This document shows positions 1 through 64,000 of a stretch of DNA of 64,000 nt, piece by piece. The position numbers and the translations under genes are program-made. Below the pieces are notes generated by a model. The model ran no database searches. It was not told the origin of the DNA and was given only the letters and a program-made list of their open reading frames with translations. Positions within the stretch are counted from its first letter, which is position 1, and each line of letters opens with the position of its first letter. The stretch is from the NCBI GenBank assembly GCA_034003985.1, contig JAVEXP010000002.1, positions 144,789 through 208,788 of the forward strand, read 5' to 3'. Source of the DNA: Patescibacteria group bacterium (GTDB lineage Bacteria > Patescibacteriota > Patescibacteriia > Buchananbacterales > UBA6539).

Positions 1-80
1 TATTTTTCAATGAAGGTTAAGTCAATCACGAGTGGGGACAGATAATACTCATATAACGATTGTTGGCCATAATTAAAAAC

Positions 81-476
81 TTATTTAATTTTGTCAGCAA
101 GTTCTTTAAGTCTATGGAGAGAGAATTTTGATTCCGGCAAGCGAAGCAGTCTAACATTCTTGTCAACTATTTCCTGTACCGCGTCTATATCAAAGTTGCC
201 CTGTGTATCGTCAATTATGTTTTCGAACGCAGTATTTATTTCTAGACTTTTCTGAAACACCGTTCTAAGATCAGATTCTTGACTAGCATTTTCAACAACG
301 GCGTCCTCTAGTTCTTGCCTCATTTGAAGTACATATTCATTAAATTCTTTTTCTGCTCCTGTCTCTGTTTCCTTTGGCTTTAAACCCATCTCTTGAGCCG
401 ATGGTCCTGATTCTCTTAATGACATAGTTTTTATAATTAATATTAAGAATTTTATTATTTCGTCCAATTTTGCCAT
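81..476 (-). CDS. hypothetical protein (small, acidic, no recognisable domain)
   Basis: 131-aa minus-strand ORF in a 400-bp gap before the GT4 gene; coiled-coil-like E/K/D-rich sequence; no motif recognised. Confidence 0.35.
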   Translation of the reverse strand: MAKLDEIIKFLILIIKTMSLRESGPSAQEMGLKPKETETGAEKEFNEYVLQMRQELEDAVVENASQESDLRTVFQKSLEINTAFENIIDDTQGNFDIDAVQEIVDKNVRLLRLPESKFSLHRLKELADKIK

Positions 477-607
477 TATCCCGACTTCATTGATTTTTTG
501 TTGAAAATAAGGTAAAATTTAGTCATTAAGATAGCGCGTATAACCTAGTTATATCATAACAAATAATTATTTAAAGCGCTATTTTTTCTTCTTCATTTAG
601 CTAATTT

Positions 608-1762
608 ATGAAAATCGCCATTGTCACTCCAACTTTTCCACCATATGCCGGCGGTATTGGCAATGTTGCGGCTTTTAACGCCGGTGAGCTGGTTAAGCTT
701 GGGCATCAGGTGACAATTTTTACCCCCAAGTACGAGGAAGCCAAAGAAGAGCTGACCGAGCTGGATATTAAGCGAATTTCACCTTGGTTTAAATATGGCA
801 ATGCCGCCTTTGTTCCAAGCTTGGCTAGGTTGCTTCGGGGTTATGATATTGTCCATCTTCATTATCCATTTTTTGGCGGCGCGGAAAGTATTTGGCTAAG
901 GTCGCATGGTTTAAAAAAACGAGGGGCTAAAATCGTTTTGCATTATCACATGGATGTTATCGGCCAAAGTTGGTTGAAATGGATTTTCAAACTCCATCGG
1001 ATTTTGGTTTTACCCCGAATTGTTAAAATGGCTGATAAAATTATTTTTACCTCGTTGGATTATGGTCAAACCTCGGATTTAGCTAAGTGGTATAAAAAAA
1101 ATCCCGCCAAGTTTTTGGAAGTGCCAAATGGCGTAGATACTAAAAGATTTTTACCTCAACCAAAAGATCAGGCTTTGTTGGCTAAACATCAAATCAATCC
1201 CGATGAGCGGGTAGTGATGTTTGTTGGTGGTTTGGATCAGGCGCATTATTTTAAAGGCATTGAATATTTGATTGAGGCGGTGAGTATTTTGCGTAATGCC
1301 GACTATCCGTGGAAGTTGGTTATTGTCGGAGAGGGGGATTTAAAGCCGCAGTATCAAAATTTGGTTGGTCAGTTAAAGCTGGAATTTCGCGTGGTTTTCA
1401 CCGGTTATGTTCCTAACGACGATTTACCAAAATATTATAATCTTGCTGATTTGGTAGTGCTGCCGTCAGTTGATCGCTCCGAAGCTTTCGGACTATGTTT
1501 GGTGGAAGCGATGAGCTGCGGTAAGCCGGTGGTGGCTTCCGATTTGGCCGGGGTGCGCAGCGTGGTGATTAACGAGATGAATGGTTTATTGGCCAAGCCC
1601 AAGGATGCCAATAATCTAGCTTCCAGAATAAACTTTTTTTTGGCCAACCCCGCTTTGGCTCAGGAATATGGCCGGCAGGGCGTAAATCAGACCAAATTAA
1701 AATATGATTGGCCGATTGTCGCCCAGAAGCTGGATCGGCTCTATCTGGAATTAAAATCTTAA
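608..1762 (+). CDS. glycosyltransferase family 4 (GT-B fold, retaining)
   Basis: 384 aa; C-terminal 'EAFGLCLVEAMSCGKPVVASDLAGVRSVV' matches the GT4 E-x7-E sugar-nucleotide binding signature; 'VGGLDQAHYFKGIEYLIEA' resembles the GT4 linker. Confidence 0.85.
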   Translation: MKIAIVTPTFPPYAGGIGNVAAFNAGELVKLGHQVTIFTPKYEEAKEELTELDIKRISPWFKYGNAAFVPSLARLLRGYDIVHLHYPFFGGAESIWLRSHGLKKRGAKIVLHYHMDVIGQSWLKWIFKLHRILVLPRIVKMADKIIFTSLDYGQTSDLAKWYKKNPAKFLEVPNGVDTKRFLPQPKDQALLAKHQINPDERVVMFVGGLDQAHYFKGIEYLIEAVSILRNADYPWKLVIVGEGDLKPQYQNLVGQLKLEFRVVFTGYVPNDDLPKYYNLADLVVLPSVDRSEAFGLCLVEAMSCGKPVVASDLAGVRSVVINEMNGLLAKPKDANNLASRINFFLANPALAQEYGRQGVNQTKLKYDWPIVAQKLDRLYLELKS

Positions 1763-1764
1763 AT

Positions 1765-2937
1765 ATGAAGATTGCCGTTATTCATAGCTTATTTCGTCCT
1801 TACAAACGCGGCGGCGCTGAAGTGGTGGTTGATATTGTTGTTAATGAACTTACCAAGCTCGGCCATCAGGTGGTTTTAATTACCCTGGGCCGGGAAAACC
1901 GCGTTCAGCAGGAAGGCGACTTGAAAATTTACCGGATTGATCCATTTAATGTTTTTTCCTTTTTAGATATCAACAACCGCCCAATCTGGCTACGGGTTTT
2001 CTGGCATCCGCTGGATGTTTTTAATGTTAGCAGCTATCGTCGGGTTAAAAATATTTTAAAGCAGGAACAGCCTGAAGTGGTTTTGACTCACAATCTTAAA
2101 GGTATCGGTTATCTGGTGCCGCGGGCTATTAAAAAAGCCGGCATTCGACATATTCATACGGTTCATGATGTTCAGCTTTCACGGCCGTCTGGTTTAATCA
2201 TTTATGGCCAGGAAAAACCTTTCTTGTTGATTGACAAGGTTTACGAAAAAACGGTTCGGCGCTTGATGGGCAGTCCCGATGTTGTAATTTCGCCTTCGCG
2301 TTGGTTGATGGGATATTACCAAGCTAGGGGATTTTTTTATGAGTCAAAAAAAATTATTTTGCCCAATCCGATTATTTTTAAAAAAGTTGACAAACAGCCT
2401 GATGATGAAGCCGCCAGCCAGATTATTAAATTGATTTTTGTCGGCCAACTTGAACGCTTTAAAGGCATTTTGTTTTTAATTGAAGCTTTAAAAAAAATTA
2501 GCTCCCCAAATTGGCAGTTGTTGATTGTCGGTTCTGGCGGGGCGGAAACCGAAGTTAAGCAGGCAGTTGATGGTGACCAGCATTTTCAATTGATCGGGCG
2601 GGTGGAGCAAAATAAGCTGGCTGATTATTATCGTCAGGCCGATTTGACGGTGGTGCCGTCACTATGTTATGAAAATTCGCCCAAGGTTATCGACGAAAGC
2701 TTGGTGGCTAATGTGCCGGTGATTGCCTCGGATATCGGCGGAGTCAGCGAGATTGTCAAAGACGATTACAACGGCTTTACTTTTGCGCCCGGTAATCAGG
2801 AAAATTTAATTGAGGTTTTAGAATACTTCTTGAATCATCCCGAAAAAATCGCGGAATTAAAAAAGAACTGCTTTGTGTCAGTCCGCAACTTTTCGGTTGG
2901 CAATTATTTGAAAAAAATTATTTCTCTTATCCAATAA
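1765..2937 (+). CDS. glycosyltransferase family 4 (second copy)
   Basis: Start moved to ATG at 1765 ('MKIAVIHS', same N-terminus style as the preceding GT4); overlaps the upstream stop, suggesting translational coupling. 'ENSPKVIDESLVANVPVIASDIGGVSEIV' matches the GT4 C-terminal motif. Confidence 0.8.
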   Translation: MKIAVIHSLFRPYKRGGAEVVVDIVVNELTKLGHQVVLITLGRENRVQQEGDLKIYRIDPFNVFSFLDINNRPIWLRVFWHPLDVFNVSSYRRVKNILKQEQPEVVLTHNLKGIGYLVPRAIKKAGIRHIHTVHDVQLSRPSGLIIYGQEKPFLLIDKVYEKTVRRLMGSPDVVISPSRWLMGYYQARGFFYESKKIILPNPIIFKKVDKQPDDEAASQIIKLIFVGQLERFKGILFLIEALKKISSPNWQLLIVGSGGAETEVKQAVDGDQHFQLIGRVEQNKLADYYRQADLTVVPSLCYENSPKVIDESLVANVPVIASDIGGVSEIVKDDYNGFTFAPGNQENLIEVLEYFLNHPEKIAELKKNCFVSVRNFSVGNYLKKIISLIQ

Positions 2938-2945
2938 AAGATTTA

Positions 2946-2977
2946 GAGCCGCTGACATGGGGAGTAGTCAGCGGCTC
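2946..2977. terminator. perfect 11-bp stem hairpin (GAGCCGCTGAC/GTCAGCGGCTC) between convergent genes
   Basis: Inverted repeat read directly in the sequence. It is followed on the plus strand by a G8 tract and on the minus strand by a T-rich stretch, so it could terminate either or both convergent genes. Confidence 0.45.
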
Positions 2978-3000
2978 CTGAGGGGGGGGAGGGAAGGTGT

Positions 3001-3372
3001 CTAGTCGACGCCGGCCGGTTGCAAGCACTTGTGTGCTGCTTCGGTTGCGGCGAGTTGTGCCATGTAGGCACTGACACCGCCAGCGTAGGGGCGAGCGCTC
3101 TCAAGCGCCTGAAGTTCGCCGATGCGACCGTTGATGGCATTCGTCATGTCCAGGAAGTTGGGTGGGTTGCACCCAATCGGGAAATTGTCGCACAGACACT
3201 TCCACAGTTCCTGGCCGATCAGCGGATTCTGGGGATTATCTCCCGTTAGCGTGGCGACGGCGTCGCACACATCCGCTTCGGGCGCATCGATCGCGTCCGC
3301 AACCTGTCGCAACAATTCGGCGAGTTCCTCGTGGCCATTGGCCAGTTCATTGAAGGTGCGTTTGAGTGGCAT
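3001..3372 (-). CDS. hypothetical small Cys-containing protein on a GC-rich (foreign-looking) island
   Basis: 123-aa ORF. Local GC is far above the window background, with GC-rich codon use. An AGGAG-like RBS ('aggagatcaagg') lies upstream of the ATG. No domain recognised. Confidence 0.5.
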   Translation of the reverse strand: MPLKRTFNELANGHEELAELLRQVADAIDAPEADVCDAVATLTGDNPQNPLIGQELWKCLCDNFPIGCNPPNFLDMTNAINGRIGELQALESARPYAGGVSAYMAQLAATEAAHKCLQPAGVD

Positions 3373-3415
3373 GCCTTGATCTCCTATGGTTTTTGGGCTC
3401 CTGCCAGTTGTCTGT

Positions 3416-3424
3416 ATAATAGCA
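3416..3424 (-). promoter_or_regulatory. putative extended -10 (TGcTATTAT on minus strand) for the GC-rich gene 3001..3372
   Basis: Minus-strand 'AAAATATGCTATTATAC' about 45 nt upstream of the start codon. The same 15-mer context occurs upstream of the second GC-rich gene (25851..25859). Confidence 0.35.
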
Positions 3425-3573
3425 TATTTTATTGATTAAGTCAATATAAAAGTAATAAAAAAAGACTAAATTAAGGTATTTTTAAAGTCAAAATCGTCAT
3501 ATTTTTGCTGTTGTGAAATTTAAAGTTTGGTTTTTTGATATGTGTCTGTTATCCGGATAGAATATGTTCAATA

Positions 3574-3827
3574 TGTCATCCTGGATTACCCATTCTGTAA
3601 TCCCGAGTATTCTTATTGTCATCCTGAATCCTCCATTCTGTCATCCTGAGCGAAGCGAAGGATCTAGATTCTTCGGCCTGCGGCCTCAGAATGACACGGA
3701 ATTTAAGTTTAATAATTTAAAACAGCTAATCTATATTTTTTCATATCATTCTTCTGTCATCCTGAGTCCCGACACGAATACTCCCTTTGTCATCCTGAGT
3801 CACGACGCAGTCGGGACGAAGGATCTC
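3574..3827. repeat. cluster of five copies of a short dispersed repeat (core TGTCATCCTGA[GA]); two copies extend into hairpin-forming modules
   Basis: Copies at 3574, 3617, 3639-3695 (TGTCATCCTGAGCGAAGCGAAGGATCT...CCTCAGAATGACA, a near-perfect inverted repeat), 3755 and 3788-3827 (contains the GTCCCGAC/GTCGGGAC palindrome). A sixth copy lies at 10893..10926. Confidence 0.7.
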
Positions 3828-3897
3828 TAAGATTTACGAATTTAATAAAAAACACGCCGATTTGATATTGATCAGCGCTTATATTAGTTATTAAATT

Positions 3898-6000
3898 TTA
3901 TGGCAGCCTGTATTTAAAAATGTAGATTTTACCGCCGTCAATGATGATGATGTCATCAGCTTGGGCTGACGCTTTGGCGGCAATTTTTTCGGCATCTTTC
4001 CAGTATTGATTCAAAACAAAATAGCTTTCGCTCACTCGGGCTTGGCTCATCGCTTGTTCCATTGTCTGGCGCGGAGTATCTTGATAAACCATTGCTAAAT
4101 AGTAATTGTAAAAATTTTGGGCGTTTCCGTTGGGCAGGGAATAATAAAATTCCTCACCAAAATATTTTTTAAAGCCAAATTCCTTGATTGCTGCCGCACC
4201 TACCATTTGGTTGGCCAACACCAGATGATTGGGGTTGGCGGTTTGTTCAATATAATTAACGGCTTTAAGGTCGGCTGCCGATAGACTAAAAAATTTAGCC
4301 GGTTCGTAATTGTTCAGCCGGGGGTAAGATAAATACAGGCTGATGTTTAATAATCCGGCCAGCCCAATAATCACCAGCAGTTTAGTCGCCCAGTCATATT
4401 CCCATAATTTTTTGATTAGCAAATAAACTCCTAGCAAAAAGAAGGGGATTAAAACATAGAATGCTAAAGTCAATAATCGGGAAGTAAAGCTTTCCTGGTC
4501 GTATTCGCGCAAGCTGGAAAAATCCATGAAATATTTGACGATGATGAAATCAATAAATACCACCATCGCCGAAACCAGGTAGCCCGAATTATTTTTGAGC
4601 AATTTGTACTTGGCAATATAAATCAGCCCAATTAGAACGATGGCCCCGGCCAGTACGATTTTGTTAATATTGATTAAATAAACCAGATTCAACGGTAGGT
4701 CAAAGCCGTTTAACCAGCCGCCCAGCCATTGTAAATCTCGCCAGCCCAGATCGGGTAAATTCAGGTTCAGGCCCGAGCCATTGAGTGCCAATGCCAATGG
4801 AATAAAGACGGTAAAGATAATGGCTGTTAAAAAGTATAGGCTTAAATATTGGCGGTAGCTGTGGTAAAGTTTTTTAAACAGCATCAGTAAAAATATACTG
4901 ATAGCCAGCGGAATTCCTGCCAGCGGATGGATCACCAAAGTCGCTGCCACCAGCAGCCATAAAGCTGTTGGCGACAATTGATTTTTGTAATACAAAAACG
5001 ACAGGACAATAGTTATTAAAAACAGCAGGTTGGCGAAGTTTTGCGGGGCAGTCATAATAAAACCGCCATAAGGCATGATTAAAATTGCCAGCGCCAAAAC
5101 CAGAGCGTATTTTTTTTCCAGCCATTGGCTAAAAACATAAAAGATGCTTGGCCCCGAAAAAATCGCAAACATCGCCGGTACCAATATTCGGTCAATGATC
5201 GTGTAGTCAATACTGGTCAAGTAGTGTAAAAAAATCACCAGACCATATTGTCCCAAGTAGTATAATGGTCGGGGAGTAATGGTGCCAGTAGTCAGAATGA
5301 TTTTTTCGCTGGCTTGGTGGATGAACGGGTCAAACCCGTAACCGATTTGGTAGACGATTACGGCAATTCCGCTGCTTAATAAACCATGGAGGACAATCAG
5401 TGTTAGTGGCAGTTTGGTTCGTTTCGACCGCAACAGGTAGATTGTCAAAATCGTGCTGGCTGAAAAATATAAAACAAAAAAGTATCGGCTGATAACCTGC
5501 CAAGGTGATTGGATTGATTCAACGGTTTGGCCTTGCCAGACCAGCCAAGTCGCCAAACCGGCTGAAATCAAATAGCCCAAAACCAGCAGAAAATTGGTTT
5601 TTGGTTCGCGCCGTTCGTCAAATTTAGCCAGGTAGTTCTTTAGACTCCGCCACAATGAAAATTTTTCCGTCAGCTCGGTATAATAATAAGGCGTGGCTAA
5701 AATGGCGGGAATCAAAAAGATAAGCAATACAAAAAAATAAGCATTGAACTGATACAGGTAAATCGCACTGCCACCGGTTAAAGCGACGGCGGCAAACATA
5801 AACAAAATACCAAAGAGTATTTGCCAGCCTTTTTCGGGGATAAAAATCGATCCGAAAATTGATCCAAAAAATAGCAGATAAACCCCGCCAACGGCCAGCG
5901 CGACGATTTGATTGTGCCACCAAAGGAAATTAGCCGTAATTAAAAAACCCAACAGGCCGCTGACAGCAAGATAATTTAATTTGGAAATTTTGTCATTCAT
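3898..6000 (-). CDS. polytopic integral membrane protein with C-terminal soluble domain (possible GT-C glycosyltransferase / polymerase-like)
   Basis: 700 aa. More than 12 hydrophobic helices span the first ~560 aa, followed by a ~140-aa hydrophilic tail. It is divergent from a GT-C gene and adjacent to GT4 genes. No catalytic motif confirmed. Confidence 0.4.
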   Translation of the reverse strand: MNDKISKLNYLAVSGLLGFLITANFLWWHNQIVALAVGGVYLLFFGSIFGSIFIPEKGWQILFGILFMFAAVALTGGSAIYLYQFNAYFFVLLIFLIPAILATPYYYTELTEKFSLWRSLKNYLAKFDERREPKTNFLLVLGYLISAGLATWLVWQGQTVESIQSPWQVISRYFFVLYFSASTILTIYLLRSKRTKLPLTLIVLHGLLSSGIAVIVYQIGYGFDPFIHQASEKIILTTGTITPRPLYYLGQYGLVIFLHYLTSIDYTIIDRILVPAMFAIFSGPSIFYVFSQWLEKKYALVLALAILIMPYGGFIMTAPQNFANLLFLITIVLSFLYYKNQLSPTALWLLVAATLVIHPLAGIPLAISIFLLMLFKKLYHSYRQYLSLYFLTAIIFTVFIPLALALNGSGLNLNLPDLGWRDLQWLGGWLNGFDLPLNLVYLININKIVLAGAIVLIGLIYIAKYKLLKNNSGYLVSAMVVFIDFIIVKYFMDFSSLREYDQESFTSRLLTLAFYVLIPFFLLGVYLLIKKLWEYDWATKLLVIIGLAGLLNISLYLSYPRLNNYEPAKFFSLSAADLKAVNYIEQTANPNHLVLANQMVGAAAIKEFGFKKYFGEEFYYSLPNGNAQNFYNYYLAMVYQDTPRQTMEQAMSQARVSESYFVLNQYWKDAEKIAAKASAQADDIIIIDGGKIYIFKYRLP

Positions 6001-6054
6001 AACCTTAGTTTTAATTTTAGCACAAATTGGTTAATTTTTGCTATAATTAAATTA

Positions 6055-7650
6055 ATGCTGACTAATCGTTTGCCAAATAATTCACCTTTATCATCGTCAA
6101 GATACCTTTTGGCCGGTTTGGCGTTGGTTTTTTTGGTGGTTTATTGTTTTTTGGCTACACCAATTGCCACCGATACTAATGTTGGCCAGCGGTTTGATTG
6201 GCCCGATGAAACCGCCAATTATTTTTGGTCGAAATATTATGCCCAATCCGGCGAACTGACCGCACCCGAGCCGCTTAATTTTGTCGCTCAAAACCAGATT
6301 TATCCCCGCAGTTTCAATGTCCGATCCGACGGTTCGCTGGTGCCGGGAAGTTTTTTGGGTTTGATTTTGCTTTTCGGCACAATCGCTAAAATTTTTGGCA
6401 GTTGGTCGTTGATTTATTTAACGCCGCTGTTGGGTGTTTTAGCAGTCTTTGCTTTTTACATTATTGTCAAAGAAATTTTTAATCCTAAAATTGCGTTAAT
6501 CGCTGCGATTTTGATGTTGTTTAATCCGGCCTGGTGGTATTATTCAGTGACCGCAATGCTGCCCAATGTCGCGTTTGTTTCTTTGCTATTAATGAGCATC
6601 GCGTTCCTGTTTGGCAAAAAATTTGATTATTGGCAGCTGCTGCTCTCGGCTTTCCTACTTGGTTTAGCGGTTTTAGTCCGGCCGTCAGAATTTATTTGGA
6701 TTGGTTTTATTTATTTAGTCCTGGTTTTTTATCTGCGGCCAAAATTGAATTTGGTTAAAGTCATTTTATATTTAGCCGTGGTCGCCACCGTGATTCTACC
6801 GATTTTTTATCAACAGCAGATTTTGTACGGCAGCTTTCTGGCTTCCGGTTATAGCCAGCTTCAAGACCAGTCATCTACTTGCCAGTGGTGCGATACGGTC
6901 AAGTCTTTGATCTTGCCTTTTGGTTTTCATCCACGATTGTTGGCCAGCAATCTCTGGACTCATTATTTCAGCCGGTTGTGGTGGTTGTCGCTGTTGGCGG
7001 TTTTGGGATTAGTAGCTTTCTTGACTCAACGCGGCAAACCTAAACCCGAAACTTTTGTTTATATTTTACTCAGCTTGGTAATTTTTGGCTGGCTGGGCGT
7101 ATACTACGGCAGTTGGGAATTTGCCGATCAGTTGACTGTTCACTTAAACACTTTGGGGTTGTCCTATGTTCGTTATTGGCTGCCGTTATATTTGATGGCT
7201 TTGCCTTTTGTGGCAATTAGTTTGATATTTTTGTCTCAATTTTTTCCTCCGCGCTGGCGCCGGTTGGTTATCGCCTTCCTGCTTTTGGCTTTATTTTATC
7301 AATCTGCCAGCTTGGTGCTGTTTAAAAAACCAGACAGTATTGTGCCGGTGCGCCAGCGAATTGCCGAATATAAAAATGTCGCACGCCAGGTTTATGATTT
7401 AACACCCGAAGATGCTGTTATTGTCACAGTTCGTAAAGACAAGGTTTTTTTTCCTCAGCGGGCGGTAATTCATACTTTCGAGGCGCTGTCTTTGAATCCG
7501 GCTTTAATTGAAATTCTGCCGGCCTTGAAAACCAAAGTGCCTTTATATTATTACGCTTTGGGTCCTGAACCGCAGCTAAAAATCGCTGATAATTTGATTT
7601 TGGAAGAAGTGGCCAATATTGGCCAGGAAGTTTTATACCAAATCAAATGA
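6055..7650 (+). CDS. GT-C fold glycosyltransferase (ArnT / PMT, GT39/GT83-like)
   Basis: 531 aa, multi-pass. The first extracytoplasmic loop carries 'FDWPDETANYF', resembling the conserved D-E motif of ArnT/PMT-family GT-C enzymes. Confidence 0.6.
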   Translation: MLTNRLPNNSPLSSSRYLLAGLALVFLVVYCFLATPIATDTNVGQRFDWPDETANYFWSKYYAQSGELTAPEPLNFVAQNQIYPRSFNVRSDGSLVPGSFLGLILLFGTIAKIFGSWSLIYLTPLLGVLAVFAFYIIVKEIFNPKIALIAAILMLFNPAWWYYSVTAMLPNVAFVSLLLMSIAFLFGKKFDYWQLLLSAFLLGLAVLVRPSEFIWIGFIYLVLVFYLRPKLNLVKVILYLAVVATVILPIFYQQQILYGSFLASGYSQLQDQSSTCQWCDTVKSLILPFGFHPRLLASNLWTHYFSRLWWLSLLAVLGLVAFLTQRGKPKPETFVYILLSLVIFGWLGVYYGSWEFADQLTVHLNTLGLSYVRYWLPLYLMALPFVAISLIFLSQFFPPRWRRLVIAFLLLALFYQSASLVLFKKPDSIVPVRQRIAEYKNVARQVYDLTPEDAVIVTVRKDKVFFPQRAVIHTFEALSLNPALIEILPALKTKVPLYYYALGPEPQLKIADNLILEEVANIGQEVLYQIK

Positions 7651-8156
7651 ACAAACGCTGGTTTGCCATTATTAAGATTCTTGTTATTTTATTGCCTTTG
7701 GGTTTGGGCTTGTGGCTAATCAATAAAAATGTGCCGGTTTATGGTGATTTGGTAATCAATGCTGACTTTCAACATGCCCAAGGCGCTTTGTCGTTGATTG
7801 GTCCCGAAATTCGCACCAAATACCAGGATGGCGTTTTGGCTATTTTGGAAAGTCCGGTTTATTTTGATTTGCGCAGTCTGCCCTGGTTTAAGGCCGCTAG
7901 AATTTATTTGACTTTTAAATCTCAGGGCGCGGCATTGGAAGGCTTGGCACCTCAGGTTGGTCCGGGCTGGCAATATCAGCTGATTAAACCGATGGTAATA
8001 ATGGACTTGGACGACGGCTGGCAAAAAGCAGTTTTTGAATTTAATCTTACTGAGATTTATCAAGCCAAAAATGTTAAACGATTTTTAATTTCAACCATTC
8101 CGCAAACTGACGGGGGATTGTTGATTAAAGATTTGACTATTATTTTAGTCCGATGA
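7647..8156 (+). CDS. hypothetical protein with N-terminal TM anchor
   Basis: 169 aa; ATGA overlap with the upstream GT-C gene suggests translational coupling. Confidence 0.4.
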   Translation: MNKRWFAIIKILVILLPLGLGLWLINKNVPVYGDLVINADFQHAQGALSLIGPEIRTKYQDGVLAILESPVYFDLRSLPWFKAARIYLTFKSQGAALEGLAPQVGPGWQYQLIKPMVIMDLDDGWQKAVFEFNLTEIYQAKNVKRFLISTIPQTDGGLLIKDLTIILVR

Positions 8157-8347
8157 TTTTTTCCCGGATTGATAATTTTTTAAAACCAATTTTACGGCTG
8201 ATTTTTCGTGTCAGCCTGGTTACTTTTTTATTTTTACTAACATTGGAGTATGTTTTTCCAGGTTTTGTAACCAATTGGTTTAATCCGATTTGGATCTTGA
8301 TTTTAAGCCTATTTTGCGCTATAATTGTTATTACTTGCTATGATTAA
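8153..8347 (+). CDS. small hydrophobic membrane protein
   Basis: 64 aa with two predicted TM helices; overlaps both neighbours by a few bases. Confidence 0.3.
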   Translation: MIFSRIDNFLKPILRLIFRVSLVTFLFLLTLEYVFPGFVTNWFNPIWILILSLFCAIIVITCYD

Positions 8348-8789
8348 AGATGTTGTCATAACTAATCTGGAAAAGTTTCACGACAATCGCGGTTGGTTGG
8401 CTGAAATTTTTCGTAATGACCAATCCGAATTTCGGCCGGCGATGGGTTATGTTTCGCAAACTTTGCCCGGCGTAGTTCGCGGTCCCCATGAACATCAGGA
8501 ACAGTCTGATTTTTTTGTTTTCCTGTTTGGCACCTTTCGGCTTTACCTTTGGGATAATCGCGAAGGTTCGGCCAATTATCGTCAGCTGGAAACTTACGAA
8601 GTTGGTGAAAATAATCCGGCTGGTGTAATTATTCCACCCGGTGTCGTCCATGCTTATAAATGTATTTCGGAAAACCCCGGGCTGGTGATTAATTTACCCA
8701 ATGAACTTTATCGGGGTAACAATAAGGCCGATGCAGTCGACGAGATTCGCTGGGAAGATGATCAATCGTCGCCATTTGTGGTGGAATAA
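8340..8789 (+). CDS. rmlC: dTDP-4-dehydrorhamnose 3,5-epimerase-like cupin (RmlC-like)
   Basis: Start set at ATG 8340. N-terminal 'ITNLEKFHDNRGWLAEIF' resembles the RmlC 'DeRGfF.E.f' motif, and 'VVRGPHEHQ' matches the RGxHxH/Q active-site region. It sits beside the rfbB and rfbD homologues. Confidence 0.65.
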   Translation: MIKDVVITNLEKFHDNRGWLAEIFRNDQSEFRPAMGYVSQTLPGVVRGPHEHQEQSDFFVFLFGTFRLYLWDNREGSANYRQLETYEVGENNPAGVIIPPGVVHAYKCISENPGLVINLPNELYRGNNKADAVDEIRWEDDQSSPFVVE

Positions 8790-8793
8790 AAAT

Positions 8794-9198
8794 ATGGAAT
8801 CAAATTGTATTTTTTGTAAAATTATTGCCGGCCAAATTCCTTGCGCCAAGGTTTATGAAGACGATCAAGTCTTGGCTTTTTTGGATATTAATCCGGTCAG
8901 TAAAGGGCATGTTTTGATTGTTCCTAAATCCCATCATTCAATGATGGTTGATACTCCCGACCAGCTGGTGGGTGAGGTTTTCATCAAGGCTAAAACTTTA
9001 ATGAAAACAATTAAGCGGGCGCTGGAAGCTGATTTTGTAATGGTTTCGGTCGTTGGCATTGAAGTACCGCATTTTCATGTTCATCTTATTCCCCGATATT
9101 ACAATGACGGCTTGGCCAACGGTTATCCAACCCAAAAATACGGCGAAGGGGAAATGGATCAATATGTTTCAAAAATTATATCCCAACTTGAATTATGA
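8794..9198 (+). CDS. HIT (histidine triad) family hydrolase
   Basis: Start at ATG 8794 ('MESNCIFCKIIAGQIP...'). Histidine triad present as 'PHFHVHLIPR'. The N-terminal zinc-ribbon-like CxxC is typical of Hint-branch proteins. Confidence 0.85.
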   Translation: MESNCIFCKIIAGQIPCAKVYEDDQVLAFLDINPVSKGHVLIVPKSHHSMMVDTPDQLVGEVFIKAKTLMKTIKRALEADFVMVSVVGIEVPHFHVHLIPRYYNDGLANGYPTQKYGEGEMDQYVSKIISQLEL

Positions 9199-10217
9199 AA
9201 TTATTAGTCACCGGCGGCGCCGGGTTTATCGGTTCTAATTTTATCCGTTATTGGCTTGAAGCCCATCCTCATGACCAAATTGTCAATCTGGATAAATTGA
9301 CTTATGCCGGTAACTTGGAAAATCTGAAAGACCTGGAAGATAGTCCCAACTATAAATTTGTTTTGGGGGATATCACCAGCGCCGATGTAACCGTGCCTTT
9401 GGTTCGGGACTGCGATGCAGTCGTTCATTTTGCCGCCGAGAGTCATGTCGACCGGTCAATCATGGGCGATATCGATTTTATTAAAACCAATGTTTTGGGC
9501 ACTCAAGTTTTGCTCAATGCCGCCAAAAATCACGACAAGCGTTTTCATCATGTTTCAACCGATGAAGTCTATGGTTCGTTGTCATTAGGCGACGGCCAGA
9601 AATTTAATGAACAGACTCCCTACAACCCGCGCAATCCTTATTCGGCTTCCAAGGCCGCGGCTGATCATTTGGTTCGGTCTTATTTCCATACTCACAAACT
9701 TTCGGTAACAATCTCCAATTGTTCAAATAATTTCGGCCCCTATCAATTTCCCGAAAAATTTATTCCTTTGTTGATTACCAATTTATTGGAAGAAAAAAAG
9801 GTTCCGGTTTATGGTGACGGCCTTTATGTCCGTGATTGGCTTTATGTTACCGACCATTGCCGGGCGATTGATTTGATCTTGAATAAAGGTAAAATCGGCG
9901 AGACTTATTGTATCGGTGGTTCGACCGAAGACATTAGTAATTTGGCGGTGGTTAAAAAAGTTCTGGCTTTGTTTGACAAAGATGAAAGCATGATTGCCCA
10001 TGTTGCTGACCGGCCCGGCCATGATCGGCGCTACGCCATTGATTGGCATAAGGCTAAAATTGAACTTGGCTATGAACCGCAGCATAATTTTGACGCTTAT
10101 CTGGCCGAAACGGTTCAGTGGTATCAGGCTAATCGGGATTGGTGGCAGAAGGTTAAAAGTGGCGAGTATAAAGAATATTATCAAAAGCAATACGGAGGGA
10201 CGACAATTAATGACTGA
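9195..10217 (+). CDS. rfbB: dTDP-glucose 4,6-dehydratase
   Basis: 340 aa. 'MKLLVTGGAGFIGSNF' Rossmann motif; catalytic 'YSASKAAADHL' (YxxxK); 'DEVYG' motif. Confidence 0.9.
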   Translation: MKLLVTGGAGFIGSNFIRYWLEAHPHDQIVNLDKLTYAGNLENLKDLEDSPNYKFVLGDITSADVTVPLVRDCDAVVHFAAESHVDRSIMGDIDFIKTNVLGTQVLLNAAKNHDKRFHHVSTDEVYGSLSLGDGQKFNEQTPYNPRNPYSASKAAADHLVRSYFHTHKLSVTISNCSNNFGPYQFPEKFIPLLITNLLEEKKVPVYGDGLYVRDWLYVTDHCRAIDLILNKGKIGETYCIGGSTEDISNLAVVKKVLALFDKDESMIAHVADRPGHDRRYAIDWHKAKIELGYEPQHNFDAYLAETVQWYQANRDWWQKVKSGEYKEYYQKQYGGTTIND

Positions 10218-10890
10218 AATGCAGATTCTTGAGCGGATTTATCCTTCGGTGGTAACTTTTTTAGGCAACTGGCGTCAGATGATTAAGGATGTTAAACGCT
10301 TGAAGCTGATGACAATCTCTTTATTTCTGACCGGAGTGGCTATTAATGATCGAAAAAAAATTTACCAACTGCTTGAAGAAACCTCAGTAAAAACTATCCC
10401 TCATATTCATGCCCGCCATGATATGAAGGAATGGGAATTAGATTATTTGGTTTCACGATTCAAAACCAAAGTTATCACTATCCATTATCAGCATCTGAAA
10501 AATTTTAAAAATTCAAAACACCTCAAAAAGATTTTTATTGAAAATAACGACCATAAAAGCCGAATCAGGAACTTTGAGACTCTAAAAAAGTGCGGCGGCG
10601 TGTGCATTGATCTTTCCCATTTTCAATATTATAAGAATATTGGTTCAAAGCAGTATGAAATATCCCGACAACTAGTGGCCAGCTTTAAAGTCGGCTGTAA
10701 TCATTTGAGTGCGATTTTACCTAACGGTTTTAGTCATCATTGTGCTGCTGATGCTACCCAGCTTGATTATGTAGCCATGATTCCTAGAAAATATTTTTCC
10801 CGTTATATCAACATTGAATTGGCTAATCCAATCAGAGAACAGTTAAAATTCAGAAAACACCTTGCTAAATTATTAGCTAAAGCCTGGTAA
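10210..10890 (+). CDS. hypothetical protein, possibly TIM-barrel-like (His/Asp/Glu-rich), embedded in the rml cluster
   Basis: Start set at ATG 10210 ('MTEMQIL'); the longer upstream ORF extension overlaps rfbB in another frame. No motif confidently recognised. Confidence 0.4.
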   Translation: MTEMQILERIYPSVVTFLGNWRQMIKDVKRLKLMTISLFLTGVAINDRKKIYQLLEETSVKTIPHIHARHDMKEWELDYLVSRFKTKVITIHYQHLKNFKNSKHLKKIFIENNDHKSRIRNFETLKKCGGVCIDLSHFQYYKNIGSKQYEISRQLVASFKVGCNHLSAILPNGFSHHCAADATQLDYVAMIPRKYFSRYINIELANPIREQLKFRKHLAKLLAKAW

Positions 10891-10892
10891 AT

Positions 10893-10926
10893 TGTCATTT
10901 TGAGCGAAGCGAAGAATCTCTGACAA
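10893..10926. repeat. isolated copy of the TGTCAT(C/T)(C/T)TGAGCGAAGCGAAG(G/A)ATCT repeat
   Basis: TGTCATTTTGAGCGAAGCGAAGAATCTCTGACA lies immediately after the stop of the preceding gene. It has inverted TGTCA...TGACA ends and is near-identical to the copy at 3639. Confidence 0.65.
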
Positions 10927-10972
10927 AATTTATGTTTGTTGGGGCTTGGTTGAAATGACATAATAATGTAAT

Positions 10973-11815
10973 ATGGAACAAAAAGTTTTAATCTTGGGAG
11001 CAAATGGGATGTTGGGTCATGATTTGTCCCGGGTTTTTGCCAATCAAAATCCATTTCTTTGGGATCAGACTGATTTAGATATTACAGATCAAATCGCCGT
11101 CGAAAAAAAACTCGCTGACCTACACCCGACGGTTATTATTAACGCCGCGGCTTACACCAATGTTGATGGCGCGGAAACCGATGCTCAAGCTGCTTTTAAA
11201 ATCAATGCTGATGCGGTTGGTTATTTGGCTCAAACCGCCCAAACACTTGGTGCGATATTGGTTCATTTCAGTACGGAATATGTTTTTGACGGTAAAAATA
11301 AAACTGGTTATCGTGAAGACAGCCAAATCGGCCCGCTTAATGTTTACGGCCATTCCAAAGTCAGCGGTGAGGAATTGCTTATTAAAAATTGCGAAATGTA
11401 TTACTTAATCCGGAGTTCCTGGCTGTATGGCCACTCGCCGCAAATTGGCAAACCTCGAGGCTTGAATTTTGTTGAAACTATGTTAAAATTAGCTGCTGAG
11501 GGAAGACCTCTTAAAGTGGTTAATGACCAGTTCGGCAGTCCGACTTATACCGTTGATTTGGCGCTTCAAACCCGTAATATTATTGAACAGTTTAAGCCAT
11601 GCGGTATTTACCATGTGACCAACTCCGGGGTTTGCAGCTGGTATGATTTTGCCGCTGAAGTTTTTAAACTGAAAGGTTTGGCCGTTGATTTGCAGCCGAT
11701 TAAATCGCAAGATTATCCGCTGGCCACCAGCCGCCCGCAGTATTCGATTTTATTAAATACTAAGTTGGATCCATTGCGATCCTGGAACGATGCTTTAAAA
11801 GATTATTTGCAATAA
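10973..11815 (+). CDS. rmlD: dTDP-4-dehydrorhamnose reductase
   Basis: 280 aa. N-terminal 'VLILGANGMLGHDL' and 'HFSTEYVFDG' match the RmlD (short-chain SDR) pattern; pathway context. Confidence 0.85.
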   Translation: MEQKVLILGANGMLGHDLSRVFANQNPFLWDQTDLDITDQIAVEKKLADLHPTVIINAAAYTNVDGAETDAQAAFKINADAVGYLAQTAQTLGAILVHFSTEYVFDGKNKTGYREDSQIGPLNVYGHSKVSGEELLIKNCEMYYLIRSSWLYGHSPQIGKPRGLNFVETMLKLAAEGRPLKVVNDQFGSPTYTVDLALQTRNIIEQFKPCGIYHVTNSGVCSWYDFAAEVFKLKGLAVDLQPIKSQDYPLATSRPQYSILLNTKLDPLRSWNDALKDYLQ

Positions 11816-11817
11816 TT

Positions 11818-12534
11818 ATGAAGGGAATAATTTTAGCCGGGGGAACCGGATCACGCCTTGACCCTTTAACTCGGGTAACCAACAAACATCTTTTACCGGT
11901 TTATAATAAACCGATGATTTATTATCCGATTGCCACTTTGGTTAAGGCCGGAATTAAGGATATTATGATTGTTTCCGGCAAGGGCCATGCTGGTCAGTTT
12001 TTGGAATTGTTGAAATCGGGTAAGGAGTTTGGCGCCAGATTTTCTTATGCCGTTCAGGAAGAAGCCGGCGGCATTGCTCAGGCTTTGAGTCTTTGCAATG
12101 ATTTTGCTGACAATGAAAAAATTGTAGTAATGCTTGGTGATAATATTTTGGAAGATGATATCGGCAAGGCTGCCAGGGATTTTGATAATCAGGCTTCCGG
12201 CGCCAAAATTTTTTTGAAAGAAGTTGCTAATCCAAAATCTTTCGGTGTGGCCGAAATTAACGGCGCCAAAATTACCAGCATTGAAGAAAAACCAGAAAAC
12301 CCAAAAAGCAATTTAGCCGTCATTGGGGTTTATATGTATGACGCCCAAGTTTGGGAGGCCGTTAAAAATTTAAAACCCTCTGGTCGGGGGGAGTTGGAAA
12401 TTACCGATGTCAATAATTTTTATGTCAGTAAAGAAGAAATGACTTTTGAAATTTTAAAAGGTTGGTGGGGAGACGGGGGAGAATCATTTGACAGTTTGCT
12501 TCAAGCCGGTAATCTGGCGGCCCAGAAGAAATAG
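11818..12534 (+). CDS. sugar-1-phosphate nucleotidyltransferase (short-form RmlA-like)
   Basis: 238 aa. 'MKGIILAGGTGSRLDPLT' is the canonical G-x-G-T-R-L nucleotidyltransferase motif. It starts 3 nt after rmlD. Confidence 0.75.
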   Translation: MKGIILAGGTGSRLDPLTRVTNKHLLPVYNKPMIYYPIATLVKAGIKDIMIVSGKGHAGQFLELLKSGKEFGARFSYAVQEEAGGIAQALSLCNDFADNEKIVVMLGDNILEDDIGKAARDFDNQASGAKIFLKEVANPKSFGVAEINGAKITSIEEKPENPKSNLAVIGVYMYDAQVWEAVKNLKPSGRGELEITDVNNFYVSKEEMTFEILKGWWGDGGESFDSLLQAGNLAAQKK

Positions 12535-13908
12535 CTATTGAATTTCCAGTTTAAAAATGCCGGTTTTTGAACCGATGACACCGTTGAAATAGATATTGCT
12601 GCCAGTGTCATCAGTTGCAATATTGCTGATAGTATTCGTTTGAGTCAATTGTAAATCATTTTTAACTTCATCTACCCAGAGTTCAATAATCCTAATTTCA
12701 TTTTCGGTTTGATAGATCAGATAGCTATTGCCGGGAAGCCAAATGGCGTTATCAATCGCCGAACCATATCTGGTAATTAAATCTTTTTGACCGGTTTCCG
12801 GATTGAAAGTCCAAATCTCAAAATCGGTGTAATACAACAACCGATTTTTGTTTTTGTTCCAAATTATTTTTTTGGCCCGATCTTGAAGGATGATTTCTTG
12901 GCTGATATCTTGTGTTTCAAAAGCTGACGATTTAACAATAAACAGATCGTTGGTTTTTTGATCAAGCAATACCAGAAAATTGTTATTACCCACCTGAATA
13001 TTGAATTTTGATGGCGCTGGTAGTTTTATTTTTTGTGGTTCGGTGGCTTCTCGTCCTTGGATTGTCGTTCGATTCAAAAACATCTCATTAGCCAATTCGT
13101 TAATATAAAAAATTTGGTCATTGGTTACGGCAAAATCGGTAATGTTGGCTGACAATATCGGACTGGTATTATTTTCCGCCAAGTTAATTTGATAAAGCAC
13201 TTCCTGGCGCCGGCCGTACAAAAAAGCGTCGTTGGTTTTATCCCAGCTGATTTTGTCAAAATTAAGACTGGTAATATCAAACAGATCCTTGGTTTTTAGA
13301 GTGTCAACATCAAATATCAAATATTTATTGAAGTCACCGACCAGCTGTCTGATTACTATTTTTTGCTGGCTTGGTGACCATTCAATGAACTCAAGTTGAT
13401 TGTAGGTTTTTTTATCAAGTACGGCAACTAAAAAATCATCGCCGGTTTTGATATTCAACAGTCTTAATTCCGCCATTTCCGCCTTATCTAGTGAATAGAA
13501 TATTTTTTCTTTGTTTGGTGATATTTCAAAAATTATGATTTGGCCTTCGACTAGGCTTATCGGCAGGGTTTGTTTGAAGAGGATAATATTTTTGGCAAAA
13601 GTCGTCAGACCACTTTGAACTTCCAGCTCTTTTTGCCAGGAATAGTAACCTTGTTTTTGGACAGTTATTTGGTAGCTTTCCGGTAACATTCGGGAAAATC
13701 TTTTGGGAGTTTTTCCGGCCGGTTCATTATTGATGTAGATTTCTGATCCCTTTGGTTTGGAATCAATGTATATTATGCCGGTTTTTTCCAGTCGGCCGGT
13801 TTTAAAGTTATATTTAAATCCGCTGGCGTATAAACTAATAATTGGCGCAATGATCAAAAAAGCGGCGATAAAACTTAGGTAGATTAATCTTCGGTATTTT
13901 AATTTCAT
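12535..13908 (-). CDS. membrane-anchored PEGA-domain / beta-propeller-like protein
   Basis: 457 aa with an N-terminal TM segment. 'KPKGSEIYINNEPAGKTPKRF' resembles a PEGA domain. The remainder is rich in beta-strand repeats. Confidence 0.5.
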   Translation of the reverse strand: MKLKYRRLIYLSFIAAFLIIAPIISLYASGFKYNFKTGRLEKTGIIYIDSKPKGSEIYINNEPAGKTPKRFSRMLPESYQITVQKQGYYSWQKELEVQSGLTTFAKNIILFKQTLPISLVEGQIIIFEISPNKEKIFYSLDKAEMAELRLLNIKTGDDFLVAVLDKKTYNQLEFIEWSPSQQKIVIRQLVGDFNKYLIFDVDTLKTKDLFDITSLNFDKISWDKTNDAFLYGRRQEVLYQINLAENNTSPILSANITDFAVTNDQIFYINELANEMFLNRTTIQGREATEPQKIKLPAPSKFNIQVGNNNFLVLLDQKTNDLFIVKSSAFETQDISQEIILQDRAKKIIWNKNKNRLLYYTDFEIWTFNPETGQKDLITRYGSAIDNAIWLPGNSYLIYQTENEIRIIELWVDEVKNDLQLTQTNTISNIATDDTGSNIYFNGVIGSKTGIFKLEIQ

Positions 13909-13998
13909 CTCTTGGCTTGTAAAAAATGGATAAAAATTGTAAACTTAATAAGTCTAATATACCTTAATTTCGCAAAAATTTCCAGTCCCCATATATTT

Positions 13999-15303
13999 AT
14001 GAGCAGTTACTTAATTGAAGGCGGCCATCATCTAAAAGGCGTGCTCACCACCAACACTTCAAAAAACGCGGCAGTGGTATTACTGAACGCGGCGCTTTTG
14101 AATAAGGGCAAAACGGTTTTGCACAATGTCGCCAGAATTGAAGAAGTAAATCGGATTATGGAAGTGCTTTCGAGCATCGGGGTTGATATCGCCTGGATTA
14201 ATAAAACTGATATTGCCATTAAACCGCCAAAGAATTATCGGCTTGATCGAATTAATTATGAATCGGCCATTAAAACTCGAAGTATTTTATTTTTGTTGTC
14301 GGTTTTGATTCACGATAAAAAAATTTTTCGGATTCCGCAACCGGGTGGTTGTCGGCTGGGCAAGCGAACGGTTCTACCTCATTTGTTTGCTTTGGAAAAT
14401 TTTGGCGTCAAGATTGAAACCGAGCGCAAACATTATTTGGTTAAGTCGGGAAAACTTTATTCGGCCGGCGAAATTGTCCTTTATGAATCCGGCGACACCG
14501 TTACGGAAAATGCCATTATGGCCGCCGCCAGGATTCCTGGCAAGACAGTCATCAAATTTGCTTCAGCTAATTATCAGGTTCAGGATCTTTGTTATTTTCT
14601 ACAAAAATTAGGAGTGAAAATTAAAGGGATTGGCACTACCACTTTGGAAATTGAAGGGCGTAAATCAATCAATCGAGATATTGCTTATTATGTCAGCGAA
14701 GACCCGATTGAAGCGATGTTGTTTATCTCAATTGCGGCTACCACCAATTCCATTTTGACAATCAAGCGTTGTCCGATTGAATTTCTAAAATTGGAGCTTT
14801 TAAAATTGGCAAAAATGGGCTTTGACTATGAAATCGTCAAACGCTATAAAGCCAAAAATGGCCATACGGAGCTGGTCGATTTAAAAACCCATCCCAGCAA
14901 GCTCAGCGCTTTGGAGGAAAAAATTTACGCCCGACCGTTTCCTGGTTTGAATATCGACAACCTGCCGTTTTTCGTGCCGATTGCCACCCAAGCTAAAGGC
15001 GAAACTTTGATTTTTGATTGGGTCTATGAAAATCGGGCGATTTATTACACCGAACTAAATAAGCTTGGTGCCAAAGTGATACTAGCTGATCCTCATCGGG
15101 TTTATATCGCCGGTCCGTCAAAATTGCGGGCCAACGAGATTGTCTGTCCGCCCGCCTTGCGTCCGTCGGTGATTATTCTGGTTGCCATGTTGGCCGCCAA
15201 GGGTCAATCAATTTTACGGAATGTTTATTCAATTGAGCGAGGTTACCAGGATCTGTGTTCACGGTTGTCCAAGGTCGGCGCTAAAATAAAATCTATTGAT
15301 TAA
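13999..15303 (+). CDS. murA: UDP-N-acetylglucosamine 1-carboxyvinyltransferase
   Basis: Start set at ATG 13999 ('MSSYLIEGGHHLKGVL...'). EPSP-synthase-fold repeats; length ~434 aa; active-site loop Cys region 'PGGCRLGKR'. Confidence 0.8.
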   Translation: MSSYLIEGGHHLKGVLTTNTSKNAAVVLLNAALLNKGKTVLHNVARIEEVNRIMEVLSSIGVDIAWINKTDIAIKPPKNYRLDRINYESAIKTRSILFLLSVLIHDKKIFRIPQPGGCRLGKRTVLPHLFALENFGVKIETERKHYLVKSGKLYSAGEIVLYESGDTVTENAIMAAARIPGKTVIKFASANYQVQDLCYFLQKLGVKIKGIGTTTLEIEGRKSINRDIAYYVSEDPIEAMLFISIAATTNSILTIKRCPIEFLKLELLKLAKMGFDYEIVKRYKAKNGHTELVDLKTHPSKLSALEEKIYARPFPGLNIDNLPFFVPIATQAKGETLIFDWVYENRAIYYTELNKLGAKVILADPHRVYIAGPSKLRANEIVCPPALRPSVIILVAMLAAKGQSILRNVYSIERGYQDLCSRLSKVGAKIKSID

Positions 15304-15317
15304 CTCAAATAAATAAA

Positions 15318-16637
15318 ATGTCTTTTGAGGATCAAAATCAAACATCAAAATATCCCAAAAAATTGAATCGGACGATTGTCGGTTATATCTTAGTCTCGGC
15401 GATTGTTTTGGTTTTCGGCCTTGGTTTTATTGTTGGTCAGATCGCCGGTTTTAAATATGATTTGAAAATAATTGATTCGGCCAAATCGCAGCCGGGCGAG
15501 GTTTTAAACGAGGAAAAAATTCCTGAATATTTGTCTCAGGATGTCGATTTTCAACAATTTTGGCAGACTTGGGATTACATTAAAAGCAATTATGTCAAAT
15601 CCGATATTGCCGATACTCAATTGTTTTATGGTGCCTTGGCTGGCTTGGTGGCTTCACTTGGTGATCCTTATTCGGTTTTCTTTAATCCCGAAATTTCCCA
15701 GGAGTTTGAACAAGAGCTTTCGGGGAGTTTTGAAGGCATTGGTGCGGAAATCGGTATTAAGCATGACCAATTGACCATTATCGCGCCTTTGAAAGATACG
15801 CCGGCATACCGCGCCGGGCTCAAGGCCGGTGATAAAATTTTGGCCATTGATGGTTATGATACCAGAGGCATAGCTACCGATTACGCCGTCAGCATTATTC
15901 GTGGCAAAAAGGGTACATCGGTAACATTGACGATCATGAGTGAGAACGATGAAGGACCGCGGGAAGTTTCAATCGTTCGCGATACCATTGAAATTGACAG
16001 CGTGATTGCAACCAGTAAAGATTCTGAAGGTCATAACGAAGGTGATCAGGGGTTTTCAATGAAAGACGGTCGGATTGCTTATATTGAATTACGCTGGTTT
16101 AACGAAAATACTTTAGCCGATTGGAACAAGACTATCCAAGCGGTTTTGGCGCAAAATCCCAATGGTATTATTTTGGATTTGCGCAATAATCCCGGCGGCT
16201 TTTTGAGCACCGCCATTGATATCGCCGGTGAATGGGTGGATGGCAAAGATGTGGTCTTGGAAAAATTGCGCAGCGGGGTGACGACTGCTCACCACAGTAA
16301 TCGCCAGCCTCGATTGGTTGATATTCCGACGGTGGTCTTGGTTAACGGTGGCAGTGCTTCCGGTTCGGAAATCGTAGCCGGTGCGTTGCAAGATTACAGA
16401 GTGGCCACGATTGTCGGGGAAACCACTTTTGGCAAAGGATCAGTCCAAGACCTTAAGCAATTTTCTGACGGTTCCTCGGTTAAGCTGACAATTGCCGAAT
16501 GGCTGACACCTTTGGGGCGCAGTATTAATGAACAAGGTATTGCCCCGGATATTGAGATTGAATTAACCAAAGAAGATTACGATAATGATCATGATCCGCA
16601 ATTAGCTAAAGCTCTTGAAATTTTGCGGTCAAAATAA
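15318..16637 (+). CDS. ctpA: carboxyl-terminal processing protease (S41, PDZ-containing)
   Basis: 439 aa with a signal anchor and a PDZ region ('GLKAGDKILAIDG'). The S41 catalytic region 'LVNGGSASGSEIVAGAL' and 'TFGKGSVQ' (Ser/Lys dyad) is present. Confidence 0.85.
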   Translation: MSFEDQNQTSKYPKKLNRTIVGYILVSAIVLVFGLGFIVGQIAGFKYDLKIIDSAKSQPGEVLNEEKIPEYLSQDVDFQQFWQTWDYIKSNYVKSDIADTQLFYGALAGLVASLGDPYSVFFNPEISQEFEQELSGSFEGIGAEIGIKHDQLTIIAPLKDTPAYRAGLKAGDKILAIDGYDTRGIATDYAVSIIRGKKGTSVTLTIMSENDEGPREVSIVRDTIEIDSVIATSKDSEGHNEGDQGFSMKDGRIAYIELRWFNENTLADWNKTIQAVLAQNPNGIILDLRNNPGGFLSTAIDIAGEWVDGKDVVLEKLRSGVTTAHHSNRQPRLVDIPTVVLVNGGSASGSEIVAGALQDYRVATIVGETTFGKGSVQDLKQFSDGSSVKLTIAEWLTPLGRSINEQGIAPDIEIELTKEDYDNDHDPQLAKALEILRSK

Positions 16638-16648
16638 AATATTGTTAT

Positions 16649-18157
16649 ATGCCCAAGGGAATAAAGTGGGAAGTCATCGCTCATGAATATGTCGTTAGTT
16701 TATTCCCGGTTTTTATGTTGGTTGACGGTATTTTTGTTGGCATTAAAAAGCATCTGGGAGTTGCCGTGGAAATGGCCGAAGTAATTACCGGTAACACCAC
16801 TACTCATTGCTATCAATTAAAAACTTGGGATCAGGCTCATCGGGCGCTAGTTGCCAGAATAAAAGGTAAGCCGGAAATTTTGAAAAAGTTTTTTCTGGCA
16901 ATGGTCCGTGATGGTAAAAGGCAGGTAGCTTATACTAAAAAAGTTTTCCGATTAAACCTAGCTAAAACCTCTAATCGGCAACTGAATAATTATTATCAAA
17001 AGTATTGTAGTTTGAATACTGATTTTTATGCTGTTGGTTTAATTTTACCGTTGTTGGATTTTCAAAAAACTACTTTTTTGTCCGATGAAGTGTCTAAAAT
17101 TTTAAAACATCGTCGGGCGATAAATTATTTCAGCCTGTTGACTACGCCGCTGACCGACAGTTTTAATAAAATTCAGGAGTTGAATTTATTGAGTATTTTG
17201 GTTGATATCAAAAAGAAAAAAAAGGTGTTTGGTTTATTTAAAGAATATAGTAGCCGGGAAATTGTTGATTTGTTGCCAAAGTTGGATAAAGATAGTTGGC
17301 AAAAAATCAGACGGCACGCTAAAAAATACGCCTGGGTACATTATGTTTATCAAGGACCGGCGGGTGATGAGGCTTATTTTATTGACTTCATCCGCGATTT
17401 TATCCGTCGAAAAATTGATCCCAAAAAAGAAATTCTAAATCATCGCCAAGCTAAAGAAGTGCTAGCTCGCCGCCAAAACGAGCTTTATCAAAAGCTTAAG
17501 CTCACCAGATATGAAAAACAGATTTTATTGTTGGCTCGTGATGCCGTTTACTATAAAATCTATCGCCGGGATATGCAATCGGCTTCCTATTATTATTTGG
17601 AGCCACTTTTATTGGAAATCGGCCGTCGGCTTGGATTGTCGATTAGGCAGGTCAGAATGATGTTGCCCGAAGAAATCGCCGCTGGTTTAATTGATAATAA
17701 AGTTGATTATGACGAGATTAACAGCCGGTTGAAGTTTTTGGTTTATTATCGTTTGGGTAAAACCAGAAAAATTTTGTCCGGTGTTAAAGCTAAAGAATTT
17801 TCTAAAAATGTTAAGATCGAAAAAGTTAACAAAAATATTTCTGAATTTACCGGCGCGACCGCTCAAACCGGAAAAGCCAAGGGGCGAGTTAAAATAATTA
17901 ATTCCCCCGAAGAGATGACTAAAATGAGCAAGGGTGATATTCTGGTTTCCGGAGCAACTAATCCTAATTTAATGCCGGCCATTAGGCAGGCTTCAGCGAT
18001 TGTCACCGACGAGGGTGGCCTGACTTGTCACGCGGCCATCGTCAGTCGGGAGCTGAAAATTCCGTGCGTGGTAGGAACTAATTTTGCCACTAAAGTTTTA
18101 AAGGACGGCGATACGGTGGAAGTTGACGCCAAAAGCGGTTTGGTCAAAAAAATATGA
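16649..18157 (+). CDS. paralog 1: helical N-region + PEP-utilising-enzyme mobile (phosphohistidine swivel) domain
   Basis: 502 aa. C-terminus '[66 protein letters not shown]' matches the PEP-utilizers His domain, with catalytic His in T-C-H. The N-region has no PpsA-like TIM barrel. Confidence 0.8.
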   Translation: MPKGIKWEVIAHEYVVSLFPVFMLVDGIFVGIKKHLGVAVEMAEVITGNTTTHCYQLKTWDQAHRALVARIKGKPEILKKFFLAMVRDGKRQVAYTKKVFRLNLAKTSNRQLNNYYQKYCSLNTDFYAVGLILPLLDFQKTTFLSDEVSKILKHRRAINYFSLLTTPLTDSFNKIQELNLLSILVDIKKKKKVFGLFKEYSSREIVDLLPKLDKDSWQKIRRHAKKYAWVHYVYQGPAGDEAYFIDFIRDFIRRKIDPKKEILNHRQAKEVLARRQNELYQKLKLTRYEKQILLLARDAVYYKIYRRDMQSASYYYLEPLLLEIGRRLGLSIRQVRMMLPEEIAAGLIDNKVDYDEINSRLKFLVYYRLGKTRKILSGVKAKEFSKNVKIEKVNKNISEFTGATAQTGKAKGRVKIINSPEEMTKMSKGDILVSGATNPNLMPAIRQASAIVTDEGGLTCHAAIVSRELKIPCVVGTNFATKVLKDGDTVEVDAKSGLVKKI

Positions 18158-19374
18158 ATAAAGTAGAATGGGTTAAACAATTGACCAGGGAAAACACCCT
18201 TTTGGACCGGAGTTTGCGCGCCATTGCTTATCGTGACAGCATTAAAGAAATCGGTCAGGCCAGTATGTCCAATGTTTTGTTGGTCGGTCAAGGTCAAGTT
18301 ACCTCAATGTATTATTTGCCCTCGGACTACAATAAACAGCAAAAAATAATTATCAATGAATTTAAGGGTAAGCGAGCTGATGAAATGGGAAATCAAATTT
18401 TAGAATTTTTGTCCGAAGGCTATATTTGGTCCAAAAAATTACGAAATAAAAAATTGAATCGTCGCGAATTAGTTGAATATTATCAGCAGTTTAAAAAGCA
18501 TCATGCCCATTCGCGTGGAGCCATTACATATGGCTATTGGGGTGAACCGTTAATTACTCAAAAATTACGCCAGGCTCTCAAGGTTAAAGTCGCCGGCAAA
18601 AATTTGGATAGTACCATTTCAATCTTATCTTCGCCTCGTCCTGTTTTTGGATCGCTTCAAGCTTTGCGCCATCATTCGTCGGAAGTTGAAAGAAATAAAA
18701 CCAAAATTTTAAAAAAATTAAAACTTAATAAGCAGGCTAGTGAGCTAGTTGAGATATTGAGTTGGTTTACTTTATTGTATGAGTTAGGCGAATTAGTTTC
18801 TTCTTATTTATATGATCAGTTTTTGGGGCAGCTGAAACATTCAGTCGGTAAAAAAAATTTTGCTGATTTGATGTGGTATGATCCTTTTAGTTTGGAATAT
18901 TATTTGAAGGGTCAAGATCTGAGCAAGGCGGAATTGGCCGCTCGGCAAGATTTTTGGGTGATTGAAATCCTAAATGGTAAATGGAAACTGTTTGTCGGCG
19001 CTCAAGCCCGAAAATATTATCAATCACATATTCCTCAAGAAAAGACAATTGATAATTCAGTCCTAAGAGGCACGGTTGCTAGTTTAGGCCAGGCTCGGGG
19101 AAAAGTAAAAATTGTTATTACTCAAGCAGATCAGGCTAAAATGAATAGAGGCGATATTTTGGTTTCGCCCATGACTACGCCAAGATTAATGTCGGCAGTC
19201 AAAAAAGCGGGAGCGATTGTTACCGATGAGGGCGGTTTAACCGCTCATGCGGCAATTGTCAGCCGGGAGTTCAACATTCCTTGCATTGTTGGCACCAAGG
19301 TTGCTACTAAAATTCTTAACGATGGCGATTTAGTGGAAGTGGACGCTCAACAGGGGATAGTCAGAAAAATTTAA
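18154..19374 (+). CDS. paralog 2 (shortest, most divergent N-region) with C-terminal phosphohistidine swivel domain
   Basis: 406 aa; ATGA overlap with paralog 1. C-terminus '[49 protein letters not shown]'. Confidence 0.8.
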   Translation: MNKVEWVKQLTRENTLLDRSLRAIAYRDSIKEIGQASMSNVLLVGQGQVTSMYYLPSDYNKQQKIIINEFKGKRADEMGNQILEFLSEGYIWSKKLRNKKLNRRELVEYYQQFKKHHAHSRGAITYGYWGEPLITQKLRQALKVKVAGKNLDSTISILSSPRPVFGSLQALRHHSSEVERNKTKILKKLKLNKQASELVEILSWFTLLYELGELVSSYLYDQFLGQLKHSVGKKNFADLMWYDPFSLEYYLKGQDLSKAELAARQDFWVIEILNGKWKLFVGAQARKYYQSHIPQEKTIDNSVLRGTVASLGQARGKVKIVITQADQAKMNRGDILVSPMTTPRLMSAVKKAGAIVTDEGGLTAHAAIVSREFNIPCIVGTKVATKILNDGDLVEVDAQQGIVRKI

Positions 19375-19457
19375 TTTATTTGGTTGTTAAATATTTAAGG
19401 CTGAATTGACAGTCTTTTTGGTTTATGCTAGTCTGAATATGTTGTAAAAATAACAAT

Positions 19458-21377
19458 ATGTTAGAAAAGCTTTTTACTTCTAAGCCTCGGGTCAAGATTC
19501 TGCATTGGTTTTTTCAGCATCCAAATCAGTGGTTTTACGCTCGGCAGATTGTTAAAGCTACCAAACTTGATCCGGGCAATACCCAGCGTGAATTGGAAAA
19601 GCTTATAGAATTAAATTTATTAATCGTTAAAAAGCGAGGCAGTAGCCGCTTTTTTTGTTTAAATAAAAATAATCCATATTTTTCCGGGCTTAAACAGCTT
19701 TTTGCTAATTATCAACATCACAATTTAGAGTCTGGATCAAAACCAAAGAATAATCGCACTGGTACCGGCCTTAAATATTTGGCGGACCAAGATCCTTGGA
19801 TGCTTGGTGAAGATATTCCGGATATGGATTTTTTCTTTTCTCAAATCTGGCTTTCCAGTTTTGCCAATGAATTTAAAAAAACCGCCGGAGTTGCTTATAA
19901 AAAAATCATGTGTATCTTCAAGGGGTATCATTTGTGGTTTTATTATGGTCAAGATGATTCTAATAAAGTTGGCAATTGGCTTGTAAAACGATTTTTGTCT
20001 AAGCCGGAATTTACCGGCAAGATCAATCAGCAGATTGTTTATTGGTCTGATAAATTACGCTCGTTTGCCGAAAAAATTCCCCAAGACAATCTCGCTAAAT
20101 TGTCAAATCGGCGGTTATGGCAATTATATGATCAGCATGACAAGCTTCATACCATTTATTATCAATGGGGGTGGATACCAGTGGCAGCGGATATGTTTCA
20201 CAATAATTTGACTGATGCATTAAAAGATTATTTGCGCGGCACCGGGGTGGCCGAAGACAAAGTTAACGAGTATCTGGTGACCTTAACCCAACCAACAAAA
20301 AAATCTTTGCTACAAATCGAACAGGATGAATTTCTAAAGATTGCCATTAAAATTCAAAATGATCATTATCATTTTAAATTATTTAAGGAATTGTATAAGA
20401 ACTTTAAGGAGCAGGAAGCCGCTCCTTATGGTCTAAAAACCCATACTCCAGAATACGAAAAAATGTTAGAAAAACGCATGGATGAGATTAAAGATAAAAT
20501 AAAACCCTTAATTTTAACATTGATCCAGAATCATTACCGTAAATATTTTTATATCAGTTTTATGTGGATCAATAGCGATGCGGTTTATAGTTTTGAACAT
20601 TATCTTAAAGAGTTGGTAAAAATTGTTAATTCCGGAACTGATTTAGCCAAGAAATATCAAGACCAAGAAAAAGAATTCAAGGCCAATTTAGCATTGCGCG
20701 CCAAGCTCATCAAGCAACTTAAGATCAAAAAGCCATGGTCAATCATCATTGATTCATGGGGTGATTTTATGGTAACTAAAATTTACCGTCGGTTTGCCCA
20801 GATTTTTGCGATTTATCAAATGCAGGCGATTTTAGTGGAAATTGCGAAAAGGCTCAACCTTAGTTTAATGCAAGTAAGGTTTATGTTAAATTCAGAAGTG
20901 AAAGCTGCTCTTTTAACCGGGCAACTTGATAGGTACCAGCTTAAAAAAAGAACTCGCTTTTGTGTTTATTGGGTGGAACTGGGGAAAGAGGCGGTTTTTG
21001 TTGATGATCAGGCCAGATTTTTGGCTAAGCCGGTCTTATCTGCCAAAGTCAAAGCGGTTGATGAAATTAAGGGTCAAACCGGTTGTATTGGCCGAGCCAA
21101 GGGAAAAGTTAAAATAGTTATTCGGCCTAAAGATATGGTAAAATTTAATAAAGGCGACATTTTGGTGTCGATTGCTACTGATCCAGATATTGTCCCGGCA
21201 ATGAAGAAAGCGGCCGCGATTGTCACGGAACAAGGGGGAGTTACTTCCCATGCGGCAATTGTTTCTCGAGAATTGGGAATCCCTTGCGTTATTGGTACCA
21301 AAATTGCTACTAAGGTTTTAAAGGACGGCGATGAAGTTGAAGTTGATGCCACTAAGGGTATAGTTAAAAAAATATAA
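19458..21377 (+). CDS. paralog 3: N-terminal winged-helix-like extension + helical region + phosphohistidine swivel domain
   Basis: 639 aa. The first ~90 aa ('[51 protein letters not shown]') resemble a wHTH fold. C-terminus '[22 protein letters not shown]'. Confidence 0.75.
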
Positions 21378-21381
21378 CAAT

Positions 21382-22851
21382 ATGATGATTCCTTTTGACA
21401 AAAAATGGGTGGTATTAGAAAAAGAAGATTATGCCAATTATCTTTTTGTTGTTTCAACTTGGGAAGCCTTTACAATCAAAAATCCAGAATACGGATTTAA
21501 AAACTTTAGCTGGTTGTCGGCCGAATATATAAACAAAGAGTGCAATCTATTTTGTCCGCTTGAAGTATATCAAGATCTATCCAAAGATTATTTGGCCAGT
21601 ATTTTTACCAGTCCGGCAATCTGGTATAAGCTCCACCAAGAAAATATTTATTATGCCAAAGAGACTTTTAGATTTGCCCGCGAGGTTAAAAAACTTAATG
21701 TCTCAAAAATGTCTGATAAGCAGATTTTGAGTTGGTTAAATAAATTTGAAATAGTCCAACAAGAAAATCATGACCGGCGCGGACCAATGTTTATGATTGA
21801 AGTCAAGGATAATCTTTTCTCCAACTATTTGATGGAATATCTTCGAGAAAGATGCAACGATCTAAATTCTAAAATTTCGCCTTTAACGGCTTTTCAAATT
21901 TTAACCACTCCTACTAAAAAAAGCATAATAAAAAAGCAACAGGAAGATTTAGCAATGATTGCTTTATTGAATGATAAAACAAAACAGGAAAGATTATTGA
22001 TAAGACATGTCAAAAAGTATGAATGGTTGGAATACGGTTTGCAGGGCAAAGTGTTGGATATCGGGTATTTTCGTCAGGAGTTATCTCGGGTTAAAAACCG
22101 AAGGCCAAAACAATTGATTTTAAAATACCACAATGAAATTAATGATCTTAAATTAAAACAACGGCAAATTACCAAAAATTTGAAAATTCATCGTCATCAT
22201 CAAAAACTTTTTAATATCGCCAGGGAGTCAATTTATGTTAAAGTGTTAAGCAAGGACGCCCAATTTTATTCTTATTATGCCACCGAAAATTTGTTCAAAG
22301 AGTTGGCCCGGCGCGGCGGGTTGACGTTGGAACAGGTGAGATTTTTAACTTTTAATGAATACCAAAAAGTTATATCGGGAAAAAATTTAGCTACCTTGGC
22401 CAATGATCGGATGAAATACAGTATTCACTTTGCTGATCGCGGCAAAACGGTCATCTATGCTGGTTCAGAGGCCAACCAAGTCAGAAAAAAGATAAATTTT
22501 ATCCGTGACGACAACGTATTGGATAAATCATTAACGGAGTTTGGCGGCAGCCCGGCTTATCCTGGCAAGGTCAGTGGTAAGGTAAAAATAATCAATTCTA
22601 CTCAAGAGATGATGAAGATGCATCGCGGTGATATTTTGGTTTCTCATATGACCAATCCTGATATCGTGCCAGCCATGAAATTAGCCGCCGCTATTGTTAC
22701 CGATTTAGGTGGGATTACTTGTCATGCCGCGATCATTAGTCGTGAATTAAAAATTCCCTGTGTCATTGGAACTAAAATCGCCACCCAAGTTTTGAAAGAT
22801 GGTGATAAAATTGAGGTTGACGCGTTAAAAGGAATAATTAAAAAGATATGA
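21382..22851 (+). CDS. paralog 4 with C-terminal phosphohistidine swivel domain
   Basis: 489 aa. 'GGITCHAAIISRELKIPCVIGT'; shares the 'LTTPTKKS', 'HVKKYEWLEY' and 'QVRF' motifs with the other paralogs. Confidence 0.8.
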   Translation: MMIPFDKKWVVLEKEDYANYLFVVSTWEAFTIKNPEYGFKNFSWLSAEYINKECNLFCPLEVYQDLSKDYLASIFTSPAIWYKLHQENIYYAKETFRFAREVKKLNVSKMSDKQILSWLNKFEIVQQENHDRRGPMFMIEVKDNLFSNYLMEYLRERCNDLNSKISPLTAFQILTTPTKKSIIKKQQEDLAMIALLNDKTKQERLLIRHVKKYEWLEYGLQGKVLDIGYFRQELSRVKNRRPKQLILKYHNEINDLKLKQRQITKNLKIHRHHQKLFNIARESIYVKVLSKDAQFYSYYATENLFKELARRGGLTLEQVRFLTFNEYQKVISGKNLATLANDRMKYSIHFADRGKTVIYAGSEANQVRKKINFIRDDNVLDKSLTEFGGSPAYPGKVSGKVKIINSTQEMMKMHRGDILVSHMTNPDIVPAMKLAAAIVTDLGGITCHAAIISRELKIPCVIGTKIATQVLKDGDKIEVDALKGIIKKI

Positions 22852-23462
22852 AAAAAAATGAAATCAAACTCATAATTTTTGATGCTTATGGAGCAGTCAT
22901 GAGTAGAGGTTATCCTGACACCATGGCGGTTTTGGCCAAAAGATTTGCTATTCCCGAAAAAAAATTGAGCGAGGTGATTTATCGCAAGTATTTTGAAATG
23001 GCCGCCCAACGCCAGATCACCCAAAAGCAGGCTTGGCAGTTGCCGGTTAAAGAGCTTAATTTGCCAATCAGTTGGCAAGAATTGCGCGATCTTCATTATG
23101 GTTTAATGGAGATAAACCAGCCGGTTTTTGAAATCGCTAAAAAACTCCGAAAAAAGTATAAGGTGATAATTTTAAGTAAGAGCACTAGAACGCAATTTGT
23201 TGATGTTTTAAAAAAGAAACATCCTCAAGTGCCAAGAAATTTTGATGCCATTGTCAATACTTGGGAACTTGGTCTGCCCAAAGCCTCAAAAGAGACTATT
23301 AGTTTTTTGGCTAAAAGATTTAAGATATCGCCCAAGGAGATTTTGTATATTGATGATCAGCGGTCAAACTTGGTCGCATTGGATAAAATGGGTGGAAAAA
23401 CGATTTACTATCAAAATTTTAAGCAATTTAAAAAAGAACTTGAGCACTACATTGATCTATGA
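22848..23462 (+). CDS. HAD-superfamily hydrolase with atypical motif I (D-x-Y-G)
   Basis: 204 aa. 'LIIFDAYGAVM' is motif I with Tyr at D+2; 'ILSKSTRTQ' is motif II; 'YIDDQRSNLVALDKMGGKTIY' is motif III/IV. ATGA overlaps on both sides place it in one operon with the paralog array. Confidence 0.7.
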   Translation: MKKNEIKLIIFDAYGAVMSRGYPDTMAVLAKRFAIPEKKLSEVIYRKYFEMAAQRQITQKQAWQLPVKELNLPISWQELRDLHYGLMEINQPVFEIAKKLRKKYKVIILSKSTRTQFVDVLKKKHPQVPRNFDAIVNTWELGLPKASKETISFLAKRFKISPKEILYIDDQRSNLVALDKMGGKTIYYQNFKQFKKELEHYIDL

Positions 23463-24931
23463 AAAACAACATTAAACTGAAAGATTTTGTTTTTATGTCG
23501 CAACGCCAGCGGACCAGCCCTTTTCCTAATTATTTGTCAATGGAGGCGATGTGCGACGAATCCCGCCGCTATGTTGGCCAACGGCTCAAAGAAATGCTTT
23601 GTATTTGGCAAGGCAATTTATTTTTTGCCTTTCCCCATAAGCTTTCTTATGAAAAATCAGGCAAACAGCTGGTTAAAAAAATATTGGTTAATCGCCGCTG
23701 GCCCGCTCAAATGGTTGCCAGTCAAAAAAAATACGGCAAGGTTTTGGTTGAATTTACCAAAAAAATTCATCAATCGGTTGGATCTAAAACTACCAATCGG
23801 CAGCTGGCCAAGATGTTTGAGGACTACGAGAAAAGATATAAACCCGTTTATGCCACTTACGGCTGGGTTTGGCTGGTTGAAGATTTTTTTATGGCCGAGT
23901 TGCTGAAGCTTGTTGAATCTAAAATCAAAAACCCTAATCAGGCGGTTGATATTTTGAATATTCTGACCAAACAGCCCAAAGCAATGGTGGCGCTGATTGA
24001 GCGCAAAGCCCTGCTTGAATTGGCCGTTAAAATCGGCAACAAACCAGGATGGAAAACAAATCAATCAGTTGTTAGATTGATAAATAGTCATATCAGAAAA
24101 TATTTTTGGGTTACCAGGGATTATGAAGATCCGGCTATCAGTCATGACGATGTGGTCAGGCGCTTGGCTGATTTGTTTAGAAAAGATTATCGTCGGGAAT
24201 ATCAACGATTAGTCGGTGCACTCAAGAAAGATAATAAGCTGCAAAAAAAATATTTAAACACCTTGGGATTTAGCGTTACCGAAAAAGAATTATTTGGCGC
24301 GATGCGCGATATTGCCAACCTTAAAGAGCTGCGAAAAACTCATGTTTCGCAATCGCTTTATTATTTTGATAAAGTTTTGGAAGAAATCGCCCGGCGCTTA
24401 TTTTTAAGCATTAGGCAAGTCAGGTTTATGAAAACGGTCGAGATCCGCCAAGCCTTAATTGAGGGTAAAGATTTTACAGCAGAATTGAATAATCGTTTAA
24501 GACTTTCTGCCTGGGACTGTCGGACTGCTAAAACTGAAATTTTTACTGGTTATTCAGCCGAAAAGATATTTAAAGAATTTTGTAAGGTTGATAAAAATAT
24601 CAAAGAATTCTTTGGTCTGCCGGTATCGCCCGGTAAAGCCAGAGGAAAAGTTAAGATTGTGATGAATCCGGACGAATGCGATAAAGTCCAAAAGGGTGAT
24701 ATTATCGTTACTGTTCAGGTAGTGCCCAGCTTTTCAACGGCCATTATTAAGTCTGCCGGTTTAATTTGTGACGGCGGTCACGGCATTACTTCACATCCGG
24801 CAACTTTGGCTCGAGAAGCGGGAATTCCTTGTGTTATTCAAACCAGGTTTGCCAGGGAGGTACTACAAGACGGTGATGAAGTAGAAGTTGATGGGTATGC
24901 CGGGATCGCCAGGATTGTTAAAAGACAATAA
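23459..24931 (+). CDS. paralog 5 (divergent His domain: T-S-H-P-A)
   Basis: 490 aa. C-terminus 'GDIIVTVQVVPSFSTAIIKSAGLICDGGHGITSHPATLAREAGIPCVIQT...VEVDG'. N-region retains 'HIRKYFWVTRDY' and 'QVRFM' motifs. Confidence 0.75.
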   Translation: MKNNIKLKDFVFMSQRQRTSPFPNYLSMEAMCDESRRYVGQRLKEMLCIWQGNLFFAFPHKLSYEKSGKQLVKKILVNRRWPAQMVASQKKYGKVLVEFTKKIHQSVGSKTTNRQLAKMFEDYEKRYKPVYATYGWVWLVEDFFMAELLKLVESKIKNPNQAVDILNILTKQPKAMVALIERKALLELAVKIGNKPGWKTNQSVVRLINSHIRKYFWVTRDYEDPAISHDDVVRRLADLFRKDYRREYQRLVGALKKDNKLQKKYLNTLGFSVTEKELFGAMRDIANLKELRKTHVSQSLYYFDKVLEEIARRLFLSIRQVRFMKTVEIRQALIEGKDFTAELNNRLRLSAWDCRTAKTEIFTGYSAEKIFKEFCKVDKNIKEFFGLPVSPGKARGKVKIVMNPDECDKVQKGDIIVTVQVVPSFSTAIIKSAGLICDGGHGITSHPATLAREAGIPCVIQTRFAREVLQDGDEVEVDGYAGIARIVKRQ

Positions 24932-24974
24932 TTTAGATAAACAAAAAACAGCCGGATTGCTGTGGGGGGGGTGA

Positions 24975-25006
24975 GGGGAGAGAAGTCCATATTTGGATCT
25001 CTCCCC
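24975..25006. terminator. perfect 9-bp stem hairpin (GGGGAGAGA/TCTCTCCCC) beside a G8 tract, between convergent genes
   Basis: Read directly. It lies downstream of the stop of the minus-strand GC-rich gene (25029) and downstream of paralog 5 (24931). The arrangement mirrors the hairpin/poly-G pair at 2946-2998. Confidence 0.45.
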
Positions 25007-25028
25007 TCGGCGTGCGCGTTGGTGGGGT

Positions 25029-25685
25029 CTACGGGATGGCGATTCCATACCAGTCTTCTGAGAGGCGCAGGATTTCGATCTCGACGATTTTGCCGTCTTC
25101 GAAGGTCGCCAGGAATCCCTCGCAGTATTGAAGCTGGCCTTCAATTGCGTCCATCGTCATTGGCAGATTTGCACCCAGCCGGTTGGACAGTTTGATGGCC
25201 GCGCCGTCGATGGCCGCGCCGTGGACGGTGACCAAGTGGTCTCCTTCTACGGCTCCGCGTTCGTCAATGACTTCGAGCATCTCGCTACTCTTAATGTCTA
25301 CTGCCTCGGGAGCCGTTTCCATAATCGCCGCTTCGACGGTGATCTCGGCTGTCTTGGCATGGGCTTTGGCGGCCTTCAAACCTTCGCTTACGATGTCGCG
25401 CTTGTCAGTGCTGAAATCATCCAGCCGCGGATCATGCGCAATGTCGGGCTCGATAGCCGGTTTGTAGCCGCAGATCCCGCGGACGAGCACGATCAGGGTT
25501 CGCCAGCACCGGGGCTGGGGACTGCTGACATAGTCGACAAAGTGAAAGTTGAAGACCCGGACAAATACTCCCATCACAAATGCGATGACTTCGCCGCAGT
25601 CGGTCAGGGCCTGGGGGTCTTTCTCGTTTGCCTTGTCTCTCTCACTGTGTCGAATAACCAGTACTCTTGATTGCATCAGTCTCAT
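25029..25685 (-). CDS. histidine phosphatase superfamily protein (SixA / PGM-like branch), GC-rich foreign-looking gene
   Basis: Start set at the internal Met ('MRLMQSRVLVIRHSE...'), which has an AAGGA RBS 8 nt upstream. 'RVLVIRHSERD' matches the RHG motif context, 'LTDCGEV' the L-T-x-x-G loop, 'YVSSPQPRCWRT' the 'vySSPl.Ra.qTA' motif, and 'HLVTVHGAAI' the second catalytic His motif. GC is far above background. Confidence 0.6.
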   Translation of the reverse strand: MRLMQSRVLVIRHSERDKANEKDPQALTDCGEVIAFVMGVFVRVFNFHFVDYVSSPQPRCWRTLIVLVRGICGYKPAIEPDIAHDPRLDDFSTDKRDIVSEGLKAAKAHAKTAEITVEAAIMETAPEAVDIKSSEMLEVIDERGAVEGDHLVTVHGAAIDGAAIKLSNRLGANLPMTMDAIEGQLQYCEGFLATFEDGKIVEIEILRLSEDWYGIAIP

Positions 25686-25850
25686 CCTTCTTGTCTGGCC
25701 GCATTCTCTATTGCGGCCGCCATTCCTGCCATAAGTCACCAATCACACTGGTTGACTCGATAAAGCAGCAATCAGCACAGGGCGATTGCCGCTCAATTGA
25801 GCCAACCAATGATATAACACGCACTATTTAACTTTAAAGAACGATATATG

Positions 25851-25859
25851 ATTATAGCA
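25851..25859 (-). promoter_or_regulatory. putative extended -10 (TGCTATAAT on minus strand) for the GC-rich gene
   Basis: Minus-strand 'ACAAAATATGCTATAATCATAT' ~110 nt upstream of the gene. It shares the motif AAAATATGCTAT(A/T)AT with the promoter of the first GC island. Confidence 0.4.
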
Positions 25860-25986
25860 TATTTTGTAAATATTGTCAAAGGAAAATTAAAATTATTAGC
25901 TCAAATTAGCTAAAATATTGTAAAAATTACTGATTACTGCTAGAATTAAATTATTATTTTACCCTAAAAATCAAAATTTAAAAAAT

Positions 25987-26952
25987 ATGACAAAGTTTAC
26001 CAAACCATTCCCTAAAATTTCCAAAAAAGATGTTGCCATCGCCGGCGGCAAGGGTGCTTCGCTTGGCGAAATGACTAATGCTAAAATTCCAGTGCCTAAG
26101 GGGTTTGTAATTTTGGCTGAAGCCTTTGATCATTTCTTAAATGAAACCCCAAAATCGCCGGTTGCCCAAACCGATTTAGAAGTCGATGCTTTGCTTGCAA
26201 AAGTTAATTTTGATGATACTAATTCCATTGATAAGGCTTCCAATGTTATTCGTGATATTATGCACGACACCAAAATGCCAAAAGCTTTGGCTCAGGAAAT
26301 TGCCGCTGAATTCAAAAAACTCAAAACTAAATATGTAGCCGTCAGGTCTTCGGCTACGGCTGAAGATTCCTCAATCGCTTCTTGGGCCGGTGAGTTGGAA
26401 ACTTATCTGCACACGACTGAGAAGACATTGTTGGATAAAGTTAAACATTGCTGGTCATCACTATATACGCCTCGGGCGATTTTCTATCGTTATGAAAAAA
26501 AGCTGATTGACCAGCAAGTTTCAGTGGCTGTCGTTGTTCAAGAAATGGTCGAATCTGAAATTTCGGGGGTTGCCTTTACCGTCCATCCTGTTACCAAGGC
26601 TAAAAATCAAATGATCATTGAAGCCGGATTTGGCCTAGGCGAGGCGATTGTTTCCGGCCAGATTACCCCGGACAGTTATATTGTCGACAAGACTGATTTA
26701 TCTATTTTGGATATCAATGTGGCTGAACAAAAACGGATGTTGGTTCGTAAAAGTCAGGCCGGCGGCATTGTTTGGAAACCAGTAGCCAAAGCCAAACAGG
26801 AGTCGCAAGTACTTTCTGGTAAACAGATTATTGAATTGTCTAAAATCTGTATTAATATCGAAAAGCATTATAAATGTCCTCAGGATATTGAGTGGGCCTA
26901 CACCAAGGGCAAATTTTATATTACTCAATCAAGACCGATTACTACTCTTTAG
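25987..26952 (+). CDS. stand-alone ATP-grasp nucleotide-binding domain of the PEP synthase / pyruvate phosphate dikinase family (PPDK_N only)
   Basis: 321 aa. 'VAIAGGKGASLGEMTNAKIPVPKGFVILAEAF' matches the PpsA/PPDK N-terminus. It ends with 'PQDIEWAYTKGKFYITQSRPITTL', the C-terminal boundary of the ATP-grasp module. No His domain and no TIM barrel in the same ORF. Confidence 0.85.
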   Translation: MTKFTKPFPKISKKDVAIAGGKGASLGEMTNAKIPVPKGFVILAEAFDHFLNETPKSPVAQTDLEVDALLAKVNFDDTNSIDKASNVIRDIMHDTKMPKALAQEIAAEFKKLKTKYVAVRSSATAEDSSIASWAGELETYLHTTEKTLLDKVKHCWSSLYTPRAIFYRYEKKLIDQQVSVAVVVQEMVESEISGVAFTVHPVTKAKNQMIIEAGFGLGEAIVSGQITPDSYIVDKTDLSILDINVAEQKRMLVRKSQAGGIVWKPVAKAKQESQVLSGKQIIELSKICINIEKHYKCPQDIEWAYTKGKFYITQSRPITTL

Positions 26953-26958
26953 GTTTCT

Positions 26959-28500
26959 ATGACCGCCAAGATTTGGACTAAAAATTGGGAAATCAGGCGA
27001 GTTAGTTTTTTGCTCTCGCACGAAGCGCCCGAATCGTTTCTCAAACTGCAGAATCTTTATTTTGGCTCTAAAATTCTTACTCAAATCATTTGGGTAAACG
27101 AAAATCAAGATAATACCGCCACCTATTTTTTAAAGCCTGAACTGCGCCGGGCGATTGACGCCACTTTTGATTTGGTTGTTAATAATCCCGGCAAGGTTTC
27201 CCAAATTCACCGCCAAGCCATTGAACATAACCGCGACCTTTTCCGATTATTAAAAAAGACCCAGTCGGTTAATCTGGCTAAATTTTCCAACCAACAATTG
27301 GCTTTGCTCTATTCCAGAATTTTTAAAAAGATTCAGCTGGCCCATGGCTCCAGTTTTTACTCCACTTACTTGGTAGATGCCGATGGTGAAGACCTGACAA
27401 ATTATTTGATTAATAAAGTCCGCCAAAGAATTATTGAGCTTAAACTTAAGCTTAATTTTGCTGAAGTTTTCAGCCTATTGACCACCCCAACCAGGATTAA
27501 TTTGGAACAACTGGAAAACCGTCAATTTCTGGCGGTATTGAGCGATATTACCGCTGATTCCCAAGCTAAAAAATTATTCTTGGGGAATTTGCCTGATCAA
27601 ATTGAAAAGAAATTAAACGAATTGGACCCGCGGTTAAAGAGAAAAATTGTTAATCACCATCGGCGCTGGCAGTGGATTCCTTATGATTATTTAGGCCCAG
27701 CTTATGAACTTGGTTACTATTTAGAAATTTGGCGAGGGTTATTAAAACAAAAAATAAATATTAACAAAGAGATTGCCAAACTGGTTAATGGCCGTGATGA
27801 AATCAGGAAACAAAAAAATAAATTATTTAAACAGTTGGAGTTTAACCGTTATGACCGTCAAATTTTTGATTTGGCCAGTGAAATCGTTTGGCTTAAATCA
27901 TGGCGCAAAGAGGTTTTATTTTTTGCCAGTTTTATTGTTGATAAAGTTTATCAAGAGCTGGCCAGGCGCTGTCATATTTCGTTCAATCAAGCTAGGCACT
28001 TGACTAATATCGAGGTGGCCCAAGTTTTATCGGGCAAGGTTGTGCCGATTAATGAGTTAAATCAAAGAATAAAATTTGTCGTTATTCATTTTAAATCTTT
28101 CAGCAAACGGATAATGACTGGGGCAACGGCCAAAAAGTTTATGGCCACTCAGCATTTTGAAAAAATAAAGATTGTTGATGCTAAGGAGTTGAAAGGCACC
28201 CCGGCTTGTCCGGGTAAAGTCAAGGGTTTAGTCAAAATTGTCAATGTGCCAGATGAAATGTCTAAAATGAAATCCGGTAATATAATGGTGGCCCATTCGA
28301 CTTATCCTTCTTTGGTGCCGGCCATGAAAAAGGCCGGCGCGATTATTACCGAAGACGGCGGTTTAACCTGCCATGCGGCGATTGTGGCCCGAGAGTTAAA
28401 AATCCCTTGCGTGGTTGGAACCAGGATTGCCGCTAAAGTCTTGAAAGACGGTGATATGGTTGAAGTTGACGCCACCAATGGTATAATAAAAAAAGTATGA
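26959..28500 (+). CDS. paralog 6 with C-terminal phosphohistidine swivel domain
   Basis: 513 aa; starts 7 nt after the ATP-grasp gene. 'GNIMVAHSTYPSLVPAMKKAGAIITEDGGLTCHAAIVARELKIPCVVGT'; shares 'LTTPTRINL' and 'HHRRWQWIPYDY' with the other paralogs. Confidence 0.8.
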   Translation: MTAKIWTKNWEIRRVSFLLSHEAPESFLKLQNLYFGSKILTQIIWVNENQDNTATYFLKPELRRAIDATFDLVVNNPGKVSQIHRQAIEHNRDLFRLLKKTQSVNLAKFSNQQLALLYSRIFKKIQLAHGSSFYSTYLVDADGEDLTNYLINKVRQRIIELKLKLNFAEVFSLLTTPTRINLEQLENRQFLAVLSDITADSQAKKLFLGNLPDQIEKKLNELDPRLKRKIVNHHRRWQWIPYDYLGPAYELGYYLEIWRGLLKQKININKEIAKLVNGRDEIRKQKNKLFKQLEFNRYDRQIFDLASEIVWLKSWRKEVLFFASFIVDKVYQELARRCHISFNQARHLTNIEVAQVLSGKVVPINELNQRIKFVVIHFKSFSKRIMTGATAKKFMATQHFEKIKIVDAKELKGTPACPGKVKGLVKIVNVPDEMSKMKSGNIMVAHSTYPSLVPAMKKAGAIITEDGGLTCHAAIVARELKIPCVVGTRIAAKVLKDGDMVEVDATNGIIKKV

Positions 28501-28769
28501 AGCGTTTAACTTTAACGATCCATGGCTTGGTCCAAGGCGTCGGTTACCGTTACATGAGTCAAAATGAGGCCAAAAAAAGGGGTTTTACCGGTTATGTGAC
28601 CAATCATAATGACGGCGGGGTGATTTTGGTAGCCGAAGGGGAAGAAGAGGACTTGAAAAAATTCAAAGAATGGTGCTATAATGGAGTTGGACCAGCAATG
28701 GTCAAAAAAATCGAAATGGACTGGTCGGGCGCGACTGGTGAATTTTCTGATTTTGTTATAAAATTCTAG
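28497..28769 (+). CDS. acyP: acylphosphatase
   Basis: 90 aa. 'LTIHGLVQGVGYRYMSQNEAKKRGFTGYVTNHNDGGVILVAEGEEEDLKKFKEWC' matches the acylphosphatase signatures (V-x-G-x-V-Q-G-V-x-F/Y-R and G-x-V-x-N-x-x-D-G-x-V). ATGA overlap with paralog 6. Confidence 0.85.
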   Translation: MKRLTLTIHGLVQGVGYRYMSQNEAKKRGFTGYVTNHNDGGVILVAEGEEEDLKKFKEWCYNGVGPAMVKKIEMDWSGATGEFSDFVIKF

Positions 28770-28788
28770 AGTTACCATTAACGAACTT

Positions 28789-29241
28789 ATGAAGAAATCA
28801 ATGAAGGTAGTTTTATTGAAAAATGTTGATAATTTGGGTCATGTTGGTGATGTTAAGGAAGTGGCCCTGGGTTATGCCAGGAATTTTTTGATTCCCAAAG
28901 GTTTGGCTACTGAAGCTACTCCCAAAGCCATTGAAGAGGTTGAAACAAACAAAGCCAAGATGGCCAAGCAGGCTGAAGATGATTTGGCTAATGCCGAAAA
29001 GCTGGCTCAAAGGCTTGAAGGTCAGACCGTGGAGATATCGGCCAAGGCATCGGACGAAGGAACATTATACGCGGCTGTATCAGCCGCCAAGGTCGCTTCG
29101 GCGCTTAAGGACAAGGGTTTTGAAGTTAATAAAAATCAGATTAACGCCGGCCATATCAAAGAGATTGGTGAACATGAATTGGTTGTTAATCTTGACCATG
29201 GTTTGGAAGCCAGGATTACTTTAGTCATTAACTCGGAGTAA
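28789..29241 (+). CDS. rplI: 50S ribosomal protein L9
   Basis: 150 aa. 'MKVVLLKNVDNLGHVGDVKEVALGYARNFLIPKGLA' is the canonical L9 N-domain. Confidence 0.9.
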   Translation: MKKSMKVVLLKNVDNLGHVGDVKEVALGYARNFLIPKGLATEATPKAIEEVETNKAKMAKQAEDDLANAEKLAQRLEGQTVEISAKASDEGTLYAAVSAAKVASALKDKGFEVNKNQINAGHIKEIGEHELVVNLDHGLEARITLVINSE

Positions 29242-29277
29242 ATGTATCTAATTTGGTTTGGTTTTAAAATTAAGCAG

Positions 29278-29298
29278 CCCCGTTAACGCGGGGTTTTT
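29278..29298 (+). terminator. rho-independent terminator after rplI (CCCCG/CGGGG stem + T5)
   Basis: 'CCCCGTTAACGCGGGGTTTTT', 37 nt after the rplI stop. Confidence 0.5.
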
Positions 29299-29392
29299 AG
29301 CTGATTAATTTTTGGATTACTGGGTTTTGGCGGTTAGTTTCAACTGTTTAGCCGCCAGAACCTAAAATCTAAAATCTAAGATTTAAAAAATT

Positions 29393-31027
29393 ATGGCTAA
29401 GTTTATTTTTGTGATGGGTGGGGTAATGTCCGGCGTTGGTAAAGGCGTTACTTCCGCTTCAATCGGAAAAATTTTACAGTCGCGCGGTTATAAAGTGACG
29501 GCCATCAAAATTGATCCCTACATTAATGTTGATGCCGGTACTATGAATCCGACCGAGCACGGCGAAGTTTTTGTTACTGATGATGGCGATGAAACCGACC
29601 AAGATATCGGTAATTACGAACGGTTTTTAAACACCGATATTCTGCGGGTCAACTATATGACTACGGGTCGGGTTTATCAGTCGGTGATTCAGCGCGAGCG
29701 TAATCTGGAGTATGGTGGTAAATGTGTGGAAGTGGTACCTCATATTCCCGAAGAAGTGATCAGGCGAATCAAGACCGCTACTCAAAAGGCCAAGGCCGAT
29801 ATTACCATCATTGAGGTTGGGGGAACGGTTGGGGAATACCAAAATATTTTGTTTTTGGAAGCTGGCCGGTTGATGCATTACAAGAATCCGCAAGATGTTT
29901 TGTTCGTTTTGGTCAGTTATTTGCCGGTCCCTGGCACTTTGGGCGAGATGAAAACCAAGCCTACTCAGTATGCGGTTAATCAGGTTAACGCTGCCGGCAT
30001 CCAGCCAGATTTTATTATCGCCCGTTCAATTCAGCCGATTGACGAACCGCGACGCAAGAAAATTTCGACTTTTTGCAATGTCGCCAAACAGGATGTTATT
30101 TCCAATCCCGATGTGGAATCAATTTACGACATTCCGTTGATTTTGGAAAAAGAGCACCTGAGCGAAAAAATTCTTTATAAATTGGGCCTGAAGCCGAAAA
30201 AGACCAATATGAATGAATGGCGTAAAATGGTTCAGTCAATCAAGCGCAACAAACAGGTCGTTAAAATTGGGATTGTCGGAAAATATTTTGCTACCGGTGA
30301 TTTCATTTTGCCGGATTCTTATATTTCGGTGATTGAGGCGATTAAACACGGATCTTGGGTTAATAAAGTCAAGCCGGAAATTGATTGGATCAATTCCGAT
30401 GCTTACGAAAAAGACCGCAGTAAGTTGAAAGAATTAAAGAAATATGATGGCATCATTGTTCCCGGCGGCTTTGGTTCTCGGGGCATTGAAGGTAAAATTT
30501 TAGCGATCAAATATGCGCGGGAAAATAATATTCCTTTCCTTGGCCTTTGCTATGGGATGCAGTTGGCTACTATTGAGTTTGCCCGCAATGTCGCTAAATT
30601 AACCGGCGCGGCCAGTACGGAATTCAAACCCAACACCAAACATCCGGTTATTCATATTATGCCCGATCAAGCCAAGAAATTGGCTGAAAAGAACTATGGT
30701 AATACTATGCGTCTTGGCGCTTATCCGGCGATTTTGGACAAAGATTCGGCCAGCGCCAAATTTTATGGTAAGCGCCAGATTAGCGAACGACATCGTCATC
30801 GCTATGAATTCAATAATGATTATCGCGCTCGTTTGATCAAGAAAGGTTTGGTTTTAGCCGGACTTTCGCCGGACAAGACACTGGTGGAGATTATTGAATT
30901 GAAGAATCACCCTTTCTTTGTTGGCACGCAGTTTCACCCGGAATTAAAATCGCGGCCGTTGAATCCTCATCCGTTATTCAAAGGCCTATTGACCGCCGCC
31001 AAGAAAAGATCCCTGGTTAAGAAGTAA
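29393..31027 (+). CDS. pyrG: CTP synthase
   Basis: 544 aa. 'KFIFVMGGVMSGVGKG' is the P-loop-like N-terminus. The glutamine amidotransferase triad region 'GLCYGMQ' and 'HRHRYEFN' is present. Confidence 0.95.
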   Translation: MAKFIFVMGGVMSGVGKGVTSASIGKILQSRGYKVTAIKIDPYINVDAGTMNPTEHGEVFVTDDGDETDQDIGNYERFLNTDILRVNYMTTGRVYQSVIQRERNLEYGGKCVEVVPHIPEEVIRRIKTATQKAKADITIIEVGGTVGEYQNILFLEAGRLMHYKNPQDVLFVLVSYLPVPGTLGEMKTKPTQYAVNQVNAAGIQPDFIIARSIQPIDEPRRKKISTFCNVAKQDVISNPDVESIYDIPLILEKEHLSEKILYKLGLKPKKTNMNEWRKMVQSIKRNKQVVKIGIVGKYFATGDFILPDSYISVIEAIKHGSWVNKVKPEIDWINSDAYEKDRSKLKELKKYDGIIVPGGFGSRGIEGKILAIKYARENNIPFLGLCYGMQLATIEFARNVAKLTGAASTEFKPNTKHPVIHIMPDQAKKLAEKNYGNTMRLGAYPAILDKDSASAKFYGKRQISERHRHRYEFNNDYRARLIKKGLVLAGLSPDKTLVEIIELKNHPFFVGTQFHPELKSRPLNPHPLFKGLLTAAKKRSLVKK

Positions 31028-31125
31028 TAAAAAGGTTAATAGCTTCTACTTTTTACGATTTTTATCCTAATAAAAAAACAGGATGTGAACTTAATTATTA
31101 ATTAAGCAGCCGCCCTGTTTTTTTA

Positions 31126-31407
31126 TTATTTTTTGGGGACAATGCTTACAAATTTCGCCCATTCAAGCTTGCCGGTAAATTTCTTTATTTTTTTTCTGGT
31201 GAATTTAACAACCCCGGATTTCAAAGCGTAAAGGGTGTCATCAGCGCCGATTTTGACATTCAATCCCGGTCTGATTTTGGTTCCGCGTTGGCGGAATATG
31301 ATATTGCCAGCCTTTGCCTCTTGGCCATCGTATAATTTGGCGCCCAAGCGTTTGGACTGGGAATCTCGGCCTAAACTTGTGGAACCACCGGCTTTCTTAT
31401 GTGCCAT
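31126..31407 (-). CDS. rpmA: 50S ribosomal protein L27
   Basis: 93 aa. '[29 protein letters not shown]...[15 protein letters not shown]' is canonical L27. Confidence 0.9.
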
Positions 31408-31459
31408 GACGGTTATTGATTAAAAATTAACAATATTACTATAAACCATTGGTATTGAA

Positions 31460-32341
31460 TTGTCAAGATTTTTATCCCGAGGTATAATTGCAAATATGAA
31501 ATTTAAAGCAATTTTGGTTACAATTTTAATGGTTATTTTGACCGTCGGCTGCCAGTCTGATAATCGGGATTTAGTTGAACCGCTCCAAGAAAATTCAACT
31601 TCACTTGTCTCGACTGCTACCCCTGATATAGTTAATTCTCCTGCCGAAAAACCAGTCGTGGCTGATGTATCTGAATCGCCGTCCGAGCTACCGACGCAAT
31701 CTAAGTCCGTTGTCAGTCAACATGAACCAAGTTTATCAACTCCAAAAAATCTTGAATATCAGCTAGCTTTTGTCTCCCAGGCACCCTTTGGGGTGTGGGA
31801 TGAGCTCCATAAAGAAGCTTGCGAAGAAGCTTCGATGATTACGGTGGTCAAGTATTTTAAGTCGGAAATTTTGAATGCCCACACCATGGAGCAGGGCATT
31901 TTGGATCTGGTTAGCTGGGAGAAATCCCAGGGTTATCAAGTCGATCTGACTGCCCAAGAGGTGGTTGATATTTTGAATTCTCATTTTGATTTAGCAGCCG
32001 AATTAATTACCGTTGTTGATGTCTCGGTCGTCAAGGATCAGCTAACTAATGGCAAATTAGTAATCGTGCCGTTGGCTGGTCGGGTTCTTAATAATCCTTA
32101 TTTCCAAAATCCCGGGCCGATTTATCATATGTTAGTCATCAGGGGTTTTGATGACCAAAGCGCTGAATTTATTACTAACGAAGTCGGTACTAGAAGGGGA
32201 GACGGTTTCCGCTATGCTTATGGCCACCTTATTAATTCAATCCACGATTGGGATCATGACCTTGCCAAAGACGGTATGACCGATAACGAGATCAGTGGTA
32301 CCCCCAAGGCGATTATTAGTGTTGGTACTAAAATTGACTAA
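31460..32341 (+). CDS. lipoprotein with papain-like (peptidase C39-like) domain
   Basis: 293 aa. Lipobox-like 'LTVGC' follows a signal peptide. 'QAPFGVWDELHKEACEEASMITVVKYF' suggests a Cys-containing C39/BtrH-like fold. Later His/Asp candidates are 'YHMLVIRGFDD'. Confidence 0.45.
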   Translation: MSRFLSRGIIANMKFKAILVTILMVILTVGCQSDNRDLVEPLQENSTSLVSTATPDIVNSPAEKPVVADVSESPSELPTQSKSVVSQHEPSLSTPKNLEYQLAFVSQAPFGVWDELHKEACEEASMITVVKYFKSEILNAHTMEQGILDLVSWEKSQGYQVDLTAQEVVDILNSHFDLAAELITVVDVSVVKDQLTNGKLVIVPLAGRVLNNPYFQNPGPIYHMLVIRGFDDQSAEFITNEVGTRRGDGFRYAYGHLINSIHDWDHDLAKDGMTDNEISGTPKAIISVGTKID

Positions 32342-32500
32342 CCAATTTTTTTCTAAAATTTGAGGTTGGTTAAAAAATCCACCTGTCCCAAAGTTGATGA
32401 TGACAATTCTAGTTTGGTATTGGTTATTCAAAAGAAGATATTGCTAAAATTTTACCTTGAAGCGGTGCAGCCCCTCACCAATCGGTGGAGTTTAATTCGG

Positions 32501-32860
32501 TTAATCTATTCCCGGCACAGTTGGTCGATTTGAACCGGTATTTATTCCGAAGGGATTCTTTACTGCCGGCCAGTTAACTAACTGGCTGTTTTTGTCTACT
32601 TTTTGTTCTAATGATTGAAGAGCTTTGTTGAATTTGTCGACATCAACGGTATAGGGCGAAACTTCACTTCGGAGAACAATAATTTGTTGTGATTGAGTGA
32701 TGGTTTGGTAGAAGTCTTTGTAGAGAAACCAACCTAAAAAGGCCAAAACAATGACAAAAGACGCTAAAATGATCATGGCGATGAGCTTGGTCGATAAAAA
32801 TTTTTTGGCGGCGGTATAGGGTATTTTTTTTATCTTCATATAATTAATTTGTTTCCTCAA
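32501..32860 (-). CDS. small bitopic membrane protein, likely pilus-assembly accessory (PilP-like position)
   Basis: 119 aa with a single TM helix. It is the last gene of the minus-strand pilM/N/O operon and overlaps the pilO stop. Confidence 0.35.
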   Translation of the reverse strand: MRKQINYMKIKKIPYTAAKKFLSTKLIAMIILASFVIVLAFLGWFLYKDFYQTITQSQQIIVLRSEVSPYTVDVDKFNKALQSLEQKVDKNSQLVNWPAVKNPFGINTGSNRPTVPGID

Positions 32861-33383
32861 TTAATTGTCGGCCGAATACTAAGCCGCTGAAGGTGGCGGT
32901 TATCATCTCCCGGTCGCTGGTTATTCTGAGGTCAGAAATATTGAAATAATATTTTAACATTTGAAGATCATTTAGATAACCCATTACTTGATGGAAATTG
33001 CCGCTGACCGTTATTTTTAATGGAATGTGCTTGATTCCTTTCTTTTCCTCAGTATTTTTGATTTGGAGATCAAGATTTTGTCTGACTCCGTTATTATCGG
33101 CCAAGTCTTCCAAGATTGATACAAATTTTAATTCTTCTCCATCTTTAATGAATATCTCATCCAGAATGTCTTGCTGCGGTTTGATTGCTTCAAAATCGCT
33201 GACCGTCTTTTTTAATAACTGTCCACGAAGGTATTTTTTTTCCAATTCGATTCGTTCTTGATAAATACTGTTGCTGATATTTTTGATGTCGTTAACCGTC
33301 GGAACAATAATAAATAAAATTATGACGGTAATAAATACCAGCACGGCAATCATGGAAATGGTAATTTTTAATTTGAAATTCAT
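32844..33383 (-). CDS. pilO: type IV pilus assembly protein PilO-like
   Basis: 179 aa with an N-terminal TM, a coiled-coil segment, then an alpha/beta domain. It follows PilN in operon order. Confidence 0.6.
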   Translation of the reverse strand: MNFKLKITISMIAVLVFITVIILFIIVPTVNDIKNISNSIYQERIELEKKYLRGQLLKKTVSDFEAIKPQQDILDEIFIKDGEELKFVSILEDLADNNGVRQNLDLQIKNTEEKKGIKHIPLKITVSGNFHQVMGYLNDLQMLKYYFNISDLRITSDREMITATFSGLVFGRQLIEETN

Positions 33384-33943
33384 AAATTCTTAATTTTGTT
33401 TGTGTCAATTTCCGCGCTAATATCGAAATTGATATTTTCTTTGTTTAGCAGGCTTTCTAGCGGAACATCTACTTTGTCAATGATTTCATAATTTTTAAGA
33501 TTGTTTTCAAATTGCAAAAGATCCTGCCGGCTTTGGGCGAACCCCGCGATTTTGATTGATTGGCCGTCGGCATTTAACCCGATGCTGTAGATGATTATGT
33601 TGTCGGGAATTTTTTCGACCAATTGGGCGATAAAATTGGTCCAAGGTATGTAATTTTTTTGAATTTCACTTACGGCCGACAATTGACTGTTGAATTTTTC
33701 CATTTCCCGGTTTGATATTTTTCCGTATTTTGTAGTTAGGGTGTAATCGGAAACCAGGTTATTGAAGCTATTTTGTAAGATTGCTTTGGCAACAAGCAGA
33801 ATAATAGCTATTGTTACCGTGAATAATAGAAAAACTATGGTTAAATTTTTAATAACAATATAAAACTGACGAAGGGATATTTCTTTTTTTTCCAACGGTG
33901 GTATTAAATTTAGGGCAATCATACAATATCGCCTTTCTGCCAA
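33380..33943 (-). CDS. pilN: type IV pilus assembly protein PilN
   Basis: 187 aa. The N-terminal 'ALNLIPPLEKKE' matches the PilN hallmark 'INLLP' motif, followed by a TM helix. Overlaps the pilM stop. Confidence 0.7.
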   Translation of the reverse strand: MAERRYCMIALNLIPPLEKKEISLRQFYIVIKNLTIVFLLFTVTIAIILLVAKAILQNSFNNLVSDYTLTTKYGKISNREMEKFNSQLSAVSEIQKNYIPWTNFIAQLVEKIPDNIIIYSIGLNADGQSIKIAGFAQSRQDLLQFENNLKNYEIIDKVDVPLESLLNKENINFDISAEIDTNKIKNL

Positions 33944-34998
33944 GCTCGGAGAGCTAGGCCGATGGCCGTGGTATAGGATTTTATTTTTTTGTCATCAAGT
34001 TCTAGTTTTTTATTAATCGCAGTATTGGTCAGCGGGTTGCCAATAGTGGCTGGCAATTTCAGTTTAGTTGACAAAATTTTATCAATATCTAATAAGTTAG
34101 CCCCACCGCCACAGATTATTATTTCCGCAATCGGGTTAGCCTGAGGAAAATTGGACTGATAGTAGGTTATTGATTTTTTAATATGGGTAGTTAAATTATC
34201 AATTGATGACATTAATATTTTTAGGATTGCGCCTTCACATTTTTTTTGATCCAGTCCGCAGACGATTTTGGCCTGATCAGCTTTTTTGTAGTCGATTTTT
34301 AGAGTTTTGGCAATGGTTTCTGAAATTTTATTGCCCGATATCGGTAAGCTAACGGTAAATTGAACCGTGCCCTGATCGTAGACAATTAAACCGCTCCTGG
34401 CGGCCCCAAAATCAATAATCAGCTTGGCAATGTTTTGGCCACTCTTTATTTGTTCTTTTTCGTTGATGATTGATCGAATAATCGCGATTGCTTCAATCTC
34501 TAAAGCCAGTGGTATTAGTCCCGATTTTTTTATCAGTTTTAAATAGCTTTCGGAAATATCTTTCGGAGTGGCCCCGGCCAAAATTTGGGCGCTAGAGCCA
34601 TTTTGTTTTAGGATTTTCCAGTCCAAGTAGATTTCGTCGATAGCCAGGGGGATATGGTTTTGAATTTCGGTTAGAACATCACCATCGGCCAAATCTTTTT
34701 TACCGCCAAGATTGGCGACATTAATCATCTTAACAAAAGTTTTCTGCTCCGGCAGAACGGCGATGACATTTTTAGTGACGATTTTATCGCCCTTGGCTTC
34801 TTTAATCAGTTTATCAATTTTTAGTGAAACCTTTTCTGGCTCAATAATTTCACCGCCATCAATTATCCCTGGTTCAAGTGTTAATTCATTGTACGACGAT
34901 ACTGTCAGGCCGCTGCCTTTCTTTTTAATTTGAACCAACCTTAGCGCGCGATCGCTGATGTCAAGGCCAAAAGCGTTATTGGATAAATCCCAAAGCAT
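33919..34998 (-). CDS. pilM: type IV pilus assembly protein PilM (actin-like ATPase fold)
   Basis: 359 aa. The N-terminus 'FGLDISDRALRLVQIKKKG' matches PilM 'iGiDiGs..ik.v'. ASKHA-like motifs 'IIDFGAARSGL' and 'IICGGGANL' are present. Confidence 0.8.
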   Translation of the reverse strand: MLWDLSNNAFGLDISDRALRLVQIKKKGSGLTVSSYNELTLEPGIIDGGEIIEPEKVSLKIDKLIKEAKGDKIVTKNVIAVLPEQKTFVKMINVANLGGKKDLADGDVLTEIQNHIPLAIDEIYLDWKILKQNGSSAQILAGATPKDISESYLKLIKKSGLIPLALEIEAIAIIRSIINEKEQIKSGQNIAKLIIDFGAARSGLIVYDQGTVQFTVSLPISGNKISETIAKTLKIDYKKADQAKIVCGLDQKKCEGAILKILMSSIDNLTTHIKKSITYYQSNFPQANPIAEIIICGGGANLLDIDKILSTKLKLPATIGNPLTNTAINKKLELDDKKIKSYTTAIGLALRAWQKGDIV

Positions 34999-35003
34999 AT
35001 TAA

Positions 35004-36416
35004 TTAGTATGTTTCATTATCGAATATTTCTTCCCATGATATAAATTGGTATTCGCCGGTTGTCGGAAAAAATGGCGGCGGGGCATACAGGGTGTTAGGG
35101 TCATAAATATAGTTACGATTGTTGTAGCCACTTGATCCGCTGTCCATGTAAGGTGTTAAGTAGCTGATGGTGGTACCGTATAAGGTGAATTGATCCCTGA
35201 CTGTTGTTGAACCGCATTGGAATGTCGAACCATAATCGGGACGATAACGCCGACCATTTTTAGCTATCAAGACCGCGTCAATTTCTAAGTCATTCTCGGA
35301 ATAAAGGCCAATGACGACATTTCGTTGGGCGATCAGACCAATAACATCCAAACCTTCTTTGTCGGTATAAAGCAAATCATTATTAAGGAAAATATCAGCT
35401 GTCCCCGTATCTAGTGGTTCTTTGGCAGCCACTACCGTCACCCGGTTGCCGTTTACCGTCCCGTCTACCCAGGCATTATCTTTGACGAAAATCAGACCAT
35501 TTTCCGGGATAGCAGTCGTAGTCCAGTCGTTTTGATATGAACTTATGCCGCCGGTTTTTTCGCCGTTGCAGTTTCCGGTAGCGCTGGCAACTTTTCGGTA
35601 ACGAAATGTTTCATTGCCCAAGAATTGAATATGGTAACCCTGGTAGCCTGAACTTTCAAGCAGAATGCCATCTGAGTCAGCGTGAGTTTCCATGGTATTC
35701 AGATCCTGAGTAAAACCGGCGAAATCAACTGCCGGTACCGGAAACTCTTTGCCGGCTAGAAAGACGGACTCTTCATTGTATTGGCTGGTCCAAACCCCGT
35801 CGCGCCAGGAGCTGTTATACCAATATTCTTCCAGGGCGCTGCTGACGATATTGTGGGCTACTCCGTCGAATCTGATGCCGCCGTTGGAGTGGACCGGCCC
35901 AAATGTTTCCGATCCTTCACCATAATTCAGGTTGTCATTAACCACAGTAGTATATCTCGCCAATGACGGCCGACCAAGTAAGACGGCGATGTTTCTTTTG
36001 GTTCGGGGATAATTTTTTGCCCAGCCGGTTGATTTTATTTTAACAACAGTGGATCCGGGATAGCTGGGATCGGGCGGGGTGATACTGATTTCAAAATAAC
36101 CAAGCAGTCCGCCACCCGGATCATAATACTCGTGGCGGTACGGCCCGCAAGGGTAACATCCGGTTTCACCGGTGCCATCAGCGTAATCTTCCAAGGCGTG
36201 AGCTAAATGCCAGCGGTAGTAATTGGCGCCCGCTTCGGCAATTTGTAAAGCCAGTGCTTGAGCCTCTCTTTGATTGCTTAATTTTCCCTGTTGATTGACC
36301 AGTCCCATTAAGCCACCGGCGATTACCAAAAATACTGAGGTGAATACTAAAATCGTTATCAGTATACCACCTTTTTGTTCATTTTTCAAAATTTTTGGCA
36401 AGATTTTGATCGCCAT
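35004..36416 (-). CDS. pilus-associated protein with PilX-like N-terminal TM segment
   Basis: 470 aa. Hydrophobic N-terminus 'GGILITILVFTSVFLVIAGGLMGLV' followed by 'REAQALALQIAEAGANYY', as in PilX_N family proteins. There is no canonical G|FTxxE prepilin site. Confidence 0.4.
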   Translation of the reverse strand: MAIKILPKILKNEQKGGILITILVFTSVFLVIAGGLMGLVNQQGKLSNQREAQALALQIAEAGANYYRWHLAHALEDYADGTGETGCYPCGPYRHEYYDPGGGLLGYFEISITPPDPSYPGSTVVKIKSTGWAKNYPRTKRNIAVLLGRPSLARYTTVVNDNLNYGEGSETFGPVHSNGGIRFDGVAHNIVSSALEEYWYNSSWRDGVWTSQYNEESVFLAGKEFPVPAVDFAGFTQDLNTMETHADSDGILLESSGYQGYHIQFLGNETFRYRKVASATGNCNGEKTGGISSYQNDWTTTAIPENGLIFVKDNAWVDGTVNGNRVTVVAAKEPLDTGTADIFLNNDLLYTDKEGLDVIGLIAQRNVVIGLYSENDLEIDAVLIAKNGRRYRPDYGSTFQCGSTTVRDQFTLYGTTISYLTPYMDSGSSGYNNRNYIYDPNTLYAPPPFFPTTGEYQFISWEEIFDNETY

Positions 36417-36418
36417 TG

Positions 36419-37039
36419 CTACAAATTATTTTTAAGATTTCTCAGCTGAGTGTTGGAGATTAGAATAAAATGTTCCGGCGCTTGGCCTGGATCGACATTA
36501 ATTTCCAGAAATATTCTGACCAGTCTGATTTGGTTTACTTCGGCTGGGGTTGGTAGGGGGTTATTCTGGGTGTCGGTTGGGTAGTTGGCATTGTAGTAGT
36601 AGAAAATTGGCGTTGAGCCGTTACGAACATATTCGGAAATAATATTAATGTCTTCAATTCCGTCGTAGACCGGTGGAAAGCCGGATGCTTCGGTAATACC
36701 TCGTTTTAGTTCGCTGCCTTCCAAAAAGTATCTTACTTTTTCAACCGATTCGTCAGCATCAATATCGCTGTAAAATGTCAAGCTTTGGTTCTGGGCGCTG
36801 GCAACGGCATAGCTGCCATTTTCCGATGGCGAAGCCTCTCGCAGCTCTTTAACAATAATATCCATGCCTTTGCGGGCGTTGTTGATTGCTTCGCTTTGTT
36901 CCAGGGCGAAGCGGTTGACTTTAAAATTCTGAACGACAAAACTGGTGGTGAATGTTGTAACCAACAGAAAAATGAAAATTGCAATCAGCATTTCGGTGAT
37001 GGTAAATCCATTTGGTCGTGGTTTTTGTTTAATCTCCAT
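36419..37039 (-). CDS. type IV pilin / pseudopilin (class III prepilin signal)
   Basis: 206 aa. 'KPRPNGFTITEMLIAIFIFLLV' contains the G|FT(I)TE prepilin peptidase cleavage/methylation motif. Confidence 0.85.
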   Translation of the reverse strand: MEIKQKPRPNGFTITEMLIAIFIFLLVTTFTTSFVVQNFKVNRFALEQSEAINNARKGMDIIVKELREASPSENGSYAVASAQNQSLTFYSDIDADESVEKVRYFLEGSELKRGITEASGFPPVYDGIEDINIISEYVRNGSTPIFYYYNANYPTDTQNNPLPTPAEVNQIRLVRIFLEINVDPGQAPEHFILISNTQLRNLKNNL

Positions 37040-37040
37040 G

Positions 37041-40000
37041 TTATTCCAAATTGATGATTATGCTTTTATTGTCTCCCGGGTCAAGCTCAATCGGTAATGG
37101 AGGTTCGGTTCCGACAATGTCAAAACCAGAACCAGTCGGCAACTCAATTGTATAAGTATCCCACTCCAAACTATTTAAAATAAGTTGACCGCTGGCATTG
37201 GTTGAATGATTCTCTTGATATTTGAATATCTCTGGATTTTTACCGATTCTCTTTTCACCGGTGATAATTAGTGGCACATTGGCCGTGTTGGTGTAGGCAT
37301 CGGGGTCTCCTGGATATTCGGCGGCCATAATGTCATAATCGCCGTTTTGGTTGTCTTGCCACGATATGACCAAATTTCCGACATTATTTATCAATAAATC
37401 GGGATTTTTTTGGTCGCCGGTGGTTATGGAATTGACCCGGATGTCCTTGGACCAAAGGATACTGCCCTCAGGGCTTATTTTTTGAGCATAGATATCGTTG
37501 TCGCCGTTTCGACCATCTTGCCAGACGATATAAATATTGCCGGTTTCATCGGTATTGGCCTTGGGGTTTTCTTGGACAGATCCCGACTGATTGCTTACAG
37601 TTGCGTCATTGGACCAAAGGATACTGCCCTCAGGGCTTATTTTTTGAGCATAGATATCGTTGTCGCCGTTTCGACCATCTTGCCAGACGATAATTGCTTG
37701 ATTGTTGTTATCAGCCGTTACAGATGGGTTATTCTGATCGGCAATTCCTAAGGTGTTAACCCGAATGTCATTAGGCCAAAGGATATTGCCGTTAGCATCA
37801 ACCTTTTGAATAAAAATATCGTAATTGTCAATTTGATAGTCTTCCCAAACGATATAAACATTTTCTTGATCGTCAACAGCCAGGTCAACCGATTGGGAGT
37901 AGCCCCCGCCGCTGGTGGTGTAGGAAAAACCGATGTTGATTTGATCCAGTTCTATTTGTTGAGTGCCGTTGCTTGCCAGGAAGGCTTTAAACATTATTTT
38001 TCCTCTGGTGGTAGGGAAGTGGTCAATATTGTCATTGATTGTTTCAGCCGGGTTATAGTCATTCGCTCCCGCGATCGCCCAATTGGCGCCGTTCCAGTAT
38101 CGCCAGCTGGTTCCGTTGTCATCGGAAAGTTGGTAGTAAATTTCCCCGCCGTTCTTGGTTGCCATTTCGGTGAATGAATCCCAACTTAATAAATTGTTAA
38201 TGGTTAGCGACTCAATTGAGTAAATGTTTGGTTGATCAGTGGGATAGCCCTCGCTTGAATCAGTCCACTCGCAGCCGCTTTGTTGCAGACAGCTAGTTTG
38301 ATTGTCAAAATTTTGACAATCGTTGGCTGCGCCACTACATGGTCCTTGATCATCCCAGTTGCAACCGCTTTGTTGGCAGCTTAGTTGGCTATCAAGATTT
38401 GGACAACTGCAACTGCCGCTGCAGCTGCCGCTACCCGAACCCCAGTTGCAATCGGCATCAACGCAGATTGGTTCATTATTAATATTACCGCAGTTGCATC
38501 CCGGGTTGCCATAACAGAAAAACCAAAACCAGGAACAGCCGGGAGTTGATTGACAACTGGTACGGTTACCGATTGAACCGCAGGAACAGCTGGTACCATA
38601 GCAGGAAGGTGGACTTGATTGCCAACTGCAGTTGTCTGAATAGTTACATTGATTCTCTTCGGAAATTTTTGAACAGTCGCAAGTCGTTCCTTCGCACGGG
38701 CCGGAATCATCCCAGGCGCAGCCATTCTGATTTAGACAATCTTGGCCCGTCAGGAAGCTGTCGCAGCTGTTGGCAGTACCGCCGCAGGTTTTAATTGGTA
38801 CCAATTTAGCGACGCTGTTGGTAACTTCAATTTTGGTGCTGCTATCGCAGGGGCCGTTATCGCAGACATAGTTTAAACCATTATCGAAATTCCAGCTGTA
38901 GCTATCGGCGGCTTGGTACATTGAGGAAGAATTTAAATTAACCTTTATTTCGTTGAGCCAAACCGGATTGCCGGCGCTGTCAATTTTTTGCAGGTATATG
39001 TCTGATCGGCCACTACCGGCGCGTTCGTCTTTCCAGGCGATATAAACTGCCGGAGCAGTACTGGAAGCGTTAAAAACAATTTTTGGGTGTTGTTGATTGG
39101 CGTAGGTGCCGTCGGTATTGACCATTAAATCGTTACCCCAAAGATTTTGTCCCGAATGGTTGTATTTGCCAACAAAAATATCTTGGTTGCCGTTGCGATC
39201 ATCATGCCAAACATAGTATATATTTTCCTGATCTAAAGTTATATCCGGCGCTCCTTGATTGTGGTTGGTCGTTATTTCTTTGTCGCTAACCCATTGGTTG
39301 GTTTGCTGATTGTAATTTTGACCGTAAATTCTGGCCGCAAAATTTCTGAAGTCTTGCCAGACAAAATAGTAATTGCCGTCTGGCCCAAGCTCTGAAGCGG
39401 GGGAAAACTGATCGGCGCTACCGCCATCAGTGTTAATTAGCCATTCCGTTGGGATTGTCTGGGAGACGGTGTTAATCGTAAGTGTTGTTAGGATGTCAAT
39501 CACAAAGCTGGTTTCAACCAGTTCGCCTTCAATTACCGACACATTTGGTTTTTGGGGATCAGGATTGCCTTCACTATCGCTACAACTTAAGCCCCCCGGA
39601 TCAATGGCGCAAGTGTAATCGCTGCTATAGCCGTCTTTGGTGATAGTAATCTGATAAGAGCTATTGGCGGCCGGAACACTGGAATAATAATAGCCCTGAT
39701 CGTTAGTTTGGTGGGAAGAGTCGTTAATCGGCGGAATAATTTGATTATTGACAATGTGGATTTGGGCATTCGGTACCGGTTCGCCTTGGGCATTGAAGAC
39801 ATTAATCCATAATACCCCTGACCCTTCATCTGACTCGATGCCCTTGGGAGCAATAGTGGTAACCGTTACCAATTCTTTCCGACCGAAATGTCCCAGCCAG
39901 CTTACCGCAATCCTTATTTTTTTATAATCATTTCCCAACTCATCGGTTCCTAAAGCCACCGTACCGTCAAAAGGATCATCATGATAATCAATGCTGACTT

Positions 40001-40286
40001 TAACCGAATATTCAATATTGTTGAGGGTTACGGTATCTTCCTGGGGGATTGGTCCGGGAATAATACCACCTTGCGTGCCGACTTTATTATATGGCAGATT
40101 GTGAATCATTTCGCCGATTTCATTGCCAATGGTGATTGCTCCGACCTTCGCTTTAGTTTCGGATATTACTTTGAGGCTAAACTCAAACATACTGATCACG
40201 CCCAACGAAGCGACTGCCATAATAAAAACAGCCACGATCAATTCAACTAAGGTAAAACCTTTTTGGTCAGTTTGGTGGTTTATCAT
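37041..40286 (-). CDS. giant prepilin-like adhesin: prepilin N-terminus + CarbopepD-like region + ~7 propeller-blade repeats + Cys-rich repeat module (PilY1-like function)
   Basis: 1081 aa. N-terminal 'QKGFTLVELIVAVFIMAV' prepilin motif. Repeats of the form 'Y(I/Y)VWxDxRNGxxDI(Y/F)xQK(I/V)xxxGxxLW' occur at least 7 times. The Cys-rich segment has repeated 'C..GC.W' units. An exact 84-bp internal duplication is present. Confidence 0.75.
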   Translation of the reverse strand: MINHQTDQKGFTLVELIVAVFIMAVASLGVISMFEFSLKVISETKAKVGAITIGNEIGEMIHNLPYNKVGTQGGIIPGPIPQEDTVTLNNIEYSVKVSIDYHDDPFDGTVALGTDELGNDYKKIRIAVSWLGHFGRKELVTVTTIAPKGIESDEGSGVLWINVFNAQGEPVPNAQIHIVNNQIIPPINDSSHQTNDQGYYYSSVPAANSSYQITITKDGYSSDYTCAIDPGGLSCSDSEGNPDPQKPNVSVIEGELVETSFVIDILTTLTINTVSQTIPTEWLINTDGGSADQFSPASELGPDGNYYFVWQDFRNFAARIYGQNYNQQTNQWVSDKEITTNHNQGAPDITLDQENIYYVWHDDRNGNQDIFVGKYNHSGQNLWGNDLMVNTDGTYANQQHPKIVFNASSTAPAVYIAWKDERAGSGRSDIYLQKIDSAGNPVWLNEIKVNLNSSSMYQAADSYSWNFDNGLNYVCDNGPCDSSTKIEVTNSVAKLVPIKTCGGTANSCDSFLTGQDCLNQNGCAWDDSGPCEGTTCDCSKISEENQCNYSDNCSWQSSPPSCYGTSCSCGSIGNRTSCQSTPGCSWFWFFCYGNPGCNCGNINNEPICVDADCNWGSGSGSCSGSCSCPNLDSQLSCQQSGCNWDDQGPCSGAANDCQNFDNQTSCLQQSGCEWTDSSEGYPTDQPNIYSIESLTINNLLSWDSFTEMATKNGGEIYYQLSDDNGTSWRYWNGANWAIAGANDYNPAETINDNIDHFPTTRGKIMFKAFLASNGTQQIELDQINIGFSYTTSGGGYSQSVDLAVDDQENVYIVWEDYQIDNYDIFIQKVDANGNILWPNDIRVNTLGIADQNNPSVTADNNNQAIIVWQDGRNGDNDIYAQKISPEGSILWSNDATVSNQSGSVQENPKANTDETGNIYIVWQDGRNGDNDIYAQKISPEGSILWSKDIRVNSITTGDQKNPDLLINNVGNLVISWQDNQNGDYDIMAAEYPGDPDAYTNTANVPLIITGEKRIGKNPEIFKYQENHSTNASGQLILNSLEWDTYTIELPTGSGFDIVGTEPPLPIELDPGDNKSIIINLE
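37447..37692. repeat. exact 84-bp in-frame tandem duplication (copies 37447..37530 and 37609..37692) inside the giant pilin gene
   Basis: Identical 84-mers 162 bp apart, read directly. They encode two 'DGRNGDNDIYAQKISPEGSILWS' blades. Confidence 0.85.
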
Positions 40287-41374
40287 TAAATTGATTGGCT
40301 TAAGCTGTACATTGGCATTATGACCGCGACTGCCATTCCGGCAACGGCAATGCCTAAAACTACCATCAATACCGGTTCGATAATCGATGGTAAATTTTCC
40401 ATCGTTTGAGATACTTCTTCCTCATAAAAATTTGCCGAATCTTCCAAGATTTCGTCTAATGCCCCAGTGTCTTCTCCGACCGCTATCATCTGCAGTACCA
40501 CTGGCGGAAAAATTTTGCTGTAGGAATCAAGAGATTGCCTGATACTGACGCCTTTCTTAATTTTTTCTTTAGCGTCGATTAAAGCCAGGCGATAAATAGT
40601 GTTTCCTAAAACATTGGCAGTTATTTCGAATGATTTCACGATCGGAATGTCGGTTCGTAACAGGGAACTAATGGTTCGGCAGAATCTGGCCAGATTTATT
40701 TTTTTGATTATTGGACTGACAATCGGTAGTTTTAATAGAAATTGATGAAATTTTTGTTTGCCTTTTGGGGTGTTGATTATTTTAACAAACCCGGCAATGA
40801 TTATTACCGCTCCAATCGCCAGAAAAATTCCGTATTTCAGGGCAAAATCACTCAACCAAATTAGAATTCTCGTGGCCAATGGTAGATCAACTTCCAGTTC
40901 TTTAAATACCCCGGAAATTGCCGGAATAACATAGATTACCACCAAAATGCCGATTGCCACCATCATGGTAATGACTATGATTGGATAAATCATTGCTCCT
41001 TTGACCTTGGCCACCAGTTCGTGGTCTTTTTTCATTTGTAAAAATAACTGATGTAGTACATCTTCCAATTTACCGGAAGCTTCCCCGGCTCTGATCATAT
41101 TGATGAATAAATCGCCGAATATTTTATGGTATTTTTCCAAACCCTTTGATAATAAGTTACCTTTTTCGACGCTTTGTTGAAGATCAAATAAAATTTCCCG
41201 AAAACCTTTGTTGGTTGTTTGCTCCGAGAGGGTTTTTAAGGCCATCGACAAAGAGATACCGGCTTTGAGCATTACCGACAATTGTTGGACGAAAAATATT
41301 TTTTGGGACAGTTTTATGGACCTGGTTTTGGTCAGGATGTTCCCAAACTTTTGAAGATATTGGTTGAAGTTCAT
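40286..41374 (-). CDS. pilC: type IV pilus inner-membrane platform protein PilC (GspF family)
   Basis: 362 aa. Two T2SSF-like repeats, each with the conserved 'GE.sG.L' pattern ('AGEASGKLEDVL', 'VGEDTGALDEIL'), and three TM segments. Confidence 0.85.
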   Translation of the reverse strand: MNFNQYLQKFGNILTKTRSIKLSQKIFFVQQLSVMLKAGISLSMALKTLSEQTTNKGFREILFDLQQSVEKGNLLSKGLEKYHKIFGDLFINMIRAGEASGKLEDVLHQLFLQMKKDHELVAKVKGAMIYPIIVITMMVAIGILVVIYVIPAISGVFKELEVDLPLATRILIWLSDFALKYGIFLAIGAVIIIAGFVKIINTPKGKQKFHQFLLKLPIVSPIIKKINLARFCRTISSLLRTDIPIVKSFEITANVLGNTIYRLALIDAKEKIKKGVSIRQSLDSYSKIFPPVVLQMIAVGEDTGALDEILEDSANFYEEEVSQTMENLPSIIEPVLMVVLGIAVAGMAVAVIMPMYSLSQSI

Positions 41375-41383
41375 TTTTATTTT

Positions 41384-43108
41384 TTAATCTTTGCTTACCC
41401 GTAAAACTTCTTCAATGGTGGTAATTCCATTTTTGGCTTTGATAAAACCATCTTCAATAATGGTGATCATTCCGGCTTTACGAGCCTCGGTCATAATATT
41501 TTCCGCCGGCGCTGATTTGAGGATTAATTCGTTAATTGCCGGAGTTACTTCCAAAACTTCGTACAGCCCGACTCGGCCCTTGTATCCGGTTTTATCACAT
41601 TTTTTGCAGCCTTTACCGCGATAGAACAGCAAAGATTCTTTGCTTTGTTTTTTGGTGATTAGGCCTTCTCGTTCAAGAATACTGAGAATTGAATCCAGAT
41701 TAATTTGTTTTTCTAATTTGGCGATTTCGTTTTTGTCCAAAGTGTAACTTTCGATACATTCTTGGCATATTTTTCTGACTAGTCTTTGGGCGATGATAAC
41801 ATTGGTAGTTGACCCGATCAAAAACGATGGAATGCCCATTTCGCTCAGTCGAGGCAGGGTAGTTGGCGCGTCGTTGGTGTGCAATGTGGACAATACCAGA
41901 TGTCCGGTCAAAGCGGCATTGACCGCAATTTCCGCCGTTTCTTTGTCACGGATTTCACCAACCATAATAATATTGGGATCCTGCCTTAAAAAAGATCTTA
42001 AACCGGCGGCAAAAGTGTAGCCGATTTTAGGGTTGATCTGGCTTTGATTGATTCCCGGCATCCGATATTCAATCGGATCTTCAATAGTAGTAATGTTTAC
42101 TTCCGGTTTATTGAGGATGTTTAGAATGGAATACAGGGTTGTTGTTTTTCCCGAACCAGTGGGTCCGGTGACTAAAATCATGCCATGGGGTTTGGTAATA
42201 TTTTTTTTGATCTTTTCCAGCGGCTGCTTGTTAAATCCTAGCTGTTCCAAACTGATGGCGCCAGTTTGTTCATTAAGGGCGCGCAAGACTATTTTTTCTC
42301 CATCATATGTCGGAATAATTGAAACCCGGAAAGAAACTTTATATTCGTTGGTTTGGATTTTAAAACGGCTGTCTTGGGGTAGACGATGTTCGTCAAGTTT
42401 AAGATTGGACAAGATTTTAATTCTGGCGACAATCCCGGCATGAACCGATTTTGGCAAAGTCATTACATTTCTTAGAATGCCGTCAATTCGGTATCTGACC
42501 AGCACTTCTTTTTCGGTTGGTTCAATATGAATATCAGATGCATTCTCAAAAATGGCATACTCCAAGAGAGTATCCACAATCCTGATGACTGGCAAATCAT
42601 GAGCCAATTCTTTCAAATTGCCGCCTTCTTCAGTTTCGGTCTCTTGATCTTTGGTTAAATCCTTAAATTCGGCTTTTAAGCCTTTGTGGTAGAGCTTTAG
42701 ACTCTCATTTATCCCTTCCGGGGTGGTAATGTAGACTTGGACATCAGCCCCGGTTTTTTTGGCCAGAAATTCAAAGATTTGTAAGTTATTGGGATCAAGG
42801 GTGGCGATTTTTAGCTGATCGTCGTTTCGGTCAAAGGCGATAATGCGGTGAGTGGCCGCAATCGGCTCGGGAATTAAAAAAAGAATATCTTTTCTGATAG
42901 TCTCATTTTTCAGATCAATAAACGGCAAATCAAAATATTTGGCTGCGTTTTGATATAGCTGTTCTTGGCTGAGGATCTTTTGGCTGGCCAGATATTCTTC
43001 CAGGGTTTGGTTTCGTTTTTTAGCTTCTTCAAGATAAAGCTGGAGTTCATTCTTGGCAATGGTTTTGGTCTCCAATAAAATTTGTTTTAGTTTTTCTTCT
43101 TTAAACAT
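41384..43108 (-). CDS. pilB: type IV pilus assembly ATPase PilB (GspE family)
   Basis: 574 aa. Walker A 'LVTGPTGSGKTTTLYS'; Asp box / Walker B 'IIMVGEIRD'; His box 'GHLVLSTLHTNDA'; C-terminal tetracysteine 'CQEC...CKKCDKTGYKGR'. Confidence 0.9.
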   Translation of the reverse strand: MFKEEKLKQILLETKTIAKNELQLYLEEAKKRNQTLEEYLASQKILSQEQLYQNAAKYFDLPFIDLKNETIRKDILFLIPEPIAATHRIIAFDRNDDQLKIATLDPNNLQIFEFLAKKTGADVQVYITTPEGINESLKLYHKGLKAEFKDLTKDQETETEEGGNLKELAHDLPVIRIVDTLLEYAIFENASDIHIEPTEKEVLVRYRIDGILRNVMTLPKSVHAGIVARIKILSNLKLDEHRLPQDSRFKIQTNEYKVSFRVSIIPTYDGEKIVLRALNEQTGAISLEQLGFNKQPLEKIKKNITKPHGMILVTGPTGSGKTTTLYSILNILNKPEVNITTIEDPIEYRMPGINQSQINPKIGYTFAAGLRSFLRQDPNIIMVGEIRDKETAEIAVNAALTGHLVLSTLHTNDAPTTLPRLSEMGIPSFLIGSTTNVIIAQRLVRKICQECIESYTLDKNEIAKLEKQINLDSILSILEREGLITKKQSKESLLFYRGKGCKKCDKTGYKGRVGLYEVLEVTPAINELILKSAPAENIMTEARKAGMITIIEDGFIKAKNGITTIEEVLRVSKD

Positions 43109-43241
43109 TTTCTAGACCCCCTTTTATTTTCTTAGTTTGTGATTTTATTATACCATAAAATCAATTTTTTTAGGAAATATGTCTGGTGGTGGACAAAATT
43201 GCTGATAATTATTATTATTAGATTAGTCTTAAATTAATCTT

Positions 43242-43616
43242 ATGGCCTTTTTTAATCAGGAAGAAAGCCCTTTTTCTTCTTATTTTACGGACAATTTCAT
43301 CAGGGTCAACCTGTTTTTTTCGCTAGTCACCAATATCTTTTTGTGGCTTTTTTTATCTTGGTACTCCCGAAAGTTCACTAGCGACATTATCCCGCTTCAT
43401 TATAATATTTATTTTGGGATTGATTTTTTTGATAAGTGGTACAAAATTTTTTATTTGCCTTTGAGTGGGTCTTTAATTCTGGCATTCAACGGACTGTCCA
43501 GCGTTATGATTTTCAGGATCGAAAAAATTTTGAGCTATTTTTTGATAGGATTTAGTTCCTTTATCCAGCTGATTTTGATAATCTCGGTCAGTTTTATTTT
43601 ATTCATTAATCTCTAA
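43242..43616 (+). CDS. hypothetical small multi-TM membrane protein upstream of mraY
   Basis: 124 aa, hydrophobic; no motif recognised. Confidence 0.3.
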   Translation: MAFFNQEESPFSSYFTDNFIRVNLFFSLVTNIFLWLFLSWYSRKFTSDIIPLHYNIYFGIDFFDKWYKIFYLPLSGSLILAFNGLSSVMIFRIEKILSYFLIGFSSFIQLILIISVSFILFINL

Positions 43617-43622
43617 ACAATA

Positions 43623-44660
43623 GTGAATTTTTATATTGTCAAAATATTTTTATTGACTACGGTTTCTTTTTTGTTGACTCTGGCCTGGACTCCTTTTCTG
43701 ACTCATTTTTTGTACCGTTACCGTTTGGGCAAAGGGATTAGGGATGCCAAAGCCGCTCCGGTTTTTGCTTCAATGCACCAGAATAAAGCCGGTACCCCAA
43801 CTATGGGAGGTATCTTGATTTGGGGTACAACTTTATTTTTGATCATTTGTCTGGCAATTTTTTCCAAATTTTTTGGCGGAATTTTTACTCGCTTGAATTT
43901 TTTATCTCGCGCTGAAACTTTGTTGCCTTTGGGAGCCTTAATCGCTTCGGCCATTGTCGGTTTGGCCGATGACTTGGTTGATATCTGGCGCATGGGCAAA
44001 GACGGCGGTGGTCTGCGGATGCGCCACCGGTTTATGATTTACGGTTTAATTGCTTTGGTTGGCGCTTGGTGGTTTTATTTCAAGCTGGAATGGACAACTT
44101 TATATATTCCGTTTTTGGGTTATGCCGATATCGGTTGGTGGTATATCCCGTTTTTTATTTTTGTGATCATCGCCACCGCCCATTCCGTCAATTTAACTGA
44201 CGGTCTTGACGGTTTGGCGGGTGGAACTTTATTAGTGGCTTTTGGGGCTTACGGAGCTATTGCCGTGGCTCAGGGCCGTTATGATTTAGCGACTTTTTGC
44301 GGCGTAATTATTGGAGCCTTGCTGGCATTTTTGTGGTTTAATATTAACCCCGCCAGGTTTTTTATGGGCGATACCGGTTCAATGTCTTTGGGCGTAACTT
44401 TGGGTATTATCGCCATGCTTACCAATGCTGCGTTGTTTTTGCCGATTATTGGTTTTATTTTTGTAGTTGAGACCTTGTCGGTATTAATCCAAATGGTTTC
44501 CAAAAAGTTTTTGGGTCGTAAATTTTTTATTTCTTCGCCGCTTCATCATCATCTTGAGGCCAGCGGCTGGTCGGAACCAAAAATTGTTATGCGGTTTTGG
44601 GTAGTCGCCGGGGTGACGGCGATCATGGGTTTGATCATGTTTTTAATCTCTAATAGTTAA
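43623..44660 (+). CDS. mraY: phospho-N-acetylmuramoyl-pentapeptide transferase
   Basis: 345 aa. 'KAGTPTMGG' and 'NLTDGLDGLAGG' are MraY signatures; 10 TM helices. Confidence 0.9.
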   Translation: MNFYIVKIFLLTTVSFLLTLAWTPFLTHFLYRYRLGKGIRDAKAAPVFASMHQNKAGTPTMGGILIWGTTLFLIICLAIFSKFFGGIFTRLNFLSRAETLLPLGALIASAIVGLADDLVDIWRMGKDGGGLRMRHRFMIYGLIALVGAWWFYFKLEWTTLYIPFLGYADIGWWYIPFFIFVIIATAHSVNLTDGLDGLAGGTLLVAFGAYGAIAVAQGRYDLATFCGVIIGALLAFLWFNINPARFFMGDTGSMSLGVTLGIIAMLTNAALFLPIIGFIFVVETLSVLIQMVSKKFLGRKFFISSPLHHHLEASGWSEPKIVMRFWVVAGVTAIMGLIMFLISNS

Positions 44661-44670
44661 ATTTTTAAAG

Positions 44671-45681
44671 ATGAAAATAAAGATTAATGAATTGCAAGAT
44701 CTTTGTTATTCCGCTTTGACCAATGTTGGCGTAAAAAAATCTGATGCTAAAATTATTGCCGATGATTATATTGAGGGTAGTCTATTGGGTAATAAAACCC
44801 ATGGCCTGCTAACTTTTCCCCATGCAATTGAAAAGGCCAAAAAGACAAAAAATAAAAAATTCAAGATTGAAAAGAAAAGCCAATCGTACGCTTTGATTAA
44901 TGCTAATACCCAGCTTGGTCAATTGGTTGCTCCTGCAGCGATAGATTTAGTTTCCAATATGGCAAAGAAATATGGTATTGCCATGGTTGGCGTTTATAAT
45001 TCATTGCCTTTTCTTCGGCCGGGAAGTCAGGCCGAAAAGATAGCGGCCAATGATTTATTGGGTTTGGTGCTGATTAATGGTGGCGGTCCGCTGGTTGCTG
45101 CCCCTGATAGTATAGATAAGATTATAAGTACTAATCCGATTGGCTTTGCCATCCCTACCACCAAAGAACCAATCGTCTGCGATATGGCGATTTCCAAAAA
45201 AGCTTATGGGGAAGTGCGATTGGCTAAATTATTGAGTACCAAGCTCCCAGCGGATTCATTCATTGATGAAAATGGTAAAATAACTACCAATCCCGACGAT
45301 GTTTTTGCCGCCTTACCTTTTGGTGATTACAAAGGATTTAACTTAGGTATTTTATTTGAGATTCTAACTGGGTCATTGGTCAATTTTGGCATTGGCTACC
45401 AGAAAAAGCCAACTGAAAAGACAAATAAAAAATACAAAAAGACTTTTAGGGGCGCTTTGTTTATTGCTATTAACCCGAAAGCTTTTACTTCCTTGACTAA
45501 TTTTAAGAAGAAAAATAGTCAATTTGTTAAAGAAATTAATTCTTTGAAAAAGCGTAAGGGTGTTAAAGATATTTTGGTTCCTGGCCAACGATCTCATCGT
45601 CACAAACAGCAGGCATTAAAACGGGGTTGGCTAGAACTTGACGAAGAGATTATTGACCAAATTAGAAAATTGACAAGTTAG
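44671..45681 (+). CDS. Ldh_2 family (malate/L-lactate/ureidoglycolate/sulfolactate) dehydrogenase
   Basis: 336 aa. The N-terminus 'VGVKKSDAKIIADDYIEGSLLGNKTHGL' resembles the Ldh_2 family 'G......A......E.G..sHG' region. Confidence 0.6.
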   Translation: MKIKINELQDLCYSALTNVGVKKSDAKIIADDYIEGSLLGNKTHGLLTFPHAIEKAKKTKNKKFKIEKKSQSYALINANTQLGQLVAPAAIDLVSNMAKKYGIAMVGVYNSLPFLRPGSQAEKIAANDLLGLVLINGGGPLVAAPDSIDKIISTNPIGFAIPTTKEPIVCDMAISKKAYGEVRLAKLLSTKLPADSFIDENGKITTNPDDVFAALPFGDYKGFNLGILFEILTGSLVNFGIGYQKKPTEKTNKKYKKTFRGALFIAINPKAFTSLTNFKKKNSQFVKEINSLKKRKGVKDILVPGQRSHRHKQQALKRGWLELDEEIIDQIRKLTS

Positions 45682-45683
45682 TA

Positions 45684-47078
45684 ATGAATAAAAAATTATT
45701 TCAGAATCAAAAAGTTACGGTGATGGGTTTGGGTTTACACGGTGGCGGCGCGGCCACCGTTGCTTGGTTGTGCCGTCATGGCGCCAAGGTAACAGTTACT
45801 GATTTAAAAACCGCCAAACAACTTGATGCTTCGCTGGCTAAACTTAAAGGTTTGAAAGTCAAGTATGTCTTGGGTCGGCACCGCGAGAGTGATTTTAAAC
45901 AGGCTGATTTTATTGTCCAAAACCCCGGCGTGCCGCGGGAATCAAAATATTTGGTCCTGGCTCAACGCTCCGGCATCCCGATTTATAATGATGTGACTTT
46001 ATTTTTCAAGTTTTGTCCCGCGTCAATTATTGGCGTTACCGGTACTCGCGGCAAGTCAACTACTTCGGCGTTGATTTATAAATTCTTAGAAACCACTAAG
46101 TGTCGGGCTTGGCTGGCCGGGTTGCCCCAAAAGCCGATGCTAGAAATTTTGGATAAAATCAAAAAAGATGATTTGGTGGTATTGGAAATCTCTTCCTGGC
46201 AGCTGGAGATACTTGGTAATTATCAGTTGAGTCCGAAGATGGCGGTCATCACCAATATTTATCCTGATCACCTTAATCGTTATTCCGGGATGGCCGAATA
46301 CATCAAGGCTAAAACCAATTTGGTATTATGGCAAACCGAGGCTGATTATTCAGTCTTGAATCGGGAAAATGAGGATGCTAAAAAGATCGGGTCAAAAGTT
46401 ACTTCCCAAAGATTTTGGTTTTCCAAGAAATATTTTAAGGAGGAAAACGGTATTTTTGTTAAAAATCAGATGATTTGCCAACGCTTAGCCGGTCAGGAAC
46501 GGCAACTGGCCAAAGTTTCAGACATTAAACTATTCGGTTGGCATAATTTGGAAAATGTTTTAGCGGCTTTGGGCGCGGTTTCCGGTTATGGCGTCGGTCT
46601 TAAGGGTATTAAGAGTGTTTTAAAAAATTTTTCGGGATTGAGTGGTAGATTGGAACTTGTCAAAATCGAAAAGGGGATAAAGTATATTAATGATACTACC
46701 GCCACCACCCCCGACGCCACCATGGCGGCTTTAAGGTTGTCAAAGAAAAAAAATGTCGTGCTTATTGCCGGCGGCGACACTAAAAATATTCCCGATTATA
46801 AATATCGCGATTTGGCCAAAATAATTAGAAATAATTGTAAGGCGGTAGTACTTTTCCCGGGGGCCGGCAGCCAACAGATAATCAAACAACTCAAAAAAAT
46901 AAAGTTTAAGCCATTGGTTTTTGATGTTGGTACCATGATGGATGCCGTATCATTGGCTCAAGGTTTTGCCAAGGCGGGAGATACGATTCTGCTTTCGCCG
47001 GCTTCAGCTAGTTTTAATATGTTTATTAATGAATTTGACCGGGGTGGTCAATTTAAATTGATTGTGGGTGGTGCATGA
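45684..47078 (+). CDS. murD: UDP-N-acetylmuramoylalanine--D-glutamate ligase
   Basis: 464 aa. N-terminal 'VTVMGLGLHGGGAATVAWL' Rossmann-like MurD domain; 'GVTGTRGKSTT' Mur ligase P-loop. Canonical position between mraY and ftsW. Confidence 0.85.
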   Translation: MNKKLFQNQKVTVMGLGLHGGGAATVAWLCRHGAKVTVTDLKTAKQLDASLAKLKGLKVKYVLGRHRESDFKQADFIVQNPGVPRESKYLVLAQRSGIPIYNDVTLFFKFCPASIIGVTGTRGKSTTSALIYKFLETTKCRAWLAGLPQKPMLEILDKIKKDDLVVLEISSWQLEILGNYQLSPKMAVITNIYPDHLNRYSGMAEYIKAKTNLVLWQTEADYSVLNRENEDAKKIGSKVTSQRFWFSKKYFKEENGIFVKNQMICQRLAGQERQLAKVSDIKLFGWHNLENVLAALGAVSGYGVGLKGIKSVLKNFSGLSGRLELVKIEKGIKYINDTTATTPDATMAALRLSKKKNVVLIAGGDTKNIPDYKYRDLAKIIRNNCKAVVLFPGAGSQQIIKQLKKIKFKPLVFDVGTMMDAVSLAQGFAKAGDTILLSPASASFNMFINEFDRGGQFKLIVGGA

Positions 47079-48235
47079 CGATAAAGCATTTTAATGTTAA
47101 AAAGAAATCTTTGGCTTTTCGGCTCAATAATCTTAGTGAGCGCCATAGTGGCAAGCCGGACTATTTTTTATTGGGACTGATTGGCGTTATTACATTTTTT
47201 GGCCTGATGGTTTTATCTTCGGCTAGCAGTGTTGTATCTTTTCGGGATTACAATAATGCTTATTATTTTTTCTGGCACCAATTCTGGCGGGGTTTTGTTC
47301 CCGGGATTATTTTATTTCTAATCTTTGCCAAAATTAATTATCGGCGGTGGGAGAAATTTTCCGTGGCTTTTTTTGTTTCTTCTTTGTTGTTGTTATTGTT
47401 GGTTTTTGTTCCGGGGATTGGCGCCAGTTATGGCCGTGCTCGAAGTTGGATTAATGTTGCGGGATTTTCTTTTCAGCCCAGTGAAATTGTAAAATTATTT
47501 TTGATTTTTTCTTTAGCCGGTTGGTTTTCCTACCGCGGGATGGAGCGGACCAAAGATTTCTGGAATGGTTTGGTGCCGTTTGCTTTGATTTTAGGTATTA
47601 TTACGCTGCCAGTTGCCTTGTCGGACTTGGGTACAGCCATTGTGATTGTCGTGATTGCGATTGCGGTTTATTTTACGGCCGGGGCCAAAATCAGCCACTT
47701 GGCGGGCTTGGGAGTAATCGGCATTGCTGCCTTTGCCGCCTTGATTGTCCAAGCGCCTTATCGGGCCCAGCGTTTGATGACTTTTTTACATCCGGAACTT
47801 GATCCCCAGAATATCGGCTATCATATTAATCAGGCTTTTTTAGCCATTGGCTCGGGCGGACTTTTTGGGCTGGGTTTTGGCCAGTCGCGCCAAAAGTTTG
47901 CTTATTTGCCCGAAGTTATGGGCGATTCAATTTTTGCTATTATTTCCGAAGAGCTGGGTTTCATTTTTGCCACATTGCTAGTTCTGGCTTTTTTACTTTT
48001 AGCTTGGCGTGGTTTTCGTCTGGCTCGCCAGACTAATGATGAATACGGCAAGTTTGTTGCCGCCGGGATTACCTCTTGGTTTATTTTCCAGGCCTTTTTT
48101 AACATCGCCGCCATGGTTGGTTTAATGCCTTTGACCGGCATTCCGTTGCCATTCATTAGCTATGGCGGTACAGCTCTGGCTGTTGTATTGGCTGGTGCCG
48201 GGGTATTGGTTAATATTTCCAGAACCTCTGATTAG
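47075..48235 (+). CDS. ftsW: peptidoglycan glycosyltransferase FtsW/RodA (SEDS family)
   Basis: 386 aa, 10 TM. 'QPSEIVKLFLI', 'LGTAIVI', 'PEVMGDSIFAIISEELGF' and 'GIPLPFISYGG' are SEDS signatures. Confidence 0.9.
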   Translation: MTIKHFNVKKKSLAFRLNNLSERHSGKPDYFLLGLIGVITFFGLMVLSSASSVVSFRDYNNAYYFFWHQFWRGFVPGIILFLIFAKINYRRWEKFSVAFFVSSLLLLLLVFVPGIGASYGRARSWINVAGFSFQPSEIVKLFLIFSLAGWFSYRGMERTKDFWNGLVPFALILGIITLPVALSDLGTAIVIVVIAIAVYFTAGAKISHLAGLGVIGIAAFAALIVQAPYRAQRLMTFLHPELDPQNIGYHINQAFLAIGSGGLFGLGFGQSRQKFAYLPEVMGDSIFAIISEELGFIFATLLVLAFLLLAWRGFRLARQTNDEYGKFVAAGITSWFIFQAFFNIAAMVGLMPLTGIPLPFISYGGTALAVVLAGAGVLVNISRTSD

Positions 48236-48271
48236 ATTGATTTTTTGGTCATAATTTGTTATTTTAAAGTA

Positions 48272-49324
48272 ATGAAAGTCTTGTTTTCCGGCGGCGGAAC
48301 CATGGGTTCAGTCAGCCCCCTGATTGCTATTTATCAAGCACTTAAAAATCAGCAGCCTAACGCTGAATTTTTTTGGTTAGCTACAAAAAATGGCCCGGAG
48401 CTGAAATTTTTGTCCGAGTACAACATTCCAACCAAAGCGATTTTTTCCGGAAAATTAAGGCGCTATTTTAGCTTTCAGAATTTTTTTGATCCGCTTTTAA
48501 TTTTTATTGGGTTTATTCAGTCTTTCTTTTTTTTGCTTAAATTTAAACCCAGCGTAGTGATTTCGGCCGGTGGTTTTGTCGCCGTGCCTGTAACTTGGGC
48601 GGCTTGGATTTTGCGCCGGCCGTCGATTATCCATCAGCAAGACATCAGGCCAGGATTGGCCAATAAGTTGCTGGCGCCGTTTGCTAATATTATTACCGTT
48701 ACTTTTGAAAGGTCAATCAAGGATTTTGCCAAGTATTCTCAAAAAACTCATTGGGTTGGCAACCCGGCCAGATTAGAAATTTTGCAGGGTAGTAAAGATG
48801 AAGCAATAAAGAATTTTAATCTTGATCCGAATTTGCCAACGGTTTTAGTTATGGGCGGTGGCACTGGTTCGCTCAATTTGAACAATTTGGTTATCGATAA
48901 CTTGGGCGAAATTTTGAAGTTTTGTCAGGTTATCCATATCACCGGCGGTCGGCTGGACAAAGAGGCTCAGCATCCGCGCTATCACGCGTTTGAATTTCTG
49001 ACTGCCGATCTAAAGCATGCTTATGCTATTAGTGATTTAGTAGTGACTCGAGCTGGCATGTCGGCCTTAACTGAAATCGCCGCCTTGCGTAAGCCGGCTC
49101 TAGTTATTCCAATTCCTAATAGTCATCAGGAAGACAATGCCGTTGAATTTTTCCGCAATAATGCAATTATGATGCTTCAGGAAAAAAATCTTAATCCGTC
49201 TGCTTTGGCAGGGGCGATTGATAAACTTTTGACCGACAAAGTCGGTCGGGAAAACTTGGCTCGCAACCTGGAAAAGTTGATGCCCGCCGATCCGGTACAA
49301 CGGATTATTAAGATGATTTTATGA
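48272..49324 (+). CDS. murG: UDP-GlcNAc:undecaprenyl-PP-MurNAc-pentapeptide GlcNAc transferase
   Basis: Start set at ATG 48272 ('MKVLFSGGGTMGSVSPLIAI', the MurG G-loop). The C-terminal 'RAGMSALTEIAALRKPALVIPIP' matches the GT28 motif. Confidence 0.85.
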   Translation: MKVLFSGGGTMGSVSPLIAIYQALKNQQPNAEFFWLATKNGPELKFLSEYNIPTKAIFSGKLRRYFSFQNFFDPLLIFIGFIQSFFFLLKFKPSVVISAGGFVAVPVTWAAWILRRPSIIHQQDIRPGLANKLLAPFANIITVTFERSIKDFAKYSQKTHWVGNPARLEILQGSKDEAIKNFNLDPNLPTVLVMGGGTGSLNLNNLVIDNLGEILKFCQVIHITGGRLDKEAQHPRYHAFEFLTADLKHAYAISDLVVTRAGMSALTEIAALRKPALVIPIPNSHQEDNAVEFFRNNAIMMLQEKNLNPSALAGAIDKLLTDKVGRENLARNLEKLMPADPVQRIIKMIL

Positions 49325-50205
49325 ACGAATTTGCCGACCAAGAGCTTAAAAAAGTCGGTGTGGCCATCAGCGGTGGTTTTATTAGAGCCGCCGCCGCCAT
49401 CGGTGTGATTGAAGTTTTACAAGAAAATAATGTCCCAATTAATGTGATTTCCGGTTCCAGCTCCGGCGCGATTGTGGCTGGTGCTTATGCCTGTGGCAAA
49501 TTGGAAGAATTAAAGGCCAGACTGGTAAACGGTAGACGCCGAGATTATTTTAGAATAATTTTTGAACCAACTTTGCCGCGCCGTGGATTTTTAAAAGGAG
49601 AGCGCAACGAAAAATTTTTTGAAGAATTCGTCGGGGAAAAAACCTTCGCCGAGACAAACATCCCCCTGATTTTGGCAGTTACTGATTTAACGGAAATGGC
49701 GGAGGTTGTTTTGACGGAAGGTAAAATCAGTAAGGCGATCAGGGCTTGTACTTCCGTGCCAGGGATTTTTGTGCCGGTTGAGCATGACGAAAAAGTATTG
49801 ATTGACGGTGCTAATTTCAATACCATCCCTTCCGAGGCGCTTTATCAGCACGGTGTTAATTATGTTATTGCTGTTTATGTCGCTAAGCCTCCTAGCCCGA
49901 TTACCAGATTCCTCGGTTTTATCCATCAAGTCAGGGGCGGCCGACTGCTTATTAAGAAAATAAATGACCGGCAGGTTCGAAAACAGCATTTGAATATTTT
50001 TCGTTTGATTGTCAGAGCCGTCAGACTGTCGGTGGTTCACATCAAGAATTTTTATCATGAGGCCTATCGTTATGATGTTATTATTCGACCGGAACTGAAA
50101 CGAATCAGGCGTTATCAAGTAAAATCGGTCGAATACTGTATTGCCCAGGGTCGGCGCTCGGCACTGGAGGTGTTGCCTCAAATTAAAAAGGATTTGGGTC
50201 TATGA
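49321..50205 (+). CDS. patatin-like phospholipase
   Basis: 294 aa. 'GVAISGGFIRAAAAIGV' is the G-G-x-R/K oxyanion loop. 'ISGSSSGAIVAGAYA' is the GxSxG nucleophile elbow. The catalytic Asp is in 'LIDGAN' (DGA/G motif). Confidence 0.8.
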   Translation: MNEFADQELKKVGVAISGGFIRAAAAIGVIEVLQENNVPINVISGSSSGAIVAGAYACGKLEELKARLVNGRRRDYFRIIFEPTLPRRGFLKGERNEKFFEEFVGEKTFAETNIPLILAVTDLTEMAEVVLTEGKISKAIRACTSVPGIFVPVEHDEKVLIDGANFNTIPSEALYQHGVNYVIAVYVAKPPSPITRFLGFIHQVRGGRLLIKKINDRQVRKQHLNIFRLIVRAVRLSVVHIKNFYHEAYRYDVIIRPELKRIRRYQVKSVEYCIAQGRRSALEVLPQIKKDLGL

Positions 50206-51590
50206 CAATTAATTTGTCAAAAATTAAAAAAGTTTATTTTATCGGCATTAAGGGCGTGGCAATGTCCGGTCTGGCGGTTATTTGTAAGCAACGAGGGTTA
50301 GAAGTTTGTGGCTCCGATGTTAGTGAAAAATTTATTACCGATAAAATTTTGACCAAACATGACATTGAAGTGGTTGAAGAATTTCTGCCGCAGAATTTGG
50401 ATTGTAATCCGGACCTGGTGGTTATTGGTACTTCTTGGGGTGCTGAGAATATTGAAGTTGCTGAATCACAAAACCGCGGCCTACTGACCATTTCGGATTC
50501 GGAATTGCGCGGTATTTTAAGTTTGGAAAAAAGAACGATTGCCGTTACCGGTGTACACGGCAAGACGACAACGACTGCAATGATCGCCCATGTTTTTAAC
50601 TATGCTGGTTTGCGTCCCAGTTTTTTAGTTGGTACTGGTACAGTTCCTGACTTGCAGGGGAATGCGGCTTGGTCCAACGGTCAGCATTTTATTGTCGAAG
50701 GCGATGAATATGTCCGCAGCAAACAAGAAAAGGTTGCCAAATTTTTGGATTTAACGCCGGCCATTTCAGTCATTACCAGTCTGGAGTGGGAACATGTTGA
50801 TGTCTATCCCGATTTGGCAACTTTGGAATCGGCTTTTGGTTTGTTGGTGGATAAGACTAGGGATTTGGTGGTAGCTTGTGGCGATTGGCCGAGTGTCAAA
50901 AAAATTTTTAGTGATAAGTCAAAACCAACCATAAGGTATGGTTTTGAAGATGGTAACGATTTTATCGCTTATGACCTTGATGAAGGGTTTGACCAAACCA
51001 GTTTTAAATTGAAAAATGCCAATCAAGATTTAGGCAGTTTTACCATTAATCTTTTTGGGCGGCATAATGTTTTAAATGCTGTTGCGGCAATTTTGGTCGG
51101 TCGTCAGGAGGGCATTGCTCTGCCAAAGATTGAGCAAGCTTTAAAGACTTTTCACGGTACCGAGCGCCGGTTTGATATTTCTCAAAAAAACGATATGGTG
51201 TTTGTTGATGATTACGGTCATCATCCGACGGAAATCAAAACCACTTTGCAGGCCGTCAGACATCGTTATCCGACCAAAAAAATCTGGTGTGTATTTCAGC
51301 CCCACATGGTTTCGCGCACCAAAGCGCTGCTGGCTGATTTTAGTCAAAGTTTTGGCGATGTCGACCGCGTAATTTTTGCCGATATTTTTGCTTCCGCCCG
51401 AGAGCAGGGTCAAGATTTTACTTCGCGTGATTTGGCTGATGTCACCAGACAGTATCACCAAGATGTTGTTTATGTCGGTGATTTAAATGAAACTATCAAT
51501 TATTTGCGTAAAAATTTGCCCGACCAAGTAGTTTTGGTTACAATGGGGGCAGGGGATGTTTACCGCGTCCGAGACAAGCTAATGATTTAA
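50202..51590 (+). CDS. murC: UDP-N-acetylmuramate--L-alanine ligase
   Basis: 462 aa. N-terminal 'KVYFIGIKGVAMSGLAVI' MurC Rossmann motif; 'IAVTGVHGKTTTTAMIA' P-loop. Confidence 0.9.
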   Translation: MTINLSKIKKVYFIGIKGVAMSGLAVICKQRGLEVCGSDVSEKFITDKILTKHDIEVVEEFLPQNLDCNPDLVVIGTSWGAENIEVAESQNRGLLTISDSELRGILSLEKRTIAVTGVHGKTTTTAMIAHVFNYAGLRPSFLVGTGTVPDLQGNAAWSNGQHFIVEGDEYVRSKQEKVAKFLDLTPAISVITSLEWEHVDVYPDLATLESAFGLLVDKTRDLVVACGDWPSVKKIFSDKSKPTIRYGFEDGNDFIAYDLDEGFDQTSFKLKNANQDLGSFTINLFGRHNVLNAVAAILVGRQEGIALPKIEQALKTFHGTERRFDISQKNDMVFVDDYGHHPTEIKTTLQAVRHRYPTKKIWCVFQPHMVSRTKALLADFSQSFGDVDRVIFADIFASAREQGQDFTSRDLADVTRQYHQDVVYVGDLNETINYLRKNLPDQVVLVTMGAGDVYRVRDKLMI

Positions 51591-51600
51591 TCTTTTATAT

Positions 51601-52566
51601 ATGTCTGAAGAACTAAAAAATATTTTGCCTGGTTTGCAAACGGCTGTCAGTTTAGCCGAATATAATACTTATAAAATTGGCGGTCTTGCCAAATATTTTT
51701 ATATCGCCAAATCGAAAGATGACTTATTAAAAGCCATTCAGGCCGCCAAGCAAGCCGGAGTGGAATACACCATTATCGGCTGGGGTAGTAATATTTTGGT
51801 GGCCGATTCAGGCTATGACGGCTTGGTTATTAAAAATAGCAGTTCAGTAATTGCGGCCGAAGGGGAAATTATTGAAGCCGAAAGCGGTGTTAATCTGGCC
51901 AGCCTGATTGGTTTTGCCACCCGTCAGGGTTTGAGCGGTTTGGAATTTGCCGCCGGTATTCCCGGCACTCTCGGTGGCGCGATTTACGGCAATGCCGGCG
52001 CTTATGGCTCCAGTTTCTCCTCAGTTGTTCAGGAAGTTGAAGTCTATCAGGATGGTGAAGTAAAAAAGTTTAGCAATGAAGAAATGAAATTTGATTATCG
52101 TCATAGCATTCTAAAAGAACGCCCCGGCATTATTCTATCGGTCAAAATGAAATTAACTCCCAAAAATCCAAAGGAAATTCAATCTAAGGTGATTGAAACC
52201 ATTAAGGGTCGTAACGCCAAGCTGCCGGCCGAACCAAGCTGCGGTTGTGTTTTTAAGAATATTGATTTAAGCAAAGTGGAAATTAATAAAGCTAAGGTCA
52301 TTAAGGCGCTTGATATCAACGAAGAAGAATGGGAACAGGCAATCAGACACGGCAAGCTATCGGTTGGCTATGTTATCGAGAAATTAGGTCTTAAGGATAA
52401 AAAAATCGGCGGCTGCCAGATTTCTCCCAAGCATGCTTCGTATTTAATTAATATTGAGCACGCCAAAGCCGAGCATGTCGTTATGTTGATTTCCGATATT
52501 AAAATGCGGGTACGAGACGAGCTGGGTATTCAACTCCAAGAGGAAGTTCAATATTTGGGATTTTAA
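51601..52566 (+). CDS. murB: UDP-N-acetylenolpyruvoylglucosamine reductase
   Basis: 321 aa. FAD-binding 'YKIGGLAKYF...TIIGWGSNILV' and the C-terminal MurB substrate domain are present. Confidence 0.9.
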   Translation: MSEELKNILPGLQTAVSLAEYNTYKIGGLAKYFYIAKSKDDLLKAIQAAKQAGVEYTIIGWGSNILVADSGYDGLVIKNSSSVIAAEGEIIEAESGVNLASLIGFATRQGLSGLEFAAGIPGTLGGAIYGNAGAYGSSFSSVVQEVEVYQDGEVKKFSNEEMKFDYRHSILKERPGIILSVKMKLTPKNPKEIQSKVIETIKGRNAKLPAEPSCGCVFKNIDLSKVEINKAKVIKALDINEEEWEQAIRHGKLSVGYVIEKLGLKDKKIGGCQISPKHASYLINIEHAKAEHVVMLISDIKMRVRDELGIQLQEEVQYLGF

Positions 52567-52608
52567 TTAAAAAAAGAGGCAGGTTGGTTAACGCTGCCGT
52601 TAGGTTTG

Positions 52609-52630
52609 GGCTGCACCGTTTGGTGCGGCC
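52609..52630. terminator. bidirectional hairpin terminator between murB and the convergent minus-strand gene
   Basis: 'GGCTGCACCGTTTGGTGCGGCC' (9-bp stem with one G-U pair), flanked by A-rich sequence upstream and a T-run downstream. Confidence 0.45.
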
Positions 52631-52634
52631 TTGA

Positions 52635-53039
52635 TTATTTTTCGATGCGCGGGAGTGATAACATTGAATTCACTGCTGCAACCAAAGTTCCGGGCTTAAA
52701 GGGAATGACGATAGCAATCACTGGATGCTGATGGCTTTCAATCATTTCCATTAGTCGCGGATGTTTGTCGGCCGGGGCCAAAATGATCATCGGTGTGACA
52801 ATCTTTAGTTCGGCAAGCCGATTTTCCAAAGCCACGGGGTCAATTTGACCGTTATCGTCCAGATAGCAGATGACCAACACCAATTCGGGATTGGCGATTT
52901 GTTGAATCGCTTCGGTGGTATTCTCCGCTACCACCAGATGCCATTGGTCGGATTTCAGAATAATCCCGCCACCAGTCAACACCTGGCCAACGGACCATCT
53001 GACAATTCCGGTTACGGCGGCCACTAAGATACTTTTCAT
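52635..53039 (-). CDS. single-domain receiver (CheY-like)-related protein lacking the N-terminal acidic pair
   Basis: 134 aa. Beta3-like 'ELVLVICYLDDNGQIDP', beta4-like 'PMIILAPADK' and beta5-like 'AIVIPFKPGTL' fit the REC fold. The beta1 'ILVAAVTG' carries AA where DD is expected. Confidence 0.35.
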   Translation of the reverse strand: MKSILVAAVTGIVRWSVGQVLTGGGIILKSDQWHLVVAENTTEAIQQIANPELVLVICYLDDNGQIDPVALENRLAELKIVTPMIILAPADKHPRLMEMIESHQHPVIAIVIPFKPGTLVAAVNSMLSLPRIEK

Positions 53040-53107
53040 TTTTCCCTCCGTCAGTTAAGGTTCAAGAACTCAGCTTCAAATGTAAAAGTTATCATTTTTT
53101 CTTAGCC

Positions 53108-53136
53108 TTGTCAATTAATGTTAATTTTCGTATAAT
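53108..53136 (+). promoter_or_regulatory. sigma70-like promoter for secA (TTGTCA-17nt-TATAAT)
   Basis: Read directly. The -10 element ends 12 nt before the secA ATG, and no Shine-Dalgarno sequence lies between them, so a very short or leaderless 5' UTR is likely. Confidence 0.5.
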
Positions 53137-53148
53137 GTAGACGCCTTT

Positions 53149-55902
53149 ATGACTTTAATCGAAAAAATTGATCGCTTATTTGGTGATCCCAATGAGCGTT
53201 ATCTTAGCAAAATCAGGCCTTTGGTTGGCCAAATTAATGATCTTGAAGCTAGATTTGAGGCTTTTTCGGCTGATCAGTTGAAACAGCAAGCCCAGGATTT
53301 CAAGGCCAGATTGAAAGCGGGTAAGACTTTGGACGACATTTTGCCCGAGGCGTTTGCTTGTGTTCGCGAAGCCGCCAAACGCACTTTGGGTTTGCGCCAC
53401 TATGATGTTCAGCTATTAGCCGGAATTGTTTTGCATACCAATAAAATCGCCGAACAAAAAACCGGTGAAGGTAAAACTTTGTCGGCGACGACCGCGCTTT
53501 ACTTAAACGCCCTGGAAGGCCGGGGTGCTCATTTGGTGACCGTTAATGATTATTTGTCCCGGCGCGATTGCGGCTGGATGGCACCGGTTTATTATGCTTT
53601 GGGCTTGAGCTGCGGGGTAATCATCCATGATGCGGCGTTTGTTTATGATCCTGAATATTTCGACGAGCAGGCTACCGATAAACGGTTGGCCAATCTTAAG
53701 CCGGTTAGTCGCCAAGAAGCTTATCGGGCTGATATTACTTACGGCACCAACAACGAATTTGGTTTTGATTATTTACGCGACAACATGGTTTCCGAGCTGT
53801 CTCAGGCGGTTCAGCGCGATTTACATTACGCAATTGTGGACGAAGTTGACAGTATTTTGATTGACGAGGCGCGAACGCCGTTGATTATTTCGGCGCCGGA
53901 CATGGAATCAACCGACAAGTACTCGCAATTTTCCAGGCTGGTGGTTAAGCTGGTGGAAAACGAAGATTACAACATTGATGAAAAAATGAGAGCCGCGACT
54001 TTGACCGAAGGTGGTATTGCCAAAATGGAAAAGCTGCTTGGCATTGATAATATTTATACCGAAGGAGGAGTATCCGATGTCCATCACATTGAACAGGCTC
54101 TCAAGGCCCATGCTTTGTTTAAACGCGACCGCGACTATGTTGTTAAAGACGGTGAAGTGATAATCGTCGATGAGTTTACCGGCCGCTTAATGTATGGTCG
54201 GCGCTACAGCGAAGGCTTACATCAAGCTATCGAAGCCAAAGAAGGAGTTCCTATTCAGCGTGAAAGCAAAACTTTAGCGACTATTACTTTTCAAAATTAT
54301 TTTCGTCTTTACCATAAATTGGCCGGCATGACCGGTACGGCCGAAACCGAAAAAGAGGAATTCCAAAAAATTTATGGTTTGGATGTGGCCGTTATTCCGA
54401 CTAACAAGCCGATGGCTCGTCAGGATCTGATTGACCGGATTTATAAAAATGAAAGCGGCAAATTCCAGGCCGTAGTGCGCGAAGTCAAAGATCGTCACAC
54501 CAAAGGTCAGCCGGTTTTGATTGGTACGATTTCGATTGAAAAAAATGAATTACTCAGTCAATTACTGGAGCGCGAAGGCGTTCCTCATAATCTATTGAAC
54601 GCCAAGCAGCACGAGAAAGAAGCCCAGATTATTGCCCAGGCCGGACGGGTTGGAGCCGTAACTTTGGCTACCAATATGGCTGGTCGGGGAGTTGATATTA
54701 AACTTGGTGGCGATCCTTTTGATGAGCAGGAAGAAAAACGAGTGAAAGAGCTTGGCGGACTTTATATTCTTGGTACTGAGCGCCATGAATCACGCCGGAT
54801 TGATAATCAGCTGCGGGGTCGCGGCGGTCGGCAAGGCGATCCCGGCACTTCCCAGTTTTTTGTTTCGCTGGATGATGATCTAATGAGAATTTTTGGTTCC
54901 GAGCGCATTAAAGGTATCATGGAAACTTTGAAAGTGCCGGATGATATGCCAATTGAAAATCGGATGATTAGCCGTTCGCTGGAAGCGGCTCAGAAGAAAG
55001 TCGAAGGCTATCATTTTGATACCCGCAAGCACTTGGTTGAGTATGATGATGTTTTAAACAAACACCGCGAAACCATTTACAAAAAACGCGCTGCCGTCAT
55101 TGAAAGTGAAAATGTTAAGGATCAAATTTTACAGCAAGTTCAAGATGAAATTACCGAAGTGGTAAATTTTCATACCGCCGATCCCGATGAAAATATTTGG
55201 AATTTGGGAGAAATTTACGAGGTGGTCAATACCATTTTTCCGGTTGGCCAAGATGTCCGGCTTAAGCTTGCCGACATCGCCCAGGCAGCCGGGGACACGA
55301 TTGAAGATAAAACTTCGCGCGGCCGGCTGATTGGTTATTTGTTTAAACTGGCCGTTGAACAATATAATCATTTGGAAGAACAGGTAATTAAGATTGTCGG
55401 CAATGAATCAACTATGCGCCGGGTGGAAAAAGGCGCAATGCTGCGCAGTATTGATATGCTGTGGATTGAACACTTGGAAGCGCTTAATCATTTGCGAACC
55501 GGTATCGGCTTGCAGGGCTATGGCCAGCGCGATCCACTGGTAGAATATAAAAAAGAAGCTTTCCGGTTATTTAAGGAATTATTGGCGGCTATTCGCAAAC
55601 AAGTTGTTTATAGCATTTATAAAATGGGTCCGGCCGCCAATATTGCGCCGATTGTTATGAATCAAATGCCGGGGTTGAGCTTCCAGGCGCCGGCCAAAAC
55701 TTCCCAGTCGTCCAAATCTTCAATCGCCGGATTGGCTCAAAACCAAGCCAATCTCGATACTCCTCAGCAGCAAGAAGTCGATTCTCGCTTAGCTCAAGTG
55801 CCAACCGACGACAATACTCATTACCAAGGTCAAAAGGTTGGCCGGAACGATCCTTGTCCTTGCGGCAGCGGCAAGAAGTTTAAACGATGCCACGGGGCAT
55901 AA
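53149..55902 (+). CDS. secA: preprotein translocase ATPase SecA
   Basis: 917 aa. Walker A 'GEGKTL' context 'KTGEGKTLSATTALYLNAL'; DEAD-like 'IVDEVDSILIDEARTPLIIS'; C-terminal zinc finger 'CPCGSGKKFKRCHG'. Confidence 0.95.
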   Translation: MTLIEKIDRLFGDPNERYLSKIRPLVGQINDLEARFEAFSADQLKQQAQDFKARLKAGKTLDDILPEAFACVREAAKRTLGLRHYDVQLLAGIVLHTNKIAEQKTGEGKTLSATTALYLNALEGRGAHLVTVNDYLSRRDCGWMAPVYYALGLSCGVIIHDAAFVYDPEYFDEQATDKRLANLKPVSRQEAYRADITYGTNNEFGFDYLRDNMVSELSQAVQRDLHYAIVDEVDSILIDEARTPLIISAPDMESTDKYSQFSRLVVKLVENEDYNIDEKMRAATLTEGGIAKMEKLLGIDNIYTEGGVSDVHHIEQALKAHALFKRDRDYVVKDGEVIIVDEFTGRLMYGRRYSEGLHQAIEAKEGVPIQRESKTLATITFQNYFRLYHKLAGMTGTAETEKEEFQKIYGLDVAVIPTNKPMARQDLIDRIYKNESGKFQAVVREVKDRHTKGQPVLIGTISIEKNELLSQLLEREGVPHNLLNAKQHEKEAQIIAQAGRVGAVTLATNMAGRGVDIKLGGDPFDEQEEKRVKELGGLYILGTERHESRRIDNQLRGRGGRQGDPGTSQFFVSLDDDLMRIFGSERIKGIMETLKVPDDMPIENRMISRSLEAAQKKVEGYHFDTRKHLVEYDDVLNKHRETIYKKRAAVIESENVKDQILQQVQDEITEVVNFHTADPDENIWNLGEIYEVVNTIFPVGQDVRLKLADIAQAAGDTIEDKTSRGRLIGYLFKLAVEQYNHLEEQVIKIVGNESTMRRVEKGAMLRSIDMLWIEHLEALNHLRTGIGLQGYGQRDPLVEYKKEAFRLFKELLAAIRKQVVYSIYKMGPAANIAPIVMNQMPGLSFQAPAKTSQSSKSSIAGLAQNQANLDTPQQQEVDSRLAQVPTDDNTHYQGQKVGRNDPCPCGSGKKFKRCHGA

Positions 55903-55909
55903 CTTGATT

Positions 55910-56488
55910 ATGGGCAAAATATTTTTAGTCAGGCATGGTCAAGACAAAGATAATCAGCAAGGCATTCTTAATGGTAAACGAGATAGTGAATTAACCGACT
56001 TGGGCCGCAGACAGGCAGCAACAGTAGTTGAAAAGTTTAAAGATATAAAAATTGAAGCTATTTATTGTTCACCGTTAAAGCGGGCTTATGACACGGCTAA
56101 AATTATTGCTGCTGAATTGGGCGTCAATGAAGTTATCACGGATGAATCTTTAATCGAGCGTGATTTTGGGGTACTGACCGGCAAGCCGGTAGCTGATATA
56201 CTTAAATATACCCAGAAAATTATTAGATCTGACGGCATAAATTATTTTCTTGAAGTCGAAGGTGCCGAGAGTTTTAGTGATTTACTATTGCGTGGTGGTC
56301 AAATTCTGGAAAAAATAAATCAGCAATATCCTGATAGTAATATAGTGATCGTGACTCATGGTGATATCGGTAAAATGATTAGAGCTGTTTACCATAACTG
56401 GACATGGCAGAAAGGACTGGAAACTCCATATTTTGATAATACCGAGGTATTGGAGTTATCTGACAGTCAAGACAAAGAAATATTATGA
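55910..56488 (+). CDS. histidine phosphatase family protein (phosphoglycerate mutase-like)
   Basis: Start set at ATG 55910 ('MGKIFLVRHGQDKDN'). RHG motif present; 'LTDLGRRQA'; 'IYCSPLKRAYDTA'; second His motif 'IVIVTHGDI'. Confidence 0.8.
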   Translation: MGKIFLVRHGQDKDNQQGILNGKRDSELTDLGRRQAATVVEKFKDIKIEAIYCSPLKRAYDTAKIIAAELGVNEVITDESLIERDFGVLTGKPVADILKYTQKIIRSDGINYFLEVEGAESFSDLLLRGGQILEKINQQYPDSNIVIVTHGDIGKMIRAVYHNWTWQKGLETPYFDNTEVLELSDSQDKEIL

Positions 56489-57072
56489 TAAACAAAAATG
56501 CAGTACTAAATTTTGATGAAAGAGAACTAAAGAAACTAGCCAAGCCATATTTGGATTCAGCGAGGGCTGGTGATTGGAAGCATGCGCTGCGGGTTGTTGA
56601 ATGGGTCAAAGATTTAGGTGAAGGTAGGGATGATTTGTATTTATTAATAACGGCTGGCTATTTGCACGATATCGGCTGGTCGGGCATAGCGCCAAATAGC
56701 AAGTTAACCCTTGCTGACATCCGAAAACTTGAACCAAGGGCTAATAAAAATTCATTTGAATTAATCCCCGAAGTTCTCTCGAAATTAAAGTTTACCAATC
56801 AGGAGCAAGACATCGTGTTCAGATTAGTGGCCGCTGCCGATAAATATCAGTCAAAAAAAGATGACGAAATAATAATTGTTGACGCCGATAATCTTAGTAA
56901 ATTGTGTTTTGATCATGTTAACGAGAAGTTTACCCAACAAGATTTTTCTATAGTAATTAAGCATTTTGAAGAAGATCTGCCAAGTAGAGTAAAAAGTAAG
57001 AAAGCCAAGGAACTATTGCCAAAACTGTTAGTGGATTTAAAGAGTCAGCTAAAAATACATGAAATACAATAA
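56485..57072 (+). CDS. HD-domain phosphohydrolase
   Basis: 195 aa. 'HALRVVEW...LLITAGYLHDIGW' provides the H...HD metal-binding motif. Confidence 0.65.
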   Translation: MINKNAVLNFDERELKKLAKPYLDSARAGDWKHALRVVEWVKDLGEGRDDLYLLITAGYLHDIGWSGIAPNSKLTLADIRKLEPRANKNSFELIPEVLSKLKFTNQEQDIVFRLVAAADKYQSKKDDEIIIVDADNLSKLCFDHVNEKFTQQDFSIVIKHFEEDLPSRVKSKKAKELLPKLLVDLKSQLKIHEIQ

Positions 57073-57361
57073 ACTTATTCGTGATAAAATTCCAGAAATT
57101 ATCCGGGCCAAGGGTCGTGAGCCAATCATCCATATTGCCGATCAGCAAGAATACTGGCAAAAGCTCAAAGAAAAATTGGTGGAAGAATTCAAAGAATTTG
57201 AGGCTGCAGAAAGTCCCGAAGAATTAGCCGATGTTTTGGAAGTCATCGATGCAATTATTAAGTATAAGAATTTTGATTTTATCGAGATTAAAAAGATTAA
57301 GGAACAAAAAGCTCAAGCGCGGGGAAAATTTGAAAAACGAATCATTCTTGACGAGTCTTAA
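57059..57361 (+). CDS. MazG-like / phosphoribosyl-ATP pyrophosphohydrolase-like small NTP pyrophosphatase
   Basis: 100 aa. The all-helical 'KLIRDKIPEIIRAKGRE...EELADVLEVIDAI' matches the dimeric MazG-like house-cleaning pyrophosphatase pattern (E-x-x-E-E...E-x-x-D). Confidence 0.55.
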   Translation: MKYNKLIRDKIPEIIRAKGREPIIHIADQQEYWQKLKEKLVEEFKEFEAAESPEELADVLEVIDAIIKYKNFDFIEIKKIKEQKAQARGKFEKRIILDES

Positions 57362-57367
57362 ATTATT

Positions 57368-58231
57368 ATGCCCGAATTGCCGGAAGTCGAAACTTTAAAA
57401 CGGGACTTGAAAGTTTTACAAGGCAAAACCATTAAAGCCGCCAAGGTCAACTGGCCTAAGATGGTTAAACCTTTAAGTCCGGCCAAGTTTTGCCAAGGAA
57501 TAAAAAATCTAAAAATTACCGGCGTTTCGCGCCGGGCCAAAGTGTTGATTTTAGAACTGTCTGGTTCTAATTTTTTATTGGTTCATCTTAAGATGACTGG
57601 CCAATTAATTTACCAGCCCAAGCGCGGTCATTTAGTAGTCGGGGGCCATCCGCAAGTTGAGGGAGCGAGTGCTTTACCCAATAAATATACCCGCATCATC
57701 ATTTATTTTAAAGACGGTACGGTTCTTTATTTTAACGATTTGCGTAAATTTGGCTGGCTTAAGTTGGTCGATAAAAAAACCAAAGAAAAAATTCTGGCTG
57801 ATTTTGGTATCGAGCCATTAACGGTGGAATTTACTTTGGAAGAATTTAAAAATATTTTAAAGCGTTATCCCAATCGTAAAATCAAACAACTTTTAATGGA
57901 TCATAAATTAATTGCCGGAATCGGTAATATCTATGCTGATGAAAGCTGCTATTACGCCAAAGTACTGCCGGGGCGAATTGTCAAAACTTTAAAACCAAAA
58001 GAGATTACCGACCTTCATGAAGGTATCAAAATCATTCTTAAATTGGCGATTGCTAAAAAAGGCACCTCTTTTCGAAATTATATCAAACTCAACGGTCGTC
58101 CCGGCGGCATGGTTAAATATTTAAAAGTTTATGGGCGTGGCAATCAGACTTGCTCTCAGTGCGGCGCGATGATCAAAAAGATAAAGCTCAATGGCCGTGG
58201 CACTCATTTTTGTCCCCAGTGCCAAAAATAA
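57368..58231 (+). CDS. mutM: formamidopyrimidine-DNA glycosylase (Fpg/MutM)
   Basis: 287 aa. Starts 'MPELPEVETLKRDL' (catalytic Pro2 and Glu3). Has the H2TH region and a C-terminal zinc finger 'CSQCGAMI...CPQCQK'. Confidence 0.95.
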   Translation: MPELPEVETLKRDLKVLQGKTIKAAKVNWPKMVKPLSPAKFCQGIKNLKITGVSRRAKVLILELSGSNFLLVHLKMTGQLIYQPKRGHLVVGGHPQVEGASALPNKYTRIIIYFKDGTVLYFNDLRKFGWLKLVDKKTKEKILADFGIEPLTVEFTLEEFKNILKRYPNRKIKQLLMDHKLIAGIGNIYADESCYYAKVLPGRIVKTLKPKEITDLHEGIKIILKLAIAKKGTSFRNYIKLNGRPGGMVKYLKVYGRGNQTCSQCGAMIKKIKLNGRGTHFCPQCQK

Positions 58232-58264
58232 AGACCCGCTAATCAAAAACGGGTCTTTATTTTA
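58230..58264 (+). terminator. rho-independent terminator after mutM
   Basis: 'AAAGACCCG-ctaatcaaaaa-CGGGTCTTT' with a 9-bp stem, followed by ATTTTAAAA. Confidence 0.7.
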
Positions 58265-58275
58265 AAAATTTTATT

Positions 58276-58584
58276 TTATGATCTTTTTCTGGATCGAGCA
58301 AACAGTTTGGCTGCCTTTAAGGCTGGTGAGTCTTCCTCTTTTATTCCTGCTTCTTCATCCCTTTTGGCATAGTATCTTTCCGCTTCAGCTTTTTGTTCTT
58401 CGGTCGGATTTGGGTTCCAAGTCGGCTCTGACCCGGTTTCCCAGACTACTGAGGTGAGGGCATCCAAATCTAGTCCTTCAACATCTTCTTCCGTTAAATC
58501 TGGTCCTTTTTCAATATCAATGCTGGCAGCGGCCGCCTCAAATCTTTTTTGTGTTTCTTCGTATGAATTCTCTATTCCCGGCAT
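58276..58584 (-). CDS. hypothetical acidic protein
   Basis: 102 aa, E/D-rich; no motif recognised. Confidence 0.35.
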   Translation of the reverse strand: MPGIENSYEETQKRFEAAAASIDIEKGPDLTEEDVEGLDLDALTSVVWETGSEPTWNPNPTEEQKAEAERYYAKRDEEAGIKEEDSPALKAAKLFARSRKRS

Positions 58585-58646
58585 AGTTTTAAATTATTAA
58601 TTATTAGTATTAATTAAATTAAGCATAGCATAAAAATGATATTTTG

Positions 58647-59330
58647 TCAAGAAAAATGATTAACTATTTTTATGTTTAAAATTGATGAAGCTGTTTTGTC
58701 TGGTTGATAATCTTTAAGATATTTTTGCCAAGCATTATTGAAATTAATCATTGATCTTCGATAAGCTTCATAGTCGCCATTTGGGTAATTGGCATCAAAT
58801 CTTCTTTTGATTCTTTTTTCTAAATATTCATTTTTTAATTTAATAAAAATAATTTTGTCAAAAATATTTTCAAACATTTTGGTATTCTTTAAAAATATCC
58901 CTTCTACTAGCAAAACCTCATTATTTAAATTAAGTTGAATTATCTGTGGACCCTTATTTTTTTTATAACATATGTTTTTTAATACAAAGTATTTTTTTCT
59001 AGCAGATCTAAAATCTTTAGCCATTTTTTTTATCAATTTAGTTTTGTACCATTTCTCTTCAAAAACTTGGCATTTATTTTGGTAACTTTCCAGTGCTTTT
59101 CTGCGAAAGGCACTGGAATACATAAAATAATCAAGATGAACAGCGGTAATATCTTTATTTTTATAGGCCAGCTCTTTCAGAATAACCGTTTTTCCTAAAC
59201 CACTGGGTCCGTCAATCCCAATAATCAATTTTTTATTTGGGAGCTCCCGTTGCCATTTTTTGATTAATTTAATTATTGCCTCAACTATTTTTTGATTGGG
59301 GTCTTGGTCCATATGATTAAAGGTTAGCAA
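58647..59330 (-). CDS. P-loop nucleoside/nucleotide kinase (uridine kinase / PRK family-like)
   Basis: 227 aa. 'LIIGIDGPSGLGKTVILKEL' is a Walker A of the uridine-kinase type. 'LLVEGIF' matches the uridine kinase 'vEGi' motif. Confidence 0.5.
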   Translation of the reverse strand: MLTFNHMDQDPNQKIVEAIIKLIKKWQRELPNKKLIIGIDGPSGLGKTVILKELAYKNKDITAVHLDYFMYSSAFRRKALESYQNKCQVFEEKWYKTKLIKKMAKDFRSARKKYFVLKNICYKKNKGPQIIQLNLNNEVLLVEGIFLKNTKMFENIFDKIIFIKLKNEYLEKRIKRRFDANYPNGDYEAYRRSMINFNNAWQKYLKDYQPDKTASSILNIKIVNHFS

Positions 59331-59363
59331 AATTCATTATTTTTTTCAAAATTTTAAGCAATC

Positions 59364-59393
59364 AAAAACTCCCACCTTGCTGTGGGAGTTTTT
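59364..59393. terminator. bidirectional hairpin terminator (A5-CTCCCAC-loop-GTGGGAG-T5)
   Basis: Read directly. It sits 8 nt downstream (in minus-strand orientation) of the small acidic ORF stop at 59402. Confidence 0.6.
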
Positions 59394-59401
59394 GATTGAT
59401 A

Positions 59402-59575
59402 TTATTCGTATTCTGGTTCTTCTTCTTTGTCCATGCCGTCGTCGTCTGGATCGAAGCCTTCGTCTTCTTCACCCTCTTCATCTTCCATTGAAGATTCATC
59501 GGGATCGTCGCCGTAGGCGTCGTCGTCTTCGTCCATGTCGTCGTCGGATGAACTCAACATGAAGATGTTGAGCAT
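59402..59575 (-). CDS. unannotated micro-ORF encoding an extremely acidic 57-aa peptide (MLNIFMLSSSDDDMDEDDDAYGDDPDESSMEDEEGEEDEGFDPDDDGMDKEEEPEYE)
   Basis: Not in the supplied ORF track (below 60 aa). It is followed by a strong terminator. Its GC-richer, periodic codon structure contrasts with the flanking AT-rich DNA. The listed plus-strand Arg-rich ORF is its mirror image. Confidence 0.35.
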   Translation of the reverse strand: MLNIFMLSSSDDDMDEDDDAYGDDPDESSMEDEEGEEDEGFDPDDDGMDKEEEPEYE

Positions 59576-59617
59576 AACCAACAGGTTAATAATAAGACCT
59601 ATTAATTATATTATTTT

Positions 59618-60046
59618 TTAGATTAAATTCAAGAGGATTGTCAAGCCTATTCCCCAGATAATTCCGCCGCCGACTTCGGCAATACTGTGACCCATCCGTT
59701 CCCGAAAGTAGGGTATTTCTTCCTTGCCATTTTTGCCCAATTTATCAATTAATTTGTTGAAAATAATCGCTTGTTTGCCCAGCATTCCTCGGAAAGCCAC
59801 TGCGTCTCTGATGATTAGCAGAGTAAAAATCAACGCCAGGGCAAAAATTGGCTGGTCAAATCCCAATTTTATCCCCAGCAGGGTAGTAATGGAAACGGCA
59901 AATGCCGTATGGGAAGAAGGCATTCCGCCATAGCTGGACATAATATTTTTGAAGTCAAAATTGCCCTTAATGCCGTCCGTTAGTAATTTTAAGGCTTGAC
60001 TGGAAATTCCTACGATAATTGGTATAATGATATAAGCTAGGTCCAT
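59618..60046 (-). CDS. divergent PAP2-like membrane protein (DUF212 / acid phosphatase-vanadium haloperoxidase-related)
   Basis: 142 aa. 'SYGGMPSSHTAFAVS' is the signature of the DUF212 family; 3-4 TM helices. Confidence 0.75.
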   Translation of the reverse strand: MDLAYIIIPIIVGISSQALKLLTDGIKGNFDFKNIMSSYGGMPSSHTAFAVSITTLLGIKLGFDQPIFALALIFTLLIIRDAVAFRGMLGKQAIIFNKLIDKLGKNGKEEIPYFRERMGHSIAEVGGGIIWGIGLTILLNLI

Positions 60047-60060
60047 GGTTTTATAATTTT

Positions 60061-60882
60061 ATGGATTATTTTTATTCAATTTTTGCGGGTATTATCCAGG
60101 GTTTGACCGAATTTTTGCCAGTGTCCAGCTCTGGGCACCTGGTATTGTTTCACGATTTTTTAGGTTTTGACTTTCCCGACCAGGTTGCCTTTGATGTTGT
60201 TTTGCATCTGGGAACTTTGGTAGCCTTGCTGTTATTTTTCCACCGGGATGTTATTAAATATCTTTTGGCATTTTTCCGCAGTCTCTATCAGTGGCGTTTA
60301 AAACAGGATGTGGACCAGCGTTTGGCGTGGTATTTGTTTTTGGCAACCATTCCGGCTGGAATTTTTGGCTATTGGTTTGAAAGTGAAATTGAAACGATTT
60401 TTCGCAGCCCCGTGATCGTGGCCTGGATGTTGATTATTGTCGGGTTACTACTCTATTTTGCCGATTCATTCTTCAAAAAAGAAAAAGATATTGAACAATT
60501 GACTTTCATGAATGCGATGAACATTGGTTTGGCTCAGGCTTTGGCTTTGGTTCCGGGCGTATCGCGATCGGGCATTACCATTATAACAGGTTTGAGTCAG
60601 AAACTGAAACGCGATCAGGCTGCCAGATTTTCATTTTTGCTTTCCATGCCGATAGTCTTTGCCGCCGGCCTTAAAAAAACTGTGGATCTGGTTGTCGAAT
60701 CGGGATTACAATCAGTCGATTACTTAATTTTAATTTTAGGATTTGTATCTTCTGCCGTTACCGGTTATTTTTGTATCAAATACTTTTTAAGATTCTTGCG
60801 TGATCACAGTCTGACAGTTTTTGTGTTTTACCGTATTGTTTTAGGATTAGTTATTTTAATTGCGATTTTATTTTTTAAATAA
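60061..60882 (+). CDS. uppP: undecaprenyl-diphosphatase
   Basis: 273 aa. 'IIQGLTEFLPVSSSGHLVL' and 'PGVSRSGITI' are the two BacA/UppP signature motifs. Confidence 0.9.
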   Translation: MDYFYSIFAGIIQGLTEFLPVSSSGHLVLFHDFLGFDFPDQVAFDVVLHLGTLVALLLFFHRDVIKYLLAFFRSLYQWRLKQDVDQRLAWYLFLATIPAGIFGYWFESEIETIFRSPVIVAWMLIIVGLLLYFADSFFKKEKDIEQLTFMNAMNIGLAQALALVPGVSRSGITIITGLSQKLKRDQAARFSFLLSMPIVFAAGLKKTVDLVVESGLQSVDYLILILGFVSSAVTGYFCIKYFLRFLRDHSLTVFVFYRIVLGLVILIAILFFK

Positions 60883-60887
60883 TTTTT

Positions 60888-61631
60888 ATGGATTCCGAAA
60901 GAGCAAATGGCATTGCCAAAGAAATTCAGGAAGTTTCCAACGGGACGGAAATCAGCCCTTATCTATGGCGGATCATCAAACGGCCGGAAATATACCGAGC
61001 GCTGGTTGATTTAGTGGCAAATGGCGAGGAGGTTTTAGCTGATAAACACATTGAGACATCTTATAAACATTCCATTGATGTGGCGACAATTGCCGAAGCT
61101 TTTGCTGATGAATTCAAAGATTCGTTTAATCAAGAGAAAAAGGATACTTTTGTAACGGCAGCTTTATTGCATGACATTGGTAAACGAAAGGTTAATCCGG
61201 AAATATTGTTAAAGAATGGTAAGCCTACTGATGAGGAGCGTAAGGAAATAGAACGCCATGTCTATGAAGGCTGGGAGATTTGTCAGAATATTGCCGATAA
61301 AATTAGGGAATTAAATCCCGAAAGAGCTGAGTTAATGTCTGGGGTGATTGCCGAAATTGTTTTTCGCCATCAGGCCCATGGTAATGGCCATAGTTATCCT
61401 GCCCCCGAAGCATTTCATCGTCATCAAGATCCTGAAACCGAAGAATTAATATCGGAAATGTCAAAAAAGATTTCAGTAATTGATATTTTTGATGCCTTAA
61501 ATTCATATCGCGCTTATCGTGTGCCGGCGGATAAACCAGAGATTGAAAGATTGTTGAAAACTAAATTTCCCGAGGAAGATGAATGGATTAATTTTTTGAT
61601 CAATAATTTCATCGACGACCAAGAAGGTTAA
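60888..61631 (+). CDS. HD-domain protein with degenerate HD-GYP-like segment
   Basis: 247 aa. 'HSIDVATIA...AALLHDIGK' is the HD motif. The downstream 'FRHQAHGNGHSYP' resembles the 'HHE..DG.GYP' segment of HD-GYP phosphodiesterases. Confidence 0.5.
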   Translation: MDSERANGIAKEIQEVSNGTEISPYLWRIIKRPEIYRALVDLVANGEEVLADKHIETSYKHSIDVATIAEAFADEFKDSFNQEKKDTFVTAALLHDIGKRKVNPEILLKNGKPTDEERKEIERHVYEGWEICQNIADKIRELNPERAELMSGVIAEIVFRHQAHGNGHSYPAPEAFHRHQDPETEELISEMSKKISVIDIFDALNSYRAYRVPADKPEIERLLKTKFPEEDEWINFLINNFIDDQEG

Positions 61632-62339
61632 ATGAAAGCAATAATTTTGGCCGGCGGACAAGGTACCCGCCTACGGCCGTTAACTTACAAAATTCCTAAA
61701 GCTTTAATTCCGATTCAGGGTAAAACTTTGACTGAACAGGTTTTTGATATCTACCAAAAAGCCGGCGTGACCGATATCTATTTGTCAGTTGCTTATTTGG
61801 CGCAGCAAATGCAAGATTACTTTGGCGACGGGTCAAAATTTGGTTTTAATATCAGTTATCTTAAAGAACCTGAGCCCATGGGCACTGCTGGACCGCTGTT
61901 ATTGTTGCGCCAACAAGGAAAAATCCCCACTAGTGATTTTTTTATGTCCAATGGTGACAATCTATTCGCCTTGGATTTAAACGAGATGATTAGACAACAC
62001 CAAAAGACTGGGGCAATAGCCACTATCGCCTTGACCAAAGTATCCGATCCGACTCGTTTTGGCATTGCTAGGCTTGAAGACAGTAGAATTTCAGAATTTA
62101 TCGAAAAACCAACAGTCCAAGAAGCGCCGTCGCTTTATGCTTCTTCCGGATATTATCTGCTGTCACCAGCAGTATTTGATTATTTACCCGCCAAAAATTT
62201 TGTCATGGTCGAAAAAGATTTGTGGCCGGTTTTGGCTAAGGCCGGCAAGTTATTTGGCTATTGTTCTGACGCCCAGTGGTTTGATACCGGCACGCCGGAA
62301 AGCTATGAACAAGTTGAGCGCGAATGGCGCGGAGTTTAA
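61632..62339 (+). CDS. sugar-1-phosphate nucleotidyltransferase (mannose-1-P guanylyltransferase / GlmU-N-like)
   Basis: 235 aa. 'MKAIILAGGQGTRLRPLTYKIPKALIPI' is the canonical nucleotidyltransferase motif. Confidence 0.8.
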   Translation: MKAIILAGGQGTRLRPLTYKIPKALIPIQGKTLTEQVFDIYQKAGVTDIYLSVAYLAQQMQDYFGDGSKFGFNISYLKEPEPMGTAGPLLLLRQQGKIPTSDFFMSNGDNLFALDLNEMIRQHQKTGAIATIALTKVSDPTRFGIARLEDSRISEFIEKPTVQEAPSLYASSGYYLLSPAVFDYLPAKNFVMVEKDLWPVLAKAGKLFGYCSDAQWFDTGTPESYEQVEREWRGV

Positions 62340-62343
62340 TTTT

Positions 62344-63387
62344 ATGATTAATTTTATTGGTAAAAAAAATCAAAAGCGAAGAACTATTAAGCGGTTTGCC
62401 GTCTCGATTATTATTTTAATTTTGATCAGCTGGGTTTATTATCTTTATTGTTTGAATTCGCCACTTGCCGGTGATCAGCTAACCCAAGAGTTTATCGTTG
62501 AATCAGGCTGGGGGAGTAGTGACATTAGCTATCGTCTAACTGATGCCGGGCTGGTCCGCAACCCCTATGTTTTTCAAATGTATGTTTGGCTTCATCGGAT
62601 TGATAGTCGCCTTCAACCGGGAAATTATTTTTTGAGTAAAAGTCAAAATATCAAAGAGATCGCTTGGATTTTAGCCAGGGGAGCGGGCAGTACCAAAGAA
62701 ATCAGTCTGACTTTTATCGAGGGTTGGAATAACCAGCAGATCGCTGACTATCTGGTTGAGCGCGAGATGATTGCCCAACCGGCTGATTTGTTTGCGATAG
62801 TCCAGAAAAAAGCTGTCTGGTGGGATGATTATCCAGTTTTGGCCAGCCGGCCTAAAAATCTTGATTTGGAAGGTTATCTTTTTCCGGATACTTATCGGGT
62901 ATTTCGTGATGCGACCATAGCGGATATCGTTCAAAAAATGGTTGCTACATTGGAAGAAAAAATTACTTCGGAAATGCGCCAAGAAATTTCTCGGCAACAT
63001 AAGACTATTCATGAGATTATTACCCTGGCTTCCATTCTGGAAAAAGAAGTTTCAACCCAGAAGGATCGGCGGTTGGTGGCTGATATTTTTTACAAACGAT
63101 TGGCCGCGGGTATGCCGTTGCAGTCCGATGCGACCGTTAATTATGCTACCGGTAAGAGTGTTACTCGCGCCAGCCTTGATGATTTATCGGTTGAGAGTTT
63201 GTATAATACCTACAAATATAAAGGCTTGCCACCCGGGCCGATTTGTAATCCGGGATTTGAAGCCATTGAGGCGGCGGTCTATCCGGTGGCCAATGAGTAC
63301 TGGTATTTTTTAACTACCCCCAACGGTGAAGTTATCTATAGTAAAACTCATGATGAGCATGTGGCCGCCAAGGCTAGATATTATTAA
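62344..63387 (+). CDS. mltG: endolytic murein transglycosylase MltG (YceG family)
   Basis: Start set at ATG 62344 ('MINFIGKK...', followed by a TM anchor). 'ITFIEGWNNQQIADYL', 'LASILEKEV' and 'LQSDATVNYATG' are YceG signatures. Confidence 0.85.
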   Translation: MINFIGKKNQKRRTIKRFAVSIIILILISWVYYLYCLNSPLAGDQLTQEFIVESGWGSSDISYRLTDAGLVRNPYVFQMYVWLHRIDSRLQPGNYFLSKSQNIKEIAWILARGAGSTKEISLTFIEGWNNQQIADYLVEREMIAQPADLFAIVQKKAVWWDDYPVLASRPKNLDLEGYLFPDTYRVFRDATIADIVQKMVATLEEKITSEMRQEISRQHKTIHEIITLASILEKEVSTQKDRRLVADIFYKRLAAGMPLQSDATVNYATGKSVTRASLDDLSVESLYNTYKYKGLPPGPICNPGFEAIEAAVYPVANEYWYFLTTPNGEVIYSKTHDEHVAAKARYY

Positions 63388-63403
63388 TACTTAATAAAAA
63401 ATA

Positions 63404-64000
63404 TGGCTAAAACTTTAGTAATGTCACTGGGTGGTTCGCTGATTGCCCCTCAAGGTATTGATTTAAAATTTTTAGTTGGATTTCGCAAATTGATTTTAGA
63501 TTTTACCGCTCAAGGTAATCGGGTTATTATTATTACCGGTGGTGGTGATACCGCCAGAAATTATCAATCGGCGGCCAGAAAAATCAATGCCAAAATTTCG
63601 CCCAAAGATTTGGATTGGGTGGGAATTGCCGCCACCAAAATAAATGGCGAGCTGGTTAGCGCGATTTTTGGCAACTTGGCTTATGAGGGCATATTAGCTG
63701 ATCCATCCCGCAAGGTTAAGACTAATAAAAAGATTATTGTCGGTGCGGGGTTTAAGCCCGGTTCTTCTTCAGATAAAGATGCGGTTATCGCTGCCAGGAC
63801 TTTTGGCGCTAAAACTGTCATCAATCTTTCCAATATTTCTTATGTTTATAATAAGGATCCCAGAAAGCATAAAGATGCCAAACCCCAGACTAAAATGACA
63901 TGGTCTGATTTTCGCAAAATCATTGGTAATAAATATATACCCGGCGCTCATTGGCCGTTTGATCCGGTAGCCAGTCGTTTGGCCCAGCAGTGGCAAATGT
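63404..64000 (+). CDS. pyrH: amino-acid-kinase-family protein, uridylate kinase-like (archaeal-type PyrH); 3' end beyond the window
   Basis: Open from ATG 63404 to the window end (199 codons, so absent from the supplied ORF track). 'LVMSLGGSLI' is the amino-acid-kinase N-motif. 'GAGFKPGSSSDKDAVIAARTFGAKTVINLSNISYVYNKDPRKHKDAK' matches the UMP-kinase 'GGG.p..stD..Aa..A.e..A.......DGVY..DP' region. Confidence 0.55.

What the first reader, a model, noticed from the sequence alone, without database searches (positions are those of the whole stretch)
2978..3435. First GC-rich island: Cys-containing 123-aa protein of unknown function between the glycan genes and a repeat cluster
About 450 bp of clearly higher GC encode, on the minus strand, a protein with an N-terminal helical part ('ELAELLRQVADAIDAPEAD') and a Cys-bearing C-terminal half ('WKCLCDNFPIGCNPP...HKCL'). 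The surrounding DNA is AT-rich. The overall form is a helical leader-like N-part followed by a Cys-rich core. This is loosely reminiscent of precursor-type or small redox/metal-binding proteins, but I cannot assign a family. Its composition suggests recent acquisition.
Basis: partly seen in the sequence, partly recalled or inferred. Interest (0 to 1): 0.55.

Follow-up and report, generated by a model that had tools for sequence, protein, structure and literature searches.

The report
Fast-evolving small acidic protein, variable slot
The GC-rich patch is a real, separately transcribed gene for a small acidic helical protein of an unnamed family found only in a few related Patescibacteria, always at the same variable position beside cell-envelope sugar genes; it is neither a peptide precursor nor a one-off foreign import, and its function is still unknown.

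Summary
Window 3001-3372 (-) encodes the quoted 123-aa protein at 60% GC in a ~41% GC genome, with its own promoter, ribosome-binding site and terminator. Three assemblies carry identical DNA across both junctions.

- **Family:** no Pfam, NCBIfam, PHROGs, PADLOC, Rfam, PDB or BFVD match. An exhaustive search of 1.8 billion proteins found nine small homologs (30-43% identity).
- **Position:** every homolog with enough flanking DNA to judge lies in the same slot. It sits just after a conserved ~700-aa membrane-protein gene and faces a GT4 glycosyltransferase gene, in Buchananbacteria-like genomes.
- **Variable slot:** it is empty in 5 of 11 close species. Elsewhere it holds paralogs, a 4-Cys module, or unrelated GC-enriched genes.
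- **Cysteines:** only Cys36 is conserved, and no peptide-modifying enzyme is nearby, so a precursor peptide is unlikely.
- **Selection:** dN/dS is 0.2-0.3, so the protein is selected. It changes about five times faster than its flank and shows a recombinant allele.
- **GC excess:** about half comes from amino-acid composition and half from C/G-ending codons. Most orthologs share this excess.

Best reading: an accessory, soluble, protein-binding factor of unknown function. Interest is modest.

The parts
3416..3444 (-). Sigma-70-type promoter: TTGACT, 17-nt spacer, TATTAT, with TG before the -10 box
   Evidence: 10 of 12 consensus matches, TG present. It lies in AT-rich DNA just outside the GC-rich block.
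3381..3385 (-). Shine-Dalgarno sequence AGGAG, 8 nt upstream of the ATG
   Evidence: Read directly from the sequence.
3001..3372 (-). Coding sequence of the 123-aa acidic all-helical protein (pI 4.4). Family-invariant residues are L10, A11, L20, E32, C36 and G53.
2982..2997 (-). C-rich tract CCTTCCCTCCCCCCCC in the 3' UTR, just after the stop codon
   Evidence: A similar tract follows the second island's gene (24965-24977), and a looser one follows the L003 ortholog. Its function is unknown.
2946..2977 (-). Perfect 11-bp hairpin (GAGCCGCTGAC...GTCAGCGGCTC) followed on the minus strand by TAAATCTTTTATT. Likely terminator, lying between the convergent genes.
   Evidence: (I10). The consensus terminator scan did not list it, so the terminator role is inferred.
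3574..3830 (+). Local cluster of six GTCATCCTGAG-type repeats (one inverted), with CGAAGGATCT partners, between the small gene's promoter and the 700-aa gene. Neighbouring feature; not shown to be functionally linked.
   Evidence: six of the ten matches in the window fall here, against 1.9 matches expected by chance in the whole window.
3898..6000 (-). Conserved 700-aa polytopic membrane protein with no Pfam, NCBIfam or PDB match. It is the upstream anchor of the variable slot.
1708..2937 (+). GT4 glycosyltransferase gene, convergent with the small gene. It is the downstream anchor of the slot.

Best explanation
SHOWN. Window 3001-3372 (-) is a genuine gene with its own promoter, ribosome-binding site and probable terminator. 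It encodes a soluble, strongly acidic (pI 4.4, net charge about -10), all-helical 123-aa protein. The protein belongs to a small unannotated family seen so far only in Buchananbacteria-like Patescibacteria. Members lie in one genomic slot, immediately 3' of a conserved ~700-aa membrane-protein gene and convergent with a GT4 glycosyltransferase gene, inside a cell-envelope glycan cluster. The slot is variable. It can be empty, or hold one member, or tandem paralogs (some fused to a 4-Cys module), or unrelated GC-enriched cargo. The gene is under purifying selection but evolves several times faster than its flanks, and it recombines between strains. Its GC excess is about half amino-acid composition (rich in Ala, Pro, Gly, Asp and Glu; poor in Lys and Ile) and about half C/G-ending codons. 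Most orthologs share both traits. INFERRED. The GC richness reflects the family and the slot, through recombination-driven exchange within the clade's gene pool, possibly with GC-biased gene conversion or selection for C-ending codons. It does not reflect a single recent import from a distant donor. Functionally, I think the protein most likely acts in the cytoplasm by binding another protein, using the conserved N-terminal helices and the helix-3 Glu32/Cys36 face. Of the candidate roles I favour an inhibitor, immunity-like or adaptor role in a rapidly evolving interaction (about 0.35). A dispensable cytoplasmic partner of the adjacent envelope-glycosylation membrane protein comes next (about 0.2). 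The biochemical function itself is not established. The confidence given (0.55) is for the whole statement: the SHOWN part alone I hold at about 0.9, the compositional inference at about 0.5, and the functional class at about 0.35.
For: Expression signals. Coding periodicity. Nine small homologs in an exhaustive phmmer search of 1.84 billion representatives. Their alignment with invariant L10, A11, L20, E32, C36 and G53. AlphaFold2 six-helix model, pLDDT 78, pTM 0.61. Same slot in L003, L006, L009, L013, L014 and L096. Short contigs L095, L098 and L101-L103 are compatible with it. Flank proteins are 50-75% identical while the small protein is 30-48%. Slot empty in 5 of 11 close species representatives, with other cargo (DapB-like, cupin-like, 4-Cys ORFs) in others. 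Tandem paralogs and 4-Cys fusions. dN/dS is 0.29 and 0.20, against 0.09 in the flank, and dN is 5-fold higher; P0015 is a mosaic of the P0016 and P0012 alleles; between P0016 and P0015, dS in the gene is 8-fold that of the flank. GC decomposition and ortholog GC. Acidic with no TM segment. No match in Pfam, NCBIfam, PHROGs, PADLOC, Rfam, PDB or BFVD. No phage, plasmid or IMG/VR relative.
Confidence: 0.55

Rival explanations
1. Recently acquired foreign cassette. The window's allele, like the second GC island, was imported from a GC-richer donor such as an unsampled CPR phage, another mobile element or a GC-rich relative. It landed in a recombination-prone slot.
For: GC3 is 0.69 against 0.42 +/- 0.035 in the host. 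Both C3 and G3 are raised, and third-position composition is almost identical to the unrelated island 2. The two islands share an exact 14-mer in their promoters and a C-rich 3' tract. The slot shows gain and loss and holds evidently foreign-type cargo, such as a DapB-like gene at GC 0.52 in a 0.39 genome.
Against: Every homolog found with usable context is in the same slot of related Patescibacteria. No relative was found in phage, plasmid or viral collections, or outside this clade among 1.8 billion representatives. No integrase, flanking repeats or attachment-like sites were seen. About half of the GC excess is amino-acid composition shared by the whole family.
Confidence: 0.2
2. Cytoplasmic accessory subunit or regulator of the adjacent 700-aa membrane protein or the GT-C-type (PMT_2) glycosyltransferase. 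From memory, this would be analogous to the small acidic acyl carrier protein found bound to mycobacterial Emb and AftD arabinosyltransferases.
For: The position and orientation directly after the 700-aa gene are invariant in every genome with usable context. The protein is small, acidic and helical. The cluster contains PMT_2 and, in relatives, AftA_N-type enzymes.
Against: The slot is empty in 5 of 11 close species and in 34 of 60 distant ones that keep the 700-aa gene. The small protein evolves far faster than the membrane protein. In Falkowbacteria-like genomes the slot carries an apparently unrelated small family. No carrier-protein Ser motif or fold match was found.
Confidence: 0.2
3. 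Small thiol- or metal-binding (redox, Zn or Fe-S) protein. This is the second half of the first reader's suggestion.
For: Cys36 is invariant and Glu32 lies four residues before it on the same helix. The window protein and its nearest relatives have 4-5 Cys. Paralogs are fused to, or sit beside, a module with four conserved Cys in the pattern C-x19-21-C-x2-4-C-x7-C.
Against: Only one Cys is conserved in the standalone family. The tandem and distant paralogs lack Cys36 altogether. There is no CxxC or HxxxCxxC motif and no match to any metal-binding or redox family.
Confidence: 0.15
4. Ribosomally synthesised peptide precursor: a helical leader followed by a Cys-rich core.
For: There are five Cys, three of them clustered in WKCLCDNFPIGC.
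Against: The clustered Cys are not conserved, while the putative 'leader' is the best-conserved and best-folded part. At 123 aa with a predicted globular helical fold, the protein is not precursor-like. The Pfam domains of neighbours, in the window or in six orthologous loci, include no YcaO, radical SAM, lanthipeptide synthetase, peptidase or ABC exporter.
Confidence: 0.03
5. Not a protein gene. The GC-rich block would be a structured non-coding RNA, and the ORF a by-product of low stop-codon density. Alternatively, the island is an assembly chimera.
For: 11% of shuffles give an equally long open frame. The transcript folds better than shuffles: z = -4.4 with UTRs and -3.1 for the CDS.
Against: Protein-level homologs have diverged DNA. 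dN/dS is 0.2-0.3. Codon-position GC periodicity is present. There is no Rfam hit, even at E up to 10. Fold z-scores of the orthologs are inconsistent, from -5.2 to +0.35. Three independent assemblies carry identical sequence across both junctions.
Confidence: 0.02

Closest known systems
Variable genomic islets (hotspots) between conserved core genes that carry fast-evolving small accessory ORFs
   Same: The flanking core genes are fixed. The slot shows presence/absence and changing cargo between related genomes. Composition is atypical. Tandem paralogs occur. Divergence is elevated and alleles are mosaic.
   Different: No integrase, transposase, tRNA, flanking repeats or recognisable defence or toxin genes. 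The cargo is GC-richer than the host rather than AT-richer. The same family recurs at the same place in several species.
Small acidic four-helix immunity or inhibitor proteins, such as colicin DNase immunity proteins of about 85 aa (resemblance recalled from memory)
   Same: Size of 84-127 aa, all-helical, pI of about 4.1-4.6, rapid evolution, and tandem paralogs.
   Different: No cognate toxin gene is adjacent in any locus. There is no sequence or Foldseek similarity to any solved immunity protein.
Acyl carrier protein bound to mycobacterial GT-C arabinosyltransferases (Emb, AftD) (recalled from memory, not checked in the literature here)
   Same: A small acidic helical cytoplasmic protein associated with a large polytopic envelope-glycan membrane protein. 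The helix-3 start 'EADxCDAV' superficially resembles ACP's 'GADSLDTV'.
   Different: The phosphopantetheine-carrying Ser is absent, with Ile or Val at that position. There is no ACP hit by profile or Foldseek. The gene is dispensable in many relatives.

Membership tests
RiPP precursor peptide | Modifying enzyme, protease or exporter genes encoded nearby | tested here: not met
   The Pfam domains of neighbours in the window and in six orthologous loci are GT4, PMT_2, sugar isomerase, HIT, VanZ and similar. None belongs to a RiPP enzyme class.
RiPP precursor peptide | Core residues that get modified (here Cys) are conserved, while the leader is the recognition part | tested here: not met
   C60, C62, C69 and C115 vary across homologs. 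The only invariant Cys (C36) lies in the folded N-terminal half.
Acyl/peptidyl carrier protein | Conserved Ser (DSL-type motif) at the start of helix II, and a four-helix ACP fold | tested here: not met
   No conserved Ser. No PP-binding Pfam hit at E up to 10. No carrier protein among the PDB profile or Foldseek matches.
Zinc-binding anti-sigma factor (ZAS) | HxxxCxxC motif and an adjacent ECF sigma-factor gene | tested here: not met
   The motif is absent from the family alignment. No zf-HC2 or sigma-factor Pfam hit in the proteins or their neighbours.
Integron-type or other mobile gene cassette | Recombination site (attC-like inverted repeat) at the cassette boundary, and an integrase nearby | tested here: not met
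   Orthologous slots show only terminator hairpins. In the window, a weak AT-rich 17-nt inverted repeat flanks the island (I2) but is not seen elsewhere. No integrase appears in any locus.
Known structured RNA (Rfam) | Covariance-model match at or near the gathering score | tested here: not met
   No hit at gathering thresholds in the whole window. In 2800-4000, at E up to 10, the best hit is E = 0.17 and scores far below its gathering score.
Phage or anti-phage defence protein families (PHROGs, PADLOC) | Profile match of the protein or its homologs | tested here: not met
   None of the 10 family members matches PADLOC, and one matches a PHROG only at E = 0.099. No BFVD fold match with E below 0.5.
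The unnamed 'RTF-ELA-G...E-x3-C...G-x2-LW' small-protein family of Buchananbacteria-like Patescibacteria (defined here) | Sequence homology over the five-helix core, plus location 3' of the ~700-aa membrane-protein gene | tested here: met
   phmmer E-values of 1e-18 to 2e-4 to nine small proteins, confirmed by local jackhmmer. Shared slot shown.

The most novel reading that the evidence does not exclude
The slot after the 700-aa membrane-protein gene may be a dedicated, recombination-driven diversification locus of CPR bacteria. Its GC-rich small acidic proteins, together with 4-Cys partner modules and with different families in different CPR lineages, would form a previously unrecognised conflict or host-interaction system. 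One version is immunity- or inhibitor-like factors tied to the cell-envelope glycan machinery. On this reading, the GC richness would be a footprint of GC-biased gene conversion at a recombination hotspot.
Probability: 0.15. Interest if true: 0.65.

Novelty: new member of a known kind. Interest (0 to 1): 0.35.

Why it matters
This finding alone matters little. It adds one more lineage-restricted hypothetical protein, and it removes a tempting but wrong 'precursor peptide / recent HGT' annotation.

It matters somewhat more as a pattern. A fixed slot next to envelope-glycan genes in several Patescibacteria lineages repeatedly holds small, GC-enriched, fast-evolving and recombining genes. CPR bacteria live attached to host cells and have very few characterised accessory systems. 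A hypervariable locus beside surface-glycan genes is therefore a reasonable place to look for factors involved in host or phage interactions.

It also offers a clean natural case for asking why a gene stays GC-rich in an AT-rich genome. The candidate answers are amino-acid composition, codon selection, and biased gene conversion.

Tried and rejected
**Family and fold searches with no usable hit**
- Pfam and NCBIfam gave only noise at E above 0.01.
- Rfam gave nothing at gathering thresholds or at E up to 10, and no tRNA or tmRNA was found.
- PHROGs and PADLOC gave nothing usable.
- A PDB profile search hit only de novo helical bundles at E of 0.02 or worse.
- Foldseek against PDB and BFVD gave nothing with E below 0.5.

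**Searches for relatives elsewhere**
- Word-indexed searches of 5.8 billion proteins added nothing beyond the exhaustive search.
- IMG/VR, INPHARED phages and PLSDB plasmids held no relative.
- The metagenome scan returned only a locus already held.
- The family alignment was too divergent for DNA-pattern scans.

**Leads that failed**
- Hits to giant proteins (P0006, P0007, P0011, P0013) are spurious. They come from the string 'TLTGDNPQ' in tandem Ig-like repeats.
- A conserved RNA structure is rejected because the orthologs' fold z-scores are inconsistent.
- Flanking recombination sites are absent in the orthologous slots.
- Comparing small-gene and flank identity to separate vertical from horizontal history was uninformative.
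- Three literature searches found nothing relevant.

Full report
**1. Observation**

ORF 3001-3372 (-) encodes a 123-aa protein containing both quoted strings. GC in 200-bp windows rises to 0.55-0.60 between about 2945 and 3410, and falls to 0.27-0.44 on either side.

The gene has GC 0.597 and GC3 0.69. Thirty-six host ORFs of at least 250 aa average GC 0.415 +/- 0.026 and GC3 0.42 +/- 0.035, with a maximum GC3 of 0.49. It is the most GC-rich ORF of at least 90 aa in the window.

The DNA is not an assembly artefact. A 4.2-kb Logan contig and a 689-bp ENA contig from other assemblies are 100% identical to the window across both junctions.

**2. Is it a gene?**

ORF length alone does not show this. 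In such GC-rich DNA, 11% of shuffles give an open frame of at least 135 codons. Other evidence is decisive:
- **Codon periodicity.** GC1/2/3 is 0.66/0.44/0.69.
- **Expression signals.** There is a near-consensus promoter (TTGACT, 17-nt spacer, TG-extended TATTAT) at 3444-3416. An AGGAG lies 8 nt before the ATG, and a perfect 11-bp hairpin follows the stop codon.
- **Homologs.** Nine small homologs share 30-43% identity and start with the same N-terminus.
- **Selection.** Between moderately diverged alleles, dN/dS is 0.29 and 0.20.
- **Structure.** AlphaFold2 predicts a six-helix protein with pLDDT 78 and pTM 0.61.

Rfam finds nothing. The RNA fold z-score is -3 to -4 for the window copy but ranges from -5.2 to +0.35 among orthologs. 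A conserved RNA structure is therefore not supported.

**3. What family?**

No curated library or solved structure matches. This covers Pfam, NCBIfam, PHROGs, PADLOC, a PDB sequence profile, and Foldseek against PDB and BFVD.

The exhaustive phmmer search of 1.84 billion representatives gave 13 hits besides the protein itself. Four are giant repeat proteins that match only through the string 'TLTGDNPQ', and these are spurious. The other nine are proteins of 85-127 aa.

In their alignment L10, A11, L20, E32, C36 and G53 are invariant. The conserved core reads roughly (R)TFxELAxGHxxLxxLL...EExxC(D)AVxxL...PLxGQxLWxxLxxxFP.

Members are soluble and mostly very acidic, with pI 4.1-4.6 and net charge -6 to -13.

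**4. Context**

*The same slot in related genomes.* All six homologs on contigs long enough to judge lie in the same place. These are L003, L006, L009, L013, L014 and L096. Each sits directly after, and in the same orientation as, a ~700-aa polytopic membrane-protein gene with no known domain. In five of the six it converges on a GT4 glycosyltransferase gene. L009 has a different downstream gene, and the L096 contig ends before reaching one.

The wider cluster also contains PMT_2, a ~170-aa protein, a ~65-aa protein and dTDP-sugar isomerase-like genes. This is the window's own arrangement: 700-aa gene at 3898-6000 (-), PMT_2 at 6055-7650, and GT4 at 1708-2937.

The flanking proteins are 50-75% identical between these genomes, while the small protein is only 30-48% identical. 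A GTDB scan with the 700-aa protein places the closest relatives in Candidatus Buchananbacteria.

*The slot is variable.* Among 11 close species representatives it is empty in five. In the other six it holds other GC-enriched ORFs:
- a distant paralog of 119 aa;
- ORFs of 102 and 112 aa;
- two small 4-Cys proteins;
- a DapB-like gene;
- a cupin-like gene.

In L014 and L098 a second family member lies just upstream, fused to an N-terminal 4-Cys module with the pattern C-x19-21-C-x2-4-C-x7-C.

In more distant CPR lineages (Falkowbacteria-like), 34 of 60 slots are empty. Some of the rest hold a different small GC-rich family. No integrase, tRNA or flanking repeat was found.

**5. The GC anomaly**

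Back-translating the protein with host codon usage gives GC 0.506. About half of the excess therefore comes from amino-acid composition: Ala is 15% against 7% in the host, Pro 7% against 4%, Lys 2% against 8%, and Ile 4% against 9%. The other half comes from synonymous choice, with GC3 0.69 against 0.46 expected.

The orthologs share the trait:
- GC1 is 0.60-0.68 in six of seven.
- Gene GC exceeds flank GC by 5 to 18 points.
- GC3 exceeds that of the neighbouring 700-aa gene by 0 to 0.20.
- The GC3 excess is mostly a T3-to-C3 shift, with G3 unchanged.

The host's bL27 gene shows a weaker shift in the same direction. In the window copy G3 is also raised. Its third-position composition (A 0.15, C 0.42, G 0.27, T 0.15) is almost identical to that of the unrelated second island (A 0.19, C 0.43, G 0.25, T 0.13).

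The anomaly is thus a persistent property of the family and slot, not simply the unameliorated mark of one recent import. An additional foreign component in this particular allele cannot be excluded.

**6. Evolutionary dynamics**

Three closely related alleles were compared: P0016, P0012 and P0015.
- Between P0016 and P0012 the gene has dN 0.15 and dS 0.52 (dN/dS 0.29). The adjacent end of the 700-aa gene has dN 0.03 and dS 0.36 (dN/dS 0.087).
- P0015 is a mosaic. Its first ~68 residues equal P0016 and its last ~16 equal P0012.
- Between P0016 and P0015 the gene's dS is 0.129, against 0.016 in the flank.

The gene is therefore selected as a protein. It is under weaker constraint than its neighbour, and it exchanges segments between strains.

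**7. Mechanism**

*Shown.* This is a separately transcribed, selected, soluble, acidic helical protein of a clade-restricted accessory family, sitting in a variable and recombining slot.

*Inferred.* The protein most likely works by binding another protein. Four features are typical of factors in rapidly changing interactions such as inhibitors, immunity-like proteins or adaptors: fast evolution, tandem paralogy, presence/absence variation, and atypical composition. I give that class about 0.35.

The alternatives rank as follows:
- **Partner of the 700-aa membrane protein, about 0.2.** The invariant position behind that gene keeps this alive.
- **Thiol or metal site, about 0.15.** The invariant Cys36 and Glu32, and the 4-Cys fusions, support it.
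- **RiPP precursor, at most 0.03.** The variable Cys residues, the folded 'leader' and the lack of modifying enzymes argue against it.

**8. Comparison with known systems, and novelty**

The closest known kind is a variable genomic islet between core genes that carries fast-evolving small ORFs. The resemblances to colicin-type immunity proteins, and to acyl carrier protein bound to mycobacterial arabinosyltransferases, are recalled from memory. Here they fail the testable membership features: no adjacent toxin gene, no carrier Ser, and no fold match.

The family itself is unannotated; records call it 'hypothetical protein'. I rate it a new member of a known kind, with modest interest.

**9. 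Limits**

- Function remains unknown.
- No expression data or read-level data were accessible.
- The family is very small: about a dozen distinct sequences.

Noticed in passing
window 24950-25750 (ORF 25029-25676/25742, minus strand): A second GC-rich island (GC 0.56, GC3 0.68) encodes a protein of about 215 aa with only a weak His_Phos_1 match (E = 0.008, below the curated cut-off). Its third-position base composition is almost identical to island 1. It shares the exact promoter 14-mer AAATATGCTAT(T/A)AT, which occurs without mismatch only at the two islands. It also has a C-rich tract (CCCTCACCCCCCC, 24965-24977) just after its stop codon. No PDB or plasmid relative was found.
   Followed up: partly
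window 3574-3830: A cluster of six GTCATCCTGAG-type repeats (one inverted, at 3686-3695), some paired with CGAAGGATCT so that they can form hairpins. Of the ten matches in the window, six fall here and the other four are scattered one-mismatch matches, about what chance predicts. The Logan contig L001 stops matching the window inside this cluster, at 3695. No paper was found with the extended motif.
   Followed up: partly
L014:5409-5894, L098:197-658, L025:6177-6413, L016:6625-6834: A small module with four conserved Cys (C-x19-21-C-x2-4-C-x7-C) and no Pfam match occurs in the same slot of relatives. It is either free-standing (69-78 aa) or fused to the N-terminus of a paralog of the helical family. 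The fusion hints that the two modules work together. The window has no such module.
   Followed up: partly
L032:3038-3331, L033:6191-6469, L042:5778-6080: In Falkowbacteria-like genomes, the equivalent slot after the 700-aa gene carries a different small GC-rich family (92-100 aa, GC 0.51-0.58 in 0.39-0.41 genomes). Shared motifs are 'MTNEE...EEGDYL...DYPCF'. No similarity to the target family was detected.
   Followed up: no
L103:443-697 versus L009:6001-6264 and L101:634-891: Allele P0015 is a clean mosaic of alleles P0016 (N-terminal ~68 residues) and P0012 (C-terminal ~16 residues). This indicates recombination inside the small gene between co-occurring strains.
   Followed up: yes
L003:5246-5602 and L017:6306-6662: Distant basic paralogs of the family (pI 8.7 and 11.0) end in a Lys/Arg-rich tail followed by a C-terminal Cys (…KRSKPIC, …RRRNKRC). 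P0016 also ends in …RPC. The meaning of the terminal Cys is unknown.
   Followed up: no
window 31126-31407 (minus strand): The ribosomal protein bL27 gene, identified from its N-terminal sequence only, has the highest C3/(C3+T3) ratio (0.62) after the two islands. This suggests selection for C-ending codons in highly expressed genes of this genome. All of the 15 highest-ranking genes are on the minus strand, consistent with the steadily rising cumulative GC skew of the window.
   Followed up: partly
L024, L026, L039, L040, L042 and many other loci: Many public MAG records that carry this clearly Patescibacteria-type locus are titled 'uncultured Gammaproteobacteria bacterium' (TPA assemblies). 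These are probably mislabelled taxonomy.
   Followed up: no
window 3898-6000 (minus strand) and 224 related loci in GTDB genomes: The ~700-aa polytopic membrane protein is well conserved among the five close relatives aligned (mean column identity 74%), and 224 tblastn-confirmed relatives exist across Patescibacteria genomes. It has no Pfam, NCBIfam or PDB sequence match. It is a sizeable uncharacterised envelope protein family in its own right.
   Followed up: partly

Follow-up and report, generated by a model that had tools for sequence, protein, structure and literature searches.

A probable multiplexed two-component dikinase in a Patescibacterium, combining one stand-alone ATP-grasp subunit with six swivel-histidine partners

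A stretch of 64,000 nucleotides from a Patescibacteria group bacterium (hereafter the window) contains a dikinase locus of ~12 kb, in which six paralogous genes ending in phosphohistidine swivel domains accompany a single stand-alone ATP-grasp gene. On the basis of observed domain content, fold, catalytic-residue conservation, synteny and natural gene fusions, we consider it probable that the locus encodes a dikinase of the rifampin-phosphotransferase (RPH)/phenylphosphate-synthase class, built as a multiplexed two-component system. The 321-aa ATP-grasp protein would bind ATP and move its beta-phosphate to the swivel His of a partner, releasing AMP and Pi, and the charged swivel domain would then return to its own helical substrate domain to phosphorylate the molecule bound there. 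A single ATP-grasp subunit would thus be common to six partners, each presumably with its own substrate, probably a hydroxyl-bearing small molecule. Three accessory proteins (a HAD-superfamily hydrolase, an acylphosphatase and a histidine-phosphatase-like protein) may strip phosphate from labile products or reset the phosphohistidine, and an ArsR-type winged helix on paralog 3 may couple phosphorylation or ligand state to transcription. The features of the locus are as follows.

16649-18157, plus strand: paralog 1, 502 aa; RPH-type helical substrate domain and swivel phosphohistidine domain, catalytic H461
18154-19374, plus strand: paralog 2, 406 aa; PF00391 86.8 bits; short subfamily
19458-21377, plus strand: paralog 3, 639 aa; winged helix, then substrate domain, then swivel His domain
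21382-22851, plus strand: paralog 4, 489 aa; PF00391 83.7 bits
22848-23462, plus strand: HAD-superfamily hydrolase, 204 aa; PF00702/PF13419
23459-24931, plus strand: paralog 5, 490 aa; PF00391 57.9 bits; divergent His motif
25029-25676, minus strand: histidine-phosphatase-superfamily-like gene, 215 aa from ATG; His_Phos_1 sub-threshold
25677-25879, minus strand: promoter-like site and structured leader of the phosphatase-like gene, from a promoter scan and RNA folding
25987-26952, plus strand: stand-alone ATP-grasp (PPDK_N) subunit, 321 aa; PF01326 328 bits
26959-28500, plus strand: paralog 6, 513 aa; PF00391 90.9 bits; 6 nt 3′ of the ATP-grasp gene
28497-28769, plus strand: acylphosphatase, 90 aa; PF00708 82 bits; ATGA-coupled to paralog 6

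All ORFs sit where a preliminary description of this DNA had placed them, with six co-directional paralogs of 406-639 aa and the 321-aa gene. The coordinates bear out its ATGA overlaps at 18154, 22848, 23459 and 28497 and its 4-nt gap at 21382, so that the paralog 1/paralog 2 and paralog 4/HAD junctions are ATGA-coupled, but only 6 nt, not 7, separate 26959 from the gene before it. That description did not mention the 83-nt gap with a terminator-like hairpin (19397-19416) that separates paralogs 2 and 3, and it overlooked both the minus-strand gene at 25029-25676 and the winged helix that extends the 639-aa paralog, the first gene past the 83-nt gap. The ATP-grasp gene lies 6 nt upstream of paralog 6, a placement like that of the HpeI/HpeH cognate pair that would equally fit a 1:1 pair with five partners charged otherwise. 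Core housekeeping genes surround the locus (murA/ctpA upstream, rplI/pyrG downstream), and no downstream pathway enzymes were found within it.

The ATP-grasp subunit is a complete module. As predicted, Pfam assigned only PF01326 to 25987-26952 (328 bits), and an HMM search of every ORF of at least 60 aa recovered this ATP-grasp and the six His domains only, making it the sole ATP-grasp in the window, a count that covers 64 kb of the 273-kb contig. Residues 5-321 align to RPH 5-316, with K22, R120 and T139 corresponding to RPH K22, R117 and T136, of which R117 and T136 have been validated by mutation (PMC4844700). The protein also matches the stand-alone HpeI (9GOJ) at E 3.5e-53. Truncation by assembly error was considered and rejected, because nine independent MAGs contain the stand-alone version, as an ORF of 313-335 aa. 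We presume that this subunit is the ATP-binding and His-charging component common to the partners.

The six partners are whole-length paralogs of considerable age. Pfam identified a C-terminal PF00391 swivel domain in 6/6 (58-95 bits, cutoff 23) and no other domain, in agreement with the earlier assignment of a PEP-utilising swivel domain and with the claim that the N-regions carry neither the PpsA/PPDK ATP-grasp N-domain nor a TIM barrel. The catalytic His is invariant in an alignment of the six (H461 of paralog 1) and is kept in 68/68 paralogs from 15 loci, and the motifs LTTPT, H.KKY.W and QVRF recur in most copies. Pairwise identities run from 12% to 28% for the N-region and from 41% to 66% for the His domain, which, together with alignment over the full length, indicates old paralogs rather than domain shuffles; the much greater likeness of the His domains is expected if all of them dock on one common partner. 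Paralogs 1, 2, 3 and 6 have N-region orthologs in other lineages at 36-54% identity, compared with no more than 29% to their in-genome siblings, and by sequence comparison the paralogs are ancient, separately conserved subfamilies, orthologous across CPR classes. Paralog 1 (PF00391 88.8 bits; AF2 model pLDDT 95.4) is the most conserved, with orthologs in other CPR MAGs reaching 65% identity. Paralog 2 lacks about 100 central N-region residues, seen as an alignment gap, and has a 429-aa ortholog in locus L007 (45% N-region identity). Paralog 5 carries the divergent His motif GGHGITSHPATLARE, shared by its ortholog in L022 (39% identity), which occupies the same place after the HAD gene and convergent with the phosphatase-like gene. 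Orthologs of paralog 6 occur in L007 (37%) and L010 (35%), the latter also directly 3′ of the ATP-grasp gene.

Structure relates the N-regions to RPH, as the preliminary description had proposed in viewing the locus as an RPH-like enzyme broken in two. In fold searches RPH was the only whole-length match; confident models place the N-regions in the fold of the RPH substrate domain, the helical RIF-binding-domain fold that in RPH lies between ATP-grasp and swivel; and single-chain relatives exist within the family. RPH-Lm (PDB 5FBS/5HV1) and the wider superfamily (PRK06241; PigC/RedH/HapC) contain the same three modules, but RPH bears ATP-grasp, helical substrate domain and swivel His on one chain, whereas here they are divided between polypeptides encoded by side-by-side ORFs (25987-26952 and 26959-28500). 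Sequence identity to RPH is 14-18%, the RIF-binding blocks are not recognisable, and the N-region sequence match is weak (E about 0.3); in that alignment a near-invariant K303/R306 pair falls on RPH block 9 (R666-E667-Y-P-K670), and no equivalent of RPH Glu667 is evident in the paralog N-regions. The alternative that the N-regions are degraded TIM-barrel or ATP-grasp remnants was ruled out by the confident RPH-type fold.

The split itself has published precedents. HpeHI (Rhodococcus), CreHI (Corynebacterium) and the phenylphosphate synthase PpsAB (Thauera/Aromatoleum) are two-component dikinases in which both components are needed, with HpeI a stand-alone ATP-grasp (PMC12167813). They are divided as in the window, into an ATP-grasp-only subunit of about 320-390 aa and a subunit with an RPH-type substrate domain and swivel His, they bear the same structural relation to RPH, and their pathways likewise co-encode a phosphatase. 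They differ in forming 1:1 pairs within aromatic-catabolism operons, alongside carboxylases or P450s, whereas the window holds one ATP-grasp gene with six partners, one of them bearing a winged helix-turn-helix (wHTH), and no catabolic enzymes, in a reduced-genome CPR bacterium unlike the hosts of the known systems. The His motif here is also PpsA-type, with the 'regulatory' Thr, unlike theirs. Judged by PRK08296-type NCBIfam models, the paralogs do not share the relatedness of about 45% seen among known HpeH/CreH/PpsA members: these models matched only the His-domain region (e.g. 378-500 to 481-604/608) and gave no N-region match, so the CPR N-region family looks like a separate lineage.

Multiplexing recurs across CPR genomes. 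The preliminary description had called for a survey of genomes in which a stand-alone PPDK_N accompanies several PEP-utilizers-only genes, and we found this 1:N layout in at least 14 loci, in which a single ATP-grasp gene accompanies as many as 10 or more partners. All ATP-grasp-containing CPR loci that were retrieved (11/11) have exactly one such gene within ±10 kb, with up to 7 grasp-less paralogs in view; for each ATP-grasp gene the window has six paralogs and the other loci two to seven or more, and clustering the N-region family at 50% identity gives about 4,100 clusters. The ATP-grasp gene is last in the array in L002, first in L022 (ATP-grasp, 4 paralogs, HAD, paralog) and central in L012 and the window. 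Natural fusions link the same parts: ATP-grasp, N-region and His domain form a single chain in L015, L018, P0241 and P0245, with the single-chain genes of L015 and L018 followed by 3-7 grasp-less paralogs, and one ORF (P0122, a single observation) is a 2,309-aa concatenation of 3 paralogs, ATP-grasp and a fourth paralog. From gene content, synteny and these fusions we infer that one ATP-grasp charges all six partners in trans. The preliminary description knew of no 1:6 trans system; the split is already published (PMC12167813), and only 1:N multiplexing appears undescribed so far, the known two-component systems all being 1:1.

The accessory hydrolases recur with the arrays. HAD genes also lie within the arrays of L004, L007, L012 and L022, and a natural paralog-HAD fusion (P0154, 5 assemblies) places the HAD about 12 residues past the swivel domain. 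The window protein has retained the nucleophile Asp, the Lys of motif III and the DD of motif IV, all invariant among array-linked HADs, but in place of a motif I of the form DxDx(T/V), with a general acid at Asp+2, it reads D-A-Y-G-A-V ('FDAYGAV'), and Asp+2 is Tyr, Gly or Ser in 6/6 array-linked members; by these motifs it is a HAD-superfamily member (PF00702), not a canonical phosphomonoesterase. Acylphosphatase genes also stand 3′ of paralog genes in L010 and L012. The minus-strand gene, convergent with paralog 5, has a GC content of 56% (GC3 68%) and is a GC outlier in 4/4 loci; only 2 relatives were found among 5.8e9 proteins, both adjoining arrays. Its product has an RH..R..H core, with R4, R9-H10, R56 and H152 invariant in 4 homologs, scores 16.2 bits against His_Phos_1 (cutoff 21.7) and, in fold searches, returned histidine phosphatases as 50/50 top matches, each weak (E at least 2e-3; model pLDDT 64), making it a candidate phosphohistidine or phospho-product phosphatase. 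A promoter-like site, a perfect TTGACA-17-TATAAT with extended TG (25879-25851), precedes this gene, whose structured leader of roughly 170 nt (RNA fold -66 kcal/mol, z -5.6) contains a 28-nt inverted repeat (25746-25773/25784-25811); the leader sequence showed no conservation in the other loci compared. The presence of three phosphatase-type genes beside kinases might imply futile cycling, unless what the kinases make are intermediates.

Paralog 3 (PF00391 95.4 bits; 54% identity to its L010 ortholog) begins with an ArsR/SmtB-type winged-helix domain at about residues 1-88, identified by both fold and profile. Its profile aligns with CzrA/SmtB along nearly the full length (E 1e-4; residues 11-86 against 28-99/106), all of the PDB matches (28/28) are wHTH regulators, and the best-scoring member matches HTH_5 at 5e-5. 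The extension also matches the wHTH module of PADLOC PDC-M05A (5.6e-15), and JGI labels one relative 'ArsR'. A DNA-binding role is predicted from sequence. Another member of this subfamily, P0129, possibly carries a different DNA-binding extension.

An unlikely alternative to the shared subunit is that only paralog 6 is ATP-charged, and that the other five shuttle phosphate independently of the ATP-grasp, either between metabolites or from phospho-paralog 6. HpeH alone transfers phosphate from 4-phosphoacetophenone to acetovanillone (PMC12167813), a precedent for grasp-independent transfer, and close placement with paralog 6 or its ortholog is seen both here and in L010. In L015 and L018 one paralog is fused to the ATP-grasp and the rest are not, and paralogs 1-5 probably belong to other transcription units, set apart by the hairpin-containing gap and the minus-strand gene. 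However, that the ATP-grasp gene changes position between arrays speaks against a single fixed partner, all His domains retain the PpsA-type GG.T.HAAI.SRE motif in full, and the five others would still need a net source of phosphate.

The phosphotransferase system offers a broader comparison. Like PTS Enzyme I, the locus would link one phosphoryl source to several phosphohistidine proteins, a likeness in logic only, although the swivel domains are homologous; Enzyme I takes its phosphate from PEP via a TIM barrel, whereas here the donor would be ATP via the ATP-grasp, without HPr or EII proteins. It is possible, though we doubt it, that the arrays form an ATP-driven, CPR-wide system of phosphohistidine distribution, in which the ATP-grasp loads swivel-His proteins that act as metabolite kinases and as a regulatory relay in a PTS-like network. 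The relay would comprise the wHTH-bearing paralog and hydrolases directed at His~P or Asp~P, and the kinases would serve scavenged metabolites, in hosts without a PTS.

We regard as improbable a purely regulatory reading, a His~P signalling network in which the ATP-grasp is the 'kinase', the swivel-His proteins including paralog 3 are carriers and sensors, the HAD is a His-to-Asp sink and the phosphatase-like protein a phosphohistidine phosphatase, by a logic like that of PTS-based regulation. SixA-type members of the histidine phosphatase superfamily dephosphorylate His~P carriers, and the histidine-phosphatase-like gene always adjoins an array; the wHTH of paralog 3, the possible second extension in P0129, the HAD tethered in P0154 and the loss of Asp+2 in 6/6 HADs point the same way. 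Against it, all paralogs have a large substrate domain of RPH type that folds well and is conserved in a subfamily-specific manner, as in enzymes with distinct substrates, there are no receiver or other output domains, and a DNA-binding domain is confined to one subfamily.

Very improbable is a battery of RPH-like resistance kinases inactivating antibiotics or toxins derived from hosts or competitors. The RPH fold, the description of the RPH family as a 'proto-resistome' of small-molecule dikinases (Stogios et al.) and the inclusion of rph-like matches in a CPR resistome survey (PMC8651080) speak for it, but scores against the RPH equivalogs NF041857/NF000283 (41-72 bits against cutoffs of 999 and 1700) fall short by more than 900 bits, PADLOC gave no match to the dikinase parts of the locus, the subfamilies are ancient rather than fast-evolving, the context is core housekeeping, and the co-encoded phosphatases would undo an inactivating phosphorylation.

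The window His domains and ATP-grasp are most like those of PpsA, including the GG.T(C/S)HAAIVSRE motif, and resemble genuine PpsA more than they do RPH or HpeI, with matches to 8a8e (His domain 4e-40, ATP-grasp 2.4e-75) and NF005057 (73-133 bits for the paralogs, 330 bits for the ATP-grasp); the presumed chemistry, ATP to AMP and Pi through His~P, is shared with PpsA/PPDK. Despite these best scores, and although PEP synthase is invoked in CPR lacking pyruvate kinase (PMC7304191), a fragmented or degenerate PEP synthase (pseudogenes, or a PpsA split three ways whose TIM barrel is a subunit of its own, perhaps working backwards from PEP to ATP) is hardly credible, given that TIM barrel PF02896 is absent from the six paralogs and 30 other large window ORFs scanned, that all NF005057 scores lie under the 598 equivalog cutoff, and that the N-regions fold as RPH substrate domains in intact, translationally coupled ORFs conserved in thousands of clusters.

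Because the TIM-barrel PEP/pyruvate domain is missing and the His domain lies C-terminal to a helical domain, annotations such as "PEP-utilizing enzyme" and "pyruvate, water dikinase" are misleading. These labels, with "PEP synthase" or "rph", are those now in use, and such mislabelling can distort both resistome counts (PMC8651080) and CPR metabolic reconstructions that close glycolysis by PEP synthase without pyruvate kinase (PMC7304191). CPR/Patescibacteria have genomes of about 1 Mb and very few metabolic genes, yet this one devotes ~12 kb to one enzyme family, and other CPR lineages hold ten or more copies of the paralog family. The separately conserved subfamilies provide six well-defined targets in the search for substrates, and a swivel-His protein that binds DNA would represent a new type of one-component regulator. 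If true, a common ATP-grasp serving many partners would take the recently recognised two-component dikinases beyond single catabolic pairs and make of them a multiplexed platform.

An ORF check reproduced exactly the coordinates given in the preliminary description for six co-directional ORFs, a 321-aa ORF, a HAD gene and an acylphosphatase gene; the one slip among its observations was a 7-nt gap before 26959 that is really 6 nt. The locus reads as follows:

16649-18157 (+), paralog 1
18154-19374 (+), paralog 2
19458-21377 (+), paralog 3
21382-22851 (+), paralog 4
22848-23462, HAD gene
23459-24931 (+), paralog 5
25029-25676 (-), phosphatase-like gene
25987-26952 (+), stand-alone ATP-grasp gene (321 aa)
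26959-28500 (+), paralog 6
28497-28769, acylphosphatase gene

As that description expected, Pfam placed PF00391 at the extreme C-terminus of every paralog (6/6; 58-95 bits) with no second domain, and PF01326 was the sole domain of the 321-aa protein (328 bits). The six paralogs align end to end, bearing out the proposed whole-length paralogy, and the catalytic histidine is invariant in their alignment (H461 in paralog 1). Pairwise identity among the six copies is 12-28% in the N-region, the part before the swivel His domain, and 41-66% in the His domain. Family HMMs run against every window ORF of 60 aa or longer detected no additional His domain or ATP-grasp. The arrangement of six paralogs and one ATP-grasp is confirmed as real, and the first reading of it was correct.

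The N-region resembles that of rifampin phosphotransferase (RPH). Paralog 1, modelled by AlphaFold from a 101-sequence alignment, gave a confident structure (pLDDT 95.4, pTM 0.92) whose best six PDB matches in Foldseek were Listeria RPH (E 5e-15 to 2e-13, query TM 0.41-0.66), all remaining PDB matches being confined to the swivel domain (TM no higher than 0.2). At the sequence level, a family profile that included the His domain extended its match back to RPH residue 618, and an N-region-only profile searched against PDB sequences recovered RPH alone, weakly (E ~0.3). In this last alignment the near-invariant K303/R306 fall on RPH block 9 (R666-E667...K670), which is catalytic (PMC4844700); because E ~0.3 is too weak for safe residue assignment, the equivalence is insecure. 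The ATP-grasp subunit aligns over residues 5-321 with RPH residues 5-316, stops at the SRPITTL boundary that also closes the grasp domain of PEP synthase (PpsA), and retains RPH K22, R117 and T136 as K22, R120 and T139, the RPH residues R117 and T136 having been validated by mutation (PMC4844700). It also matches the structure of stand-alone HpeI (9GOJ) at E 3.5e-53. Since nine independent MAGs of the Candidate Phyla Radiation (CPR) carry stand-alone grasp ORFs 313-335 aa long, the window copy is not truncated by assembly error, an objection foreseen in the preliminary description. The feature is a member of the RPH-like dikinase superfamily, and neither a PEP synthase nor RPH proper.

The earlier idea of a split RPH was correct but not new, as the two-component dikinases HpeHI, CreHI and PpsAB were already published. 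In HpeHI, HpeI is the ATP-grasp and HpeH combines a RIF-binding-like domain with a swivel domain; ATP-dependent phosphorylation by all three systems requires both components, with an essential His, and all are 1:1 pairs in aromatic catabolism (PMC12167813). The system in the window would work like them but departs from both their 1:1 pairing and their sequence relatedness. The literature searched contains no description of the CPR arrays, and NCBI names the window proteins "PEP-utilizing enzyme [Patescibacteria group bacterium]". The layout of one grasp gene with many paralogs is conserved across CPR lineages, the sample including Falkowbacteria, Buchananbacteria, Doudnabacteria, Kerfeldbacteria and Saccharibacteria: exactly one grasp gene lies within ±10 kb in 11/11 CPR loci retrieved with a grasp. 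Related arrays (L-numbers denote other CPR loci) include:

L002, 4-5 paralogs and a grasp gene
L004 (Doudnabacteria), at least 10 paralogs
L007, at least 8 paralogs
L022, in order, grasp, four paralogs, HAD, paralog

A profile of the six N-regions retrieved 4,111 clusters at 50% identity, 2,662 of them at E 1e-10 or better, mostly ~500 aa long with the match beginning at residue 1. Between paralogs of the Doudnabacteria array (L004/L005) lie a GIY-YIG nuclease gene and a HicAB toxin-antitoxin pair (1368-1652, 5597-6032).

Fusions link paralogs, grasp and HAD. Grasp, N-region and His domain occupy one chain in L015, L018 and the database proteins P0241 and P0245, and the fusion in L015 and L018 is followed by 3-7 paralogs without a grasp. 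P0154, present in five assemblies, is a paralog-HAD fusion in which the HAD begins ~12 residues past the swivel His domain. Many relatives, ~865-1,500 aa long, consist of concatenated paralogs; those of ~865 aa, considered as grasp fusions, proved to be two paralogs fused in tandem. Two to four paralogs per predicted ORF, possible polyproteins or gene-calling artefacts, also occur in P0082, P0100, P0110, P0118 and P0121-P0125, the longest being P0122, a single observation of one 2,309-aa ORF in which three paralogs, an embedded grasp and a fourth paralog follow one another.

The best-supported overall reading, which we consider moderately likely, is a multiplexed two-component dikinase; our confidence in the enzyme class alone is higher, and the chances that one grasp is shared by all six partners are about even. 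Its domain-level parts are observed; charging of every partner in trans, the way the reaction runs, the substrates and the roles of the accessory proteins are inferred. The grasp would load the swivel His from ATP, releasing AMP and Pi, and each charged partner would then phosphorylate its own substrate. Alternatively, the grasp could serve one cognate partner, the other paralogs acting as grasp-independent phosphotransferases. In its favour, HpeH by itself can exchange phosphate between product and substrate (PMC12167813). We regard this alternative as unlikely.

Under the multiplexed-dikinase reading, the array-borne hydrolases would turn over labile products or reset His~P. A HAD gene lies within the arrays of the window, L004, L007, L012 and L022, and three loci (the window, L010 and L012) have an acylphosphatase gene 3' of their paralog genes. 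The array-linked HADs, P0154 included, keep the nucleophile Asp as well as the Lys of motif III and the DD of motif IV, and the Asp+2 general acid is absent from all six, replaced by Tyr in 4/6 ('D-x-Y-G') and by Gly or Ser otherwise. In HAD phosphomonoesterases, Asp+2 gives a proton to the leaving group; its absence suggests either that the leaving group is a good one or that the aspartyl-phosphate is long-lived.

Paralog 3 would link the system to transcription. Its N-terminal extension of ~90 residues (1-88, window 19458-19720), also found in 600-aa relatives, matches ArsR/SmtB repressors by profile (CzrA, E 1e-4, nearly full length), and its other PDB matches are winged-helix regulators without exception. 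A JGI label on one relative independently reads "DNA-binding transcriptional ArsR", and PADLOC PDC-M05A has the same wHTH module. P0129, of the same subfamily, carries a different N-terminal extension, by appearance a putative ribbon-helix-helix. A chiefly regulatory His~P network is more doubtful still than the single cognate pair.

Paralog 3 lies behind an 83-nt gap that contains a terminator-like hairpin, so the locus is probably transcribed in three units, the first made up of paralogs 1 and 2, the second of paralogs 3 and 4, the HAD and paralog 5, and the third of the grasp, paralog 6 and the acylphosphatase. Palindromes in the gap were considered as operators and are AT-rich and unconvincing. 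Paralogs 1-2 are possibly co-transcribed with ctpA, 11 nt upstream. In the window and L007, a paralog-1-type gene sits 11-12 nt behind a PDZ-containing protease gene, an adjacency that could reflect coincidence or co-transcription:

window 15318-16637, S41 CtpA
L007 8870-9988, M50 RseP-like

The paralogs are old. For paralogs 1, 2, 3 and 6, orthologs in other lineages share 36-54% N-region identity, and siblings in the same genome reach 29% at most; paralog 5 has an L022 ortholog at 39%. Because these four copies are nearer to their orthologs than to one another or to their other siblings, recent lineage-specific duplication or an arms-race array is rejected for them. The cross-lineage orthology argues for distinct and conserved specificities rather than rapid diversification. 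An antibiotic-inactivation battery, as likeness to RPH might suggest, is highly improbable. Least credible is a fragmented PpsA: no PEP-utilizers_C TIM barrel (PF02896) occurs in 30 other large window ORFs (Pfam), which rejects a three-way split within the window, and the intact ORFs, confident model and orthologs across lineages reject the degraded PpsA or pseudogene fragments that the preliminary description had named as grounds for refutation.

The phosphatase-like gene, a 215-aa ORF overlooked earlier, has 56% GC and 68% GC3 in a locus of 38-40% GC, and forms the sole segment above 52% GC in the 64 kb (24950-25750). Two relatives were found in 5.8 billion proteins (43-47% identity), with a more distant one in Doudnabacteria:

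L004 4806-5426
L022 10001-10684
L024 1754-2428

All four genes abut a dikinase array that lies on the other strand, and each is a GC outlier, by 13-19 points (56-63% GC, GC3 68-75%; surroundings 38-46%). The window and L022 also have in common a module in which paralog 5 follows the HAD and converges with the phosphatase-like gene. Because identity among the four copies is just 24-47%, the anomaly is maintained rather than recent. They share R4, R9-H10, R56 and H152, which form the catalytic core of histidine phosphatases; the window protein falls below the Pfam His_Phos_1 threshold, and 50/50 best fold matches of its soft model (pLDDT 64) are histidine phosphatases. Its GC3 together with the RH..R..H motif, which is conserved, marks it as protein-coding; a known RNA gene was ruled out, since neither Rfam (gathering threshold) nor a tRNA scan gave any match across the whole window. 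A promoter-like, perfect sigma-70 consensus (TTGACA-17-TGnTATAAT) precedes the gene within 25677-25879 (-), followed by a ~170-nt leader with a long hairpin (-66 kcal/mol, z -5.6). A conserved leader or operator was rejected: the window hairpin is strong, yet not conserved in L022, L024 or L004. A 216-aa ORF at 55838-56488, matching the family profile marginally (E 2e-4), could represent the ordinary histidine-phosphatase-family gene of this genome. The L004/L005 array has a second minus-strand gene (3759-4652, 297 aa) with a faint His_Phos_1 match.

The array sits among housekeeping genes, with glycosyltransferases, rmlB/D, murA and ctpA upstream and rplI, pyrG, type IV pilus genes, a mur/ftsW cluster, secA and uppP downstream; nothing suggests a mobile or defence island. 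A known defence system was rejected, PADLOC being empty apart from the paralog 3 wHTH module. An Ldh_2 (Malate/L-lactate dehydrogenase family 2) gene (44671-45681) lies between mraY and murD in the cell-wall cluster, an unusual place. Large ORFs lacking a Pfam match at E 1e-5 are:

3898-6000 (-), 700 aa
9994-10890 (+), 298 aa
35004-36416 (-), 470 aa, within the type IV pilus cluster
58647-59330 (-), 227 aa

The value of the finding lies in a large and conserved family, systematically mislabelled in CPR genomes and accompanied by an unexpected accessory set.

Follow-up and report, generated by a model that had tools for sequence, protein, structure and literature searches.

A short, GC-rich gene on the minus strand lies beside an array of genes for phosphohistidine-domain proteins in a patescibacterial contig. 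We asked whether it is a foreign gene that happened to land there, a phosphatase acting on the phosphohistidines of its neighbors, or an established member of the cluster with a substrate of another kind. The window, i.e., the whole stretch of DNA analyzed, is 64,000 nucleotides long.

Gene model and transcription signals

The segment holds a single long minus-strand open reading frame (ORF; 25029..25742, 237 aa counted from a TTG start). A sequence-only reading of this DNA had placed the start of the gene at the first ATG of the ORF, 25685. The best-supported start is the ATG at 25676, which is preceded by a Shine-Dalgarno sequence (AAGGA, 8 nt upstream), agrees with the NCBI model P0001 (215 aa), and matches the homologues, which open with M-x-SRV. 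The gene, its catalytic codons, and the predicted signals around it are as follows.

25029..25676, minus strand: phosphatase coding sequence, 215 aa, a divergent branch-1 member of the histidine phosphatase superfamily
25652-25647 (R9-H10), 25511-25509 (R56), 25418-25416 (D87, the putative general acid), and 25223-25221 (H152), minus strand: catalytic codons
25851..25879, minus strand: sigma-70-type promoter, TTGACA-17-TATAAT with an upstream TG (extended -10), 12 of 12 positions, a consensus match only
25677..25843, minus strand: predicted 5' leader of about 165 nt, with hairpins and the Shine-Dalgarno sequence
24937..25008, minus strand: 3' region common to the convergent upstream gene, with hairpins, a C8 run, and a T-run

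The predicted promoter would supply the phosphatase gene with its own transcript. The leader of that transcript contains a long imperfect hairpin (~25746-25811) and a GGCCGC/GCGGCC hairpin (~25697-25718), and its predicted folding (MFE -66.3) was well below that of shuffled sequences (z -5.1). A conserved 5' leader or riboswitch was considered and rejected, as the 165-nt leader of the window could not be aligned with the DNA upstream of the orthologues. The 3' region comprises an 11-bp GC-rich hairpin (24973-25008), the C8 run on the strand of the gene (24964-24971), and a small, weak hairpin with a T-run (24963-24937).

Between 13912 and 31027, no gene other than the phosphatase gene lies on the minus strand, so that the co-directional block described in the sequence-only reading is real and wider than the 12 kb given there. 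The gene had also been described as inserted into the array, which is inaccurate: it sits between the 3' end of a convergent operon (four swivel proteins, a HAD hydrolase, and a fifth swivel protein) and the promoter region of a divergent one (a PPDK_N protein, a sixth swivel protein, and an acylphosphatase). With a predicted promoter and predicted 3' signals of its own, it would thus be transcribed independently, as a unit pointing toward the array operon.

The neighboring genes encode a split dikinase

The genes of the two flanking operons are the following.

16649..22851, plus strand: four paralogous swivel-His genes (16649-18157, 18154-19374, 19458-21377, and 21382-22851), with a helical N-terminal domain and a C-terminal PEP-utilizers swivel domain, catalytic His kept
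22848..23462, plus strand: HAD-family hydrolase gene within the array, conserved in related loci
23459..24931, plus strand: fifth swivel-His subunit, convergent with the phosphatase gene
25987..26952, plus strand: stand-alone PPDK_N ATP-grasp subunit (HpeI/PpsB-like; PF01326, E 9e-98), divergent from the phosphatase gene
26959..28769, plus strand: sixth swivel-His subunit (26959-28500), followed by an acylphosphatase (28497-28769)

All six swivel proteins of the window keep the catalytic His in the motif GG-x-T-x-H, and the earlier count of six phosphohistidine-domain proteins adjacent to the gene is thereby borne out. The PPDK_N protein matched the ATP-grasp domains of PEP synthase and rifampin phosphotransferase (RPH) with E values of 1e-57 to 1e-75. 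The AlphaFold model of the swivel protein encoded at 23459-24931 (pLDDT 82.9) had RPH as its only full-length structural match (5fbu, E 2.2e-13, TMq 0.52), while PPDK, PEP synthase, and Enzyme I matched it at the swivel domain only. The cluster is a multi-subunit (split) small-molecule dikinase. Given the RPH/HpeHI-type architecture of these neighbors, the proteins called phosphohistidine carriers in the sequence-only reading are thus catalytic subunits handing phosphate to small molecules.

The architecture of the two-component small-molecule dikinases HpeHI, CreHI, and PpsAB has been set out before, HpeH being described as a helical substrate-binding domain plus a swivel His (PMC12167813). 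The cluster studied here resembles these systems in having a separate ATP-grasp subunit, and its other subunits resemble RPH and HpeH in joining a helical substrate-binding domain to the swivel His. Unlike HpeHI, CreHI, and PpsAB, it combines one ATP-grasp gene with six swivel subunits and with HAD, acylphosphatase, and histidine phosphatase genes; it contains no carboxylase or other catabolic enzyme, and its host is a reduced-genome Patescibacterium.

Family, fold, and catalytic residues of the phosphatase

Scored singly against the Pfam model PF00300 (His_Phos_1), P0001 reached 15.8 to 16.2 bits (E 0.011 at 15.8 bits), below the gathering cutoff of 21.7 bits. Its relative P0002 reached 21.1 bits, single sequences of the family thus lying at or under the Pfam threshold. 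Among 29 family members, 11 matched PF00300 at an E value of ≤0.01, the best at 1.8e-6. The assignment to the histidine phosphatase superfamily made in the sequence-only reading proved correct, although the Pfam score of the single sequence does not carry it; membership is based on the family profile and the structure described below.

A word-indexed search returned P0001 itself and one relative, P0002, with 47% identity. An exhaustive HMMER search of 1.84 billion representative proteins, with a two-sequence profile as the query, found 46 clusters at an E value of ≤1e-3 (21 of them at ≤1e-30), all of the same type. The family is very small and appears to be confined to Patescibacteria. Some of the relatives are named "histidine phosphatase family protein" or "broad specificity phosphatase (PhoE)" by NCBI/JGI. 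PADLOC and PHROG gave no matches, and a defense-system or phage origin was rejected.

In the alignment of 29 sequences, H10, H152, and D91 were invariant, and R9, R56, D87, Q22, T25, G28, S52, G145, E186, and P206 were at least 90% conserved, while the Gly position of the RHG motif was variable (S, V, I, or T). The four motifs quoted in the sequence-only reading are real and fall on conserved columns of the family (R9-H10, T25/G28, S52/R56, and H152). The family profile matched PDB chains of ecdysteroid-phosphate phosphatase (EPPase; 3c7t, E 1.2e-8), Sts-1 (~4e-7), PGAM5 (3e-6), and SixA (4hbz, 1.8e-4), with the RH, SSPxxR, acid, and HG positions in register. R56 and H152 align to ASPALR and HAITLD of EPPase, and D87 aligns with the Glu of its GLFEF motif, which is the proton donor in Sts-1 and EPPase.

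AlphaFold2 run with the 29-sequence alignment gave a model of high confidence (pLDDT 96.6, pTM 0.92) with the characteristic alpha/beta histidine phosphatase fold. At the cap position the model has an insert of about 48 residues (94-141) made up of three helices (94-110, 114-121, and 123-141), and near the C terminus it has a hairpin (187-203). The nearest structures in a fold search were PhoE and RosC. The PGM chains in the PDB were fold-level matches only, with 11 to 17% identity; NCBIfam PGM models gave no match at an E value of ≤10, and no PGM or PhoE model claimed the protein. We regard it as nearly certain that the gene encodes a real protein with a histidine phosphatase fold and, judging by its conserved residues, the enzyme is apparently catalytically intact and active.

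With branch 1 of the superfamily (PF00300; PhoE, RosC, dPGM, and TIGAR) the family shares the catalytic Arg-His, the second Arg, the second His, a putative counterpart of the acidic residue, and a helical insert at the cap position. It departs from branch 1 in having RH-[S/V/I/T]-ERDK in place of RHG, in the motifs DPQ-x-PT and SSPQPR, in a C-terminal beta-hairpin with an invariant G187 and a near-invariant E186, and in being tied to a dikinase cluster. The best sequence-profile matches came from the Sts-1/Sts-2, EPPase, and PGAM5 subgroup (2H-phosphatase domains), the alignment taking in RH, SSPxxR, the acid position (LnDf versus LFEF), and the HG motif. The putative general acid, assigned by alignment, is Asp in our family (D87) and Glu in EPPase and Sts. 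The members of that subgroup are eukaryotic and have other domains attached, unlike the patescibacterial family, and their substrates (pTyr, steroid phosphates, and pSer/pThr/pHis) give no single prediction.

The likeness to SixA drawn in the sequence-only reading did not hold. The SixA equivalog model TIGR00249 (cutoff, 74.5 bits) gave no match to P0001 and only 12.1 bits (E 0.13) to P0002. SixA (1ujc) has 156 residues, of which 151 were aligned, whereas the phosphatase, at 215 aa, is about 60 residues longer and has the three-helix, cap-like insert that SixA lacks as well as the C-terminal hairpin. The protein therefore lies outside the SixA family; what it has in common with SixA is a functional closeness to proteins carrying phospho-His.

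The neighborhood is conserved across loci

A genome scan seeded with an 11-sequence alignment returned few loci. In all 12 loci with usable flanks (the window, L001, L007, and L012 to L020), PEP-utilizers genes were found within a few kilobases of the family member. The phosphatase was opposite in strand to the array wherever the orientation could be read, and PPDK_N and HAD genes were mostly present too where the flank reached far enough. L001 carries P0002; L007, from a Candidatus Doudnabacteria MAG, has two tandem phosphatase copies; L012 and L013 carry P0040 and P0044, which are 26% and 24% identical, respectively; and L014 carries P0050 and P0008, with the HAD fused to a swivel subunit. 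L015, L016, L017, L018, L019, and L020 are further loci with the same type of cluster. Two or three phosphatase paralogues occur in several loci.

Since the neighborhood is kept down to 24% identity, the phosphatase is probably tied to the dikinase cluster in function, as a working part of the module. We found no paper in the literature that describes an association of this family with dikinase clusters. The enzyme class itself is already known; what is new is that the module is conserved and that the compositional anomaly, described next, is heritable.

The GC surplus is inherited and probably not a mark of recent transfer

The elevated GC content of the 24.95- to 25.80-kb segment was confirmed, and GC, GC3, and codon usage all turned out to be strongly atypical. 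Measured over 100 nt at a time, the GC content of 24950-25800 was 0.48 to 0.61, compared with ~0.41 for the window, and it fell to 0.18 to 0.24 in the intergenic stretch 25800-25990. The phosphatase gene has a GC content of 0.56 (GC1/2/3, 0.62/0.38/0.68). Across the 51 remaining long ORFs, GC3 averages 0.42 (standard deviation, 0.063), which places the gene about 4 standard deviations out, and the GC3 of the neighboring genes is 0.36 to 0.48. Its codon-usage distance, 0.346, was the largest among 50 ORFs (median, 0.145), and the amino acid composition also leans to GC-rich codons (GARP share, 0.27 versus 0.22).

The same bias was found in the relatives. All 10 close-clade copies with scorable neighboring genes were GC-richer than those neighbors, and three partial copies on short contigs had a GC content above that of the DNA upstream of each. 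The GC3 surplus of the close-clade copies ranged between +0.07 and +0.32 (mean, +0.20), and the GC3 of the gene followed that of its neighbors (r 0.80, slope 0.84), from 0.56 versus 0.25 in a 33%-GC genome to 0.77 versus 0.56 in genomes of roughly 50% GC. The GC-rich composition is an inherited property of this gene that drifts with the host at a constant surplus. Between the window and L001, the phosphatases are 45 to 47% identical, compared with 39% for the last swivel subunit, 49.5% for the HAD protein, and 61% for the PPDK_N protein. Where a residue is conserved, its codon was identical in a fraction of 0.34 to 0.49, close to the chance expectation of 0.38 to 0.42, and synonymous sites are therefore saturated.

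These data bear on the suggestion that the gene is a horizontally acquired add-on. Recent acquisition from a foreign source, or a chimeric assembly, with the gene lying beside the array by chance, would account for the GC and GC3 values, the extreme codon usage, the shifted amino acid composition, and the lone opposite-strand position. Against it, the same gene and neighborhood recur in 11 or more further loci, which come from other lineages and were assembled independently, with different assemblers, from separate samples, the gene has diverged as much as the genes flanking it, its synonymous sites are saturated, and its promoter, Shine-Dalgarno, and terminator signals look native as sequence matches. 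Its GC3 surplus scales with host GC3 over the range of 0.25 to 0.56, whereas the surplus of a transfer relic should have decayed. The search for a donor lineage among the 1.84 billion representative proteins returned no GC-rich candidate and no closer GC-rich relative. The exact product of the window's own contig is not on record from an independent assembly; the recurrence of the junctions in independent assemblies from different samples argues against misassembly. The foreign or chimeric origin is already largely refuted and must be considered very unlikely, and we are rather confident that the gene is a long-term resident with no recent transfer behind it. A structured noncoding RNA in place of a protein gene would fit the observation that GC-rich islands of AT-rich genomes are often RNA genes, and the predicted folding of the mRNA is slightly more stable than that of its synonymous shuffles (z -2.0). 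Rfam, however, gave no hit when the whole window was searched at gathering thresholds, a search of the segment at an E value of ≤10 brought up nothing but noise, the gene has a codon-position periodicity (GC3 > GC1 > GC2), and conservation at the protein level persists despite the saturated synonymous sites. Together with the pLDDT of the model, this protein evidence already refutes the RNA reading, to which we assign a negligible probability.

The case carries a warning for compositional detectors of horizontal transfer: a strong GC and codon anomaly that standard methods would call a transfer is here inherited across deep divergence. The surplus might be due to selection for a certain structure or stability of the mRNA, to codon-limited expression, or to GC-biased gene conversion. 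The mRNAs of six orthologues folded better than synonymous shuffles, with z values of -1.4 to -4.8; ordinary genes of the window, used as controls, had a mean z of -0.98 (standard deviation, 0.57), and given these controls, selection on mRNA structure is a weak hint. An overlapping or antisense gene as the cause was rejected, as no alternative frame was consistently more open than in synonymous shuffles across the orthologues (antisense a0 frame, P values of 0.03 for the window, 0.85 for L016, and 0.49 for L007b).

A second GC-rich, monocistronic, minus-strand gene is present in the window at 3001-3372. It is an orphan for which a search found no homologues; its promoter resembles that of the phosphatase gene, as does its 3' flank, which contains a C8 run.

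Proposed function and competing explanations

Our best explanation is that the protein is a branch-1 hydrolase and a long-resident partner of the cluster, acting as a product or pathway phosphomonoesterase; we give this explanation as a whole about an even chance. H10 would attack the phosphoryl group, the phosphate being held by R9, R56, and H152, with D87 as the general acid by alignment. One PPDK_N ATP-grasp subunit would serve several interchangeable subunits of the RPH/HpeH/PpsA type, each combining substrate binding with the swivel His. The phosphatase, a separately transcribed and long-standing component of the split dikinase cluster, which also includes the HAD hydrolase, would strip the phosphate that the dikinases put on their small-molecule substrates.

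Most members of the histidine phosphatase superfamily act on small molecules. This, the nearest structures (PhoE and RosC), and the cap-like insert at residues 94-141 lead us to prefer, tentatively and by analogy, a small-molecule phosphoester over a protein phospho-His as the substrate. The Hpe pathway provides a precedent in the same direction, as the product phosphorylated by its two-component dikinase HpeHI is later dephosphorylated (PMC12167813). Several points count against this explanation. The cluster has kinase subunits and three kinds of phosphohydrolase (the HAD protein, the acylphosphatase, and the phosphatase itself) with no obvious intervening enzyme, so that simple product dephosphorylation would look futile, and the best sequence-profile neighbors (Sts-1, PGAM5, and SixA) include protein phosphatases. 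We also count against it the score of P0001 alone, which lies under the Pfam threshold, the replacement of the catalytic Gly of RHG, and the persistent GC surplus, which falls outside the model.

The chief competing explanation is a "reset" phosphatase that hydrolyzes the swivel phospho-His of the six array subunits and would thereby drain or gate the flow of phosphoryl groups from the single ATP-grasp subunit, by analogy with SixA, whose targets are Ndk and NPr, the latter a component of a PEP-dependent phosphorelay (PMC7948535, PMC12934123). The superfamily is named after its catalytic residue, not its substrate (PMC7948535), and a phosphohistidine phosphatase deduced from that name is not established, the case for it being one of context. 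In favor of the reset role, swivel-His proteins are always adjacent, the predicted promoter on the opposite strand fits an independently regulated antagonist, the two or three paralogues in several loci parallel the many swivel subunits, the family profile matches SixA and PGAM5, and SixA offers precedents on phosphocarrier and catalytic phospho-His intermediates. It is offset by the failure of the SixA model, by the helical insert, for which a 156-residue SixA chain has no room, by the small-molecule preference of most of the superfamily, and by the ATP that would be wasted in hydrolyzing a catalytic intermediate. We therefore treat the reset or antagonist role as a live hypothesis, possible but not the most likely one. 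An alternative protein substrate would be a conserved Thr that precedes the swivel His by two residues, the site that is regulated in PPDK and PEP synthase, from which a regulatory phospho-Thr phosphatase would remove an inhibitory phosphate. All six paralogues of the window keep the T-x-H, but this conservation may be structural, and no PDRP/DUF299-like kinase turned up when the cluster genes of the window were scanned with Pfam or among those genes of related loci that carry Pfam annotation, which makes this role improbable. Equally little credit is due to a housekeeping phosphatase or mutase of the PhoE or PGM type that sits beside the array by coincidence. The JGI label on relatives would agree with it, whereas the context shared by all 12 loci, even where identity is as low as 24%, the lack of matches to NCBIfam PGM/PhoE models, and the size of the family (46 clusters in 1.84 billion proteins), which is unlike that of a housekeeping enzyme, speak against it.

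A joint reading, in which the enzyme is a dedicated phospho-His phosphatase for the swivel domains and its GC surplus is held by selection at the nucleic acid level, seems unlikely to us. The enzyme would then be the first known example of a phosphatase for phospho-His of the PEP-utilizer type, and it would arbitrate which of the six substrate-binding subunits is charged by the single ATP-grasp subunit. Selection on the structure of the mRNA, or on codon-limited expression where the enzyme is potentially wasteful, would keep up the GC surplus, and the "foreign" composition of a protein gene would be an adaptive, heritable trait.

If the functional link to the cluster is real, the family marks a Patescibacteria-specific phosphoryl-transfer module with one ATP-grasp subunit, many RPH/HpeH-like acceptors, and up to three kinds of phosphohydrolase. 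In organisms of minimal metabolism, such a module might serve to scavenge or trap host metabolites, to detoxify xenobiotics, or to run a regulatory cycle, and the substrate of the phosphatase, once identified, would offer a direct experimental handle on it.

Several of the loci also hold a second RHG-motif protein of ~300 aa, and small PapZ_C-domain proteins are present in L014 and L018.

The dikinase cluster and its relatives

The phosphatase gene lies in a cluster that was found again in other Patescibacteria (loci L001, L012-L014, and L018-L020).

16649-28769: cluster encoding one PPDK_N (stand-alone ATP-grasp) subunit, six swivel-His paralogues, one HAD hydrolase, and one acylphosphatase
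23459-24931: swivel subunit opposite the phosphatase gene

The one swivel subunit that was modelled is similar over its full length to rifampin phosphotransferase (RPH) and the small-molecule dikinase subunit HpeH, and the cluster (16649-28769) holds no enzyme using a phosphorylated product. The His loop of the subunit opposite the phosphatase gene is divergent, reading GGHGITSHPATLARE and being one residue longer, while the remaining swivel subunits carry GG-L/I/V-T-x-HAAI. In L001, L007, and L012, the gene adjoining the HAD hydrolase gene is a recognisable orthologue of this subunit (39-55% identity).

Some of the related loci hold features that the window itself does not have, namely a HAD-swivel fusion, a second, longer protein family beside the phosphatase, and small PapZ_C (RapZ C-terminal) domain proteins, the last placed between the phosphatase and PPDK_N in L014 and L018. 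The canonical RHG(E/D) motif is present in the L012, L014, and L013 members of the longer family.

L014 13351-15468: HAD and swivel subunit fusion, 705 aa
L012 10855-11733; L014 12309-13229; L018 8937-9836; L019 2146-3030; L013 10769-11641: longer family, about 290-306 aa

The +2 sense frame of several phosphatase orthologues stays open much longer than in synonymous shuffles, for example 184 codons in L016 against 93 in the shuffles (p about 0.01). The window's phosphatase copy shows no such excess (69 versus 56 codons). The long-open frame could be a codon-context effect.

L016 1754-2428; L007 3689-4366; L014 11403-12071; L013 10001-10684: orthologues with an unusually long-open +2 sense frame

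Phosphatase gene: hairpins in the predicted 5' leader

Two hairpins were located in the predicted leader, the folding of which gave a minimum free energy of -66.3 kcal/mol (z -5.1).

25746-25811, minus strand: long imperfect hairpin
25697-25718, minus strand: GGCCGC/GCGGCC hairpin

Because no conservation of the leader sequence was found upstream of the phosphatase orthologues, it may be a regulatory element specific to this lineage, or else a small repeat that was inserted here.

A second GC-rich gene

A further GC-rich open reading frame (GC 0.60, GC3 0.69) resembles the phosphatase gene in composition, in its location on the minus strand, and in having an extended -10 promoter (AAAATATGCTAT[A/T]AT) and a C8 run.

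3001-3372, minus strand: monocistronic ORF, 123 aa (flanks considered, 2940-3000 and 3373-3445)

The C8 run immediately follows the stop codon and is itself followed by an 11-bp hairpin; the only other such run in the window is in the 3' flank of the phosphatase gene. The product had no match in Pfam, PHROG, or PADLOC, and its sole homologue among 5.8 billion proteins searched was itself.

Other features of the window

Neither a tRNA nor a tmRNA gene was detected by ARAGORN in the whole window (1-64000), and zero Rfam families were found there at gathering thresholds. In the AT-rich intergenic stretch at 3574-3806, TGTCATCCTGA(G/A) occurs at least six times as a clustered direct repeat whose tails vary, as in the copy TGTCATCCTGG. 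One copy has the sequence GTCATCCTGAGCGAAGCGAAGGATC. The 227-aa ORF at 58647-59330 (minus strand) is a compositional outlier in the low-GC direction (GC 0.28, GC3 0.24), with F, Y, M, I, N, and K making up 48% of its residues.
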